Of a DNA stretch of 50,841 nucleotides, positions 1 to 50,841 are shown one piece after another. The stretch's first letter is position 1; each line of letters begins with the position of its first letter. The notes under the pieces were generated by a model. That model was not told where the DNA came from. It saw only the letters and a list, made by a program, of their open reading frames with translations, and did no database searches. The translations under genes and the position numbers were made by a program. Source of the stretch: Nanobdellota archaeon (lineage in GTDB: Archaea > Nanobdellota > Nanobdellia > Pacearchaeales > GW2011-AR1); NCBI GenBank assembly GCA_020053375.1, contig JAGVNG010000005.1, positions 1-50,841 on the forward strand, given 5' to 3'.

Positions 1-1
1 A

Positions 2-76
2 ATGAGATATAATCATTTTAGAAAACATGCAAGTTTGGGAAACCAAACTCCCGCAGAGGTTTATTTTAGAGGGTAG
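2..76 (+). mobile_element. Last 24 codons of a DDE/rve-type transposase (integrase-core) gene, truncated by the window edge
   Basis: Frame 2 reads MRYNHFRKHASLGNQTPAEVYFRG-stop. The YNxxRxHxSLGxxTPxE pattern is the conserved C-terminal tail of rve-family (IS3/IS481-like) transposases. Confidence 0.5.
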
Positions 77-139
77 GACATATGTCACCTGCGTGTACAA
101 CTTTTCCTCTACAATAATACTTAAAAACCTCTGATTTAT

Positions 140-517
140 GTGTTTTTTATGGGAGATGCAAATAGCAGAGATTCAGGCGGACTACGGGCTTCTGAAGCAG
201 CAACACATGAAAGCTCTTTAGAAAGATTCACAATTCAGGCAGACAGAACTGCAAGGGGACTAAAGGATATAGAAGCAGCATACTGCATTGAACAGTTCAA
301 AGAACTGGCCAAGAAGTTTCGATTGACTAAGAAGGGAAGAGAAGAATTTTTGAATTTTGCAACGGAAATGTATCTTCTTGGAAACACTGACTTGCAATAT
401 TTCATGAAGGATGAAGTGGGAATAACAATTGATGCCGAAAAACACAAACCTAGATATGGGAGACTTAAGGCATTATACAACGAAATCAAGCCTAATCATA
501 AAATAATTTTTGAATGA
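140..517 (+). CDS. Hypothetical protein (125 aa; the likely true start is the ATG at 149)
   Basis: Open frame with ordinary amino-acid composition. I recognise no motif. Confidence 0.45.
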   Translation: MFFMGDANSRDSGGLRASEAATHESSLERFTIQADRTARGLKDIEAAYCIEQFKELAKKFRLTKKGREEFLNFATEMYLLGNTDLQYFMKDEVGITIDAEKHKPRYGRLKALYNEIKPNHKIIFE

Positions 518-529
518 TTCTTATAGAAA

Positions 530-880
530 ATGACAGAACTACAAGCAGCTTATGAAATGGAAAGACATATTGTTAGTCTTATAAGAGTTACTCATGATAC
601 TAACGAACCTGATTATGCCGGAAGATTAATTATAACTGCAGAACCTGGAAATTTGATACTTTCTCCTTACACTACCATTAATGCTAAAGAACCTAAAGAA
701 AAAGCAATAGAGAGAGTTGTGCGGGCTGAAAAGATGAATTTTTCAGCTCTTAGAGATAGTATTCACACCCTTCTTCTTTCTGATCCAAAAAGATTATTAA
801 TAGATATGTGCCTTAAAATACAAGATGAAGAATTAGGAACAAAATATCATATTGAGAGTCTAGCTTCTCCTTGGGACTAA
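530..880 (+). CDS. Hypothetical protein (116 aa)
   Basis: Open frame 13 nt after the previous gene on the same strand. No recognisable motif. Confidence 0.45.
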   Translation: MTELQAAYEMERHIVSLIRVTHDTNEPDYAGRLIITAEPGNLILSPYTTINAKEPKEKAIERVVRAEKMNFSALRDSIHTLLLSDPKRLLIDMCLKIQDEELGTKYHIESLASPWD

Positions 881-1024
881 GCTATTTGACTAACTTTCTA
901 ATTTTTCTCTCGTTTTATCAAATAAATCTTGATTTGGGAGGTGGTATGCTCGCCAAGAAATAAATAACATAGATATCTTTTTTAAGTCCAAAAGTCTTAA
1001 AAAGGGAGTGGGTGATTGATTAAT

Positions 1025-1267
1025 ATGGAACAAGAAACAATGCTTTTGAAGAATTTTGAAAGGGACAGTGCATGGTTTCACCATAATGTAAAATCCCTGA
1101 TATCAAAGGGATTTGGTGGAAAATTTGTAGCTATAAAAAGTTCTAGACCAATAGCCTCTAATAAAGATATTAATATAGTCATAAAAGAGTTAGAAAATAA
1201 AGGAGAAAACCCTTCATTTATATTCATTGAGTTTGTCCATCCTGAAGGATACACTTTAGTTCTATAA
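1025..1267 (+). CDS. DUF5678-like small protein (antitoxin-like partner of retropepsin-like proteases)
   Basis: MEQETMLLKNFERDSAWFHHNVKSLISKGFGGKFVAIKSSRPIA... matches the DUF5678 pattern (W-f..n.e.L...y.GkfVAi, then a short C-terminus). It sits directly upstream of an aspartic-protease-like ORF. Confidence 0.55.
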   Translation: MEQETMLLKNFERDSAWFHHNVKSLISKGFGGKFVAIKSSRPIASNKDINIVIKELENKGENPSFIFIEFVHPEGYTLVL

Positions 1268-1276
1268 ATCTGTAAA

Positions 1277-1712
1277 ATGGTAAAAATTCCTTTAGAAGTT
1301 TATGATTTTGCTAATGGATTAAGACCTATGGCTCACTTCTTATTGAGATCTGAAAAACCGCATATATTTGCTCCAATAAAAGCTATTGTTGACACGGGAA
1401 GTCCAAAGACTTTTGATAGGGCTCTCAGATATGAAAAGAATGAGAATTTCAAAAGTTCAGCTTAATGCAATAGAGGGTCCTTTAAACCCCATCAAGATAG
1501 GAGGGGGAAATGTTCAAACAAAAGTTCTCCAAGATGCAAATATAAAATTTGGGAATATTTTTGAAACGGAAATAAATGTTGATTTTCCTGTTAGTGGAGA
1601 TGAGCAAATAAACCAACCCAGTTTATTAGGAGTTGATTTTTTGTCGAAAACTAATGCTAAATTTTTCTTTAATCCCTCAAAAAGAGAGGCTTATTTTGAG
1701 ATAGGGGATTAA
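1277..1712 (+). pseudogene. Retropepsin-like (clan AA) aspartic protease, interrupted by a +1 frameshift in a T4 run
   Basis: ORF 1277..1465 carries the catalytic AIVDTGSPKT motif (GAC ACG GGA at 1391..1399). The family-typical continuation LIGLSDMKRMRISK...LLGVDFL... is in the +1 frame (ORF 1386..1712). Removing one T from the run at 1411..1414 joins both parts. Confidence 0.6.
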
Positions 1713-1733
1713 TTCCATAGTTATCTCTGAATA

Positions 1734-2072
1734 TCAAGAAACTATCTTATCTGGATTTCTTTTAATCGCGTCTTTATATTCCTTATAAGTCATCCAAAAA
1801 CATTCACTACATTTAAGACAATGAAATGTAACTTCATTAGAATTTTTGTCTAATAACCATTCAACTTCATTCGATTTGCATTCTGGGCATTTTAATTTTG
1901 TTTTTAACTCTACTAATTTTGTTGGTTTACCTATCTTTTTTGGATCAAGTTTTCCTGTTTTAAGGCCTTTGATAATTTTTTCAAATTTTTCATAAACCTT
2001 ATCCGGCATATCCTCAACTTTTTTTAATGCTTCTTCAGAAAATTCTACTTTCCATTTTTTCTTCATCTTCAT
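1734..2072 (-). CDS. Hypothetical protein with a C-terminal C4 zinc ribbon. The N-terminus resembles the start of RelE/ParE-type toxins.
   Basis: CPEC...CLKC cysteine pairs are present. The N-terminus KWKVEFSEEALKKVEDMPDKVYEKFEKIIKGL resembles the W-x-I-x-F-s..A.kdl.kl opening of RelE/ParE toxins. That resemblance is weak. Confidence 0.5.
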   Translation of the reverse strand: MKMKKKWKVEFSEEALKKVEDMPDKVYEKFEKIIKGLKTGKLDPKKIGKPTKLVELKTKLKCPECKSNEVEWLLDKNSNEVTFHCLKCSECFWMTYKEYKDAIKRNPDKIVS

Positions 2073-2088
2073 AACTTATTCAATTGAC

Positions 2089-2193
2089 TTATTTTAACTT
2101 TTCCCTCACTTTATCAAATAATTCTTGAGTTATAATAGAAGTATGTATTCCTTGGCTTTCTTCTTCTGCGAACTTTACCTTGTCCAAAATCAT
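2089..2193 (-). CDS. 34-aa ORF resembling the HEPIIS-x-ELFDKVQ segment of the serine-recombinase 'Recombinase' domain (mini-gene or gene remnant), copy B
   Basis: MILDKVKFAEEESQGIHTSIITQELFDKVREKLK. It has the same length as the ORF at 3319..3423 and aligns with it without gaps (19 of 34 identical). It lies 16 nt upstream of the 1734..2072 gene. Confidence 0.35.
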   Translation of the reverse strand: MILDKVKFAEEESQGIHTSIITQELFDKVREKLK

Positions 2194-2270
2194 TGAGCCT
2201 AGATATCTTAAAAACCACTTAACCGCAAAACTTATAAATATGTAAGTACATGTAAGAACATATAATTAAG

Positions 2271-2492
2271 GTGGGAATCAATCTTAAAATGACAAGTGAC
2301 AGGAAGCGCATGAGAAAAGTTAGAGAGAAGAGAATAGAGGCTATCAAGGACCAAATAGGGGAACATAAAGGCAAGATTGAGACAGAGAAAGGAAGAAAAG
2401 ACACAACAAAAGCATACTGGCAAAAAGAGATTGATGAGAAGTTTGTGAAGCAAAAGGAAGAAGATGAGGAATATCTTGAAGAGAATAAATAA
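2271..2492 (+). CDS. Hypothetical Lys/Glu-rich protein (73 aa; possible start at ATG 2289)
   Basis: The open frame ends 1 nt before the next gene's start. The sequence is charged and coiled-coil-like. Confidence 0.4.
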   Translation: MGINLKMTSDRKRMRKVREKRIEAIKDQIGEHKGKIETEKGRKDTTKAYWQKEIDEKFVKQKEEDEEYLEENK

Positions 2493-3293
2493 ATGACTGA
2501 AAATAAAGACAAAATGAACGCTGAAATAAAAAAAACAGTAAAGGCGGGTAATTCTTCTGCAGTCATACTCCCAAAGGCATGGCTAAACCAAGAAGTAAGA
2601 GTGGAACTTGTCAAAAAAACACCGGAAATAATACTTAATGATGTGCTTAGCATATCCAAGAAATATGTTCCATCTGAAAAAATAATAGGAGTTTATCTCA
2701 CTGGAAGCTATGCAAGAAAAGAACAAACTCCTGACAGCGATATAGATATGCTGATTATTTCAGATGACGTGAATAAGAGGGAAGTTCGGGAAGGAATTTA
2801 CAGCATTCTTATTGTATCTTGGGGCCTATTAAAATGGAAACTGGAAAATGACTTATTTCCTATTGGGCCAATGATAAAAGAAGCCCAGGCTCTTATCAAC
2901 GCGGATTATTTAAAGCACATGAAAGAAGTGGTGAAGGTTACCAGAAAAAATGTAAAATGGTATATTAACACAACTAAAGAAAAGCTGGAACTGGTAAAAG
3001 AAAGGTTGGAAAGCAAAGGGAAAAACATAGATAGCAGAACTGCCTACACTCTTGTTTTAAGAATAAGAACTCTTCAAATGATACAAAACCTGATAAAGAA
3101 TAAACTCTATTCCAAGAAAGATCTTATACAGCTTATAAAGAAGGTTTCAGGCTCAAATAATGCCTATGCAGCTTATCTTGCAATAAAGAACGAATCAGAA
3201 GAAGCAGACATAACAACAAAAGAAGAAGCGAAGAAGCTTTATGATTATTTGGAGAAACAGCTTAAAGATACAAAGAAACTTCTGAAATATTGA
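2493..3293 (+). CDS. AbrB/SpoVT-like DNA-binding domain fused to a minimal nucleotidyltransferase (MNT, Pol-beta superfamily)
   Basis: The N-terminus VKAGNSSAVILPKAWLNQEVRVELV is a looped-hinge-helix AbrB/MazE signature. It is followed by GVYLTGSYARKEQTPDSDIDMLII, the G-S-x(n)-D-x-D NTase motif. Confidence 0.7.
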   Translation: MTENKDKMNAEIKKTVKAGNSSAVILPKAWLNQEVRVELVKKTPEIILNDVLSISKKYVPSEKIIGVYLTGSYARKEQTPDSDIDMLIISDDVNKREVREGIYSILIVSWGLLKWKLENDLFPIGPMIKEAQALINADYLKHMKEVVKVTRKNVKWYINTTKEKLELVKERLESKGKNIDSRTAYTLVLRIRTLQMIQNLIKNKLYSKKDLIQLIKKVSGSNNAYAAYLAIKNESEEADITTKEEAKKLYDYLEKQLKDTKKLLKY

Positions 3294-3318
3294 TGTTTAC
3301 AACTCATCCAGCGGGCTC

Positions 3319-3423
3319 TTAACTTAATTTCTCTCTCACTTTATCAAATAAATCCTGGCTGATTAGCGCCGTGTGCCTTCCTGGCAGAACCTCACCGCCG
3401 AACTTTACACTACAGGACATCAT
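3319..3423 (-). CDS. 34-aa ORF resembling the HEPIIS-x-ELFDKVQ segment of serine recombinases, copy C
   Basis: MMSCSVKFGGEVLPGRHTALISQDLFDKVREKLS. Its ATG overlaps the stop of the upstream 70-aa ORF (AGATGATG). Its central part is visibly more GC-rich than the surroundings. Confidence 0.35.
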   Translation of the reverse strand: MMSCSVKFGGEVLPGRHTALISQDLFDKVREKLS

Positions 3424-3632
3424 CTGGAATCAAGAACCTCCAAACTGCCCCACAAAACATCAAGCTGAGCACCATTATCAAACTTAACCGCAACAAATCT
3501 ATCTTGAGAACCCCAAATGCTTAACTTTACATTGGGAATAGTATAACCTAAAGAGCCAACTTTACATTTATTATCATATTTAGTTAAATCTATTTTCAAT
3601 TTCACTCTTTTTGGTTCACCTGCTATTTGCAT
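3420..3632 (-). CDS. Hypothetical 70-aa protein downstream of the recombinase gene
   Basis: The open frame starts 4 nt after the recombinase stop on the same strand. The composition is beta-rich and no motif is recognised. Confidence 0.5.
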   Translation of the reverse strand: MQIAGEPKRVKLKIDLTKYDNKCKVGSLGYTIPNVKLSIWGSQDRFVAVKFDNGAQLDVLWGSLEVLDSR

Positions 3633-3636
3633 TTTA

Positions 3637-4461
3637 TCACAACCTATCTAATGGGCTTTTTACTTTCTTAATCTGATCCTGGCTGATGTGGGTGTAAATT
3701 CTTGTGGTTTCGAGGTTTTCGTGGCCGAGAAGCTGTTGAATAACCAAAAGATTTTCTCCGTTTTCCAAGAGATGAGTAGCAAAGCTGTGTCGCAAGGTGT
3801 GTGGAGTTACTATTTTATTGATATTAGCTTTCTTTGCTGCTGTCTTTACTAAGAGTTGAACATTTCTAGGGGTCATAGCTTCTTTTTCGGAGAAGACATA
3901 CTTTCCTGGATTGTTCTTTATCCATTTTTGAAGTTGTTTTGTTAAAACATCTGCTATCTTGAAAATTCTATCTTTACTGCCTTTACCCTTTCTCACCCAT
4001 CCAATGCTTTGAACAAAGTCTAAGTCCTTTGGGGCTAGGTTCGTAAGCTCAGAAACACGGAGTCCAGAGGAATATAACATTTTCAAAATTAACTTGCTCT
4101 TTACATGGTCTGTTACATCAATTAGAGATTTGACTTCTTCTGGAGAAAGTACGGAAGGAAGCTTTCTTTCTTTTTTTGGAACTTCTAACTTTACAAAAAT
4201 ATCCGGTCTATCAACAATTCTTTTGAAAAAGAATCTAAGGCTTGATATTGCAAGACTTCTTGATTTGTTGCTATATCGATCAATTAAACTTACAAGGAAA
4301 ATTTTAACTTCATCTAGACTCATACTTTCTGGATTGTTGATTGACACCAAAAAGGGCCTTAAGAAGAATAAGTAGGATTCAATGGTTCTTGGACTTGAAC
4401 CTCTGAGTTTTAACTCTGTGGTAATCTTTGCCGAGTATTTGTCAATAGCCTCTTTTTCCAT
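3637..4461 (-). CDS. Tyrosine site-specific recombinase, XerA/XerC/XerD-like
   Basis: The N-terminal SAM-like core-binding domain reads LRGSSPRTIESYLFFLRPF. The catalytic domain has LLYSSGLRVSEL (Arg I), HTLRHSFATHLL (H-x-x-R) and LGHENLETTRIYTH (His/Tyr nucleophile). At 274 aa it has no IntI-type insertion. Confidence 0.85.
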   Translation of the reverse strand: MEKEAIDKYSAKITTELKLRGSSPRTIESYLFFLRPFLVSINNPESMSLDEVKIFLVSLIDRYSNKSRSLAISSLRFFFKRIVDRPDIFVKLEVPKKERKLPSVLSPEEVKSLIDVTDHVKSKLILKMLYSSGLRVSELTNLAPKDLDFVQSIGWVRKGKGSKDRIFKIADVLTKQLQKWIKNNPGKYVFSEKEAMTPRNVQLLVKTAAKKANINKIVTPHTLRHSFATHLLENGENLLVIQQLLGHENLETTRIYTHISQDQIKKVKSPLDRL

Positions 4462-4616
4462 ACAACAATATAAAATTAGACGAAGTTTATATATTTTTTC
4501 GCCTAGTCTGTATTAGAGGAAGGATTAACAAGAGAAATGTGGTTTTCAAAGGAAAAGGTTCTCGTAGTCTATATTGTGCGAATGTTTTATGTGTAAATCT
4601 GATTTATTGAGAAAAA

Positions 4617-4629
4617 TGTGCACTAAGGT
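4617..4629. promoter_or_regulatory. Copy 1 of the 13-nt motif TGT(G/A)CACT(A/T)AGGT
   Basis: TGTGCACTAAGGT lies 12 nt past the stop of the 4641..4961 gene and about 156 nt upstream of the recombinase start (minus strand). Confidence 0.35.
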
Positions 4630-4640
4630 GAGGAAAGTGA

Positions 4641-4961
4641 TTAATCCATAATCCTTCGAAGAAATGCTGGTTTGTCTGAGTTCTTTAGAACATTGGGGTT
4701 TGCTCCTGTACCTGTTCCAGGATGAGCGAAGCCAACAACGGACATCTCCAAAGACATTGTTTTTATTAAGGGATGTGAGAGTGTTAATTCTGAACATTCG
4801 AGATTATATACATAATGACCTCTATCGTTTCTTTCCACATTTTCTTTATCACCAACCCATGTTAATGTAGCTCCCCCAGTTATTTCTATTATTTTAGAAC
4901 GATCTTCTTCGGATAATATCTTTTGTGATAATATAACATATTTGTGTCTGCCTGTCATCAA
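4641..4961 (-). CDS. Hypothetical protein (106 aa)
   Basis: This is the longest frame with ordinary composition in this interval. The overlapping ORFs 4546..4797 and 4664..4870 look spurious. Confidence 0.45.
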   Translation of the reverse strand: MMTGRHKYVILSQKILSEEDRSKIIEITGGATLTWVGDKENVERNDRGHYVYNLECSELTLSHPLIKTMSLEMSVVGFAHPGTGTGANPNVLKNSDKPAFLRRIMD

Positions 4962-5005
4962 TTTTGTTAATAATGCAGGTTTTTAAGATTATCGCTTCAG
5001 GATTC

Positions 5006-5018
5006 TGTACACTTAGGT
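5006..5018. promoter_or_regulatory. Copy 2 of the 13-nt motif TGT(G/A)CACT(A/T)AGGT
   Basis: TGTACACTTAGGT lies 45-57 nt upstream of the ATG at 4961 (minus strand) and 13 nt past the stop of the 5031..5312 gene. Confidence 0.35.
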
Positions 5019-5030
5019 CGACTTAGTTAT

Positions 5031-5312
5031 TTAGTATTCAGCAGAAGGCTCTTTCAGCAGATATATTACCAGCAGAACAAAAAGAAGACTGAAGAGGGTT
5101 GTGAATATTGATGTTGAGACGCTTAGTATTGAGGAATCTTTGATATTCATGAAAAATCTTACAAGCCTCTCAGAGACATCGAAGACAGTCTGACGCCAGG
5201 TGAATGCAATTGTGAATCCTGCACCAACGACAACAAGCGTTTTCATTTGCCTTCTGAAGTCTTTTCTGAAATTTCTGCCGTGTATTATAAAATCAACTAA
5301 TCCTCTTCCCAT
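5031..5312 (-). CDS. Small membrane protein (93 aa, two predicted TM helices)
   Basis: Hydrophobic stretches LVVVGAGFTIAFTW and IFTTLFSLLFVLLVIYLL are flanked by basic residues. Confidence 0.5.
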   Translation of the reverse strand: MGRGLVDFIIHGRNFRKDFRRQMKTLVVVGAGFTIAFTWRQTVFDVSERLVRFFMNIKDSSILSVSTSIFTTLFSLLFVLLVIYLLKEPSAEY

Positions 5313-5371
5313 CTGAGACAGAGGAAAAACTGCCTTAAAAATTTTCGCTAATTTTTAGTTATGGGCGAAAT

Positions 5372-5384
5372 TGTGCACTTAGGT
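5372..5384. promoter_or_regulatory. Copy 3 of the 13-nt motif TGT(G/A)CACT(A/T)AGGT
   Basis: TGTGCACTTAGGT lies 60-72 nt upstream of the ATG at 5312 (minus strand). Confidence 0.35.
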
Positions 5385-5424
5385 TACCTTCTTGCCTGTT
5401 GCAAGACAGGTAGTGAACGGAACA

Positions 5425-5487
5425 CAAAAAGAAAAAAAGAAAGAGGGCAAATTAAATATAAAAAAGAAAAAAAGAAAAAATTAAGAA
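5425..5487 (-). terminator. Oligo-T tract (archaeal-type terminator) after the 5488..5658 gene
   Basis: On the minus strand, several T5-T7 runs (TTTTTTCTTTTTTTCTTTTTT...) follow directly after the stop. The overlapping short dyads CTTGC-CTGTT-GCAAG and CCTGT-TGCAAG-ACAGG at about 5390..5410 come after them. Confidence 0.4.
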
Positions 5488-5658
5488 TTATTTCTTCTTC
5501 ATCATTCCGTAGTTTCTTGCTAGCTTAGTTACTCCTATTACAAACCAAGAAAGTGCCACTAACCACATAGATAAGTCTGCTCCAATATCTAATCCCAATA
5601 GTGGAAGCAAAAGTACTACCCCTACCAGAGTCACCAACCAAGCTGTTATTTTTGCCAT
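5488..5658 (-). CDS. Small two-TM membrane protein (56 aa from ATG 5658; the track ORF extends to a TTG at 5682)
   Basis: MAKITAWLVTLVGVVLLLPLLGL...WLVALSWFVIGV. A GGAGG motif lies about 13 nt upstream of the ATG at 5658. Confidence 0.45.
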   Translation of the reverse strand: MAKITAWLVTLVGVVLLLPLLGLDIGADLSMWLVALSWFVIGVTKLARNYGMMKKK

Positions 5659-5967
5659 ATTATATTTCAACCTCCTTTTCAATGATACTCAAATGATTAA
5701 TACATAAGGGGGAAGGTTATTATAAATCTTTCTTTTTTATATTTTCCGTCGATTTTGGCCTTTTTTCTGGTTAAAATTTAGATGAGGGGTGTTTAGGGAT
5801 GTTTAAACAGCCTGTTTATCCTTTTTTTTGAAGACAAACAGCCATTTGTGGGAGCCATTCCAACACATCTTTTTGAACCGGACTAATGAGGAGGAATGAG
5901 GAGGTTGGATGTTTTTTGACGACGCAAAACAAAAGATATTTAAATATACATTTGCAAATAATGGTAT

Positions 5968-6585
5968 ATGTTTTGGTTTTTTGGCAAGAAAAAAGAGATT
6001 GAAGTGCTCAAGGAAGACACTAAAAGAGGCTTTGAATCTGTAAAAAAAGACATCACTGCAGTCAGTGGTTGGATAAAACACCTAGATTCTGAGAGAAATT
6101 TGAATAAGAAGGAGATGGAGGAAATAAAAGAGAGTTTAGCGACGATAGAAAAAGAGGTTGAAGGATTAAAGAATGTACTTTCTATGATGAATGAACTAAA
6201 AATGCCAAGAGTGTTTAAAACAACCAAACAGGTGTTTAATAAACAGCAGGGTGTTTATGCTGTTCAAACAGGTGTGCAAACAGCTGTTCAAACACCAAAA
6301 TTAGACCAATTTTCAATAACTGAAAGAGCTATACTTTGGGTGTTATTAAATACAGATATGAAGCTCAGTTATGATGACCTTGCTTCAATGCTTGGAAAAG
6401 AGAGATCCACCATAAGAGGACAGATAAATCGAATAAGACAGAAAAGTGATACATTAATAGAAGAAATAACAGAGCAGAATGGCAAAAAGAGGGTGTTTAT
6501 ACCTGAAAATATTCGGGAAAACATACTCAAAAAGACAAAAGTGAGAATTAAAAAGAGTCTTGAAGACAAAGAAAAGCAGGTTTAA
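5968..6585 (+). CDS. Coiled-coil / repeat-linker / C-terminal winged-helix (HTH) DNA-binding protein
   Basis: The N-terminal part is heptad-like and charged. An AVQT-GVQT-AVQT repeat is encoded by three 12-nt units at 6259..6294. The C-terminal ITERAILWVLLNTDMKLSYDDLASMLGKERSTIRGQINRIRQK is an HTH. Confidence 0.6.
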   Translation: MFWFFGKKKEIEVLKEDTKRGFESVKKDITAVSGWIKHLDSERNLNKKEMEEIKESLATIEKEVEGLKNVLSMMNELKMPRVFKTTKQVFNKQQGVYAVQTGVQTAVQTPKLDQFSITERAILWVLLNTDMKLSYDDLASMLGKERSTIRGQINRIRQKSDTLIEEITEQNGKKRVFIPENIRENILKKTKVRIKKSLEDKEKQV

Positions 6586-6735
6586 AGACTAAATGGGTAG
6601 AGTTAGGTCCATAAAATAGAGTAAGTTAGGAAATTGAGGAATTGTAAGTGTCTCTAGGAAAGGCAAAAGAGAGAGTTAAATGGACGACCATTTAAGTTAT
6701 TCGGCTAGCGGATTAATTGTATTGTTATTACTTGT

Positions 6736-7395
6736 TTACGTATCCCTCAAAGCAATTATAGTAGATAGGGAGGCTATCTGCTTGAGATTCTTCGATATAT
6801 TCAATTGAATATTCTTATTATTAAGCTTGGTTTTCTCGACGGGAATACCCTTCTTTATGAGTTTGCGAACATAATCCCTTATTGAGCTTTCGGTGAGATT
6901 TAGCTTATCTGCGAGAATTCGATAATCTGTTTGATCCGACTGTTCGTCAAGCTGGTATATCGTTGAAAACACTAACCATTCCTGTTCTGTGAGCTTTTTG
7001 AACTTTTTACGCACTTCCCTCTTTATATTATCAAGGGATTTGAGCATTTCAGCTGCATCTTTTATGCTGTTTTCAGAGGCTATTTCTATTGACTTGTCTG
7101 TCTGTTGGTTTGTCTGTCTGTCTGTTGGAACCCCCCTATTTCCAGTGGAAAATGGCTGTTTTGAAGCTATTTCAGGGTTATTATAAAGGGAATGTGTTGG
7201 AATTATGTGTTGGATTGTGGGGTTTTGAAGGGGGTGTGTTGGAATCTCTTTTATCTCGCTTTTGTTGTCTTTTTTGGCTATTTGTTCAATAATTTGACAT
7301 AACTCTATCAGGCTTTTCTTCATTTCCTCAATTTCTGCCCGTAGGGTGTCCATATCGTTCTTTACCCTGTCAAATGCTTCTTTTATTTGATCCAT
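6736..7395 (-). CDS. Coiled-coil / repeat-linker / C-terminal winged-helix (HTH) DNA-binding protein. It has the same architecture as 5968..6585.
   Basis: The N-terminus MDQIKEAFDRVKNDMDTLRAEIEEMKKSLIEL is followed by an IPTH/QT-rich linker encoded by short tandem DNA repeats (7095..7128, 7191..7246). The C-terminal LTEQEWLVFSTIYQL...DYRILADKLNLTESSIRDYVRKLIKKG is an HTH. Confidence 0.6.
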   Translation of the reverse strand: MDQIKEAFDRVKNDMDTLRAEIEEMKKSLIELCQIIEQIAKKDNKSEIKEIPTHPLQNPTIQHIIPTHSLYNNPEIASKQPFSTGNRGVPTDRQTNQQTDKSIEIASENSIKDAAEMLKSLDNIKREVRKKFKKLTEQEWLVFSTIYQLDEQSDQTDYRILADKLNLTESSIRDYVRKLIKKGIPVEKTKLNNKNIQLNISKNLKQIASLSTIIALRDT

Positions 7396-7484
7396 CTTAT
7401 TCTCTTTCTAGCCCTCTTTGATTGTATAAAAAGATTATTGTTATTTTGTCTTATTATGCTTTTGCTAAGTCTTTTTCAAAAAGA

Positions 7485-7751
7485 TTATTGTTTAGCCTTA
7501 TATATCCTATATGCCTGGTCTGAAAGCGCCCATCTAGATCTTTTTGAATATGCCTTCCCTTTCTGGTTCTTCTTTATTTCAACCACCAAACCTTTCTTCT
7601 CCAAACCATGGAGAAGACTCTTGACAATTTCATCATCCCTCACAATTTCGTCGGCAACATGAGAAGTAAACATTGCCTTTGGGCTTGCAGAATACAGAAA
7701 TGCCAGAATTTGCTCAGATATCTTTTCCTTCTTTTTATCAGAAAGTTTCAT
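7485..7751 (-). CDS. Small winged-helix DNA-binding protein (88 aa)
   Basis: EQILAFLYSASPKAMFTSHVADEIVRDDEIVKSLLHGLEKKGLVVEIKK is a typical wHTH (helix-turn-helix plus a beta wing). Confidence 0.55.
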   Translation of the reverse strand: MKLSDKKKEKISEQILAFLYSASPKAMFTSHVADEIVRDDEIVKSLLHGLEKKGLVVEIKKNQKGKAYSKRSRWALSDQAYRIYKAKQ

Positions 7752-7786
7752 GAAAGAGATAAAGAATATCTTTATTTAAAATTTTG

Positions 7787-8212
7787 TTATTTCTTGCCAG
7801 AATCGTCGTTCTTTTTTAAAAAAGGCAATTGAATATGAAGGGGCAAACCCATCTCTTCTTCAAGCCGCAAGGATTTCAAGCCTGTCTTTTGGAGGATTAT
7901 ATTAAAGAGGGGCATTTTAAACTCTTCGGTCATTGCTTTCTTATCTTTCCACTGTTTCAAAACATCCTTTGCTAACTTAGAATCAATGGAAATGAGGATG
8001 GTTCCTTCCAAATTAATTACGGCTATTCCCGGAGCATATTCTATCTTATACTTAAATTTTACAGCCAAAAACCCCTCTTGCGACTTAAATATCTCTTGAT
8101 TAACTCTCTCTATATCCGAAATATCCACTTGGCTATTTATCTTGAGATCTCTCATGGCATCCTTCAATTTCTCCACGTTAATTTTGGTATAATTAAAACC
8201 TAATAATTTCAT
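7787..8212 (-). CDS. Hypothetical protein, tentatively SecB-like chaperone fold
   Basis: LGFNYTKINVEK compares with FQIQRIYTKDISFE of E. coli SecB. A central beta-rich segment follows. The C-terminal PLFNIILQKTGLKSLRLEEEMGLPLHIQLPFL compares with PNILFPYARE...FPQLNLAPVNF. This pattern match was made from memory only. Confidence 0.5.
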   Translation of the reverse strand: MKLLGFNYTKINVEKLKDAMRDLKINSQVDISDIERVNQEIFKSQEGFLAVKFKYKIEYAPGIAVINLEGTILISIDSKLAKDVLKQWKDKKAMTEEFKMPLFNIILQKTGLKSLRLEEEMGLPLHIQLPFLKKNDDSGKK

Positions 8213-8281
8213 TCTATTCTAATCTAAAGAGTATTTTTAAAGCTTTTTATAAAAAAGCATCTGGAATAAAAGCTGTGAGCG

Positions 8282-8542
8282 TTATATGAGATCTTCCTCA
8301 GATACTATTACAAAGTCCCCTATTGCTATGATGGCGCTGTAAGGGATAAGGAGCTCGCTGGTGTTTGTTCTTTCAAGGTTTAGATTCTTTGTGTAGGGGG
8401 TGGAATCCTTTACGACCACGTTTATCAATTCCCCTGATTTGGTCTCAAAGAGAATATCTCTGACAAAACCTAATCTCTTCCCCTCCTTCGTGACAATCAT
8501 CTTTCCCAACAGAGAACTGAAAGGATTTTTACTTGCTTGCAT
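8282..8542 (-). CDS. PRC-barrel domain protein (CdpB-like small PRC protein)
   Basis: LLGKMIVTKEGKRLGFVRDILFETKSGELINVVV ... IPYSAIIAIGDFVIV is the PRC-barrel signature. Confidence 0.75.
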   Translation of the reverse strand: MQASKNPFSSLLGKMIVTKEGKRLGFVRDILFETKSGELINVVVKDSTPYTKNLNLERTNTSELLIPYSAIIAIGDFVIVSEEDLI

Positions 8543-8589
8543 CCTTTTCTGAAATGTGAATAATTTATAAAGTTTTCTGTAAAATCAAA

Positions 8590-9022
8590 TAGATGTGGCA
8601 GTATATAAGAAAAATCAAACTACTCCCCCACCCCCTTGTTTCTCATAGAAAGATTTAAAAAGAAATTTTTGGTTTTTTATTATTATTATTTATTTTATAA
8701 AAATTTATATTATATATTATATATGTTAATCAAAAAATGATGATTATTGGGATTAAACTTAGCAATTTTAATATTCTTCAAAATTCATTTTCATTAAAAA
8801 GCCAGCTTTTTCATCTAATTTAAAAATTTAAAGATTTCCATCCGAAATTGAGGTGTTTTTCTTTTTTAGTAGTCATAAGTGTTTATATAACAAATTAAGT
8901 TTTCTCCGTAGGTTTCTGGAGTGGATAAAAATTTTCCACTGGAAACGAGACTGTGAGACTATCATATGTTTTGCAGAATATAAACGTTTAAATAAAAAAC
9001 AGATTAAAAAATTTATTATAAA
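8590..9022. other. Candidate chromosomal replication origin (oriC) upstream of orc1/cdc6
   Basis: This is a 430-nt non-coding region. It contains an almost pure A/T stretch (about 8670..8730, TTATTATTATTATTTATTTTATAAAAATTTATATTATATATTATATATG), a C-rich element (CTCCCCCACCCCC, 8624..8636) and ORB-like dyads next to the initiator gene. Confidence 0.7.
8934..8946. promoter_or_regulatory. ORB / mini-ORB-like origin recognition box
   Basis: TTCCACTGGAAAC (continuing GAGA) matches the archaeal mini-ORB core TTCCAGTGGAAAC at 12 of 13 positions. An imperfect inverted copy, GTTTCTGGAGTGGA, lies at 8912..8925. A degenerate copy, TTTCCATCCGAAATTGAGG, lies at about 8835..8853. Confidence 0.6.
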
Positions 9023-10237
9023 ATGATACATAAAGAAGTAGAGGGGATTTTCGATTCTTTTGACAACAATACGATTTTCAGGGATAAATCAATGCTTCAA
9101 TCAAATTACAAACCGGAACAGATACCTCATCGGGAAGATCAAATAAAACAGATAGCTTCCATACTTGCTCCTGTTTTGAGAGGAGAAAAACCAAGCAATT
9201 TATTCTTATACGGGAAAACTGGGACAGGAAAAACCCTTTCAATAAATTATGTGGGGGAGGAATTGCAGAAAAGGCATCTAAAAGACAGTTCTGTTAAATT
9301 GAGGATAGAATATCTCAATTGCAAGCTAAGGAAGGTATCTGATACAGAATATAGGATATTAGCCGAACTCATAAAAAAATTGGGGGGTGAAGTTCCTCAA
9401 ACGGGGCTGCCAACACAGGCAGTTTATTCAAAGTTCATAGAATTGATTGACTCTGAGAAACAGATGGTAGTTCTCATTCTTGATGAAATAGACCAAGCAG
9501 TAAAGAAAATTTCAAGTGATTTTTTGTATAATTTGACAAGACTTAACTCAGAACTTTCAAATACCCAATTGTGCATTGTTGGAATAAGCAATAATCTTAC
9601 ATTTCTCGATGAATTAGATCCAAGAGTGAGAAGCTCGTTATCAGAAGAGGAAATAGTTTTTCCCCCTTATAATGCGCTTCAGCTTCAAGACATATTATCC
9701 AAGAGGGCCGAAAAGAGCTTCAAGGAGAACATTGTAGGAGAAGGAGTGATACAGAAATGCGCCGCCTTTGCTGCCAGGGAGCATGGAGACGCGAGAAGAG
9801 CCCTTGACTTGCTGAGAATAGCCGGGGAGTTATGCGAGAGGGATCGTTCCAAAAAAATCCTGCTTAAGCATATTGATGAAGCAAATAACAAAATTGAAAG
9901 GGATAAGATACTTGATGTCATAAGCTCAGAACCAAAACAATTTCAGATGGTTCTTCATTCAATAATACAACTTTCTGAAAAGAATAAGGACAAACCGATT
10001 TTTACAGGAGATGTGTATAATTTATACCAGGAAATTTGCGAAAAAACAAAGACAGAAGTATTAACTCAGAGGCGGGTAAGCGATATTGTCCAAGAATTTG
10101 ATATGCTTGGAATAATAAATGTCAGGGTTATTTCCAAGGGAAGGGGAGGAAGAATGAGGGAGATAAAACTTGCAATTGCAAATAATATTATAAAAAAAGC
10201 AAAGGAAATAGTAAAAGAATCGCTAGGATATGGCTGA
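9023..10237 (+). CDS. cdc6: Orc1/Cdc6 replication initiator (AAA+ with a C-terminal winged helix)
   Basis: Walker A is LYGKTGTGKT and Walker B is VLILDEID. Sensor and winged-helix regions are present. The N-terminus has the typical L.pnY.Pe.ipHRe.qi pattern. Confidence 0.95.
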   Translation: MIHKEVEGIFDSFDNNTIFRDKSMLQSNYKPEQIPHREDQIKQIASILAPVLRGEKPSNLFLYGKTGTGKTLSINYVGEELQKRHLKDSSVKLRIEYLNCKLRKVSDTEYRILAELIKKLGGEVPQTGLPTQAVYSKFIELIDSEKQMVVLILDEIDQAVKKISSDFLYNLTRLNSELSNTQLCIVGISNNLTFLDELDPRVRSSLSEEEIVFPPYNALQLQDILSKRAEKSFKENIVGEGVIQKCAAFAAREHGDARRALDLLRIAGELCERDRSKKILLKHIDEANNKIERDKILDVISSEPKQFQMVLHSIIQLSEKNKDKPIFTGDVYNLYQEICEKTKTEVLTQRRVSDIVQEFDMLGIINVRVISKGRGGRMREIKLAIANNIIKKAKEIVKESLGYG

Positions 10238-11801
10238 AATGGACCCAAAACAAATTTTAAAATTCTGCATCGAAAGAGGATTGCTTGTAGACAAGGACGT
10301 CCTTAATCTTTTTAGCGAAAGCAATAATTTGGAGTCTGTGAAACTGATAATTGAAAGAATAAAAAATCAGACACATGAAAAGATAATAACAAAAGAACTC
10401 TTCAATAAAAATATAGAGAAGGTGACACAGGTTTTTTCGACTCTTCCTGAAGAAGAGCAGAAGAATCTGGAAAGCCTAAAGATAAAATTAGGATTGAGCA
10501 TTGAGATTTCAAAAGAGGTTATTTCTCCAATAAAAGGAAGGGAGTCGCTCGTATTTGCTGATGAAGGTAAAATAAAAATAGTATCTACAAGCCCTTCCAG
10601 AAACCAGAAGATAGGGGTGGAGGATTTTGTTAAGCATTTCAGGAATAGATTTTCTGAACTAAAGAATATCCTGCAGGAAAGGCCTGAGCTCAGGAATCTT
10701 ATCTCCATAAATAAGATATCTGGAAATCGCCAAGGGATATCTATAATAGGGATGGTCATGGATAAAAGGGTGACCAAAAATAAAAATATAATCCTGGATG
10801 TTGAAGACTTGACCGGCAGGATGAAAGTTCTAATAAATTATAACAAGAAGGAGATATATGATAAAGCAGAGGAGATATGCATGGATGCGGTAATTGGATT
10901 TACTGGTTCAGGAAACAATGAGATTCTCTTTGTAAATGATATGGTATTTCCTGATGTGGCATTGGCTGGAAGAAAAAATGCTAATGTGGAAGAATATGCT
11001 GTCTTTTTAGGTGACCTTCATTTTGGAAGTAAGAAGTTCTTTACTGAAAACTTTGAAAAATTTATAGAGTATTTAAATGGAAATGTTCCAAACACCCCCG
11101 AAGCCCTAAAAATAAAATACCTTCTTATTGTTGGTGATTTGGTTACAGGCGTAGGTGTTTATCCCAACCAGGAAAAAGATCTCGCAATAAATGACCTTGA
11201 AGAGCAAAACATAAGGATGGCCGAGCTTCTTAAAAAAATAAGGAAAGATATTCAGATAGTTGTATGTCCCGGAAATCATGAAGGTGTTCGTCTCATGGAA
11301 CCTCAGCCATTATTTGACGAAAAATATGCTTGGCCCTTATACGAAATGGAAAATCTTACCCTCACCGAAAATCCAAGCATGGTAAATATAGGAGCAAGAA
11401 GAGATTTTCCTGGATTTAATGTTTTGATGTATCATGGGATGTCCTATCCTTTCTATGCAAGCAGCATCCCGCGATTGCTCAAAGGAAGGGCAATGAATGC
11501 TCCTGACGAGATAATGAAATACCTCTTGAAAAACAGGCACCTTGCGCCCACCCATAATTCTGTTCAGTCTTTTCCCCACGAAAAAGACGCGCATCTAATA
11601 AGAGCAGCGCCCGACATCTTTTTTTCAGGACACACTCACAAAAGCGCTGTTTCCTATTACAATAATATCCTTCTAATTTCCTGTTCATCATGGGAAGGCA
11701 AGACTCCTTATCAGGAAAAATTCGGAAACGAACCAGATCATTGCAAGGTTCCCTTGTTGAATCTGAAGACGAGAGCAATTAAAATTCTTGATTTTGAATA
11801 A
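10230..11801 (+). CDS. polB: DNA polymerase II (PolD) small subunit DP1
   Basis: The Mre11-like phosphoesterase motifs GDLHFGS, VGDLVTG, GNHE and GHTH are present, together with an OB-fold region. It overlaps the orc1 stop by 8 nt. Confidence 0.9.
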   Translation: MAEMDPKQILKFCIERGLLVDKDVLNLFSESNNLESVKLIIERIKNQTHEKIITKELFNKNIEKVTQVFSTLPEEEQKNLESLKIKLGLSIEISKEVISPIKGRESLVFADEGKIKIVSTSPSRNQKIGVEDFVKHFRNRFSELKNILQERPELRNLISINKISGNRQGISIIGMVMDKRVTKNKNIILDVEDLTGRMKVLINYNKKEIYDKAEEICMDAVIGFTGSGNNEILFVNDMVFPDVALAGRKNANVEEYAVFLGDLHFGSKKFFTENFEKFIEYLNGNVPNTPEALKIKYLLIVGDLVTGVGVYPNQEKDLAINDLEEQNIRMAELLKKIRKDIQIVVCPGNHEGVRLMEPQPLFDEKYAWPLYEMENLTLTENPSMVNIGARRDFPGFNVLMYHGMSYPFYASSIPRLLKGRAMNAPDEIMKYLLKNRHLAPTHNSVQSFPHEKDAHLIRAAPDIFFSGHTHKSAVSYYNNILLISCSSWEGKTPYQEKFGNEPDHCKVPLLNLKTRAIKILDFE

Positions 11802-11803
11802 GA

Positions 11804-12403
11804 ATGGAACAAAAAAGAAAAATAGCCGTAGATGTTGATGAGGTTTTGTTAGATTTTATTCCCGCATTAGATAGTTTTTATAATAGAAAATTTGGAACAA
11901 ATCTCTCCCGAGAGGATTATATCTATTATGATTTAGAGAAAGTATGGGGCATTAAAAGACAAGAGGCAGTTGAGATAATAAATAATTTTTATAGAAGTCA
12001 GGAATTCAAGCAGATTTTGCCTTTAGAAGGGGCGCAGAAGGCAGTTAAGATATTATCAGAAAATAATGAATTTAGCGCAGTAACTTCAAGGCCCCATTTT
12101 ATTGAAAGGGATACAAAAAATTGCTTGAATAGACATTTTGAAAATGCTTTTAGCGCAGTATTTCTTAACGGGCAATATGGAATTAATTCTTCTGGATTAG
12201 ATAAATCAGACTATTGCTTGAAAAATGGAATTTTTATAATTTTAGAGGATAATTTAGACATCGCCCAGAAATGCGCTGAAAAAGATATTACAACATTTTT
12301 ATTTGACAAGCCATGGAACAGGAAGACATCCCTTTCAAAAAAGATAATAAGAGTTGGAGAAAAAAGAAATCATTGGGAGGAGGTTTTGGAACATTTAGGA
12401 TAA
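11804..12403 (+). CDS. HAD-superfamily 5'(3')-deoxyribonucleotidase (NT5C-like)
   Basis: IAVDVDEVLLDF is the DxDxV nucleophile motif in the NT5C-family context (DMDGVLxDF). The gene starts 2 nt after the DP1 stop. Confidence 0.7.
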   Translation: MEQKRKIAVDVDEVLLDFIPALDSFYNRKFGTNLSREDYIYYDLEKVWGIKRQEAVEIINNFYRSQEFKQILPLEGAQKAVKILSENNEFSAVTSRPHFIERDTKNCLNRHFENAFSAVFLNGQYGINSSGLDKSDYCLKNGIFIILEDNLDIAQKCAEKDITTFLFDKPWNRKTSLSKKIIRVGEKRNHWEEVLEHLG

Positions 12404-12404
12404 A

Positions 12405-12890
12405 ATGGAAAATAAAGCACATTTAATATCTGTCACTGGAATAATAATCAAAGAGGGAAAATATCTGATTACTCGCAGGAGTTTAAATAAAAAAAGCTTT
12501 CCAGGGAAGTGGACAGTACCGGGAGGAGGTCTTGAATTAGAGGATTACATCAACCTTCCTAAAGACACAGCTCACCATTGGTATAATATTTTTGAAAAGA
12601 TTGTAAGAAGAGAAATAAGGGAAGAAGTTGGATTAGAAGTTAAAAATATAAAATACCTGACAAGTATGACACTAATTAGACCCGATGGATTTCCTGGTCT
12701 GATTGTCAGCCTTTATGCTGATTATTCTGAAGGAGAAGTAAAATTAGATGAGGAATCTATGAATTTTAAATGGGTTAGTTTGGAGGAAGCCAAGGAATAT
12801 GATTTAATAGACGGCATTTATGACGAATTGGTAATGTTGGATAATCTTCTGAAAGGTGAAAATCAAGAGGAGTGGAAGAAGATAAAATGA
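12405..12890 (+). CDS. Nudix hydrolase
   Basis: The Nudix box GGGLELEDY...REIREEVGLEV (Gx5Ex7REUxEExGU) is present. The gene starts 1 nt after the preceding stop. Confidence 0.85.
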   Translation: MENKAHLISVTGIIIKEGKYLITRRSLNKKSFPGKWTVPGGGLELEDYINLPKDTAHHWYNIFEKIVRREIREEVGLEVKNIKYLTSMTLIRPDGFPGLIVSLYADYSEGEVKLDEESMNFKWVSLEEAKEYDLIDGIYDELVMLDNLLKGENQEEWKKIK

Positions 12891-15800
12891 ACATCCAGCA
12901 ATATTTCAAAGACATAGAAAACGGGACAAAGGCAGTCTATGCAATAGCCGAGAAGGCAAGAGAAAAAGGACTGGATCCCGTCGATAAGGTTGAGATACCT
13001 CTTGCAATGACAATGGCTGAAAAAGTAGTTGCCCTGGTTTCCACGATATACCCTCAAATGGAAGGCACGGGAATTGACAAGAGAATAATTGAACTGGAAA
13101 GAGAGCATGGAAAGCTGGATGTCGCCGTTGTTTTCAAGATAGCCGAGGAAATTGCAAAACAGAAATTTTGCAGATTTGACAGCTTGCTTCACGCAATCGA
13201 TGCCGGAATAAGAATAGGCTTTGCATATAATACCCTAGGGGTTGTTTCGTCCCCCATAGAAGGATTCACAGAACTTAAACTGGCAAAGACAGCCAAGGGA
13301 GAAGATTATTTTGTCGCGTATTTTTCAGGGCCAATAAGAAGCGCAGGCACCACTGCCGCCAGTGTTGTATTAATTTTAATAGATTACCTCAGAGAAATGT
13401 TTGGCTACGCAAGATATGATCCCCGAGAAGAAGAAGTGAAGAGAACTGCCACAGAACTTTTGGATTATCATGAAAGAATAACCAACCTCCAATATATGCC
13501 TACGGAAGAAGAAATATTATTCATTGCAAGAAACCTTCCATTTCAGGTTAATGGAGAAGCCTCTGAAACACTAGAAGTTTCAAATTATAAAAATCTTGAC
13601 AGGATAGAAACAAATTATGTAAGAGGGGGGATGTGCCTTATTCTTGGGGAAGGCTTGGCGCAAAAAGCAAAAAAAGCATTTAGATTGCTAAAGAGCCTAA
13701 AGGCGAGAGGATTCAAATCATCCGGATTTGATTTTCTTGAAGAATATATAAAGCTTCATGAAAAAAGGGAAATTGGAAAAGCGGACGAATCTCCAACTTA
13801 CATAAAAGATCTGGTTGCAGGCAGGCCCATCTTCGGACATCCTTCGAGGTCAGGAGGATTTAGGTTTAGATACGGGAGGGGAAGGACCTCCGGATTCAGC
13901 GCATTTTCTTTGCATCCAGCGACGATGGCAATAACAGACGATTTTATTGCAATAGGAACACAGCTGAAAATTGAGAAGCCAACAAAAGGAGGAGTAGCAA
14001 CGAGCTGCGATACAATAGAGGGGCCAATAGTAAAACTTTTTAATGGAAGCGTAAAAAAAATAAGGAATAAAGCAGAAGCAAAAAAACTTTATTCTGACAC
14101 TGAAGAGATAATTTATTTGGGAGATATTCTGTTTCCATTCAGCGATGTGGCAAACAGAAATTTTGCCTTAATTAAGCCAGGGTATGTAGAAGAATGGTGG
14201 AGTTTGGAATTAAGGGAAAAAGACCCAGAACTTGAAAAAGAAATTGATAAATTTAATGTTGGCATTGAGCAGGCAATTGATTTGAGCCAAAAACTTTCAA
14301 TTCCTCTCCATCCAAAGCATATCTTTTACTGGACAGAAATATCCATTGATGAATTTTTTGGATTGATAGACTGGATAAGATATTCAAGGGTTGCTGGAAA
14401 ACTTATTCTTCCATACAGGAAAAATGACCAGGATAAATTCAAGCTTGGAAAACGGGCGCTAGAACTTTTGGGAATAGAGCATGATGTAACAATAGAAGAT
14501 GTTGTACTATCAAAGGAAAACAGCAAGGCATTATTTGCTAATCTTGGAATAGACCTTCGGCTTCTTGAAAAGGAAGAACAATTGTCAAATGATATTATAG
14601 ATGCGGCAAAGCTTGACAGAGAAAAATCTGTTTTGGAGATAGTCAATCTTATGTCCAGATTTATTATAAAAGACAAAGCAGGAGATTTCATTGGTGCAAG
14701 AATGGGAAGGCCCGAAAAGGCAAAACTGAGAAAACTTGTCGGAAGCCCGAATGTTTTGTTTCCCATCGGAACAGAAGGGGGGAGACTGAGAAGCGTTCAG
14801 GCCGCATGCGAAGTTGGAACAGTGAGAAGCAGCTTTCCGATGAAATTCTGCGAGAAATGCAACAAGGAAACAATTTATCCTGCATGCGAGGATTGCGGAG
14901 ATAAAGCAAGGAAAATGTATTATTGCTACATGTGCAAAACCAAATCTTTCTTTAAATGCAATGAGCATCCTCTAAAAAGCCAGCCATACTCAACCAGTTC
15001 GCTCGAGATAAACAATTATTTTGAAAAAGCGCTAAAGAAATCAGGACTGACAAGAGAAGAAGCCCCTCTTTTGGTTAAGGGGGTGAGAGGGATGTCTTCT
15101 TTGTCAAAAGCAACCGAGAATCTAACAAAGGGAATTCTGAGAGCAAAGCATAACTTACAGGTGAATAAGGATGGAACAATAAGGTTTGATGTGACAGAGC
15201 TTCCTCTTATTTGCTTTAAGCCAAAAGAAATTTCAACAAGCATTGAAAAACTGAGAGAATTGGGATACACCAAGGACATTGATGGAAATGAGCTGATAAA
15301 TGACGAGCAGATTCTTGAATTAATGCCCCATGATATCCTATTGCCGAGCGCACAGGCTCCGCATGATGAAAAAGCGGATGATGTTTTTGTAAACATTGCC
15401 AATTTTATTGACGATCTTCTAGTCAATTTTTACGGACTTGACAGAATATACAATGTTAAAAAAAGAGAGGACCTGGTCGGACACATGGGAGTATGCATGG
15501 CCCCCCACAATTGCGCAGGGGTAATATGCAGGATAATAGGATTTGCAAATGTCCTGGGATTGTTTGCAAGTCCTTACATGCACGCAGCCATAAGAAGAGA
15601 CTGCGACGGAGATGAAGCTGCGATAATGTTGCTGGGAGATGTTTTGTTGAATTTTTCAAGAGAGTTCCTGCCAAGCCACAGGGGGGGCACGCAGGATGCT
15701 CCGTTGGTTTTGAACGCCAAGATAGATGCAGGAGAGGTTGACGAACAGATTTTAGATTTTGAGTTTGTAAGAGAATATCCCCTGGCGCTTTATCAGATGG

Positions 15801-16351
15801 CTGAGACTCGAAAACATTCTTCCGAGGTCAAAATAAATGACTTAAGAACACTTATGAAAGAAAAAAGAAATACCTTTGAGGGAATGGGTTTCACCCATAA
15901 CACCTCCAACTTTAATGATGGTGTAGTTTGCTCAAGCTACAAGACTCTCGCCACTATGCAGGACAAGGTAAAACATCAGATGGAATTGGTTGAAAAAATA
16001 AGGGCTGTTGATGCCGTCGATACTGCCCGACTAATAATTGAGAGGCATTTTCTGAAGGATTTGAGAGGCAATTTAAGGGGGTTTTCCATGCAGGAATTTA
16101 GATGTGTTGCATGCAATGAAATAATGAGAAGACCGCCCTTGGCAGGAAAATGTCAGGCTTGCGGAGGAAAAATTATATTCACAATAAATGAGGGAGGAAT
16201 AAAGAAATACTTAGAGCCTGCCCTTGATCTGGCAAATAAGTATAATCTTTCGGTTTATCTCAAGCAAAGTCTTGAACTTACTAAGAGATACATCGAGAGC
16301 ATATTCGGGAAAGAAGCCGACAAACAGGAAGCGTTGGGGAAGTGGTTCTAG
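12887..16351 (+). CDS. polC: DNA polymerase II (PolD) large catalytic subunit DP2. No intein is apparent.
   Basis: About 1150 aa. The N-terminus YFKDIENGTKAVYAIAEKAREKGLDP is typical of DP2, several Cys4 zinc clusters are present, and the C-terminus has CVACN...CQACGG. The ATG at 12887 overlaps the Nudix TGA (ATGA). The track ORF starts at an in-frame GTG at 12872. Confidence 0.95.
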   Translation: MNIQQYFKDIENGTKAVYAIAEKAREKGLDPVDKVEIPLAMTMAEKVVALVSTIYPQMEGTGIDKRIIELEREHGKLDVAVVFKIAEEIAKQKFCRFDSLLHAIDAGIRIGFAYNTLGVVSSPIEGFTELKLAKTAKGEDYFVAYFSGPIRSAGTTAASVVLILIDYLREMFGYARYDPREEEVKRTATELLDYHERITNLQYMPTEEEILFIARNLPFQVNGEASETLEVSNYKNLDRIETNYVRGGMCLILGEGLAQKAKKAFRLLKSLKARGFKSSGFDFLEEYIKLHEKREIGKADESPTYIKDLVAGRPIFGHPSRSGGFRFRYGRGRTSGFSAFSLHPATMAITDDFIAIGTQLKIEKPTKGGVATSCDTIEGPIVKLFNGSVKKIRNKAEAKKLYSDTEEIIYLGDILFPFSDVANRNFALIKPGYVEEWWSLELREKDPELEKEIDKFNVGIEQAIDLSQKLSIPLHPKHIFYWTEISIDEFFGLIDWIRYSRVAGKLILPYRKNDQDKFKLGKRALELLGIEHDVTIEDVVLSKENSKALFANLGIDLRLLEKEEQLSNDIIDAAKLDREKSVLEIVNLMSRFIIKDKAGDFIGARMGRPEKAKLRKLVGSPNVLFPIGTEGGRLRSVQAACEVGTVRSSFPMKFCEKCNKETIYPACEDCGDKARKMYYCYMCKTKSFFKCNEHPLKSQPYSTSSLEINNYFEKALKKSGLTREEAPLLVKGVRGMSSLSKATENLTKGILRAKHNLQVNKDGTIRFDVTELPLICFKPKEISTSIEKLRELGYTKDIDGNELINDEQILELMPHDILLPSAQAPHDEKADDVFVNIANFIDDLLVNFYGLDRIYNVKKREDLVGHMGVCMAPHNCAGVICRIIGFANVLGLFASPYMHAAIRRDCDGDEAAIMLLGDVLLNFSREFLPSHRGGTQDAPLVLNAKIDAGEVDEQILDFEFVREYPLALYQMAETRKHSSEVKINDLRTLMKEKRNTFEGMGFTHNTSNFNDGVVCSSYKTLATMQDKVKHQMELVEKIRAVDAVDTARLIIERHFLKDLRGNLRGFSMQEFRCVACNEIMRRPPLAGKCQACGGKIIFTINEGGIKKYLEPALDLANKYNLSVYLKQSLELTKRYIESIFGKEADKQEALGKWF

Positions 16352-16402
16352 CTCTTGTTATTTGTTTGCTCCAAGATGGTTTTGGATAATTTTCTTTGGT
16401 TA

Positions 16403-17158
16403 TTAATTTAAATAACCATCTTTTTTAATCACGCCCAATTCTCCCTCTCCATTAGAACGATCTACAACAAAATAATTCTGGTCTGTATCTGCATCTTTTA
16501 TGGTTCCTCCTCCGCGATCTATTGAAATGAAATATCTTTCCCAATTGCTTATATTAAGAAATCCATAAGAACCATCAGAGGAAGTTGTTGATTCACTAAC
16601 CACTGTTTGTCCGGGGTTTGGTTGTCCCCAAGGCCATGACCAAAGCAAAACTTTTTTGTATGGGAGTGCTGTGGTTTTCGCTTTATCTTGATAAAATTTT
16701 CCATACATTATTTTGCTCTCACTGTGTATACTTTGAGGATAAAGATTTACATCCACTCCTGAAACCCCCTGCCTTGTGATAATCACTGAATTAGCCCCGC
16801 TGTATTCCCAAACAACCCCTCTGTAAATTATGCCCCTAATATCATGTACCCCTGTTTGAATATTATCTGCTCCAAACAATCCATTTGTTTTGCTTTGCAC
16901 TACAATTCCCGTATCTCCAATTTTTACTTCTGCTCCTGATGCCCCTATCCATTCCAGCTTATTATTTCTTATTACTGGAATAATGGTTCTTCCAGAAATC
17001 ATTCCTGTTTCAGGAGTGTTTATAGTAACTTCATCAGGCACATCTACTTTACATCCGACATAAAGCGAAGTTCCAAGGGCATATCCTGCTAAAGCCGCAA
17101 TTCTAAGAAATCTTCTTCTTGAGAATCCTCCTTCCCTAGAGATTTGATCCAAATCCAT
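16403..17158 (-). CDS. Secreted protein with a twin-arginine (Tat) signal and a possible lipobox cysteine
   Basis: MDLDQISREGGFSRRRFLRIAALAGYALGTSLYVGC contains the S-R-R-x-F-L-(K/R) motif, then an h-region, then V-G-C. The mature part is beta-rich. Confidence 0.6.
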   Translation of the reverse strand: MDLDQISREGGFSRRRFLRIAALAGYALGTSLYVGCKVDVPDEVTINTPETGMISGRTIIPVIRNNKLEWIGASGAEVKIGDTGIVVQSKTNGLFGADNIQTGVHDIRGIIYRGVVWEYSGANSVIITRQGVSGVDVNLYPQSIHSESKIMYGKFYQDKAKTTALPYKKVLLWSWPWGQPNPGQTVVSESTTSSDGSYGFLNISNWERYFISIDRGGGTIKDADTDQNYFVVDRSNGEGELGVIKKDGYLN

Positions 17159-17200
17159 TAATTTATAGAAATCTTGCAAATTTAAAAAGATATATATCTT

Positions 17201-18394
17201 CTAAACCAGATAAAACAAAATTGTCTGAAGCAGCAGGCAGCCCATCATGTTAACCCTGCTGACATTTAAAGAGATACAGTAAACTCCTGTGAGCGTTGAA
17301 ACCGCGAGAACAATAAGCCCGAAAAAACCAGATACGAGAATTGTGATTATCGAGATGGCGGCTATTGTTATAATACAAACTTTTGTGTAATCCATCTTTT
17401 CAAGGATCAAAATGAATTTTTTTGCTAAGATTCCAGATATAAAAAATGCAAGACAGCCAGAAAGAAGGGCTACAATCACTATTAAGACAAAAATTTCATT
17501 TTCGGGGATTCCTATGAGGGATTCTACAGCTGCAGCTGAACCTGTTCTGGTTTTTGAGATAAGAAACAAAGCCAGGAATGAAAAAGCCATTGTCAGAATA
17601 TTTATTACTCCGAGCATAAACAGGAATTCTTTTTTGCCCAGTTTTGCAAACTGGTTTCCGATAATTGCAATCTGTCCGCTGCTTATCGCCGGGAGAAATA
17701 TACTTAGCGGAGAAAATATTGCAGAGGTAATAAGTGATTTTGTTCTCTTTATTTTTACAACTTTCTCCAGCTCCTGCTTTTTTATCTTTGTTTTGCTTTT
17801 TATTGCCAGAAACAGGCTTGAAGTTCCAAACAAACCTGTAAGGAGAGGAAGAAGTGGCTCTTTCATTCCAATATTCAGGACAGCCAGCCCAAGAATCCCA
17901 GAAATTACAAAGACTGCAAGTCCAAACAACTTATTTTTTTCAACGAGAATCAGATTTAATGAGACTCCTATCAAGAGAATAGGTATGAGATTTGCTGTGA
18001 GACTGAACTCATGAATCTTCGAGGTTACAAAAGAAAGCGGAATTGCCAGTACAATAAAGATAAAGATTCCATACAGGCAGCCAAGAGAAGTAAGCTTTAC
18101 TGCCTGAAAACCAAGCCCCTGTTTAAGCATCTCATGTCCAGGCAATACAGAAAGTTCTGTTCCGTCTTCTGGAGCTCCTAAGAAGACTGATGGAATAAAA
18201 TCAATGAAAACATGTGTTATAGACATTGATACAATGAACACAACTAGAAAAATAGGAGGAACATTGGAAAGCAAAGAAATAGATAGAGAGACGATTATTG
18301 CTCCTACAAGATTTATGTGAATTCCAGGAGCCAGGCCCGTAAATATTCCCGCGAAAGTTCCTATCAGAAGCGCGAGAAGGATTTCAAGGAGCAT
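17201..18394 (-). CDS. TctA-like / DUF112 family polytopic membrane protein
   Basis: The protein has about 10-12 TM helices. The N-terminus LLALLIGTFAGIFTGLAPGIHINLVGAII is typical of the DUF112 (tripartite tricarboxylate transporter TctA) family. Confidence 0.7.
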   Translation of the reverse strand: MLLEILLALLIGTFAGIFTGLAPGIHINLVGAIIVSLSISLLSNVPPIFLVVFIVSMSITHVFIDFIPSVFLGAPEDGTELSVLPGHEMLKQGLGFQAVKLTSLGCLYGIFIFIVLAIPLSFVTSKIHEFSLTANLIPILLIGVSLNLILVEKNKLFGLAVFVISGILGLAVLNIGMKEPLLPLLTGLFGTSSLFLAIKSKTKIKKQELEKVVKIKRTKSLITSAIFSPLSIFLPAISSGQIAIIGNQFAKLGKKEFLFMLGVINILTMAFSFLALFLISKTRTGSAAAVESLIGIPENEIFVLIVIVALLSGCLAFFISGILAKKFILILEKMDYTKVCIITIAAISIITILVSGFFGLIVLAVSTLTGVYCISLNVSRVNMMGCLLLQTILFYLV

Positions 18395-18435
18395 TTTTTC
18401 GAAAAGTTTATAATCTTTAAATCTATTTATGTGCT

Positions 18436-20427
18436 ATGAAAGAGGGGAAGAGATTCTTGCTTTTTTTTGTCGTAGGAATGCTTTTATTTTCTTTAGCATT
18501 TGTTGTTGCGCAGGATGAGACGATAATTGGGACAGATAACGGGGCACAAATTCAGGAACAAGCCTCGGAACAGACACCTAATTCCGACGGCGATACAACT
18601 GCTGAAATACAGGAAGAGACGCAAACAAAGACAGAATCTGAATTTAATAAAGATCCTGGAATGACTCCCGATAGTCCGTTCTATTTTATTGACGATTTTG
18701 CCGAAAAAATCTCTGTCGGCGACGATCCTGAAAAAGCGCTTGATTATAAGGAAGAAAAGATTGCAGAAGCGCAGGTAATGATTGATGAAGGCAAGCCAAC
18801 AGAAGCAAGGCAAGTTTTGGAAAAAGCGTTGAATTACGGGGATATCCTTGAAAAAGAAGTCAGCCCGGAAATAAAAGAACGGGCTTTGAAAAGTTCAGAA
18901 CAAATTATAAATGTCTTGGAGGATATGAAAGAGCAAACTTCTACCGAGGAATGGGATATTGAAGCAACATTTGAAAATAATATTGAGCAGGAACAGAGTA
19001 TTGCAGTAGCAGCAGAATTAGTTGCAAAAATAAATGAGCTTTGTGTTACTCTTGCAAAACTTGACCCATTGCAATATTCTGATGTTTGCAAATCCAGAGA
19101 TGATTCCCCAAGATGGATGAAAGAAAAAGATGAAAAATTAACAGGAGAACAGGAAGAACAAGCTGAAATTTTCTTTGATAAACTCTCCCAGTGCATGGAA
19201 AACGCGAGGGAATGTGATTGCAAGGGAATGGGAGTTCAGTCCTTTGAAAATTTTTGCGTCGAGAAAAGCTCACTGGCAATAGAATGTGAAGAAGGAAATC
19301 CTGAGGCATGCAGGAGTATGGATGAAGCGGATCCTTCGGATTTACTTCCAGGTTATCTTTTGAATGTTTTTTATGAACTTAAAAATAAATATAGTCAATC
19401 TAAGTTCGAGAAATTTATGCCTCCTGAATGCGAGAAAGCAGGAGCAGATTCCCCCCAAGAATGTAATAAAATTATGTTCGAATTGAATGCTCCTAAAGAA
19501 TGCATTGCTGCGGGATTGGACGGCTCTTCGCCAGAGCATGAAAGGGAATGTGGCAGTTTAATGTTTAAATTAAACGCCCCTAAAGAATGCATTAATGCGA
19601 AAATAAGTCCTGAAGATCCAGATGCTCCGAGAAAGTGCGGAAAATTAATGTTTAAGATGAATGCACCATCACAATGCCTGGAAGCAGGCTTGACTGGAGA
19701 AAGAAGAGACGATGAAAAAAGATGCAAGGATTTGATGCAGGGAAAAATAGAAATAAGAGAGACTAAAAAAGGATTTGACAGGGATTGCAGTTCCATTCAG
19801 GACACCAATGAAAAAGTGAAATGTTATGAGCAATTTTATAATAATGCTCAGGTCGGTTTTAGCGATGAATTCAGGGAAAGAGAGCTTAACACAAGGGAAT
19901 TTGCCGCAAAAATGGGTGCTGCGAATCCCGAGCGTCCTTGTCCGGACAATGTTTGTGATCAATTTGAGAGCAGCCATCCTGGTGCATGTCCTGAAGATTG
20001 CGACGGAGAAAGAAGATTTGGAGAAACAGGACCAAGCATGGAAGTATGCCAATCATCTGCGCAAATTGAAAATTTGAAACAGGAATGCTTGAGCAGGGGA
20101 GAACAAGCAAATATTGAAAATAAGGGGGGATGCCCCTGGATAGTCTGTGTTGCGAGATACCAGGAAAGAGAATACAACCAAGAACAATTCCAACAAGAAT
20201 ATAATCCTTATGGAGACTTTAATCCTTATGTTAGCGAAGAAAGACAGGAGCCTTATGAACAGCAACCAATCATGCCTCCAGGGGAGGCGCCTGTTATAGA
20301 ACCTGAAATAACAACAACTGAATCTGGCTCTATTCCAGAATCCCCTGCACCGTCTGAACCCTCATCCGGCGGAGAATCCGCCCCAATGACTGGAGGGGCT
20401 ATTTTCTGGGATTATTATTTCAAGTAA
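18436..20427 (+). CDS. Secreted acidic, cysteine-rich repeat protein
   Basis: The signal peptide is MKEGKRFLLFFVVGMLLFSLAFVVAQ. A DUF5667-like segment (DSPFYFIDDFAEKI...) follows. Three tandem units of about 34 aa follow the pattern C-x3-MF-x-(L/M)NAP-x2-C. The tail is Pro/Ser/Glu-rich and ends GGAIFWDYYFK. Confidence 0.7.
   Translation: MKEGKRFLLFFVVGMLLFSLAFVVAQDETIIGTDNGAQIQEQASEQTPNSDGDTTAEIQEETQTKTESEFNKDPGMTPDSPFYFIDDFAEKISVGDDPEKALDYKEEKIAEAQVMIDEGKPTEARQVLEKALNYGDILEKEVSPEIKERALKSSEQIINVLEDMKEQTSTEEWDIEATFENNIEQEQSIAVAAELVAKINELCVTLAKLDPLQYSDVCKSRDDSPRWMKEKDEKLTGEQEEQAEIFFDKLSQCMENARECDCKGMGVQSFENFCVEKSSLAIECEEGNPEACRSMDEADPSDLLPGYLLNVFYELKNKYSQSKFEKFMPPECEKAGADSPQECNKIMFELNAPKECIAAGLDGSSPEHERECGSLMFKLNAPKECINAKISPEDPDAPRKCGKLMFKMNAPSQCLEAGLTGERRDDEKRCKDLMQGKIEIRETKKGFDRDCSSIQDTNEKVKCYEQFYNNAQVGFSDEFRERELNTREFAAKMGAANPERPCPDNVCDQFESSHPGACPEDCDGERRFGETGPSMEVCQSSAQIENLKQECLSRGEQANIENKGGCPWIVCVARYQEREYNQEQFQQEYNPYGDFNPYVSEERQEPYEQQPIMPPGEAPVIEPEITTTESGSIPESPAPSEPSSGGESAPMTGGAIFWDYYFK
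19459..19737 (+). repeat. Three tandem coding repeats of about 34 codons inside the 18436..20427 gene
   Basis: The units are ECNKIMFELNAPKECIAAGLDGSSPEHER, ECGSLMFKLNAPKECINAKISPEDPDAPRK and CGKLMFKMNAPSQCLEAGLTGERRDDEKRC. Confidence 0.8.
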
Positions 20428-20471
20428 AATTCTTCGGAAAAGTTTAATAATTAATATTCTTTCTTACAAAG

Positions 20472-21437
20472 ATGAACATTAACGAGCGAAAAGAACTAAT
20501 TGAAAGAAACTCCGTTGAGGTTTTGAACAAGGACGAGATGGATGAAGTTTTAAAGAGGAAAAAACTTCGGGTTTATTGCGGGTATGAACCTTCGGGAGAA
20601 ATTCATCTTGGGCATCTTGTTACATTGATGAAGCTTCTAGATTTTCAAAAGGCGGGAATAAATGTAATAATTTTGCTAGCAAACTGGCATGCCTGGCTTA
20701 ACAAGAAAGGCGATTGGACCTTTTTAGAAAAGCAAATGAAATTATGGCAAGCAGGAATGAAAGCCGCTGGTCTGGCTAAAGCCAGGGTTGTGAGGGGCAC
20801 TGATTTTCAGAGGAAGGAGGATTATATCAATGACGTGATGATAATGGCGCTGGATACCACTGTTAATCGTGGTGTAAGAAGCATGCAGATGGTTGCAAGA
20901 GATATTGAAAATGCAAAAATCTCTCAGATAATTTACCCTCTCATGCAAATTGAGGACATAAAAGCCCTTGATTTGGATTTTGTTGTTGCGGGGATTGACC
21001 AGAGAAAGATACATGCACTGGGAATAGAATTATTTTCAAAAATCGGACTAAAGAAAAAACCGATTTTTGTTCATACTGGAATAATTACTTCATTGAAAGG
21101 ACCAGGTGGAAAGATGTCCTCTTCTATTCCAGACAGCATGATTTCAATAAGAGACTCTTTTAAAACCATAAAAGAGAAAATAAACAAGGCATATTGTCCT
21201 GAGGGAAACACAGTAGAAAACCCTGTTCTTGAGATATGCAGAATGATATTATTCCCAAAATTTGGAAAGGTAAAAATAAACCGCCCACAAAAATTTGGGG
21301 GAGATCTCATATATGATTCATATTATGATTTGGAAAGTGATTTCATAAAGAAAACTCTTCACCCTCTTGACCTAAAGAATTCTGTTGCTGAATATCTGGA
21401 AGAGATTATTGCACCTATAAGGAAAGCATGGGGATGA
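20472..21437 (+). CDS. tyrS: Tyrosyl-tRNA synthetase (archaeal type)
   Basis: The class I HIGH motif is GEIHLGHL and the KMSKS-like motif is GKMSSS. The length of 321 aa is typical of archaeal TyrRS. Confidence 0.9.
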   Translation: MNINERKELIERNSVEVLNKDEMDEVLKRKKLRVYCGYEPSGEIHLGHLVTLMKLLDFQKAGINVIILLANWHAWLNKKGDWTFLEKQMKLWQAGMKAAGLAKARVVRGTDFQRKEDYINDVMIMALDTTVNRGVRSMQMVARDIENAKISQIIYPLMQIEDIKALDLDFVVAGIDQRKIHALGIELFSKIGLKKKPIFVHTGIITSLKGPGGKMSSSIPDSMISIRDSFKTIKEKINKAYCPEGNTVENPVLEICRMILFPKFGKVKINRPQKFGGDLIYDSYYDLESDFIKKTLHPLDLKNSVAEYLEEIIAPIRKAWG

Positions 21438-21551
21438 AAAGATGGAATGTAAATAAAACAAACTGTTAATATAATAAAACCCCTTATTTTTATTTCTACT
21501 AAATTTTATCATTAACTTAAAACTTAATTTTCAGAATTAAAATTAGAAGTT

Positions 21552-22466
21552 TTATCTTGTCTTGAATTCAACAACATCCAAATCTTTCAAGAGATGGGTT
21601 AATCCCACTTTTTGTCCAGGGAATTTTGATGAAGGTCCCCATATTCGTGTTTCCATAACATTTTTGGAAAAACCCTTAAGAATTTTCTCGGCAACATCCT
21701 TTACAGTTGAGTTTGATTCCAGGATAACCGGTTTTTCTGATTTCTTTTTTCCTGGCTCCTTAGTAAAAACCCTTAATTTACCGAAGCCACTAAAAATTTT
21801 CTCCTTTAATTCGCTGAAGTTTTCTCCCGTTTTTGCGCTTATCATTACAAAATTCAGTTTATGACTCTTCAATGTTGCTTCCAGCCTTCTTTTTTCATTT
21901 GTATTCAGGAGGTCTATCTTATTGAAGACTATTAAAGTTTTATTGTTGGTGTTTCCCAACTTTTTCTTTATCTCATTAATCTGTTCAATGCTATCAACCA
22001 AAATTAGGATTAAATCCGCAGTATGAACCAATCCTTTATCATAATATTCTGATTCAATTGCGGGAACTTCTATCATTTGGATATTTACCCCGCTAAAGTT
22101 CATCATTCCAATTTGAGACTGCGTTGTAGCGAACATAGAATCTGAAATTTTTGGTTTGGCATTTGTTAGTGCAGAGAGAAGGGATGATTTTCCGGATAAA
22201 GTTTTTCCAACGATTGCCACCTGCAATTCCTCTTTTTTAATGCCCTTCTTACTTGCTCCTTTCGAGACTCTTCTAGTCCTTTCAATTTTTTCCTTTAATT
22301 TTATATACCTGGTTTTTAGGTTAGCGAGCATTTTTTCAGCAGATTTGTGTTTTGGGCATTCTCTTATCATTTCTTCCAAATACTGAAGTTTCTCTTCATT
22401 GTTTTGGGCCAATAGGAACTTTTTCTCTGCCTGTATGTAAAAAGGAGACTGGTTTGTGGATGCCAT
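21552..22466 (-). CDS. DRG/Obg-like GTP-binding protein with a C-terminal TGS domain
   Basis: G1 is GKTLSGKSS and G4 is NKID. The C-terminus is TGS-like (GLTHLLKDLDVVEFKTR). The N-terminal helical part resembles DRG proteins. The G3 position reads IEVPAI instead of DxPG. Confidence 0.7.
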   Translation of the reverse strand: MASTNQSPFYIQAEKKFLLAQNNEEKLQYLEEMIRECPKHKSAEKMLANLKTRYIKLKEKIERTRRVSKGASKKGIKKEELQVAIVGKTLSGKSSLLSALTNAKPKISDSMFATTQSQIGMMNFSGVNIQMIEVPAIESEYYDKGLVHTADLILILVDSIEQINEIKKKLGNTNNKTLIVFNKIDLLNTNEKRRLEATLKSHKLNFVMISAKTGENFSELKEKIFSGFGKLRVFTKEPGKKKSEKPVILESNSTVKDVAEKILKGFSKNVMETRIWGPSSKFPGQKVGLTHLLKDLDVVEFKTR

Positions 22467-22498
22467 AAACTTTTAAGTCTGCGGGATTTTAAAAATAT

Positions 22499-22753
22499 AT
22501 GGAAAGGAAAAACAAAAATAATGTATTCACAGAAATAGGATTTGGCAATAAAACAATTTTCTCAACGGAGTTTGAAAGAAGAAAGGTTGAATATAGAAAT
22601 CCAAGGTTAATTTTACCCAAATTGATTAAAGGTATTTATGTTAGAATGAGATTTTTTGGGAAAGAATATATTCTTTCTACATATGATGGATTTAAGATTA
22701 AGAAAGATAAAAAAGGGTTTAAATTTCTGATAGGGTTAGAAGGCTTGAAATGA
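22499..22753 (+). CDS. Hypothetical basic 84-aa protein, translationally coupled to the methyltransferase
   Basis: The open frame ends in an ATGA overlap with the next gene. Confidence 0.45.
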   Translation: MERKNKNNVFTEIGFGNKTIFSTEFERRKVEYRNPRLILPKLIKGIYVRMRFFGKEYILSTYDGFKIKKDKKGFKFLIGLEGLK

Positions 22754-23523
22754 AAAAAGAAGAAATTTTAAAAGAGATAATGAAGAAAAAGGAATTCTCA
22801 AGGCTTCCGAAAAAAGATGTTGAACTTGCCTTTGCGAAATTCGAGAGAAGGCAGGACAGCGATGAGGAAAAAGTAAGGCTGACTAGGGAACTCTTACATA
22901 AGGTTTATTCTTCCTTTACAAGCCTCAAGCTTCTTTCTCCAAAAAACAAAACTGCTGAATGGGTTTTGAGAAAACATCTCTCAACAAGGGAGAGACTGCC
23001 GTATTATGATGAAATATACTCCAGAATACTAAATAACTTCGGGAGAAGGGTAAGTATCATTGATCTGGGCGCGGGAGTAAATGGCTTTAGTTATAACTAT
23101 CTGAAAGAACAAACAAAAAAAGTGGATTATTTTGCAATTGAAGGAGTTGGACAACTTGTGGATTTAACCAATGATTATTTTGCAAGAGAGAAAATAAAAG
23201 CAAAGGCTATCAATATGAGTCTGTTTGACATTGATGAAATTAAGGAGATAATTTCCCAAACCGACAAACCCAGAATTGTTTTTCTGTTTAAGACAGTGGA
23301 TTCTCTTGAAGTACTGGAGAAAGATTATTCACTTAAACTAATTAATGAGATTGCACCTTTCGTTGATTTAATTGTTGTTAGCTTCGCTGTTGAAAGCATG
23401 ATAAAAAGACAAAGATTCCATGCAAACAGAAAGTGGATAACAGACTTTATCCAGAATAATTTCAAAATCAGTGATGATTTTCAATATGGCGGGGAGAGAT
23501 ATATCTGCTTTGAAAAGAAGTAA
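22750..23523 (+). CDS. FmrO-family (ArmA/RmtB/Sgm-like) 16S rRNA guanine-N7 methyltransferase homologue
   Basis: The order of blocks is collinear with remembered RmtB/ArmA sequences. IMKKKEFSRLPKKDVELAF compares with ILASKKYRALCPDTVRRIL. LRKHLSTRERLPYYDEIY compares with LSLHASTKERLAELDTLY. The SAM motif IIDLGAGVNGFSY compares with VLDIACGLNPLAL. IVFLFKTVDSLE compares with LIFKLLPLLE. IVVSFAVESM compares with MAVSFPTRSL. Confidence 0.65.
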   Translation: MKKEEILKEIMKKKEFSRLPKKDVELAFAKFERRQDSDEEKVRLTRELLHKVYSSFTSLKLLSPKNKTAEWVLRKHLSTRERLPYYDEIYSRILNNFGRRVSIIDLGAGVNGFSYNYLKEQTKKVDYFAIEGVGQLVDLTNDYFAREKIKAKAINMSLFDIDEIKEIISQTDKPRIVFLFKTVDSLEVLEKDYSLKLINEIAPFVDLIVVSFAVESMIKRQRFHANRKWITDFIQNNFKISDDFQYGGERYICFEKK

Positions 23524-23565
23524 AATTTAAATAATCCTGTTAGCTGTTTTTGTTGAATATTAAAA

Positions 23566-23757
23566 ATGGCAGAAATGAATATGCAGGACTCCGCAATGAT
23601 GCAGCAGCAAATGCCTCCGAATACGGAACAGCCAATGCAAGCAGGAGACTCGACGGAACCAAGAAAGTCGAGATGGTGGATATGGCTAATAGTTATCTTA
23701 TTATTGGGCGCTGGAGCGGGATATTATTTCTTTTTGATGCGAGCTGTGTTTAATTAA
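23566..23757 (+). CDS. Small tail-anchored membrane protein (63 aa) with a Met/Gln-rich N-terminus
   Basis: It has a single C-terminal TM helix, WWIWLIVILLLGAGAGYYFFL. The overlapping ORF 23550..23753 is in another frame and is less plausible. Confidence 0.45.
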   Translation: MAEMNMQDSAMMQQQMPPNTEQPMQAGDSTEPRKSRWWIWLIVILLLGAGAGYYFFLMRAVFN

Positions 23758-23788
23758 AATTTATATAGTCTTTTTGGTTTTTGATAAG

Positions 23789-24988
23789 ATGGGGAACAAA
23801 TTTTTCAGGAAGATTCTGCCAAATGGAATGACTGTTTTATTTGAAAAAAGAGATTTGCCTATTGTTAGCGTTGCTCTTGCGGTCAGATGCGGGGCGTTGC
23901 ATGAAACCGAGGATGAAAAAGGGATATCCCACTTTATAGAGCACATGCTGTATAAAGGGACAAAAAAAAGGACAAGCAAACAGATAGCGGAGGAGATTGA
24001 AAAGAGAGGGGGGGATTTAAATGGATTCACAGATAATTTGATAACTGCTTACTGGTGTAAAATGCCCTCCAAACATCTGAATATTGCCTTAGGGGTGCTT
24101 ACGGATATGCTGAAGAATTCTCTTTTTGACAAGAAAGAACTGGAAAAAGAAAGAAAAGTCATATTTGAGGAGATAAAGATGAGAAAAGACAATCCGAGAG
24201 TTTACACGATGGACAAGATACATTCTTCTTTATATGAAAAGCCATTCGGAGTAAACATCATAGGAACATATGAAAGCATGAGTTCCATTACGAGGGAAAA
24301 AATGCTGAAGAGGTTTGAGGAAGTTTATACCCCTAATAATTTGATTCTTGCAGTTGTAGGAAACGCAGAATTTGAAGTGATATTAAAGTTTGCAGAAGAT
24401 AACTTTGAAGGAAAAAAAGGAAATGTGAAGAAAGCCAAGATAATCCTGAAAAATGAGATAAAAACAGAAAAAAGAAAGGGAATAGACCAGGCCAACTTGG
24501 TATTTGCCTATCATGTTCCCGTGTCTTCTAAGAAAGAAAGTTATGCAGCCCTTGTTCTAAATACTCTCATGGCAGACGGAATGTCCTCAAGACTATTTTC
24601 AGAAATCAGGGAAAAAAGAAACCTAGCATATTCGATAAAGGGGGATTCTGAGATTACCAAGGATTATGCATATAACATTATTTATGTCGGAACAACAAAA
24701 GAAAAAGCAGAGGAAGTGAAGAAAATCATTATCAAAGAGTTTGAAGAAGTTTCCAAAAAACTCACCGCAGAAGACTTCAATCAAATTAAGGCACAAATAA
24801 TAGGAAATTATCAAATTTCCATGGAGGACTCCCAATCCCAATTAATAAACCTTCTTGTATATGAGATAGACGGGAATGCCAGAAAATTTTACGAGTTTGA
24901 AAAAAACATAAAAAAAGTTACACTTAAGGAAGTAAAGGAAATTGCAAAGATAAAGAATTATAGCTTCTTTGCGCTGGTGCCTGAGTGA
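23789..24988 (+). CDS. M16-family (pitrilysin/insulinase-like) zinc peptidase
   Basis: The inverted zinc motif is GISHFIEHMLYKGT (HxxEH) with a downstream Glu. It has the two-domain M16 length of about 400 aa. Confidence 0.85.
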   Translation: MGNKFFRKILPNGMTVLFEKRDLPIVSVALAVRCGALHETEDEKGISHFIEHMLYKGTKKRTSKQIAEEIEKRGGDLNGFTDNLITAYWCKMPSKHLNIALGVLTDMLKNSLFDKKELEKERKVIFEEIKMRKDNPRVYTMDKIHSSLYEKPFGVNIIGTYESMSSITREKMLKRFEEVYTPNNLILAVVGNAEFEVILKFAEDNFEGKKGNVKKAKIILKNEIKTEKRKGIDQANLVFAYHVPVSSKKESYAALVLNTLMADGMSSRLFSEIREKRNLAYSIKGDSEITKDYAYNIIYVGTTKEKAEEVKKIIIKEFEEVSKKLTAEDFNQIKAQIIGNYQISMEDSQSQLINLLVYEIDGNARKFYEFEKNIKKVTLKEVKEIAKIKNYSFFALVPE

Positions 24989-25033
24989 ATATTTTGCAAT
25001 AATGTTTATAAAATAGAAGACATTAGTTAGAAA

Positions 25034-25399
25034 ATGAAAAGAGGACAGTTATTTTTAATTTCTCTATCTTTAATTCTAATCCTTTCCATTGTTCCTGTTT
25101 CTGCCGGCTGGTTTTCTAATTTTTGGAATAAGATTACGGGTCAGGCAGCGATTGTTGAAGATGCTAATAATGCAGATGGAACAATGCAAGAAGGAACATG
25201 CTCAGGAACTCCAACAGCATGCAAAGAATTTGCAACACAAAATTCTTGTAACACTCAGTTAGGATGCGCGTGGAATGTTGCTGATAATAATGAAACAATG
25301 ACTGCTTCTGTAATCGCAGGAACATGTTTGGGCATTCCAACAGCCTGCACAGCATTGGAAATACAGAGCTCTTGCAACACACAATCAGGCTGTGTATGA
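25034..25399 (+). CDS. N-terminal part (signal peptide plus two Cys-rich repeats) of a secreted protein. It ends at an in-frame TGA.
   Basis: The signal peptide is MKRGQLFLISLSLILILSIVPVSA. The repeats are GTCSGTPTACKEFATQNSCNTQLGCAW and GTCLGIPTACTALEIQSSCNTQSGCV-stop. It is in the same reading frame as 25448..27046. Confidence 0.6.
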   Translation: MKRGQLFLISLSLILILSIVPVSAGWFSNFWNKITGQAAIVEDANNADGTMQEGTCSGTPTACKEFATQNSCNTQLGCAWNVADNNETMTASVIAGTCLGIPTACTALEIQSSCNTQSGCV

Positions 25400-25447
25400 G
25401 GAAATGAAACTGCTTGCACAGACAGCGACGGCGGGGAGAATTATTAT

Positions 25448-27046
25448 GTGAAGGGAACCACAATATCAAATGCTCCAGCCCCTTATGAACAAAATGTTAC
25501 TGATTATTGTGCTAATCCTATCCTTTTACAAGAAGCTATTTGTTATAGCGATGGAATAATTGGGGTAACTGGTTATACCTGTCCCAATGGCTGTTTAGAT
25601 GGCGCTTGTGTAACGAGTAATTTTTCTTATACTGGAACATGCTCTGAATTAGTCAATCAAATCGCAAACCCTTCTGATTTTAAAGATGGTGACTTGAATT
25701 ATTCTTTGCAATGGAAGTATAATTACACAGGGAATTGGTGGAAAGATGAGGAAAAAATTAACTTTACAGAATATGATGCCTCTTGGGGCTTGAATTACAA
25801 TGAAGGCGATGATTATAGATATGGTTACCTGGGAAAAAGTGTAATGATTTTTGACAATGAAAGCTTTGATGCTTCAACTATTTTGGAAGATATGACTAAA
25901 CACAATTTCTGCCAAATCCATTCGTATAATGATGAGGTGGTTTATGTTTGCAATTGGAATGTTTATGACCGAGGAGTGGATATTGACCAAAACAGTTGGA
26001 AATACAGGGAAATATTATGGAATCATAAGAATGTTTTAGCCAGGTTTAGCGTTGGATTTGGAGAATATTTAAGCGATGAAGAAATATCTAAGCTTGTAGA
26101 AAAGGAAACCATAAAATTCATAAATTCGCTAAAGGATAATCAAGGCAAATATGTTGGCTGGGAAAACTTTGATATTGATTGGCCTTTCGGCAACCAAATG
26201 TTTGATTCCCTGGAAATGTGCCCCTCAGATGTTCCTCAGGACGCGTGCAACCCATTCTGGACATGCATAACGGAGCCTGCAATTTGCCCTGAACATGGTT
26301 TCCAGACACAAACCTGCAAAGATTATTCTTGCGATAATGAAGATATTGTCAGTCAAATGTCCTGCAATCCCGGAATATGCTCCGGATGTTTGGTTCCAAA
26401 ATGGTTTGAGAGCGGTGATCTCGGCAATAATAAATGCATCCCCTATGGATTTAGATTTGAGAATCAAATTGGTTGGAATACGAAAGAACAAACAGGAGGA
26501 GACATAGAAACATTAACCATTAAAGAGGCAAATGGGACTGAAGATGAAATAAACTTATCAATCTCTTCAGATGGACTTGCAACTCTTGAAGTTGAAGGTT
26601 GGGGTAATAAAACATATACATTCAAGCAGGGGGATAAGATAGATGTGGACGTTACAGGGTGGGACAAGAATTTTATATCTTTGAGTTTTGTTGCAACAGA
26701 AGTTGTTTATGATGATAAAAATTATGAAGATAGTTATGTTACCTTTGAATTTACATATGTTTATCTTGGGCAAACTGAAGATACGATAAATGCTTATTGT
26801 GACATTGATGGATACGTGAAGCCTCAAAAAACGCAAGAGGGAGGGGAATGGGCTAAATGTCAAAATAATTATGAATGTGATAGCAATTTGTGTTCTTCTG
26901 GAGAATGCATTGAATTAAAAGATATTGCAGGTGAAGCATCTGCATTTAAGACGATAGTGATTACATTTTTCTGCAGGATTACTCATCTTTTGAGCAGTGA
27001 TAATTATGATCAATGTTTGCTTGATAATGGAGTAGATCTCAAATAA
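25448..27046 (+). CDS. C-terminal part of the same secreted cysteine-rich protein (CxDSDGG-type module and further Cys-rich domains)
   Basis: The frame is open directly after the TGA at 25397..25399 and reads GNETACTDSDGGENYYVKGTT.... No signal peptide or convincing independent start is present. Confidence 0.6.
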   Translation: MKGTTISNAPAPYEQNVTDYCANPILLQEAICYSDGIIGVTGYTCPNGCLDGACVTSNFSYTGTCSELVNQIANPSDFKDGDLNYSLQWKYNYTGNWWKDEEKINFTEYDASWGLNYNEGDDYRYGYLGKSVMIFDNESFDASTILEDMTKHNFCQIHSYNDEVVYVCNWNVYDRGVDIDQNSWKYREILWNHKNVLARFSVGFGEYLSDEEISKLVEKETIKFINSLKDNQGKYVGWENFDIDWPFGNQMFDSLEMCPSDVPQDACNPFWTCITEPAICPEHGFQTQTCKDYSCDNEDIVSQMSCNPGICSGCLVPKWFESGDLGNNKCIPYGFRFENQIGWNTKEQTGGDIETLTIKEANGTEDEINLSISSDGLATLEVEGWGNKTYTFKQGDKIDVDVTGWDKNFISLSFVATEVVYDDKNYEDSYVTFEFTYVYLGQTEDTINAYCDIDGYVKPQKTQEGGEWAKCQNNYECDSNLCSSGECIELKDIAGEASAFKTIVITFFCRITHLLSSDNYDQCLLDNGVDLK

Positions 27047-27105
27047 ATTCTTTTATATTTTTCGTAGCATTAAAACTTTAAAAACTCTTTTCATTATTTA
27101 TTTTT

Positions 27106-27924
27106 ATGGTGTCCATCGTTAAAGTTCCTGGCATCAATGGACTTGGAAGGACAAAAGGCTGCGAAAGGGCAGGCAATGCAATTCTGGACGCCCTGAAAGA
27201 TATACATACAAATGAGCAGGGAAAACCGATTGATGTTGCCTTGCTTGACTTGGAAGAGATACATCTTGACAATAAAAACCCGGGGTTAACAAATAAGCTG
27301 ATTTATGAAAACTGTTTGGAGATTTTTAAAGAAAAGCCAAAAACAATTTTTTTAGGCGGAGATCATTCAATAAGTTATTCAATAAATCGGGCTTTTCTCG
27401 ACGCGTGCAGGGACTCAGAAAGAGAACCATGCCTGATTGTTTTTGATGCGCATGCTGATTGCTTGACCCCCTCTATTGCTAGCAAAAGGGGGTTTCCAAC
27501 AAACCGCGAATGGATTAGGGGATTGGTTGAAGCAGGATTTCCTGGCAAGAATATAATGATTGTTGGCGCAAGAAACATGGAGAGAGCCGAATTGAATTTT
27601 TTGAAGGAGCAGGACATAAGAATAATAAGCATGAATCAGATTGTAGAAGATATCCAGGATACTTGTGATATAATAATGGAGTTTTCTGATGGAAAGGATT
27701 TATACGTTTCAATTGATATCGATGTCGTAGATCCCTCTTCTGCTCCATCTACAGCGCATCCTGAGCCGGGCGGGCTTGCAAGCAGACAATTTATTTATAT
27801 GATTCAGAGAATAAATAAGATAAGGAATCTCAGGGGGCTTGACCTAACTGAAATAAACGAGAAGAATGACAAGGATAAAACCACTGTTAAATTAGGTGCG
27901 AAGATTCTTGCAGAACTGCTATAA
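27106..27924 (+). CDS. Ureohydrolase-family enzyme (agmatinase/arginase)
   Basis: The Mn-binding motifs GGDHSISY, VFDAHADC and SIDIDVVDPSSAP are present. Confidence 0.85.
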   Translation: MVSIVKVPGINGLGRTKGCERAGNAILDALKDIHTNEQGKPIDVALLDLEEIHLDNKNPGLTNKLIYENCLEIFKEKPKTIFLGGDHSISYSINRAFLDACRDSEREPCLIVFDAHADCLTPSIASKRGFPTNREWIRGLVEAGFPGKNIMIVGARNMERAELNFLKEQDIRIISMNQIVEDIQDTCDIIMEFSDGKDLYVSIDIDVVDPSSAPSTAHPEPGGLASRQFIYMIQRINKIRNLRGLDLTEINEKNDKDKTTVKLGAKILAELL

Positions 27925-27956
27925 GATTTATAAATTAATTAATTCTTAATTAAACA

Positions 27957-28568
27957 ATGGATAAAAGATTGTGGTTGCTTATACTTTCAGATGTTCTTAT
28001 ATTAAGCGGCTTTGGATTGCTGGGACCAATATTTGCTGTTTTTATAACAGGAGGTCTTGAAGGAGGAACTCTTGTAACTGCAGGCTTGGCGACGACTGTT
28101 TTCCTTGTGGTTAAATCAATTGTGCAATTGCCCCTATCAAGATTTTTCATAGATAAGGAAAAGCATAAAACACATTCTCTTCTTTTGGGAACGCTTCTTA
28201 TCGTTTCTGTTCCTTTCATCTATACTTCTGCAGAACATATATACACCATATTTATTGCACAAGCAATATATGGATTGGGTGCAGCAATGGCCTATCCGGC
28301 ATGGTTTGATTTGTTTACGGCTTATATGGATAAGAAGCACCGAGGATTTGAATATACTATATGGGCAACCGGCGTAGGACTTGGCTCCGCCCTTTCGGCT
28401 TATCTGGGAGCAGAATTCGCCGAGAGATTAGGATTTGATTATTTATTCTTCCTAGTTGGCGGAATTTCTTTCCTTGGATTCTTACTTTTAATAGTACTTG
28501 ATAGAATTGACGGGCGAAAAGCCAAGGCTCCACTTGCATATTCTTTGAAGAACAGGGTAAAGAGATGA
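27957..28568 (+). CDS. Six-TM, MFS-like half-size membrane protein
   Basis: Six hydrophobic helices are predicted. The loop LSRFFIDKEKHKTHSLLLG between TM2 and TM3 resembles MFS motif A. The stop overlaps the next gene's ATG (ATGA). Confidence 0.5.
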   Translation: MDKRLWLLILSDVLILSGFGLLGPIFAVFITGGLEGGTLVTAGLATTVFLVVKSIVQLPLSRFFIDKEKHKTHSLLLGTLLIVSVPFIYTSAEHIYTIFIAQAIYGLGAAMAYPAWFDLFTAYMDKKHRGFEYTIWATGVGLGSALSAYLGAEFAERLGFDYLFFLVGGISFLGFLLLIVLDRIDGRKAKAPLAYSLKNRVKR

Positions 28569-29086
28569 GGTCTTTTATTTCGATAGATATTCCGGAAAAT
28601 ATCAAAGAAGAGATAGTAAACATGCAGAATTCTTTGCCTGATTTCGTCGGAAAAAAGACAGAACCCGAAAATTTGCATTTGACTCTTAAATTCCTGGGTG
28701 AGGTAGATGATGGAACAATTAGTGAGATTGAGGCTAAGTTGAGCAGAATCAAATTCGAGAGATTTGAAACAGAATTAGAGACTGCGGGTTTTTTTGATAA
28801 TCCAGAAAGGGGAATTGTATGGATACACCTGACGGATTGCGAAGAACTGCAGAAAGAAATTGACAAATCCCTAGAGGGATTGTTCGAGAAGGAAAAAAGA
28901 TTTATGGGACATCTTACTATCGCGAGGGTCAAGAAGATAAAGGATAAAAAGAAATTTTTGGATGAACTTTCTAAAATTAAGATAAGAAAAGTTCATTTTA
29001 ATGTTGATAAATTTTATTTAATGCGATCAAAATTAAGCAAAAATGGACCTGTTTACAGTGTTTTAAAAGAGTTTTCGTTAATATAA
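28565..29086 (+). CDS. thpR: RNA 2',3'-cyclic phosphodiesterase / 2'-5' RNA ligase family (2H phosphoesterase)
   Basis: Two HxT/S motifs are present, HLTLKFLG and HLTIARV. The length is about 170 aa. Confidence 0.8.
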   Translation: MRSFISIDIPENIKEEIVNMQNSLPDFVGKKTEPENLHLTLKFLGEVDDGTISEIEAKLSRIKFERFETELETAGFFDNPERGIVWIHLTDCEELQKEIDKSLEGLFEKEKRFMGHLTIARVKKIKDKKKFLDELSKIKIRKVHFNVDKFYLMRSKLSKNGPVYSVLKEFSLI

Positions 29087-29135
29087 TCGTTTATATGCAA
29101 ATTTTTATAAGGCTCAGTTCTCTTTTTAGGTTTTA

Positions 29136-29438
29136 ATGGCAGCATCCATTAAACCGAAAATTCCTTTAAGAGATCTGTACGAAGATGTGCTTTGCAGATT
29201 AAAAGATGGATATGCGCATGTTCTTGTTGTTTCCGATGATAAATCTCAATCTGAAAGATTTATTTCAAGCCTTCTTGAAAATAAGGAAAGAGAGTTTTTG
29301 AATGATAAAGTAAAATCATGCTCAAGCGAGGAATATAATTTGTATTTTTGCAATAAAAAATCTTTTTCTAGACTCGAACAGTTAAAAAGAAGAAAAACAC
29401 GATTGATTATGCTGGATGAAATAGAAGTAGTATATTAA
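29136..29438 (+). CDS. Hypothetical protein (100 aa)
   Basis: Open frame, convergent with the XPF-like gene. No motif is recognised. Confidence 0.4.
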   Translation: MAASIKPKIPLRDLYEDVLCRLKDGYAHVLVVSDDKSQSERFISSLLENKEREFLNDKVKSCSSEEYNLYFCNKKSFSRLEQLKRRKTRLIMLDEIEVVY

Positions 29439-30130
29439 TAATCTTTTTCAACCAACCCAATTATAACCTCTGCCTTCTTACCAATAATTTTTTTTAATGC
29501 TTCTGCGGACGCGTTCATTATGTTTTTTATTGTTTTGAATTCCTCAAGAAGTTTTTTTGCTGTTTTTGGACCTATACCCGGAAAACTTTCAATTATAAAC
29601 TGCAATTGTTCTTTTGCATTGAGGGATTTCTTTTTTGCATTGAGGGAAACTTCTCCTTCAGACTTTCTTGAAAGAACGGATATATATTTTGCAGTATCTT
29701 CCGTGTTTTTTGTGAAAATAAATGGAACTTTGTGTCTGAGCGCAATTGAGAGAAGGAAACCACGTATTGCATTTGCATTTACTCTTGTTCCTGCCGGGTT
29801 TTCATCCTTGTATAATTCTCTTTCATCAATTCCCTCTATAATCAAAAGCTTATTGTTATATTGCTGCAATTCCTCAAGCTGTTTTATCAGCCTTCGGTTT
29901 ATCATTGATGACAAGAAGTCGGATACGGTTTTTCTTTCTATTACCACATCACCAACGATGTAATCTCCTACTTTAAGCTCTCTGAATTCAATATCCATTC
30001 CCTGCCTCCTTAGCTCAGATGGAACTAGGCAGTTTTTCTCACGATAATCTATAGTTATCTTTTTTCTTTCTTTTGGCTCCGCTTTCAGCTTGTTTTTAGA
30101 GAAGATATTGAAGATTTCTTTGGGTTTCAT
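29435..30130 (-). CDS. XPF/ERCC4-type structure-specific nuclease with a C-terminal (HhH)2 domain. It corresponds to the Hef nuclease half.
   Basis: The ERCC4 motif is GDYIVGDVVIERKTVSDFLSS (GDx(n)ERKx3D). The C-terminal SFPGIGPKTAKKLLEEF is a helix-hairpin-helix. Confidence 0.85.
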   Translation of the reverse strand: MKPKEIFNIFSKNKLKAEPKERKKITIDYREKNCLVPSELRRQGMDIEFRELKVGDYIVGDVVIERKTVSDFLSSMINRRLIKQLEELQQYNNKLLIIEGIDERELYKDENPAGTRVNANAIRGFLLSIALRHKVPFIFTKNTEDTAKYISVLSRKSEGEVSLNAKKKSLNAKEQLQFIIESFPGIGPKTAKKLLEEFKTIKNIMNASAEALKKIIGKKAEVIIGLVEKDY

Positions 30131-31683
30131 TTTAGTTTTGCTTGTCTGCCTCTTAATTTATTTTGCATATCCTCTTTTATTGAGCCTATGGACTCCTGCA
30201 TCTTCTTCTCTCTTGCCCTAGCGACATAAAAATAAGATTCATCCCTTGTTTTCTTGGTTACGAGAATTATTAATTTCCCCTTTATCAGCCTAGCAGTTCT
30301 TCCTGTCCTCTGGATTGCCCTAATTGCAGAGGGGATTGGTTCATAGAACACAACGACGTTTACCTCTGGAATATCCAGTCCCTCCTCTCCTATAGATGTA
30401 GCACACAGAACATTTAGTTCTCCTGAAGAAAACTGTGTTATAATTTCCCGCTGTTCTTTTTGATTTAAGCCAGTCACCTGCCCTGCATTTGTCCTTTTTG
30501 CCTGTCCGACAAATATCTTTGATTTAATGTTTTCCATCTCATTCAGCTTTTTTGAGATTATTGAAGCGGTATCTCTAAATTGGGTAAAAATAATTATCTT
30601 TGCCACGGCATTATTCTTTAGTTCTTTTTTTAATATCTCTGTGAGTTCTTTCATTTTTGGATGTTCTATTCCGTTCTCCAAGAGTAAATTTGACCTTAGG
30701 AAGGCAAATGTGAATTCTGGGCGTGAAACCAGTTTGATAACTCCCTTGCTTTGCTTTTTGGCTGCCTGTTCAAGAAGATTTTTAAGATAAGCATTAAAAC
30801 TTTGCAGCGTCTGGGTTTCAAGAAGTTCCAAGGCGTGCTGTATTTTTATTGCCTGCGCGCATACGCTTGAAGCAGCAAGGTTATTGAAGTTTTTATTGCC
30901 CCTTAAAATGCTTGCCATTATTCTTTTTTGAAGCTCTATAAGCGCTACTTTAGTGGTGGGACCAAAGAGTAATCTCCTGTTTTTTAACTCATCAATATAT
31001 TTTTCAAGAAGCCTTGAAAGAGCTTGCCTCATCTCATCAAATTCGGGTGGAAAATCTATGTCTATTCTTTCAAACTGAAGCTCCTGAATATATTCTTTCA
31101 CATCTCCGCTTTCCCTATTTCTTAATTCGACTTCCTCTATTGACAAATTTTTGCATATCTCATTTATCTTCGATTTTTCGCTTCCTGGAGAGGCAGTTAG
31201 CCCGATTATCCTTGGGTTCATCGCGTTCTTCATATAGTTTTGTGCAATGAAATTATAATCATAGTTTTTCATACATCTATGCGCTTCATCTTCTACTAAC
31301 AGGCATACTTCTTCAAGCCCGTACAGACTGTTATTTAAATCATTTGCAATGCATTGTGGTGTTGAGAAAATTATGTCCGCAGTTTTCCATATTTTTTTTC
31401 TGCTCACCGGATTTATCTGTCCGGTGAATATTTGCATATCTGCAAAGAGCTCTGGAAGATGCTTTTTGAAGTACCTAAGATGCTGTTCTGCAAGAGGCCT
31501 TGTTGGTGCAAGAAACAAAACTTTTTGTCCTGGGAACTGTTTCATTCTTTCTACTGTGACCATTAATCCAATAAGAGTTTTTCCAAGCCCTGTCGAAAGT
31601 ACGACCAGGCAATTTTTCTTCATGCATGTTTCAAAGATTTTTACCTGATATTCTCTTGGTTCGATTCCTTCTAAAAATTCCAT
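30127..31683 (-). CDS. hef: Hef-type superfamily 2 helicase. It corresponds to the Hef helicase half.
   Basis: Motif I is LSTGLGKT and motif II is VEDEAHR. The insertion domain and motif VI (QRTGRTAR) are present. The stop overlaps the nuclease gene's ATG (ATGA). Confidence 0.85.
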   Translation of the reverse strand: MEFLEGIEPREYQVKIFETCMKKNCLVVLSTGLGKTLIGLMVTVERMKQFPGQKVLFLAPTRPLAEQHLRYFKKHLPELFADMQIFTGQINPVSRKKIWKTADIIFSTPQCIANDLNNSLYGLEEVCLLVEDEAHRCMKNYDYNFIAQNYMKNAMNPRIIGLTASPGSEKSKINEICKNLSIEEVELRNRESGDVKEYIQELQFERIDIDFPPEFDEMRQALSRLLEKYIDELKNRRLLFGPTTKVALIELQKRIMASILRGNKNFNNLAASSVCAQAIKIQHALELLETQTLQSFNAYLKNLLEQAAKKQSKGVIKLVSRPEFTFAFLRSNLLLENGIEHPKMKELTEILKKELKNNAVAKIIIFTQFRDTASIISKKLNEMENIKSKIFVGQAKRTNAGQVTGLNQKEQREIITQFSSGELNVLCATSIGEEGLDIPEVNVVVFYEPIPSAIRAIQRTGRTARLIKGKLIILVTKKTRDESYFYVARAREKKMQESIGSIKEDMQNKLRGRQAKLK

Positions 31684-31746
31684 AATCGGGAAAAGTCCTA
31701 TCCTTATAAAAAGTTATCCTATGTTTTTGGATAATTTATTATTTGT

Positions 31747-32379
31747 TTAGTGTACCAGAATAACGCCCGCAAGAGCAATTAAGATTATTGCTGCAAGTGC
31801 AGACCATACGAGCAGGTTGCCGAAGAATATCTTGTTTCCGTCAAGATCGGAAAGAGGGAACATATTAAAGAATGCATAATATAGGTTTATTCTTGCGAAG
31901 TCTACAAATCCGATTAGATATCCTATTAATGCGAAGAGAAGATTTGCAACTATCCCAAAGGCGGCAATTCGTCCTATATGTGCTTCATCCATTTCAGAGA
32001 AGGAATAAAGTCCATGCCTTTTTGCAGCCCGGTAAGTTTTTGGCTTTACTTCAAAAACCAGAGAAGCCATCCATACAAAGCTACCAAGGCTAAAGAAGAA
32101 TATTTTGGAAATTAAGGGAAGAAAAGCTCCTGTTGGAAACGGTTTTTTGAAAGTTTGGCTGGGCTTAAATCCATACCTACTGGTTTCCCATATTCCTATT
32201 TCAACTTCTGAATCAAGGTAATAGCTTGTAATCTTCTTTGCAAAAACATTTATTATAATTACAAAAAATACTGCCAAAAGAGAATACAAAAATAGATTCC
32301 ATGTCTCCATGAGGCTTATTAAAAACGCAAGGATGATGGAAACCACCACAATCATCAAAATTTCTTTTTTATTAATCAT
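31747..32379 (-). CDS. M50/site-2-protease-like membrane protein lacking the HExxH motif
   Basis: FNMFPLSDLDGNKIF matches the M50 NxxPxxxLDG motif. Where HExxH is expected in the first TM region, the sequence reads IINVFAKK. Confidence 0.5.
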   Translation of the reverse strand: MINKKEILMIVVVSIILAFLISLMETWNLFLYSLLAVFFVIIINVFAKKITSYYLDSEVEIGIWETSRYGFKPSQTFKKPFPTGAFLPLISKIFFFSLGSFVWMASLVFEVKPKTYRAAKRHGLYSFSEMDEAHIGRIAAFGIVANLLFALIGYLIGFVDFARINLYYAFFNMFPLSDLDGNKIFFGNLLVWSALAAIILIALAGVILVH

Positions 32380-32491
32380 GGTTTTTTAAAGTAGAGGTTT
32401 CTTATAAAGGTTTTCGTGTTTACTGGCTCGCTTTGTGAAATATATCTAATTGAAGAGAAAACTATTTAAATAAAGACTTATAGTCTTTATT

Positions 32492-32770
32492 ATGCGAGTA
32501 AGAAAAATTTCGGAGGTGCTTGGCACGAAAGTTTACACTGATTCTGGAGACTTCTTTGGAGAAATAGAAGAGGCAAATCTCCATGAGAACAAGATAGAGG
32601 GATGGAGAATAAAAGTCGGAGGAAGTGTAATGTCCCTTATTGGAGGAGCAAGAGGAGTCATAATCCCGCATCAGTTTGTTCGGGCAATAAGCGACATATT
32701 CATTATCAACAAGACAGCGCTTCCAAGTCAGGAATCCCAGATTGAAGAGGTTCCTGCTGAGTTGATATAA
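32492..32770 (+). CDS. PRC-barrel domain protein (second small PRC protein in the window)
   Basis: ISEVLGTKVYTDSGDFFGEIEEANLHENKIEGWRIKV ... IIPHQFVRAISDIFII. Confidence 0.75.
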   Translation: MRVRKISEVLGTKVYTDSGDFFGEIEEANLHENKIEGWRIKVGGSVMSLIGGARGVIIPHQFVRAISDIFIINKTALPSQESQIEEVPAELI

Positions 32771-32951
32771 GATTAGATAGTTCTATTAATAATTAGCCAA
32801 AAATAGTTTGTTAAGATAGTTAATATAAAAGGTATACCCAAAATTTTGAGTTTTATATTAATTCTGAGCGAACGAAGTGAGTGAATTTCTTTGAACCTTC
32901 CCAATATAAAAATATTTAAATACAGTTCTTTACTTCATAATTAATCTTAAA

Positions 32952-33455
32952 ATGACAATTGAAACAGTTCTTCAGCATTGGGTATTAACCGATTTTGTAT
33001 ATCCTTTCCTGCTTGTATTCTTCATAGCATTCGCAGCGCTTGAAAAATCAAAAATTTTGGGAGATGACAAAAGGCAGCTCAATGCGATGGTTTCTTTTGT
33101 AATCGGACTTATTTTTGTTGGGGCGATATTCCCAAAGATGGTTGTTGGCAACATGATTTTATTCCTGACAGTTTCCCTTATAGTGGTATTTGTATTTCTG
33201 CTTTTGTGGGGATTCATTATGGGAGAAAATATAAAAATGGACAGCAAACCTCTTAAATATTTTTCAGCTGCATTAATATTTGTTGCAGTTGTATTGGCAG
33301 TGTTTTGGGCAATAGGTTCATGGGGAATATTTACTACTCTCTATAACTTTTTATTTCATCAGACTTGGAGCAAGGAATTCTGGACAAATGCCTTGTTTGT
33401 ATTGGTTATCATAGGAGCAATTGCGTCTGTGATTAAGCCAACAAAGAAGTCTTAA
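32952..33455 (+). CDS. Integral membrane protein (167 aa), a paralogue of 33604..34179
   Basis: It has four to five TM helices. The N-terminal block HWVLTDFVYPFLLVFFIAFAAL...NAMVSFVIGLIFVG parallels NYWEQAGFFSYVLPFLLIFCIVYVT...ISAVIAVSVGLLS in the next gene. Confidence 0.5.
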   Translation: MTIETVLQHWVLTDFVYPFLLVFFIAFAALEKSKILGDDKRQLNAMVSFVIGLIFVGAIFPKMVVGNMILFLTVSLIVVFVFLLLWGFIMGENIKMDSKPLKYFSAALIFVAVVLAVFWAIGSWGIFTTLYNFLFHQTWSKEFWTNALFVLVIIGAIASVIKPTKKS

Positions 33456-33603
33456 AGAAAATTTTAATATCTGAACATCTCTCTTCTAATTAAAAATAAA
33501 CTGTTTTTATCATTAACCTCTGGTTTTTTATCTTCTATATTCTTGTTATGGATTTCGTAAAAAATAGAGAAATCTTTATAAATAATCCTGAGTAACCAAT
33601 AAT

Positions 33604-34179
33604 ATGTTTGAAGGCATATCAATTTTAGCATCGTATGGATTCTTTCAAGGAGGAATAGGTGATTTGCTTAATTATTGGGAGCAGGCTGGATTTTTTAGTT
33701 ATGTCCTTCCATTCTTGCTGATATTTTGCATTGTTTATGTGACAATTAATAATATAAAACTTTTTGAACAAAACAAGGCAATTAGTGCGGTAATAGCTGT
33801 TTCTGTTGGTTTGCTTTCTCTTCAATATGACATGGTGCCATTATTTTTTGCAGAATTATTTCCACGAATTGGAATTGGATTATCTATGATATTAGCTTTA
33901 TTAATTCTTAGTGGCTTGTTTATAGATCCTAAAGATAATACAATGAAGTGGGGGCTATTCGGGGTTTCAATAATTATTTTGATAGCTGTTCTTTATGATT
34001 CTACGGAGTTTTCAGGGGGATATTATCTTTATTATCTTCTTGATCCCCAGATAATGTCATGGGTGTTCTTTATAGGACTAATTGGAATAGTTGTAGGTGC
34101 GGTTACTAAAAAGAAGCCTGAATTACCTAAGATTAATATTCCTTTGTTTGGGAAACCTGGAGATCAAGTCCCATACTAA
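33604..34179 (+). CDS. Integral membrane protein (191 aa), a paralogue of 32952..33455
   Basis: See 32952..33455. It has five predicted TM helices. Confidence 0.5.
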   Translation: MFEGISILASYGFFQGGIGDLLNYWEQAGFFSYVLPFLLIFCIVYVTINNIKLFEQNKAISAVIAVSVGLLSLQYDMVPLFFAELFPRIGIGLSMILALLILSGLFIDPKDNTMKWGLFGVSIIILIAVLYDSTEFSGGYYLYYLLDPQIMSWVFFIGLIGIVVGAVTKKKPELPKINIPLFGKPGDQVPY

Positions 34180-34202
34180 ACTTTTAATTTTTTGAAGAAT
34201 TC

Positions 34203-35066
34203 TTATTTTTTCTTAGAACGCTTTTTAGTTTTAGCCGCTGACTTATGAGTTACCCCATGATGCTTGCCTGAAGGGTTTGCTGAATGGGCTATGGGATGAT
34301 GTGTGACTGGATGTTGGATTGGAGCACTATGTGTTTGCTCTGCTGAAGGAGAGGGATGCCGGGCTGCAGGAGTTACAGCATGTTCTGTTGGAGTATGATG
34401 TGCGGGATGAGATTGCTGTGTGTGATGATGCTCTGTCGCTGATGCGAGTATCTTTCCATATGCTCCCTGCATCATCGAAAGCTCTTTTTTCACGCTTTCT
34501 ATTCCTGACCCATATGCGCCGACTTTTTCAAGGATTGCGCTTTGAAGCCTGTCTATGATGCTTTCTATTCTCTTCAGCCTTTCAAATATGCCGTCTGTTT
34601 TTGCCTGATAGATGGTTTTGAATTCATTTAAGTCTTCCAGTTGCTGCTGTATTTTTTTTATCTTTTCGCTGAATACCTGCTGGGCAATTTCTACCATTGT
34701 GTCCGCATCTGTTTCCGCATAATTTTGTTCTTGGGGATATATTTCCTGATAAGATTGGTTTGAAACATATTGTGATGGTTGGGCACGTTCTGGTCTTGGG
34801 GTATAAACATCTTCTGCTCCTTCTTCCGTGCTTTGCTGATACCCATGCTCATTTTGAGGTATTGGGGCATTCTCATCGTTGTATTCTGCCTGAGGAGCTT
34901 CTATGTCCTCCATTCCAGTGTTACCAACCGCATTTTTTATATTTGCTTGATTTAAAGCGTCATTTATTGCCTTTGGATAAATTCCCTGCTCCTCCAAATG
35001 CGAGGCTATATCCTGGTCGGACATTCCCTGCCCACGCATTTGTATTATCTGATCTAAAATGCCCAT
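34203..35066 (-). CDS. Coiled-coil protein with a small N-terminal helical domain, an acidic linker and a His-rich, Lys-terminated tail
   Basis: The N-terminus is MGILDQIIQMRGQGMSDQDIASHLEEQGIYPKAINDAL. A central Q/E/Y-rich linker and a heptad region (KIKKIQQQLEDLNEFK...) follow. The tail is HHHTQQSHPAHHTPTEH...HHPIAHSANPSGKHHGVTHKSAAKTKKRSKKK. Confidence 0.55.
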   Translation of the reverse strand: MGILDQIIQMRGQGMSDQDIASHLEEQGIYPKAINDALNQANIKNAVGNTGMEDIEAPQAEYNDENAPIPQNEHGYQQSTEEGAEDVYTPRPERAQPSQYVSNQSYQEIYPQEQNYAETDADTMVEIAQQVFSEKIKKIQQQLEDLNEFKTIYQAKTDGIFERLKRIESIIDRLQSAILEKVGAYGSGIESVKKELSMMQGAYGKILASATEHHHTQQSHPAHHTPTEHAVTPAARHPSPSAEQTHSAPIQHPVTHHPIAHSANPSGKHHGVTHKSAAKTKKRSKKK

Positions 35067-35108
35067 TTTTTATTGACACTTCTTTTTATTATTAACATTT
35101 TTATTGTT

Positions 35109-35438
35109 TTAAATTCTTTTTCTTAGGCTATCTGATGGCTGAAACATTTTTGCCTGCTTGTACAATATATCCAAATCTTCTTTTTTTGCGAATTTTGAAA
35201 ATTCTTCTGATGCTGTTTCTATGAACAATATCAATCTCTGCATATTGTTCTTTAGTATTTCTATATCCTTCTTTATTTCCAATATCTTCCTATCTGAATT
35301 TTCCTTCATGTCTATGAGATTTTGGCCTATCAAAAGAGCTCTGTCTTTCAAAACCCGATATTTTTCCTCAATATCCCTCAGTTTTGTATGAAGATTACCC
35401 ATCTCCTGTCCAGAATATGAATACTCGCTTTCAGCCAT
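35109..35438 (-). CDS. Small coiled-coil protein (109 aa from ATG 35438)
   Basis: Heptad-rich sequence LRDIEEKYRVLKDRALLIGQNLIDMKENSDRKILEIKKDIEILKNNMQRL. The gene is divergent from the pilus ATPase gene. Confidence 0.5.
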   Translation of the reverse strand: MAESEYSYSGQEMGNLHTKLRDIEEKYRVLKDRALLIGQNLIDMKENSDRKILEIKKDIEILKNNMQRLILFIETASEEFSKFAKKEDLDILYKQAKMFQPSDSLRKRI

Positions 35439-35576
35439 CTTCAAATAATGCGAGGCTGGTTTAAATTTGTTGCTATTATATATTTGTTACATTGCTACGC
35501 AAAATATTTTAAACTGGGTTGTCTTTTCTAACTTATGCAATTCAAAGTAAACGAGGGTTTCCATTAAAATTCAAAA

Positions 35577-37868
35577 ATGAACTTTAAAGAAGGGACAAAG
35601 ATCTACGCATATGAAGTAAGAAGAGAGGGAGGAGAGGATATACTCTATGTAAATTATATGGGGGCTCCATATGTTCCTAGCCTTGAAGATTCGGGGGAAG
35701 TAATGGAAAGGACAATTGATTTCTTGATAGAAAATCCCCAAGCATCGAGAATTGTATTTGTTCAGCAGAAAAATTATAATTATGATTTCAGAGAAACATT
35801 GATGCTTTTGGAAATAGCCCAGAGATATGTTTTTCTTCTGAAGCAGGAAAAAGTCTTGTCACAGGAAAAATTAATCAGTCCTGGATGTGAGCAGTTTTTT
35901 TCCCAAAGATATAATGAATTGTTTTCATTTCTTTTTCTTCTAAAGCGGGACCCGATATTAGCTTACAGCGATCTCAACAGGCTGAGAATTGAAGCCAAAA
36001 TTTCTCTTGATAAAAAAAATGACAAATATAAGAATGATCAGTCAAGTTACATAAGACTCCTAGAGAAAATAATTGGACTTCTAGAGAATACTAAAATCAT
36101 TCAAGAGATAACGCCTTATCTGAATGAATATTCCTCTGGAGACCGGAATATTTACCACAAGATTTTCAAAGTGGATACAATACCTAATTTTACATTTACT
36201 CGATTGGTTTCAGACCTGCCGTCAGACGCCGAGATAGTGAATCAATATAAGATTATTGGAGACGATTATGATGAATCTCTTGTCACCATCTTAAAAAAGA
36301 AAAATGAGCCTAAATTTATTTATCATCTTATTCCTCCTGAAAACACGCTTTCAGAAGACCATAATATTCTTCTGAATCTTGCGAGGGGCGTTTTGATAGA
36401 ACATCAGCCAAAGGCAGAAGAATTTGTTGATACTGAGAGAACAAGGCAGGTTTTTTTCAACATTTCAAGAGACTTGTTGCAGGATTTAGCGCAGACGAAA
36501 AAGATATCTCTTTCTTTTTCGGATGTTAATAAATTAGCCACAATTCTTGTCAGGCATACAATCGGTTTTGGACTCATTGAAGTTTTGCTGCAGGATAAAA
36601 AATTGCAGGATATTTCCCTAAATGCCCCTATACCAATGACTTCTGTTTTTGTAAGACATCAGGATTATGATGAATGCATTACAAACATACTTCCAAGCCA
36701 GGAAGATACTGACTCTTGGGCTGCGAAGTTTAGATTAATTTCAGGAAGACCGCTTGATGAAGCAAATCCAATATTAGACACACAATTGGAAATAGGAAAA
36801 ATTCGTGCAAGAATAGCAATTATCCAGCGACCCTTGTCCCCCGACGGGCTTGCATATTCAATAAGAAGACATAGGGAAGAGCCATGGACACTTCCATTAT
36901 TTATACAAAATAAAATGATTAATCCTTTTGCTGCCGGATTGATGAGTTTCATGGTAGACGGTGCTAGAACGATACTGGTCGCAGGAACAAGAAGTTCTGG
37001 TAAGACTTCATTGCTTGGGAGTCTTATGCTTGAGATAATTCCAAAGTTTAGAGTCATAGTGATAGAAGATTCGTTGGAGTTGCCGGTAGAATCCCTTAGA
37101 AAATTAGGGTATGATATTTTGAGAATGAAAGTCCGTTCCGCGTTGCTGAAAACAACTTCCGAAATGTCTGCCGATGACGGAATAAGAACAAGCCTTAGAC
37201 TTGGAGATAGCTGTCTGATTATTGGAGAAGTAAGAAGCGTTGAAGCAAAAGCACTTTATGAGGCAATGAGAATAGGCGCTTTGGCTAATGTTGTGGCGGG
37301 AACCATTCACGGAGCTTCTCCTTATGCTGTTTTTGATAGAGTTGTTAATGATTTGGAGGTTCCAATAACCAGCTTCAAAGCAACTGATTTAGTCGCGGTG
37401 GCGAATCCAATAAAATCTGCAGATGGGTTGCATTCTTGGAAGAGGCTTCTCCAGTTTGCAGAAGTAAGAAAACATTGGAAGCAGGACCCTCTTCTGGAAA
37501 AGGGTTTTGTTGATTTACTGAGATATAATGTAGAGAAGGACGAGCTCGAGCCGACAGAGGATTTGATAAATGGGGAGAGTGAGATAATAAAGGACATAGC
37601 TTCAAATGTAAGAGGATGGGCTGGAAATTGGGATGCAGTATATGACAACATTCTTTTGCGGGCTAAAATAAAAAAAGAACTTGTTGATACTGCGCAGAAA
37701 ATAGGGGATATGAATCTTCTTGAATCAGAGTTTAATACCCTCGCAAATCATTCATTTCACGAGATATCTGACAATGTAAGCAAGGAAATAGGACTTCCAA
37801 TGTCAAGCAGGGTTTTTCCCGAATGGCAGAAGTGGCTAAATCAGGAAGTTAAGAAAAGGAGAATCTGA
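35577..37868 (+). CDS. Type II/IV secretion-family ATPase (PilB/FlaI/VirB11-like) with a long N-terminal extension
   Basis: Walker A is VAGTRSSGKTSLL. The Asp box / Walker B are RVIVIEDSLEL and LIIGEVRS. The His box is GTIHGASP. About 400 aa lie N-terminal to the ATPase core. Confidence 0.85.
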   Translation: MNFKEGTKIYAYEVRREGGEDILYVNYMGAPYVPSLEDSGEVMERTIDFLIENPQASRIVFVQQKNYNYDFRETLMLLEIAQRYVFLLKQEKVLSQEKLISPGCEQFFSQRYNELFSFLFLLKRDPILAYSDLNRLRIEAKISLDKKNDKYKNDQSSYIRLLEKIIGLLENTKIIQEITPYLNEYSSGDRNIYHKIFKVDTIPNFTFTRLVSDLPSDAEIVNQYKIIGDDYDESLVTILKKKNEPKFIYHLIPPENTLSEDHNILLNLARGVLIEHQPKAEEFVDTERTRQVFFNISRDLLQDLAQTKKISLSFSDVNKLATILVRHTIGFGLIEVLLQDKKLQDISLNAPIPMTSVFVRHQDYDECITNILPSQEDTDSWAAKFRLISGRPLDEANPILDTQLEIGKIRARIAIIQRPLSPDGLAYSIRRHREEPWTLPLFIQNKMINPFAAGLMSFMVDGARTILVAGTRSSGKTSLLGSLMLEIIPKFRVIVIEDSLELPVESLRKLGYDILRMKVRSALLKTTSEMSADDGIRTSLRLGDSCLIIGEVRSVEAKALYEAMRIGALANVVAGTIHGASPYAVFDRVVNDLEVPITSFKATDLVAVANPIKSADGLHSWKRLLQFAEVRKHWKQDPLLEKGFVDLLRYNVEKDELEPTEDLINGESEIIKDIASNVRGWAGNWDAVYDNILLRAKIKKELVDTAQKIGDMNLLESEFNTLANHSFHEISDNVSKEIGLPMSSRVFPEWQKWLNQEVKKRRI

Positions 37869-37953
37869 GTTTTTTTAATCCCAAAATTTATTAACTTTTA
37901 TTGAATTTTTCCAAGGATAATATTTATAAACTTGTGGAACAAATATATTCCAT

Positions 37954-38502
37954 ATGGAACGAAAAGATTACAAATTAGAAGTAATCGGCGAACTGTTGAG
38001 CAGAAAATCGCATGCCCGTGCTCTTGCCAAAAAAATGAGCACCAATCATACTACTATATTAAGAAAGCTCAATGAACTTTATGCGGAAAATGCTGTTGAT
38101 TATGACAAAGAGGGAAAAAACAAATCTTATTTTTTAAAAAAGACTTCAGAAGCCAAGACTTATGCCTTTATGGCGGAAAACTATAAACTAAAAAAAGCCC
38201 TTGGGAAATACCCTATTTTAAGAAATGTCATTGAAAAAATACGGGAAAACCGAGCCATTAAGATTGCTATCCTTTTTGGCTCTTATGCAAAATTTTCCGC
38301 TAACAAGGAAAGTGATATAGATGTATATGTAGATACTTTAAGTCAGAAGCTTAAACAGGAAATAGAAAAAATAGATTCGAGAATTAATGCAAAGATAGGC
38401 AGGTATGATGGAAAAAACCTGTTAATCAAGGAAATAGAAAAAAATCATATAATAATAAAAGGAGTTGAAAATTTTTATGAACGAAATAGATTTTTTGAAT
38501 AA
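37954..38502 (+). CDS. Winged-helix plus minimal nucleotidyltransferase (MNT-type antitoxin-like)
   Basis: The N-terminal wHTH is RALAKKMSTNHTTILRKLNELYAENAV. The NTase motif is ILFGSYAKFSANKESDIDVYVD. Confidence 0.75.
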   Translation: MERKDYKLEVIGELLSRKSHARALAKKMSTNHTTILRKLNELYAENAVDYDKEGKNKSYFLKKTSEAKTYAFMAENYKLKKALGKYPILRNVIEKIRENRAIKIAILFGSYAKFSANKESDIDVYVDTLSQKLKQEIEKIDSRINAKIGRYDGKNLLIKEIEKNHIIIKGVENFYERNRFFE

Positions 38503-38971
38503 ATTAAAAAAAGAAGGCAGACTTGGACCAACTGAAATGAGCAATGAGATAAAAATGTCTTATTTGAAAAAATCTGAAAGTAATATCTTTTCAGCCAAAC
38601 TATTGCTTGAAAATGAAAAGTTGGAAGAGGCTATCTCTTTGGCATATTACAGCATGTACAATATGTTGCTTGCTCTTTTATTTAATACGGGCATCAAGAG
38701 TGAAAATCATTCTGCCTCAATTATTCTTTTAAATATGATCTTTGGATTGGATAATTCAGGCATCTTAAGAGCAAAAAAAGAAAGAATACAATCTCAGTAT
38801 TATGTTAATTTTAAACTAAAAAAACAGGAAGTTAAGGATTTATTAAAGATAACTGAAGATTTCAATGCGGGAACTCTTGACTTCATATCAAAACTTACCA
38901 ATGACAGGATTAATGCCTATAGGAATAAATTTATTAAAATGATAAAATTTGATATAAACAAGGGAGACTAA
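38477..38971 (+). CDS. HEPN-domain protein (toxin-like partner of the MNT)
   Basis: It is all-helical. AISLAYYSMYNMLLALLFNTGIKSENHSASI is followed by KKERIQSQYY, the HEPN PF05168-like pattern. It overlaps the NTase gene by 26 nt. Confidence 0.65.
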   Translation: MNEIDFLNKLKKEGRLGPTEMSNEIKMSYLKKSESNIFSAKLLLENEKLEEAISLAYYSMYNMLLALLFNTGIKSENHSASIILLNMIFGLDNSGILRAKKERIQSQYYVNFKLKKQEVKDLLKITEDFNAGTLDFISKLTNDRINAYRNKFIKMIKFDINKGD

Positions 38972-38984
38972 AAGAGATGATAAA

Positions 38985-41138
38985 ATGCCTGATGTAAAAG
39001 ATATTCTTAGAAAATATGGAAGCAAGATAGAAGGACAGATTAACACCTCCAATATGAAGGGAGGCGATTACAGCCAGGAATATACCAGATTCAAAGAGGA
39101 GATGGCTCCAGAACTTTCAAAATATGAAAGATGGTGCAGAAGCCTTGGAAATATAATAAAATTAAATATTGCCGAGAAAGACAAGACGGCAATAAAGAGG
39201 CAGCTTGAAATTGCGCATCTTGATGTTGAGCCTTCCCAAGCGCTGACTTTGAGCGTTATGGCATTTGTAGGTGTTTTTTTAATAGGACTCTTGGTTTCTG
39301 TCGCGGTAATGCTGATTAATGAAACCATCGAATCATTTCCATTTCTGTTTTTTATCCTGATGGTTGTTTTTTCAGTGTTTCTTTTTTATTTCGTGAATGG
39401 ATATCCTGCGCGACTGGCGAATAAATGGCGGCTAAAAGCAAGCAGTCAGATGGTTCCTGCCATTCTTTATGTTGTTGTATATATGAGGCACACGCCTAAT
39501 TTAGAAAAAGCAATTGGTTTTGCATCAGAGCACTTGCAATATCCACTTGCATTAGATTTCAAGAAGGTATTTTATGATGTTGAAATAGGCAGATTTTCGA
39601 CAATAAAAGACAGTTTGGATAATTATCTTGAGACATGGAGAGATTACTCTATTGAATTCATAGAATCATTCCACCTTATCGAAAGCAGTTTGTTTGAGCC
39701 AGATAATCTGAGGAGAATAACCATACTCGAAAAGTCATTGCAGGTTGTTTTAGATGGGGTATATGAAAAGATGCTTAAATTCACGCATGACGTGCGAAGC
39801 CCATTGAATACAGTGTATATGCTTGGAGTTGTTCTTCCCACACTTGGAGTGGTGCTTATCCCTCTCGCTTCCGCAATGATTGGTGAACTGATAAAGACTA
39901 TTCATGTGTTCATACTTTTTAATTTAATAATTCCTTTTTTGGTTTTTTATCTTACGGATAAGATAATGTTGCTGAGGCCAGGAGGACATGGAGAAACAGA
40001 GTTATTGGAAAGAAATCCATTATATTACAAATACAAGACAAACAAACCATATGCTGCCGCGTTTCTTCTGACATTCCCTCTCTTTGTATTGGGCATGCTT
40101 CCATTGATATTTGGATTTACTCCCCTTCCAGAGATGATTGGACTTCAGAAAGATTATACTTTCGTTGAACTAGGAATGGGATTCCTTGGAAACGAGCAGT
40201 TGTTTGGGTTTATCTCAGATGCTTCCGGAACAACGGGGCCATTTGGAATAGGCGCATTGATGTTCAGCATGCTTGTTCCCTTGTCAATTGCCCTGTTCTT
40301 TTCAATGGCATTCAAGGAAAAGACGGAGGAGCTTATTGTAGAAAGGGAAAAAACAAAACAGCTCGAAGCAGAGTTCAACAATTCATTGTTCCAGCTGGGA
40401 AACAGGATAGGAAACGGGATTCCTCCAGAAATAGCTTTTGGAAAAATTGCAGAGTCTTCAAAAGGGTTAAGGACAGAGGATTTTTTCAGAAGAGTCAATT
40501 ATAACATAAGGCAAGGGGGAATGAGTGTTGAGAATGCGATATTCAACCAAAGCACGGGAGCACTGAGATATTATCCCTCTGAATTAATCTCCACCAGTAT
40601 GAAAATTCTTGTTGAATCTGCAAAGAAAGGCTTGAGCATCGCTGCGCTCAGCTTAATGAGCATTTCCGAATATGTCAAAAACATCCACAAGATAAACCAG
40701 AGACTTCAGGATATGCTTGCAGAGATAGTTTCTGATATGAAGAGCAACATGACATTCCTTGCTCCATTACTGTTGGGTGTTGTTGTCGGACTGGCGGCGA
40801 TGATAACAGCTATATTGAATAAGTTAGATCTTTCAGAATTAAGCGGAGCGGATTTAGGCGGAATATCAAATTTTGTTGGAGAAGATGGAATTTTCCAATT
40901 AAGTCAAATGATTCCTCCTTATTATCTTCAGTTGATTATAGGTGTGTACATAATAGAAATAATATTCATCCTGACAACAACCCTTGTTACGATAGACTCC
41001 GGAGAAAACAAGCTTGAAAGAACATATAATGCAGGAAGGAATTTCTCAAGAGGAATATTCCTTTATTTCATAGTCGCGGTTGTCTCTGTGCTCGCGTTGT
41101 TCCTATTGTCGTCTATTGTATTGGGAAATATAATATAA
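38985..41138 (+). CDS. Polytopic membrane protein, the putative pilus assembly platform (FlaJ/TadC/PilC-like)
   Basis: At 717 aa it has two blocks of TM helices separated by soluble helical domains. It occupies the position next to the secretion ATPase that is typical of archaeal T4P loci. The family call rests on context and topology only. Confidence 0.55.
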   Translation: MPDVKDILRKYGSKIEGQINTSNMKGGDYSQEYTRFKEEMAPELSKYERWCRSLGNIIKLNIAEKDKTAIKRQLEIAHLDVEPSQALTLSVMAFVGVFLIGLLVSVAVMLINETIESFPFLFFILMVVFSVFLFYFVNGYPARLANKWRLKASSQMVPAILYVVVYMRHTPNLEKAIGFASEHLQYPLALDFKKVFYDVEIGRFSTIKDSLDNYLETWRDYSIEFIESFHLIESSLFEPDNLRRITILEKSLQVVLDGVYEKMLKFTHDVRSPLNTVYMLGVVLPTLGVVLIPLASAMIGELIKTIHVFILFNLIIPFLVFYLTDKIMLLRPGGHGETELLERNPLYYKYKTNKPYAAAFLLTFPLFVLGMLPLIFGFTPLPEMIGLQKDYTFVELGMGFLGNEQLFGFISDASGTTGPFGIGALMFSMLVPLSIALFFSMAFKEKTEELIVEREKTKQLEAEFNNSLFQLGNRIGNGIPPEIAFGKIAESSKGLRTEDFFRRVNYNIRQGGMSVENAIFNQSTGALRYYPSELISTSMKILVESAKKGLSIAALSLMSISEYVKNIHKINQRLQDMLAEIVSDMKSNMTFLAPLLLGVVVGLAAMITAILNKLDLSELSGADLGGISNFVGEDGIFQLSQMIPPYYLQLIIGVYIIEIIFILTTTLVTIDSGENKLERTYNAGRNFSRGIFLYFIVAVVSVLALFLLSSIVLGNII

Positions 41139-41169
41139 AAATTTATAAATGATTAATTCATATTATAGA

Positions 41170-41280
41170 AATGGTAAATGAAGATCCATATAACCCTAAG
41201 TCATCAACATGGAAATGGATAGTTGGGATTGGAATCCTTGCTATTGTCTATTTTGCTTTGAAATATTTTGGAATAATATA
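41170..41280 (+). CDS. Micro-ORF, 36-aa single-TM peptide
   Basis: MVNEDPYNPKSSTWKWIVGIGILAIVYFALKYFGII. A TATA-like AAAATTTATAAAT lies about 20-30 nt upstream of the ATG. It falls below the ORF-track cutoff. Confidence 0.3.
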
Positions 41281-41294
41281 ATTTAATTTTTTAA

Positions 41295-41311
41295 TCAGTT
41301 AAATTTATTAA
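41295..41311 (+). promoter_or_regulatory. Copy 1 of a repeated 17-mer, TCAGTTAAATTTATTAA, containing a TATA-like box
   Basis: It is identical to 41559..41575 and ends 21 nt before the ATG at 41333. Confidence 0.4.
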
Positions 41312-41332
41312 TCTTATATCCTATCCTCTGGA

Positions 41333-41566
41333 ATGGATTGGAAACCTCTTTTAACAGGCATATTATTTCTATTAGACGCTCTTTTAGGATATGGCGGGAG
41401 CAATAGTTCCTTTTATTATGCGCCTGGAATAATGTTTTTAGCAGGCGGATTTGTGGGAAAAGAATTATTTAATGGAAAAATTATTAGTTTTGTCACTTGG
41501 ATTTGCTTAATTATTAGTATTATCATGTTTGTTTCTGGAATAATGGGAATAAATTTATTCAGTTAA
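41333..41566 (+). CDS. Small membrane protein (77 aa, three TM helices)
   Basis: It is hydrophobic throughout and is preceded by the TATA-like 17-mer. Confidence 0.4.
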   Translation: MDWKPLLTGILFLLDALLGYGGSNSSFYYAPGIMFLAGGFVGKELFNGKIISFVTWICLIISIIMFVSGIMGINLFS

Positions 41567-41575
41567 ATTTATTAA
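41559..41575 (+). promoter_or_regulatory. Copy 2 of the repeated 17-mer TCAGTTAAATTTATTAA
   Basis: It is identical to 41295..41311 and ends 21 nt before the ATG at 41597. Confidence 0.4.
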
Positions 41576-41596
41576 ATGGAAGTTGTTTTTCTACTT

Positions 41597-41746
41597 ATGA
41601 AAAAAAGAGGTATTGTTGCAGATTATATTCCCTGGTTGATTATAGGAATTGCAGTTTTGGCAATAGTTATGATTGCCTTGTTTCTTTTAAGGGGACAGGG
41701 AGAAGGACTTATAGACAGAATTAAAAGTTTATTTGGAGGTATTTAA
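41597..41746 (+). CDS. 49-aa pilin-like peptide with a class III signal peptide
   Basis: MKKRG/IVADYIPWLIIGIAVLAIVMIALFLL has a basic leader ending in RG followed by a hydrophobic helix. It falls below the ORF-track cutoff. Confidence 0.45.
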   Translation: MKKRGIVADYIPWLIIGIAVLAIVMIALFLLRGQGEGLIDRIKSLFGGI

Positions 41747-41757
41747 TTTAATACAAA

Positions 41758-41925
41758 ATGACGGAAGAGCTAAGCATTGGTTATACAATCAAAATTATAT
41801 TGGGGCTCCTAGTGATAATAGCTGTTGTTGCAGGAATTTATCTTATCTTTAAGGATAAGATAATTGTCTTTTTCAAAAATCTTCCTGTTGGAAATGTGTC
41901 AAAGATATTTTTGAGTTTGATATAA
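41758..41925 (+). CDS. Micro-ORF, 55-aa single-TM peptide
   Basis: MTEELSIGYTIKIILGLLVIIAVVAGIYLIF... It falls below the ORF-track cutoff. Confidence 0.35.
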   Translation: MTEELSIGYTIKIILGLLVIIAVVAGIYLIFKDKIIVFFKNLPVGNVSKIFLSLI

Positions 41926-41967
41926 AATAATCTTTTCAAAAAAGATTAGACAAAACTAAGAAAGAAG

Positions 41968-42450
41968 ATGAAAAAAAATAAGAGGGGTTTTTTTCTTGCA
42001 GAGGAAACTCTAAAGATAGTGCTGGCCGTGATTGTTATAATCTTTCTGATTTATTTTCTCGCATCCCTTTATTTCTCGGGCAAGGACTCGGAAGATTTGA
42101 AACTTGCAGAGGAGTCAATGAACTATTTGAATGAGCAGATGGGTTTGAAATCTACAGAAGTTCAAATTTATAATCCGAAAGGATGGATAATAACTGCATG
42201 GGAGACGGGGGGAGAAATGCCTCTTCAATGCTCTAACTTAGGATGGAAAAACTGCGTATGTTTTTGTGAAAGACATTTTGATTATTTGGGATTTTTCAAA
42301 AATACTCCTTTAGAAGATTGTAATGAAGACAATTATTGTCTTGAATATAACAAAGAAGTCTTTATTAAAGACAACGCTCTTAGGATAGATAATTCTCCAA
42401 TTACACTTGAAATAAACTACGGGGACAAAATAGAGGTAAGCAAAAAATAA
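41968..42450 (+). CDS. Pilin-like protein with a class III signal peptide (160 aa)
   Basis: MKKNKRG/FFLAEETLKIVLAVIVIIFLIYFL has Glu at +5 after the predicted cleavage. The globular part is Cys-containing. Confidence 0.6.
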   Translation: MKKNKRGFFLAEETLKIVLAVIVIIFLIYFLASLYFSGKDSEDLKLAEESMNYLNEQMGLKSTEVQIYNPKGWIITAWETGGEMPLQCSNLGWKNCVCFCERHFDYLGFFKNTPLEDCNEDNYCLEYNKEVFIKDNALRIDNSPITLEINYGDKIEVSKK

Positions 42451-42551
42451 TGGAGTTAGAAACTTTTATTAAAACGATAGGATGGCTGGTTGTCTTTGGG
42501 ATAGCAATAATTGCAATTTTTAGTTTAAAGGGTGCAGGAGTTTTAGGATAA
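42450..42551 (+). CDS. Micro-ORF, 33-aa single-TM peptide
   Basis: MELETFIKTIGWLVVFGIAIIAIFSLKGAGVLG. Its ATG overlaps the preceding TAA by 1 nt. Confidence 0.3.
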   Translation: MELETFIKTIGWLVVFGIAIIAIFSLKGAGVLG

Positions 42552-42557
42552 TCCAAA

Positions 42558-43319
42558 ATGAGAAAAACTTTATCATTAAGAAAAGGAATGTCAAAGAGGG
42601 GGGAGCTGACGACCCAGCAGATAATAATGATAATAATTCTTATTGCAAGCTTTGTGATTCTTTTGTATTTCCTTTTCAGAATAAATCCCGCTGAAACAAG
42701 CTCCAAGCAGATATGCTATAATTCTGTTGTTTTATTGGATAAGGGAAGCGGGCTGGTCGGAAGCTTGGATTGCAAAACCAATTATCTTTGCCTGTCAGGG
42801 GGAGATGGATGCGCTGACTTCAATCCAACCGTCACTGCGAGTGTTGACCCCTCTAAGAAAGAGGGGGTCATGAAAGAGATTGCAGATGAAATGGCTGACT
42901 GCTGGTGGATGTTTGGAGAAGGAAAGATAAATTATGGAACTGCAGAAGGCACATCCATAAAATATGCTCTGTGCTCCATAATAGAATTTGACAAGAAGGT
43001 TCAGGAGAAGGTTCCAGAGATTTCTTATTCTGAATTATACCAGTATATGCAAGCACACCAATCTTCACATGCAACTTCTCAAAGTTATCTTCAGTATTTA
43101 TATGGAGTAAATGATGTTAATCTTTTAGTGGTTCAGTCGCAATTTCATGTAAATGTAGCGCAGGATAAAATTGACACTAGTAAAAAATATTCAATAATTA
43201 CAGGAATAGATGATAATGTTTCTCCTTTTGCTGATGAGTATTTTAAGGTTTACATAATTCCTACTGCCGAGACATCATTCAAAATTGTCGCAGGGGAATT
43301 CATAACCAAAGCTTCCTAG
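42558..43319 (+). CDS. Pilin-like protein with a class III signal peptide (253 aa)
   Basis: MRKTLSLRKGMSKRG/ELTTQQIIMIIILIASFVILLYFLF. Confidence 0.6.
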   Translation: MRKTLSLRKGMSKRGELTTQQIIMIIILIASFVILLYFLFRINPAETSSKQICYNSVVLLDKGSGLVGSLDCKTNYLCLSGGDGCADFNPTVTASVDPSKKEGVMKEIADEMADCWWMFGEGKINYGTAEGTSIKYALCSIIEFDKKVQEKVPEISYSELYQYMQAHQSSHATSQSYLQYLYGVNDVNLLVVQSQFHVNVAQDKIDTSKKYSIITGIDDNVSPFADEYFKVYIIPTAETSFKIVAGEFITKAS

Positions 43320-43355
43320 CAATAATTTTATTAAGTAGTTTTATCTTTTTTACTT

Positions 43356-43802
43356 ATGAACAAAATAAGGGGAAAAGAAAAAAACCTTCGGTTTTTTAAT
43401 CCTTCGCTTTTTCCAAAATCGAGAAAAGGGGACGTGCTTATAGGCGAGGTCATATTTCTTGTGCTAAACCTTGTTTTTCTTTCAATCCTTATCATATTTG
43501 TAATTTCAAAGACAAATGATGCTTCCCTCCTAGAAGAAAAATATGCAAAACAAATAGCATTGGTCATAGACTCCGCAAAACCGGGAATGACAATTCACAT
43601 AAACATGGAGGATGCAATCAAAAAAGCGCAGGATGAAAAGCAGGACATCAAAGGAATTGTCAAAATAAATGATAATATTGTTACATTAAAGCTTAAGGAA
43701 AAAGGGGGTTATCCATATTCATTTTTCAATGATATAAGCGCGAATGCCTATCTGGACACGGGCAATAATAAGGAGTATGTTATTGTCATAACTGAAAAAT
43801 AA
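43356..43802 (+). CDS. Pilin-like protein with an extended conserved leader (KNLRFFNPS type), copy 1
   Basis: MNKIRGKEKNLRFFNPSLFPKSRKG/DVLIGEVIFLVLNLVFLSILIIFVI. Confidence 0.6.
   Translation: MNKIRGKEKNLRFFNPSLFPKSRKGDVLIGEVIFLVLNLVFLSILIIFVISKTNDASLLEEKYAKQIALVIDSAKPGMTIHINMEDAIKKAQDEKQDIKGIVKINDNIVTLKLKEKGGYPYSFFNDISANAYLDTGNNKEYVIVITEK
43379..43429 (+). repeat. 51-nt leader element, copy 1 (28-nt identical core plus second dyad)
   Basis: AAAAAACCTTCGGTTTTTTAATCCTTCG + CTTTTTCCAA + AATCGAGAAAAGG. Confidence 0.85.
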
Positions 43803-43814
43803 AATATCTTGGCA

Positions 43815-44333
43815 ATGAAAAATAAAATAATTTTTGGAAAAAGGGGGTCGGAAACAACTATAACCATTTACTGGTTTGCAATACTGATGATAGTTGCGGT
43901 TGCTATTGTTTATATGGTAACTTCTGCATATGGGAAGCCGTATGATGTTCGTGGAATTGAAGCAGATATACTTGCTAATAATATTGCGGATTGCATAAGT
44001 CAAGGGGGATATGTAAATGCAAATACCCTCGCAGATTCTTCCTTCAAGGCAAAGTTTCTAGAGCAATGCAAACTGAATTTCAAAACTGAGGAGGGATTTG
44101 CGGACGCCAGTGGGGAATATTATGCTGAAGTAATCTCATACGATTTTGACACAAACAAAAGAACTAATTCAGACATATCCTATGGAAATCTTGTTCTAAA
44201 ACAGTATTGTGAATTAAAGGGAACAACTCTTCCAGTATGCACACGAAAGAATATTTATCTTATTGACGAACAGCAGAATAAATATGGGGTTACTATTCTT
44301 ACAGTTGTAAACAAGGCAGAGAAAAACGCATGA
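43815..44333 (+). CDS. Pilin-like protein with a class III signal peptide (172 aa from ATG 43815)
   Basis: MKNKIIFGKRG/SETTITIYWFAILMIVAVAIVYMV. Confidence 0.6.
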   Translation: MKNKIIFGKRGSETTITIYWFAILMIVAVAIVYMVTSAYGKPYDVRGIEADILANNIADCISQGGYVNANTLADSSFKAKFLEQCKLNFKTEEGFADASGEYYAEVISYDFDTNKRTNSDISYGNLVLKQYCELKGTTLPVCTRKNIYLIDEQQNKYGVTILTVVNKAEKNA

Positions 44334-44857
44334 TGATAAAAAACAAAAAAAACCTTCGGTTTTTTAATCCTTCGATTTCTTTGAAATCGAGAAAAGGACA
44401 GATATCAGAAGGAATAACATGGGTGGTTGCAACCATAGCCATCATAATTATTTTGTTAGTTTCCATATCTCTCACCTCTTTTTATACGAAAGATAGGGAA
44501 ATCAAAAAAGATTTTTTCAGGGATAGCACCAATCAAAAAACAGTCTTAAGTTATTTGTTGACAAAAGAGGATAACGGAGAGATTGTTTATTTGGATATAA
44601 AAAAGGAAGGCAATCTTAAAGATGTCAGTGGCAATCTCGCACTGAAAATTTTTAATGGACTTTACAAGGACAGATATCAGCAGATGTGGGTAGGGGTTAG
44701 CAGCCTTGGAGAAGGGGTCATCTCAACAAGCCTTAATGGTGTTGAGAATGAGTTTTTCGGAAAAAAAATGCTTTTGATACACAGAGAATCCTATTCTTCA
44801 TTGGTTCCTTTTGACAAAACTAAATTTTTTGAGGCAATTTTTGTGAGAAAACCTTGA
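44330..44857 (+). CDS. Pilin-like protein with an extended conserved leader (KNLRFFNPS type), copy 2
   Basis: MMIKNKKNLRFFNPSISLKSRKG/QISEGITWVVATIAIIIILLVSISL. The start overlaps the previous stop (ATGA). Confidence 0.6.
   Translation: MMIKNKKNLRFFNPSISLKSRKGQISEGITWVVATIAIIIILLVSISLTSFYTKDREIKKDFFRDSTNQKTVLSYLLTKEDNGEIVYLDIKKEGNLKDVSGNLALKIFNGLYKDRYQQMWVGVSSLGEGVISTSLNGVENEFFGKKMLLIHRESYSSLVPFDKTKFFEAIFVRKP
44347..44397 (+). repeat. 51-nt leader element, copy 2
   Basis: It has the same 28-mer, followed by the perfect dyad TCGATTTC-TTT-GAAATCGA (44372..44390). Confidence 0.85.
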
Positions 44858-44861
44858 TAAA

Positions 44862-45221
44862 ATGAAAAAAAACCTTCGGTTTTTTAATCCTTCGATTCTT
44901 CCAGAATCGAGAAATGGTGACATGCCAACGCTTATACTTGTAGTAGGGATTTTCTTAGTATGCGGGCTGACTGTTTTTAGCCTGATTATTTCTTTGGGGT
45001 CATTTGAAAAAAGCTTTGGGGTGCTGGAGAACATGGTCGCGGTTAATTCAATGGCTGACCAGATAAGATTTTATGAAAATGTAGGGCTGGATCCAACAAG
45101 TTTTTTGGATATAACAAAAGAGAACAATGCCTATAATATCACATCTAAAAAAACAGAAAAAGAAAAAATAGTCTTTTATATTGAGTATATAATTCCCGCA
45201 AATACTCCCGCCCCCAAATAA
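44862..45221 (+). CDS. Pilin-like protein with an extended conserved leader (KNLRFFNPS type), copy 3
   Basis: MKKNLRFFNPSILPESRNG/DMPTLILVVGIFLVCGLTVFSLII. Confidence 0.6.
   Translation: MKKNLRFFNPSILPESRNGDMPTLILVVGIFLVCGLTVFSLIISLGSFEKSFGVLENMVAVNSMADQIRFYENVGLDPTSFLDITKENNAYNITSKKTEKEKIVFYIEYIIPANTPAPK
44867..44917 (+). repeat. 51-nt leader element, copy 3
   Basis: It has the same 28-mer, followed by the perfect dyad TCGATTC-TTCCA-GAATCGA (44892..44910). Confidence 0.85.
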
Positions 45222-45255
45222 AAACATTTTTAAACAAAACTAACCTCCCTGGGAT

Positions 45256-45597
45256 ATGATTGGAGATAAAAGAGGACAGGGATTAAGCACAAGCACAATT
45301 GTTCTGCTAATATTGGCGGTTGCTGTTCTTGTTATACTGGTGCTGGGATTTACAATAGGATGGAGCAAGTTCCTTCCTTTCCTCAATACAAATAATGTTC
45401 AGGATATAAAAACAGCCTGCGCAACGGCATGTTCGACAGAAAGCACTTTTGATTTCTGCACAACTCCGAGGGAAGTAAATGACAAGGTTAATACTAAGTT
45501 TACAGACACGTGCGATAAGTTGGCAAATGATGCAAAATACACTGTTAGAAATTATGCAATAGCTAAATGTCCTACCATCACATGTACTGCGGCTTAA
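45256..45597 (+). CDS. Pilin-like protein with a canonical class III signal peptide and a Cys-rich head. It is the candidate major pilin.
   Basis: MIGDKRG/QGLSTSTIVLLILAVAVLVILVLGFTIG. The 113-aa protein has six Cys in its C-terminal half and is the last pilin gene before the peptidase. Confidence 0.65.
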   Translation: MIGDKRGQGLSTSTIVLLILAVAVLVILVLGFTIGWSKFLPFLNTNNVQDIKTACATACSTESTFDFCTTPREVNDKVNTKFTDTCDKLANDAKYTVRNYAIAKCPTITCTAA

Positions 45598-45857
45598 ACA
45601 TTAGTTCTTAATTAAAAAAATGGATGATTATACTTTTTCTGATAAAAGAAACAAGAGAAAAAGCAAGTTAAAAGAAAAGAAAAAACATCCTTATAAGAAA
45701 GGCGGTTTCTCACGAAGCATGAATTTTGGGAAGAAGAAATAAGATTGTTAATGTTAAAGCATAATTCCCAGATAGGATTGCCTGGTAAGTTATAGGTAAA
45801 TTAATTTTATATTAAACTTCCCGTTCATTTTATAAATATAACTCGCTGATTTATTAT

Positions 45858-46703
45858 ATGTTGGAACTGTTTTTAATTATCTTAGCATTTATATGGCTGA
45901 TTTTTGCAGTAGTGAGCGATTTGAGAACAAGGGAGATTCCAAACTGGCTTAATTTTTCCCTCATAATATTTGCATTGAGTGGCAGATTGTTTTATTCTGT
46001 TTTCAGCGGTCCTGACTGGAGTTTTTTTATTCAGGGAGTTTTTGGCTTCGCGGTTTTTTTTGCAATTGCTAATCTGCTTTATTACGGAAGATTTTTTGCA
46101 GGAGGAGATGCAAAATTACTGATGGCTCTTGGACCTATTCTTCCGTTTGGAACAAGCCTTTTATCAAATGTTAGCTTATTTCTTTCTTTCTTGTCATTAT
46201 TCTTTATAGTCGGAGCTGCCTATGGTTTTGTGATGGTTTTGTATCTCAGCTTTAAGGACACCCAAAAATTAAAAAAGAGCTTTTTAAGAGGTATCAAGAA
46301 GAACAGAAAATCTTTCTTTATTTTTATGGGCATTGGACTCACGTTTATGCTTGCTGGACTGGCGGAGGAATTATTGTTTATACTGGGAGTTTTGATATTC
46401 CTTCTGCCTTACTTGTTCTTTTATACAAAAGCCATTGACAACACCTCACTTGTCAAGAGAATAAATGCTCAGGCGCTTACAGAAGGAGACTGGCTTTACA
46501 AAGACCTTCGGGTTGGAAAAAATATCATAAAAGCCAGATGGGAAGGATTAAGCAAAAGAGAAATTGCACTCATACGAAGAAAGTGTAAGTTTGTTTTGAT
46601 AAAGAGAGGAGTTGAATTTAGCCCTGTATTCCTGATAAGCTTTGTCTTTTTTGTATACTTTTATCTAAATGGAATGACTAATTTATGGAATTCTCTGTGG
46701 TAG
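45858..46703 (+). CDS. Prepilin/preflagellin peptidase (A24 family; PibD/FlaK/EppA-like)
   Basis: The two catalytic Asp motifs are VVSDLRTREIPNWL and FAGGDAKLLMALG (GxGDxK). The protein is polytopic. Confidence 0.8.
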   Translation: MLELFLIILAFIWLIFAVVSDLRTREIPNWLNFSLIIFALSGRLFYSVFSGPDWSFFIQGVFGFAVFFAIANLLYYGRFFAGGDAKLLMALGPILPFGTSLLSNVSLFLSFLSLFFIVGAAYGFVMVLYLSFKDTQKLKKSFLRGIKKNRKSFFIFMGIGLTFMLAGLAEELLFILGVLIFLLPYLFFYTKAIDNTSLVKRINAQALTEGDWLYKDLRVGKNIIKARWEGLSKREIALIRRKCKFVLIKRGVEFSPVFLISFVFFVYFYLNGMTNLWNSLW

Positions 46704-47321
46704 CCATAATTTTTTCTCGAACATTTCCACCGCTTTTTTCAACTCAGATTTTTTCTGCTTAGGAGCTTTAGGTTTTGAAGATGCTGGTTTTGTTTTCAGC
46801 AGTTTTTCAACTTCTTCCAGCTCCTCTTTTTTTGCTGGCTGTCTTTTTGAACTGAAGGTTTCATCAGCATAAATAGGTAGAATATTTATCACGTGATGAC
46901 CAAACATGCTTGATACGGTAGTATCGATTCTTTTTGGCTTTAATTTTGACTTAATTCTTCCCGCGATTGTTTTTGCAAGTTTTTCAGCGTCTTTTGGGAT
47001 GTTTACTCCTTCTTTCAGATGCTTTTTTGGAATTACCAACATGTGTCCTCTTGAAATGGGATTTATTTCGAGAACAGCAATTGCTTCAGGGTTTTCATCT
47101 ACTCTGTATGAGGGGATGTCTCCGAAAACTATGGAACAAAAGACACATTGACTGTTTTGTCCGGCCACCAGATTATTTTTTGCAAGAAATTCCTCTAACT
47201 CTCTGGAATTCATATTTTCTATCTGTTCCTTTGCATATTCTTTTTTATCCTCTGGAAAACTTTTTTCTATGTGTTCCTGCAACTGTCTTTTTAATGCAGA
47301 GGTTTGCTCGGGGGTTAACAT
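46683..47321 (-). CDS. HIT-like protein with an N-terminal helical extension, a Lys-rich C-terminal tail and a degenerate histidine triad
   Basis: CVFCSIVFGDIPSYRVDENPEAIAVLEINPISRGHMLVIPKKH is a canonical HIT core. The triad position reads GHHVINILP instead of HxHxHxx. Confidence 0.65.
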   Translation of the reverse strand: MLTPEQTSALKRQLQEHIEKSFPEDKKEYAKEQIENMNSRELEEFLAKNNLVAGQNSQCVFCSIVFGDIPSYRVDENPEAIAVLEINPISRGHMLVIPKKHLKEGVNIPKDAEKLAKTIAGRIKSKLKPKRIDTTVSSMFGHHVINILPIYADETFSSKRQPAKKEELEEVEKLLKTKPASSKPKAPKQKKSELKKAVEMFEKKLWLPQRIP

Positions 47322-47357
47322 TTCAGTAATAAAAAAACAGGATTAATATAATTAACT

Positions 47358-47681
47358 ATGCAGATTTCTGCAATATATTTGCATATAAATAGAAATCTTT
47401 ATATCCCTATTGTCTTTTTCTCTCTAAGGGATAAGAAAGGTAGGGAGATAGGCATACTAACAATAATTTTTATTCTTTTATTACCGAGTGTGATATGTGC
47501 TTTATTCTTTTATTATTCTTTAAATCTTCCCCTTTGGGTTATAGGAATTATATGGATAATCTTGGCTTGGACAACATTTAGAATCGTGCAAGATACCGAT
47601 AATGAATTGACTTATGGTATGGAAGAAGATGTGCGTAGGAGGGTTAAAAAAAGAATTGGTTTCTTTTTTTGGGTTTTTTAA
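47358..47681 (+). CDS. Hypothetical small membrane protein (107 aa)
   Basis: It has two central TM helices and a basic C-terminus. There is no other support. Confidence 0.35.
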   Translation: MQISAIYLHINRNLYIPIVFFSLRDKKGREIGILTIIFILLLPSVICALFFYYSLNLPLWVIGIIWIILAWTTFRIVQDTDNELTYGMEEDVRRRVKKRIGFFFWVF

Positions 47682-47805
47682 TCATGGTGACAGCATATTT
47701 TTTTGTTGAAGAACCATTTCGTGATGTTCTTTTGATATTTGGTGCAGTTTTAGCGATTATAAGTGTCTTGATGAAAAGTAGGGCTTAACTACCTTTTTAT
47801 TCTTT

Positions 47806-48078
47806 CTAACCAAACGCCCTTCTCAAATCAATAACCTGAACGGAATTAACATCTTTGATTTTTCCCAGCTTTTCCTCGAGTTTTTCAAGTTCTTTTTCTT
47901 CAGGCCATGCGAAAAAGACAATTATAGCATTTAATCCGAAGGCAATAGGCTCTTCGGTAATTGTGCAATTCTTTCCGCCAGTTGATTCAACAAGCTCCTT
48001 CGCCTTTTCTCCAATCTTCTTTGTGTTAACAGAAGGAGAAGAAGGCATTATCTTTATTTTTACAGCTGCTATCCCCAT
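47806..48078 (-). CDS. ef1b: Translation elongation factor aEF-1 beta
   Basis: MGIAAVKIKIMPSSPSVN...EEPIAFGLNAI...VQVIDLRRAF is collinear with archaeal EF-1beta proteins of about 89 aa. Confidence 0.85.
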   Translation of the reverse strand: MGIAAVKIKIMPSSPSVNTKKIGEKAKELVESTGGKNCTITEEPIAFGLNAIIVFFAWPEEKELEKLEEKLGKIKDVNSVQVIDLRRAFG

Positions 48079-48255
48079 ATTTTATCTTATTTAAGAGGGT
48101 TTAAAAGACTTTTTGAAAGGTATGAAAGTGTTAACTAACAATTAAATTTAACAATTAATATGTTTATCATTAATTGCTAATATTACTCGATAGATTTATT
48201 ATTTATAATTATTTTTTACAGCAATCCTTATAAATAAGCAATATTTTTCTGAAAG

Positions 48256-49170
48256 ATGACAGAGATTAGTTACGAAAAACTTCTGGACAAGATCTCAAGG
48301 ACATCTGGGCTTGAAAAAGAAGAAATTGAGAGGAGAATAGAAGCAAAAAGAGCAAAGCTTTCTGGACTTATAAGCAAAGAAGGGGCTGCGCAGGTTGTCG
48401 CATCTGAGCTGGGCTTCGCATTTGACAAGGAGAAAATAAAGATAGATGAACTCGTGTCTGGAATGAGAAAGGCTAATACTATTGCAAAAATAATAAAGAT
48501 ATTTCCACCAAGAACATTTTCAAAGAACGGAAAAGAAGGCAAGGTTGCCAATATGATAGTTGCTGATGAAACCTCCAATATCAAGGTTGTTCTTTGGGAT
48601 GTCAATCACATAGAACTTATAGAGAAGGGGGAGATAGGCGAGGAAAAAACCGTGGAAATTGTGAACGCAACGATGAGAGGAAATGAACTTCATCTTGGAA
48701 GCTTTTCTGAACTAAAATTAAGCAAAGAAGAATTGAATGAAGTTAAGAGGGATAAGGCATTTAGAGAAAAAGAGATATCTGAATTCAAGCTTTCAGATAA
48801 TGCAAGCACGAGGGCATTTATAGTTCAAGTTTTTGAAATGAAGGAATTTAATGTATGTCCTGAGTGCAGGAAAAAAGTGGTACTTGAAGGAGACCAATAT
48901 CTCTGTGTTGAACATGGGAAAGTTTCTCCTGAAAAGAGAAATTTGATGAACGTTGTTATTGATGATGGGACGGAAACAATGAGGACAGTAATGTTTCATG
49001 ATGTTTTGCAAAGTCTGGCGCATAGCAAAGAAGATTTACTTGGCAAGGAAATGATTTTTTCGGGCGATGTAAGATTAAACAAATTTTTTAATACTCCTGA
49101 ATTTATAGTTGAAAGTGTGAAAGAACCAGATGTTGATGAAGTGCTAAAAAGCTTGGAAGAAAAAGAGTGA
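48256..49170 (+). CDS. rpa: Replication protein A (RPA/RFA-like ssDNA-binding protein with OB folds and a zinc ribbon)
   Basis: The N-terminal helical domain is YEKLLDKISRTSGLEKEEIERRIEAKRAKLSGLISKEGAAQVVASELG. The OB fold is GKVANMIVADETSNIKVVLWD. The zinc motif is CPECRKKV...CVEHGK. Confidence 0.8.
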   Translation: MTEISYEKLLDKISRTSGLEKEEIERRIEAKRAKLSGLISKEGAAQVVASELGFAFDKEKIKIDELVSGMRKANTIAKIIKIFPPRTFSKNGKEGKVANMIVADETSNIKVVLWDVNHIELIEKGEIGEEKTVEIVNATMRGNELHLGSFSELKLSKEELNEVKRDKAFREKEISEFKLSDNASTRAFIVQVFEMKEFNVCPECRKKVVLEGDQYLCVEHGKVSPEKRNLMNVVIDDGTETMRTVMFHDVLQSLAHSKEDLLGKEMIFSGDVRLNKFFNTPEFIVESVKEPDVDEVLKSLEEKE

Positions 49171-49259
49171 TATATCATAGGTAGAGTATTGATTGTAAAT
49201 TAATTAAGTGATGTTTTAATTAAAAATATATTAAGGGGATTGATTAAGTTATAGCTAAA

Positions 49260-49697
49260 ATGGACGCGGTAACAATAATATTGGTTCTTGTCTTATTAAT
49301 AGCGGCTTTTTTGATTGGACATTGGATAGGGGTTTTTAGGAGAGACAGATACTGGGAAAGTGAGCTGCCCGAACATAGGAGAGAGGCAATCGCGAAATCA
49401 AGGGCTGTTTTGGGCGGGCAGTTTTCTGAACAGCTTGCTCCATTTCTTCCTGACTTCAAGTATCTGCCAACAGAATGCAGATTTATAGGAAAGCCAATTG
49501 ACCTTTTGGTTTTTAGAGGTATGGACCAAAAGGAAATAGATGAAGTTGTATTTGTTGAAGTCAAAAGCGGAAAGGCAAGGAATTCTCCTGTTGAAAAAAG
49601 CCTTAAGGACACGATAGAAAAGAAGAGAGTGAGATGGGAAGAATACAGGATTCCAGAAGATTTGACTAAAGAACACAAGGATAAGGATGTTTTTTAA
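49260..49697 (+). CDS. Membrane-anchored PD-(D/E)xK endonuclease related to the archaeal Holliday junction resolvase (Endonuc_Holl-like)
   Basis: It has an N-terminal TM helix. FIGKPIDLLVFRG...VVFVEVKSGKARNSPVEKSL gives the D...E-x-K nuclease motif. The opposite-strand ORF 49244..49678 is low-complexity. Confidence 0.6.
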   Translation: MDAVTIILVLVLLIAAFLIGHWIGVFRRDRYWESELPEHRREAIAKSRAVLGGQFSEQLAPFLPDFKYLPTECRFIGKPIDLLVFRGMDQKEIDEVVFVEVKSGKARNSPVEKSLKDTIEKKRVRWEEYRIPEDLTKEHKDKDVF

Positions 49698-49750
49698 GAT
49701 ATATCTAACAGCCAAATAATCTTTATAAACAGCCACCGTATTGAAATTCT

Positions 49751-50758
49751 ATGGCAAAAGGCGATGCGGATGAAAAGGTATCTGTTTCTGAAAGCAAAGA
49801 GCCAAAACTTACTGACCTCCCTGGAATAGGACCTGCTGTTTCTTCAAAACTTGAGTCTGCAGGGGTATATGATTTGATGACTCTTGCTGTAATGAGCCCA
49901 AGCGAGCTCGGAGATACTGCCGGAATAAGCCCTGCTGTTGCAAGGAAGGCAATTCAAGCTGCAAGAAAAATGCTTGACCTTGGTTTCACAGATGGATTGG
50001 AATTTGCGGAGAGGAGAAAGACAATAAATTATATTACAACTGGAAGCAAAAATCTGAATGAACTTCTTGGCGGAAAGGGAGTTGAAAGCAGAGCTGTTAC
50101 AGAAGCTTTTGGGGCTTATGGAAGTGGAAAAACTCAGTTAGGTTCAACACTTGCTGTTAATGTCCAATTGCCTATTGAAAGCGGAGGAGCAAATGGAAAA
50201 TGCGTATTCATAGATACGGAAGGAACATTCAGACCCGCAAGGATAAAACAAATAGCAGAGGGGCTTGGAGCCAATCCCGAGAAAGTGTTAAAGAATATTT
50301 TTGTTGCAAGAGCTTTTAATTCTGACCATCAGATGCTTTTGCTGGAAAAAGTTTCAGAGATGATTAAAAATGGAGAACCAATAAAACTTATCATAATAGA
50401 TTCTCTCACTGCACATTTCAGGGCAGAGTTTGCGGGAAGAGGACAGCTTGCAGACAGGCAGCAGAAATTGAATCGATATATGCACGACTTAATGAAACTT
50501 GCAGAATCAAATAATCTTGCAGTATATGTTACAAACCAGGTTATGGCAAATCCCGCGCAATTATTTGGAGACCCTACTACCGCTATAGGCGGGCATATCG
50601 TCGGGCATGCATCCACTTACAGAATATATCTGAGAAGGGGAAAGCAGAAATCAAGGGTTGCAAAACTGATAGACAGCCCAAATCTGCCGGATAACGAATG
50701 TATTTTCTTCGTAAGCGACAAGGGAGTAATTGATGGGGAAGATGTTGTATCCCGTTAA
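49751..50758 (+). CDS. radA: DNA repair and recombination protein RadA
   Basis: The N-terminal HhH is LTDLPGIGPAVSSKLESAG. Walker A is GAYGSGKTQ and Walker B is LIIIDS. The protein is collinear with RecA/Rad51-family RadA. Confidence 0.95.
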   Translation: MAKGDADEKVSVSESKEPKLTDLPGIGPAVSSKLESAGVYDLMTLAVMSPSELGDTAGISPAVARKAIQAARKMLDLGFTDGLEFAERRKTINYITTGSKNLNELLGGKGVESRAVTEAFGAYGSGKTQLGSTLAVNVQLPIESGGANGKCVFIDTEGTFRPARIKQIAEGLGANPEKVLKNIFVARAFNSDHQMLLLEKVSEMIKNGEPIKLIIIDSLTAHFRAEFAGRGQLADRQQKLNRYMHDLMKLAESNNLAVYVTNQVMANPAQLFGDPTTAIGGHIVGHASTYRIYLRRGKQKSRVAKLIDSPNLPDNECIFFVSDKGVIDGEDVVSR

Positions 50759-50841
50759 TATTTCCTAACGATATATTATTTCGGTTTTTCATTTCTTAAG
50801 TTTCCTTATGAAAGCTTGCGATGGCGTTTCAAGTTCATCAA

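Follow-up and report, generated by a model that had tools for sequence, protein, structure and literature searches.

A 48-nt double-palindrome unit is gained and lost in the class III pilin leaders of DPANN archaea and may be a self-propagating mini-element

The window analysed here, a 50,841-nt stretch of DNA from a Nanobdellota archaeon, carries a pilus locus on the plus strand. The pilus machinery lies 5' of the pilin genes (35577..41138, +; Pfam matches and synteny with the sister genome L002) and includes a T2SSE-type ATPase (35577-37868, +, PF00437) and a polytopic platform protein of 717 aa (38985-41138, +), with an MNT/HEPN pair (37954-38971, +) inserted within it. Seven tandem pilin-like paralogs follow (41968..45597, +), namely c0 (41968), cB (42558), c1 (43356-43802), cA (43809), c2 (44330-44857), c3 (44862-45221) and c4 (45256), and then the gene of an A24 prepilin/preflagellin peptidase (45858..46703, +; Pfam PF01478, E = 8.6e-14). 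A24 peptidase, secretion ATPase and platform protein are all linked to the pilin genes, as in a class III system, and the pili of this locus are probably attachment organs of episymbiotic archaea. The genes overlap or lie 4 nt apart. Elsewhere in the window, A/T-flanked hairpins occur at other gene ends (47646-47670 and 6676-6695), and no origin repeats of at least 14 nt were found beside cdc6.

The class III signature, a short basic leader followed by K/R-G and a hydrophobic helix, is present in c1, c2, c3 and more than 300 orthologues. The codon for the Gly that precedes the predicted cleavage site (position -1) lies at 43428..43430 in c1, 44396-44398 in c2 and 44916-44918 in c3 (all +), and the mature N-termini begin right after G/A in all orthologues, regardless of leader length. 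Most orthologues have leaders of 5-10 residues, and the other pilin-like genes of the window locus have short M-x-K[KR]G leaders, as the initial annotation had reported.

The leaders of c1, c2 and c3 share one string, AAAAAACCTTCGGTTTTTTAATCCTTCG, on the plus strand with 0 mismatches (43379-43406, 44347-44374 and 44867-44894). None was expected in 100 shuffles, which rules out a chance origin of the three identical strings. The identity had been given as 28 nt and in fact extends over 29 nt, starting at 43378, 44346 and 44866. Other features described for the three genes also held: 10 variable nt and then AATCGAGAAA(A/T)GG follow the string in every copy, the copies carry A7, A8 and A8 runs, respectively, and outside this segment c1, c2 and c3 have diverged strongly from one another. 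The encoded peptide is KNLRFFNPS-x4-SR(K/N)G, with a spacer of four residues rather than five.

Palindromes 1 and 2 are both of the 8-3-8 type in copies 1, 2 and 3. The perfect 8-3-8 core reported for palindrome 1 was recovered, and in copy 1 it reads AAAAAACC-TTC-GGTTTTTT (43379..43397); its counterparts lie at 44347-44365 and 44867-44885. The geometry of the second dyad needed revision. Copy 1 (TCGCTTTT-TCC-AAAATCGA, 43404..43422) is an 8-3-8 dyad with the single mismatch claimed for it, a C/T pair. Copy 3, thought to have lost one base from each arm, has lost none and is a perfect 8-3-8, TCGATTCT-TCC-AGAATCGA (44892-44910), in which a single compensated pair, C-G in place of T-A, departs from the family consensus. 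Copy 2 (44372-44390) has a compensated pair other than that of copy 3, together with loop changes.

We compared the window with 137 related DPANN pilus loci. This comparison showed, at the level of aligned leaders, that the shared string lies within a discrete unit of 48 nt (16 codons) with two adjacent palindromes. In 8 of 12 comparisons, the length difference between filled and empty orthologous leaders was exactly 48 nt, with clean gaps, and the exact pairs span six pilin paralogs (c0, cB, cA, c2 and c3, and c1 with three pairs). In the window, the unit occupies 43377..43424 (+) in the leader of c1, 44345..44392 (+) in that of c2 and 44865..44912 (+) immediately 3' of the ATG of c3, with covariance model (R1) scores of 80.8, 86.3 and 82.5 bits. 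Aligned with the empty orthologues of L061, L075 and L066, copy 1 stands out as a clean gap of 48 nt, and its borders are ambiguous by about ±4 nt owing to flanking GAAAAG repeats. A covariance-model search with filters off found no further copies in the 50.8-kb window.

The left flank of the unit is AAAG in 10 of 14 close copies, which is also the plain context of Lys codons, and the unit ends in AGAAAAG. AAAG/GAAAAG thus stands at both ends of many copies, where it is indistinguishable from the element's own ends or from microhomology. Terminal inverted repeats are absent: the sequence at the 5' end, (G)AAAAAAATC, does not recur in inverted form at the 3' end, which reads AAATCGAGA, and each palindrome is internal.

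What the initial annotation had not described is that this discrete insertion is, judging from the orthologues compared, polymorphic for presence and absence across seven pilin paralogs. Each of the seven families carries the unit in some relative, and about one locus in five carries it at all. The genes concerned differ between genomes: c1, c2 and c3 in the window, c0 and c2 in L002, cB and c2 in L071, and c0, cA and c3 in L004, which has in addition a copy with hairpin 2 only in cB. For c2, the orthologues of L002, L063, L064, L067 and L071 are filled and those of L061, L066, L068 and L073 are empty, and filled and empty taxa are interleaved on the anchor-protein tree. Decayed remnants were found in c3 of L002, L061 and L065, in cB of L002 and in c0 of L030; the leader of L002 c3 is 27 nt shorter and keeps a remnant-like AAAATC-AT-AAAATC. 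L002 is the closest relative of the window genome and has no intact unit in its c1 and c3 genes. It does have diverged orthologues of c1, c2 and c3, which rules out a recent whole-gene duplication, the outcome that the initial annotation had named as fatal to its proposal.

About 35 copies were found in all, nearly all of them in pilin leaders, with two non-coding copies across roughly 690 kb. These two stand in tandem in L044, at the end of the pilin cluster. A related, longer repeat of L120 occurs in intergenic DNA and also in frame within a pilin leader. A search of viral contigs for the hairpin 1…hairpin 2 pattern gave 0 matches. Copy number is 2-4 per locus, with all of these copies inside the pilin cluster. 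The copies in coding sequence are in frame, stop-free and a multiple of three, and the unit is absent from some orthologues; this is the behaviour of Rickettsia palindromic elements (RPEs). The unit is 16 codons long and bulge-helix-bulge geometry is absent, so that a BHB intron or another untranslated element is ruled out.

One reading is a function of the encoded peptide. Selection for targeting, cleavage timing or peptidase recognition would then act on the extended basic/aromatic leader (K-N-x-R-F-F…F-P-K-S-R-K-G), and the palindromes would result incidentally from its Lys (AAA) and Phe (TTT) codons. The peptide is indeed conserved inside the close clade, the insert always ends in a K/R-G cleavage motif, and long leaders occur in about 6% of c2-type representatives worldwide, some with KNQRF-like motifs. 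However, the synonymous codons are frozen rather than free. Identical amino acids use the same codon at 140 of 153 sites in the element, as against 83 of 168 in the adjacent helix, so the synonymous drift that would have refuted the earlier proposal is seen in the helix and not in the element. Between lineages, the element is 84-95% identical and the mature gene 61-76%. Moreover, lineages use two different reading frames for the same nucleotides: the motif AAATCARAGATTT gives NQRF in one group and KSKI in another (NQRFF versus KSKIF). Between L053 and L050, non-synonymous differences are by eye at least as many as synonymous ones, and leaders of 5-10 residues suffice in most orthologues. We regard a peptide-level function as highly unlikely. 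These alignments support a constraint that acts on the nucleotides and palindromes and not on the peptide alone.

Pairing points in the same direction. Among 14 close copies, 97.5% of the cells are paired, four pairs show double-sided change, and 0 of 500 shuffles did as well. Among 34 copies, 93.2% are paired compared with 77.6% after shuffling, and 15 of 17 pairs covary. Pair types amount to 518 Watson-Crick, 6 G·T, 16 A·C and 17 others, and mean ΔG is -10.9 on the plus and -11.0 on the minus strand. The lack of a G·U excess (6 G·T against 16 A·C) and the equal ΔG rule out a sense-strand RNA signature. Because the palindromes are strand-symmetric and show no G·U excess, the constraint looks like one on DNA rather than on mRNA hairpins. 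The window copies themselves fold with modest energies, from -10.8 to -15.5 kcal/mol with z-scores of -0.15 to -2.8, and their two strands are roughly alike in this; support for the two-hairpin structure is from comparison with relatives, not from folding energy. Neither the minimum-energy nor the centroid fold has hairpin 1 pairing instead with the AAAACCTT repeat that lies upstream, across the start codon of c3. The earlier proposal of selection on structure beyond the peptide thus stands as far as a nucleotide and palindrome constraint is concerned, given the frozen synonymous sites, the double-sided changes and the two reading frames; its use of the 28/28 identity as a sign of selection is not supported. 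An operator, translation gating and a recombination site, the candidates it named, would be rival readings.

A host-selected cis-regulatory cassette is the main rival reading. Through two hairpins with T5-T7 runs, it would attenuate or block transcription within the pilin operon, stabilise the upstream cistron at its 3' side or direct its processing, or slow the initiation of translation. The hairpins would thereby set pilin stoichiometry, with recombination shifting the cassette between paralogs, and its place in the leader would reflect the lack of intergenic space in these compact operons. The frozen synonymous sites fit this, as do the in-situ compensated changes, private to window c2 and c3, that preserve pairing, the conservation of the hairpin-1 sequence over deep lineages and the strict placement in pilin leaders. 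The tight gene packing, with each unit 8-105 nt after the upstream stop codon, the A/T-flanked hairpins at other gene ends of the window and the position of the non-coding L044 copies at the end of the pilin cluster are also in its favour. On the other hand, only about one in five loci has the unit, sister genomes have it in different genes, and in-frame remnants are common. The missing G·U enrichment and sense-strand advantage would be unusual for a selected RNA structure, the folding z-scores are weak, and the T runs are interrupted in hairpin 2 of window c2 and c3 and in hairpin 1 of L050 and L001. No Rfam match was found in 41000-46000 at E ≤ 1. The coexistence of several hairpin-1 variants in one genome argues against a sequence-specific reader; since L004 and L002 mix such variants within one genome, a single sequence-specific operator co-evolving with its regulator was rejected as an explanation. 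We consider host regulation a possible explanation, though a rather doubtful one.

The variants also bear on the identity of the window copies. Comparison of leaders within genomes showed that copies in one genome are homogenised; those of L071 and those of L025 share private variants. In L002, L004 and L063, copies within one genome differ. L004 has three different hairpin-1 variants, and its cA copy has the variant shared by the three window copies. Because relatives have other hairpin-1 variants, L004 mixes three of them and L002 has no intact unit in c1 and c3, the 28-29-nt identity of the window copies is best explained, as far as these alignments go, by recent copying or short-patch conversion and not by selection.

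Identical 5' patches in three tandem genes, homopolymer runs of 7-8 nt and the evidence of conversion between copies might suggest a recombination anchor or phase variation, in which the 29-nt patch would serve for the exchange of pilin bodies or slippage in A7-A8/T6 would switch genes. However, each gene has one homology patch and no second anchor, the mature parts are one-to-one orthologous with those of L002 without a sign of shuffling, and 0 of about 35 copies are frameshifted. Identical patches are also not general, as the differing copies of L002, L004 and L063 show. We regard this reading, too, as highly unlikely.

Taken together, we favour, at about even odds, a self-propagating mini-element of the REP/RPE kind, whose in-frame insertion would be tolerated since cleavage removes the class III leader. 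The cassette of two adjacent 8-3-8 DNA palindromes would belong to a miniature-repeat family of Woese-/Pacearchaeota-type DPANN archaea. It would be copied seamlessly into Lys-rich codons (…AAAG|…AGAAAAG|GG), just 5' of the codon for the -1 Gly/Ala in class III signal peptides, would move mainly among the tandem pilin genes of one cluster, and would be lost by precise or partial in-frame deletion. Its length, a multiple of three, its freedom from stop codons and the Lys/Arg residues that it adds would make it tolerable. The leader may be a safe harbour because the insert lies wholly in the part removed by A24 prepilin peptidase, and we infer that it is translated and then discarded; the A24 peptidase of the locus presumably removes leader and insert together. 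Copying would proceed by HUH/REP-like transposition or by copy-choice at AAAG microhomology, and the cassette would be nearly neutral for the host. The palindromes would be kept at the DNA level, either for copying that needs ssDNA hairpins, or by template switching within a hairpin that repairs its mismatches, or in both ways. Recent copying or short-patch gene conversion, rather than purifying selection, would then have left the 28-29-nt identity of the window copies.

Several observations weigh against a mini-element. The unit is nearly confined to pilin leaders in the loci compared, and a free transposon should also occupy intergenic DNA. No transposase, HUH or RAYT gene was found by Pfam among about 45 ORFs of the window. 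The unit lacks terminal inverted repeats, and a duplication of its target site, if there is one, is ambiguous. The conservation across lineages and the in-situ compensated pairs of window c2 and c3 would also be expected of a host-selected element, and neutral local conversion alone is, on the alignments, insufficient to explain 95% identity between lineages with saturated synonymous sites. A reading that joins mobility and regulation, in which the unit would be a seamless two-hairpin ssDNA cassette (IS200/IS605- or REP-like) that targets class III Lys codons and whose hairpins and T runs attenuate the host pilin, appears unlikely to us. If true, few known self-mobile elements would be as small as this unit, and its moves would change which pilins are produced in bulk, giving DPANN episymbionts a new kind of surface variation.

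The unit also affects annotation. A word-indexed protein search with all three window leaders as seed recovered only c3 of the three window proteins, and an exhaustive search of representatives recovered c2 from its second ATG. Protein searches with the N-terminal profile (A1) and the doubled leader profile (A6) gave 5 matches and 1 match (P0006), respectively. Gene callers may truncate cassette-bearing pilin genes, and signal-peptide predictors will meet atypical leaders. The case is also a caution for the inference of RNA structure, as strong covariation and frozen synonymous sites occur here without a strand-specific RNA signature. If confirmed, the result means that archaeal genomes of extreme compactness can shelter selfish or regulatory DNA in a disposable signal peptide, and the Rickettsia idea of "selfish DNA in coding genes" reaches DPANN archaea at the far smaller scale of 48 nt. 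Should the cassette affect pilin dosage, this would directly concern the interaction with the host.

Parallels exist in several known systems. The Haloferax volcanii pilins PilA1-6 have an identical hydrophobic domain, an instance of concerted evolution of archaeal pilin N-termini. They too are paralogs with an identical 5' segment and a diverged remainder, but their common part is a mature helix kept for function, whereas here it is an optional palindromic insert in a discarded leader. Template switching (quasi-palindrome mutation) creates and maintains perfect stems (PMC8794818). Perfect Watson-Crick stems without G·U intermediates are likewise seen in the unit, as are clustered changes of several bases at the hairpin tips (TC-AAA-GA to CC-TTC-GG; TTCCA to CTTTG). 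However, it is a mutational mechanism, which does not account for 48-nt gain and loss or for conservation across lineages.

REP/BIME/REPIN (RAYT) and IS200/IS605-derived elements resemble the unit as very small hairpin repeats whose stems are kept by compensatory change, with seamless gain and loss, no obvious terminal inverted repeats and a short conserved tetranucleotide adjoining, here AAAG. Such elements can also serve as mRNA stabilisers or terminators. The AAAG left flank (10/14), the …AAAG right end, the two hairpins and the clean 48-nt gaps might point to an element of the IS200/IS605 type, but AAAG is also plain Lys-codon context. REPs are extragenic, occur in tens to hundreds of copies and have a GTAG/CGTC tag (PMC3733652); this tetranucleotide is absent from the unit end in alignments A3 and A4, and neither a RAYT/TnpA gene in the window nor a genome-wide spread was seen. 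A MITE that forms part of a signal peptide is likewise a small mobile repeat read in frame in an N-terminal signal, but it is a single, Sec-type case of a 168-bp, mainly intergenic element (PMC2759123), whereas the 48-nt unit recurs in seven paralogous class III leaders.

The RPEs are described in a review as selfish palindromic repeats that occupy protein-coding genes and keep their reading frame (Ogata et al. 2000, via review PMC10969869). Like the 48-nt unit, they form a palindromic family that is in frame and translated, is patchy in related genomes, and is tolerated where the protein accommodates the insert, in the reduced genomes of host-dependent microbes. RPEs differ in being about 100-150 bp long, in occupying unrelated genes and in being kept in the mature protein, whereas the unit described here is archaeal and almost confined to the predicted-cleaved class III pilin leaders of one cluster.

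The three pilin-like genes c1 (43356-43802), c2 (44330-44857) and c3 (44862-45221), all on the + strand, each carry one copy (copies 1, 2 and 3, respectively) of a shared string in the 5' part of the coding sequence, and their products have a basic leader with a K/N-G end followed by a hydrophobic helix. All three sit in a run of tandem pilin-like genes (41333-45597), with genes for a T2SSE-type ATPase, a polytopic platform protein and an A24 prepilin peptidase on its flanks. Elsewhere the window carries an ordinary set of archaeal chromosomal genes (Cdc6/Orc1, PolD, TyrRS, Hef/XPF, RadA, aEF-1β, a XerA-like integrase), and no transposase is found among them. The cdc6/orc1 gene lies directly upstream of the genes for the small and large PolD subunits (9023-16351); the 0.8-kb gap before cdc6 (8150-9080) holds no repeats of at least 14 nt, so no origin-recognition boxes are evident there. 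An MNT (nucleotidyltransferase)/HEPN pair lies between the pilus ATPase and platform genes (37954-38971), where the sister genome L002 has a different 106-aa gene; such pairs are typical of toxin-antitoxin modules.

Within the array, all close relatives keep a promoter-like AATAATTTTATTAAG (43322-43336) some 20-30 nt before the c1 ATG, AAAAACATTTTTAAACAAAACTA (45222-45244) is conserved upstream of c4, and the pilin cluster has three copies of the 14-nt motif TTWGACAAAACTAA (41946, 44810, 45230). Two further perfect A/T-flanked palindromes are possible terminators or operators: TAATCTTTTCAAAAAAGATTA (41928-41948), which separates a small pilin-like gene from c0, and AAAAAAAGAATTGGTTTCTTTTTTT (47646-47670), at the end of ORF 47358-47681, with a convergent gene facing that ORF.

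The initial annotation had claimed a 28-nt identity among the three genes, and AAAAAACCTTCGGTTTTTTAATCCTTCG indeed occurs exactly three times, on the + strand (starts 43379, 44347 and 44867; 0 expected in shuffles), the true identity being 29 nt. In every copy, each of the two dyads is an 8-3-8 palindrome; the base supposedly lost from each arm in copy 3 is present, and the single mismatch reported for copy 1 is found. Copies 2 and 3 have one privately compensated pair each. Minus-strand ORFs at 43331-43567, 44299-44475 and 44798-45034 all encode ...EGLKNRRFF... solely because they cross the palindromic unit, and are probably not genes. At the 3' end of c2 (44838-44848), 20 nt before the c3 ATG, GAGAAAACCTT duplicates the sequence of the hairpin-1 5' arm and loop (44869-44877, AAAAACCTT). 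In L002, the orthologous site is GGAAACCAT (about 7494-7504) and the c0 hairpin-1 variant is AAAAACCATCGG (4604-4616), both showing the same T/A difference. This repeat could reflect coincidence or templating; the alternative pairing that it offers is unused in the minimum-energy fold.

We fetched 137 related pilus loci via the anchor, a conserved 174-aa protein encoded between c1 and c2, and 2 more via protein look-ups, from Woesearchaeota, Pacearchaeota and Nanoarchaeota MAGs; this range of relatives places the organism among the low-GC DPANN archaea. Leaders of c1, c2 and c3 orthologues mostly have 5-10 residues, and only 10 c1, 23 c2 and 6 c3 orthologues have leaders of at least 15. A covariance model built on 14 close copies of the 48-nt unit (hairpin 1, then hairpin 2) matches leaders in seven families of pilin paralogs (c0, cB, c1, cA, c2, c3 and c4), and all matches with E < 0.1 lie on the gene strand. 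Of 12 comparisons between filled and empty orthologous leaders, with and without the unit, 8, spread over six paralogs, give a length difference of exactly 48 nt, and several of these show a single clean gap. AAAG forms the left flank in 10 of the 14 close copies, and the unit itself ends in ...AGAAAAG, immediately 5' of a Gly/Ala codon. Judged from these alignments, it is a discrete insertion unit.

An exhaustive search of protein representatives showed long leaders in about 6% of c2-type proteins, some with KNQRF-like motifs. The same search returned window c2 from its second ATG (P0007). Of the three window proteins, a word-indexed search that used all three N-termini as seeds listed c3 (P0001) alone, and c1 was absent from both results, so gene callers may overlook long-leader genes such as c1 and c2 or assign them different starts. 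Another type of long leader, in c2 orthologues L109, L111, L096 and P0041/P0051, has a duplicated cleavage motif (e.g. MNKNGQIGKLRCINSSKRG|QIG) and looks like an internal duplication of the leader/mature junction, not the palindromic unit.

Selection on DNA or RNA structure, and not on the peptide alone, had been proposed, and the comparison upholds a constraint on the nucleotides and palindromes: synonymous codons are frozen, pairing is kept and two frames are used. Compared with one another, c2 copies from outside the window show 84-95% identity over the 57 nt around the unit, versus 61-76% for the next 300 nt of the gene. Where amino acids are identical, their codons agree in 140/153 cases within the unit versus 83/168 in the adjacent conserved helix, counted over pairs that are not independent. 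Selection on the leader peptide is unlikely because AAATCARAGATTT encodes N-Q-R-F in the close clade and in L001, L101 and L030, and K-S-K-I, in a frame shifted by one base, in L116, L050, L053 and L025. Pairing holds for 97.5% of cells in the 14 close copies, where four pairs show double-sided change; in 34 copies, the figure is 93.2% versus 77.6% in shuffles and 15/17 pairs covary, in a model-fitted alignment that leans to structure. On this sequence evidence, hairpin pairing is maintained. Tallied without regard to strand, the pairs in 35 copies comprise 518 Watson-Crick, 6 G·T, 16 A·C and 17 other, mean folding energy is the same on both strands, RNA folding z-scores of the window copies are weak, and Rfam gives no match. 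The constraint is thus on nucleotides, and looks DNA-level. Changes cluster at hairpin tips (TC-AAA-GA to CC-TTC-GG; TTCCA to CTTTG), as template-switch correction of quasi-palindromes predicts (PMC8794818).

The identity of the window copies, read earlier as a mark of selection, fits neither purifying selection nor a genome-wide sequence-specific reader; the latter was rejected on finding three hairpin-1 variants in L004 alone and two in L002. Hairpin 1 in most relatives is AAAAAATC-AAA-GATTTTTT or a variant; the CC-TTC-GG form is confined to the three window copies and L004 cA, with a near variant, CC-ATC-GG, in L002 c0. L071 and L025 each have private variants common to their own copies. 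Between window copies, hairpin 2 differs at 5-7 positions and the first 29 nt at none, a pattern consistent with recent copying of the 5' half or with its short-patch conversion. A role as a recombination anchor or in phase variation is unlikely, since neither chimeras nor frameshifted copies were seen.

Occupancy also differs between close relatives. L002, whose anchor protein is 82% identical, lacks the unit in c1, and has full units in c2 and c0 (window c0 is empty); its c3 version, 27 nt shorter, resembles a remnant. Partial remnants occur in L061 c3, L065 c3 and L002 cB, L004 cB retains hairpin 2 only and L030 c0 hairpin 1 only. On the anchor-protein tree, c2-filled and c2-empty taxa are intermixed.

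The best-supported reading, to which we give an even chance, is that the unit is a self-propagating REP/RPE-like mini-element. It would be copied seamlessly into the AAAG-rich Lys codons that precede the cleavage site, for the most part inside the tandem cluster, would survive only where in frame, and would be lost when the A24 peptidase removes the leader; copying could proceed by hairpin-dependent transposition or by copy-choice at AAAG microhomology. In L044 (5727-5880), the non-coding or small-ORF DNA that separates the last pilin gene from the peptidase gene holds two related 82-nt units in tandem, each with hairpin 1 (AAAAATC-ATA-GATTTTT), AGTTCG and a larger second hairpin. In L120, a different repeat, 110-135 nt long and starting AAAAAACCCTGCGGGTTTTT, occurs twice (3265-3400, 4505-4610): one copy is intergenic, and the other lies in frame in the c2 pilin leader and makes that leader 44 residues long. 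Such repeats therefore exist outside leaders, which are recurrent landing sites. Against a mini-element stand the extreme enrichment of copies in pilin leaders, the strong cross-lineage conservation and the absence of a mobilising enzyme from the sequence examined. All three fit equally the main rival, a host-selected hairpin cassette acting as attenuator, stabiliser or translation brake, which we consider possible but rather doubtful.

Literature searches turned up no comparable unit in archaeal pilin leaders, and none is mentioned in a recent survey of archaeal type IV filament systems. The single described case of a MITE as part of a signal peptide is from Yersinia (PMC2759123). The unit is not a classical MITE, having no terminal inverted repeats, nor a REP, having no GTAG/CGTC tag. 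Its behaviour resembles that of Rickettsia palindromic elements (PMC10969869) and of REP/REPIN or IS200/IS605-derived palindromic repeats (PMC3733652).
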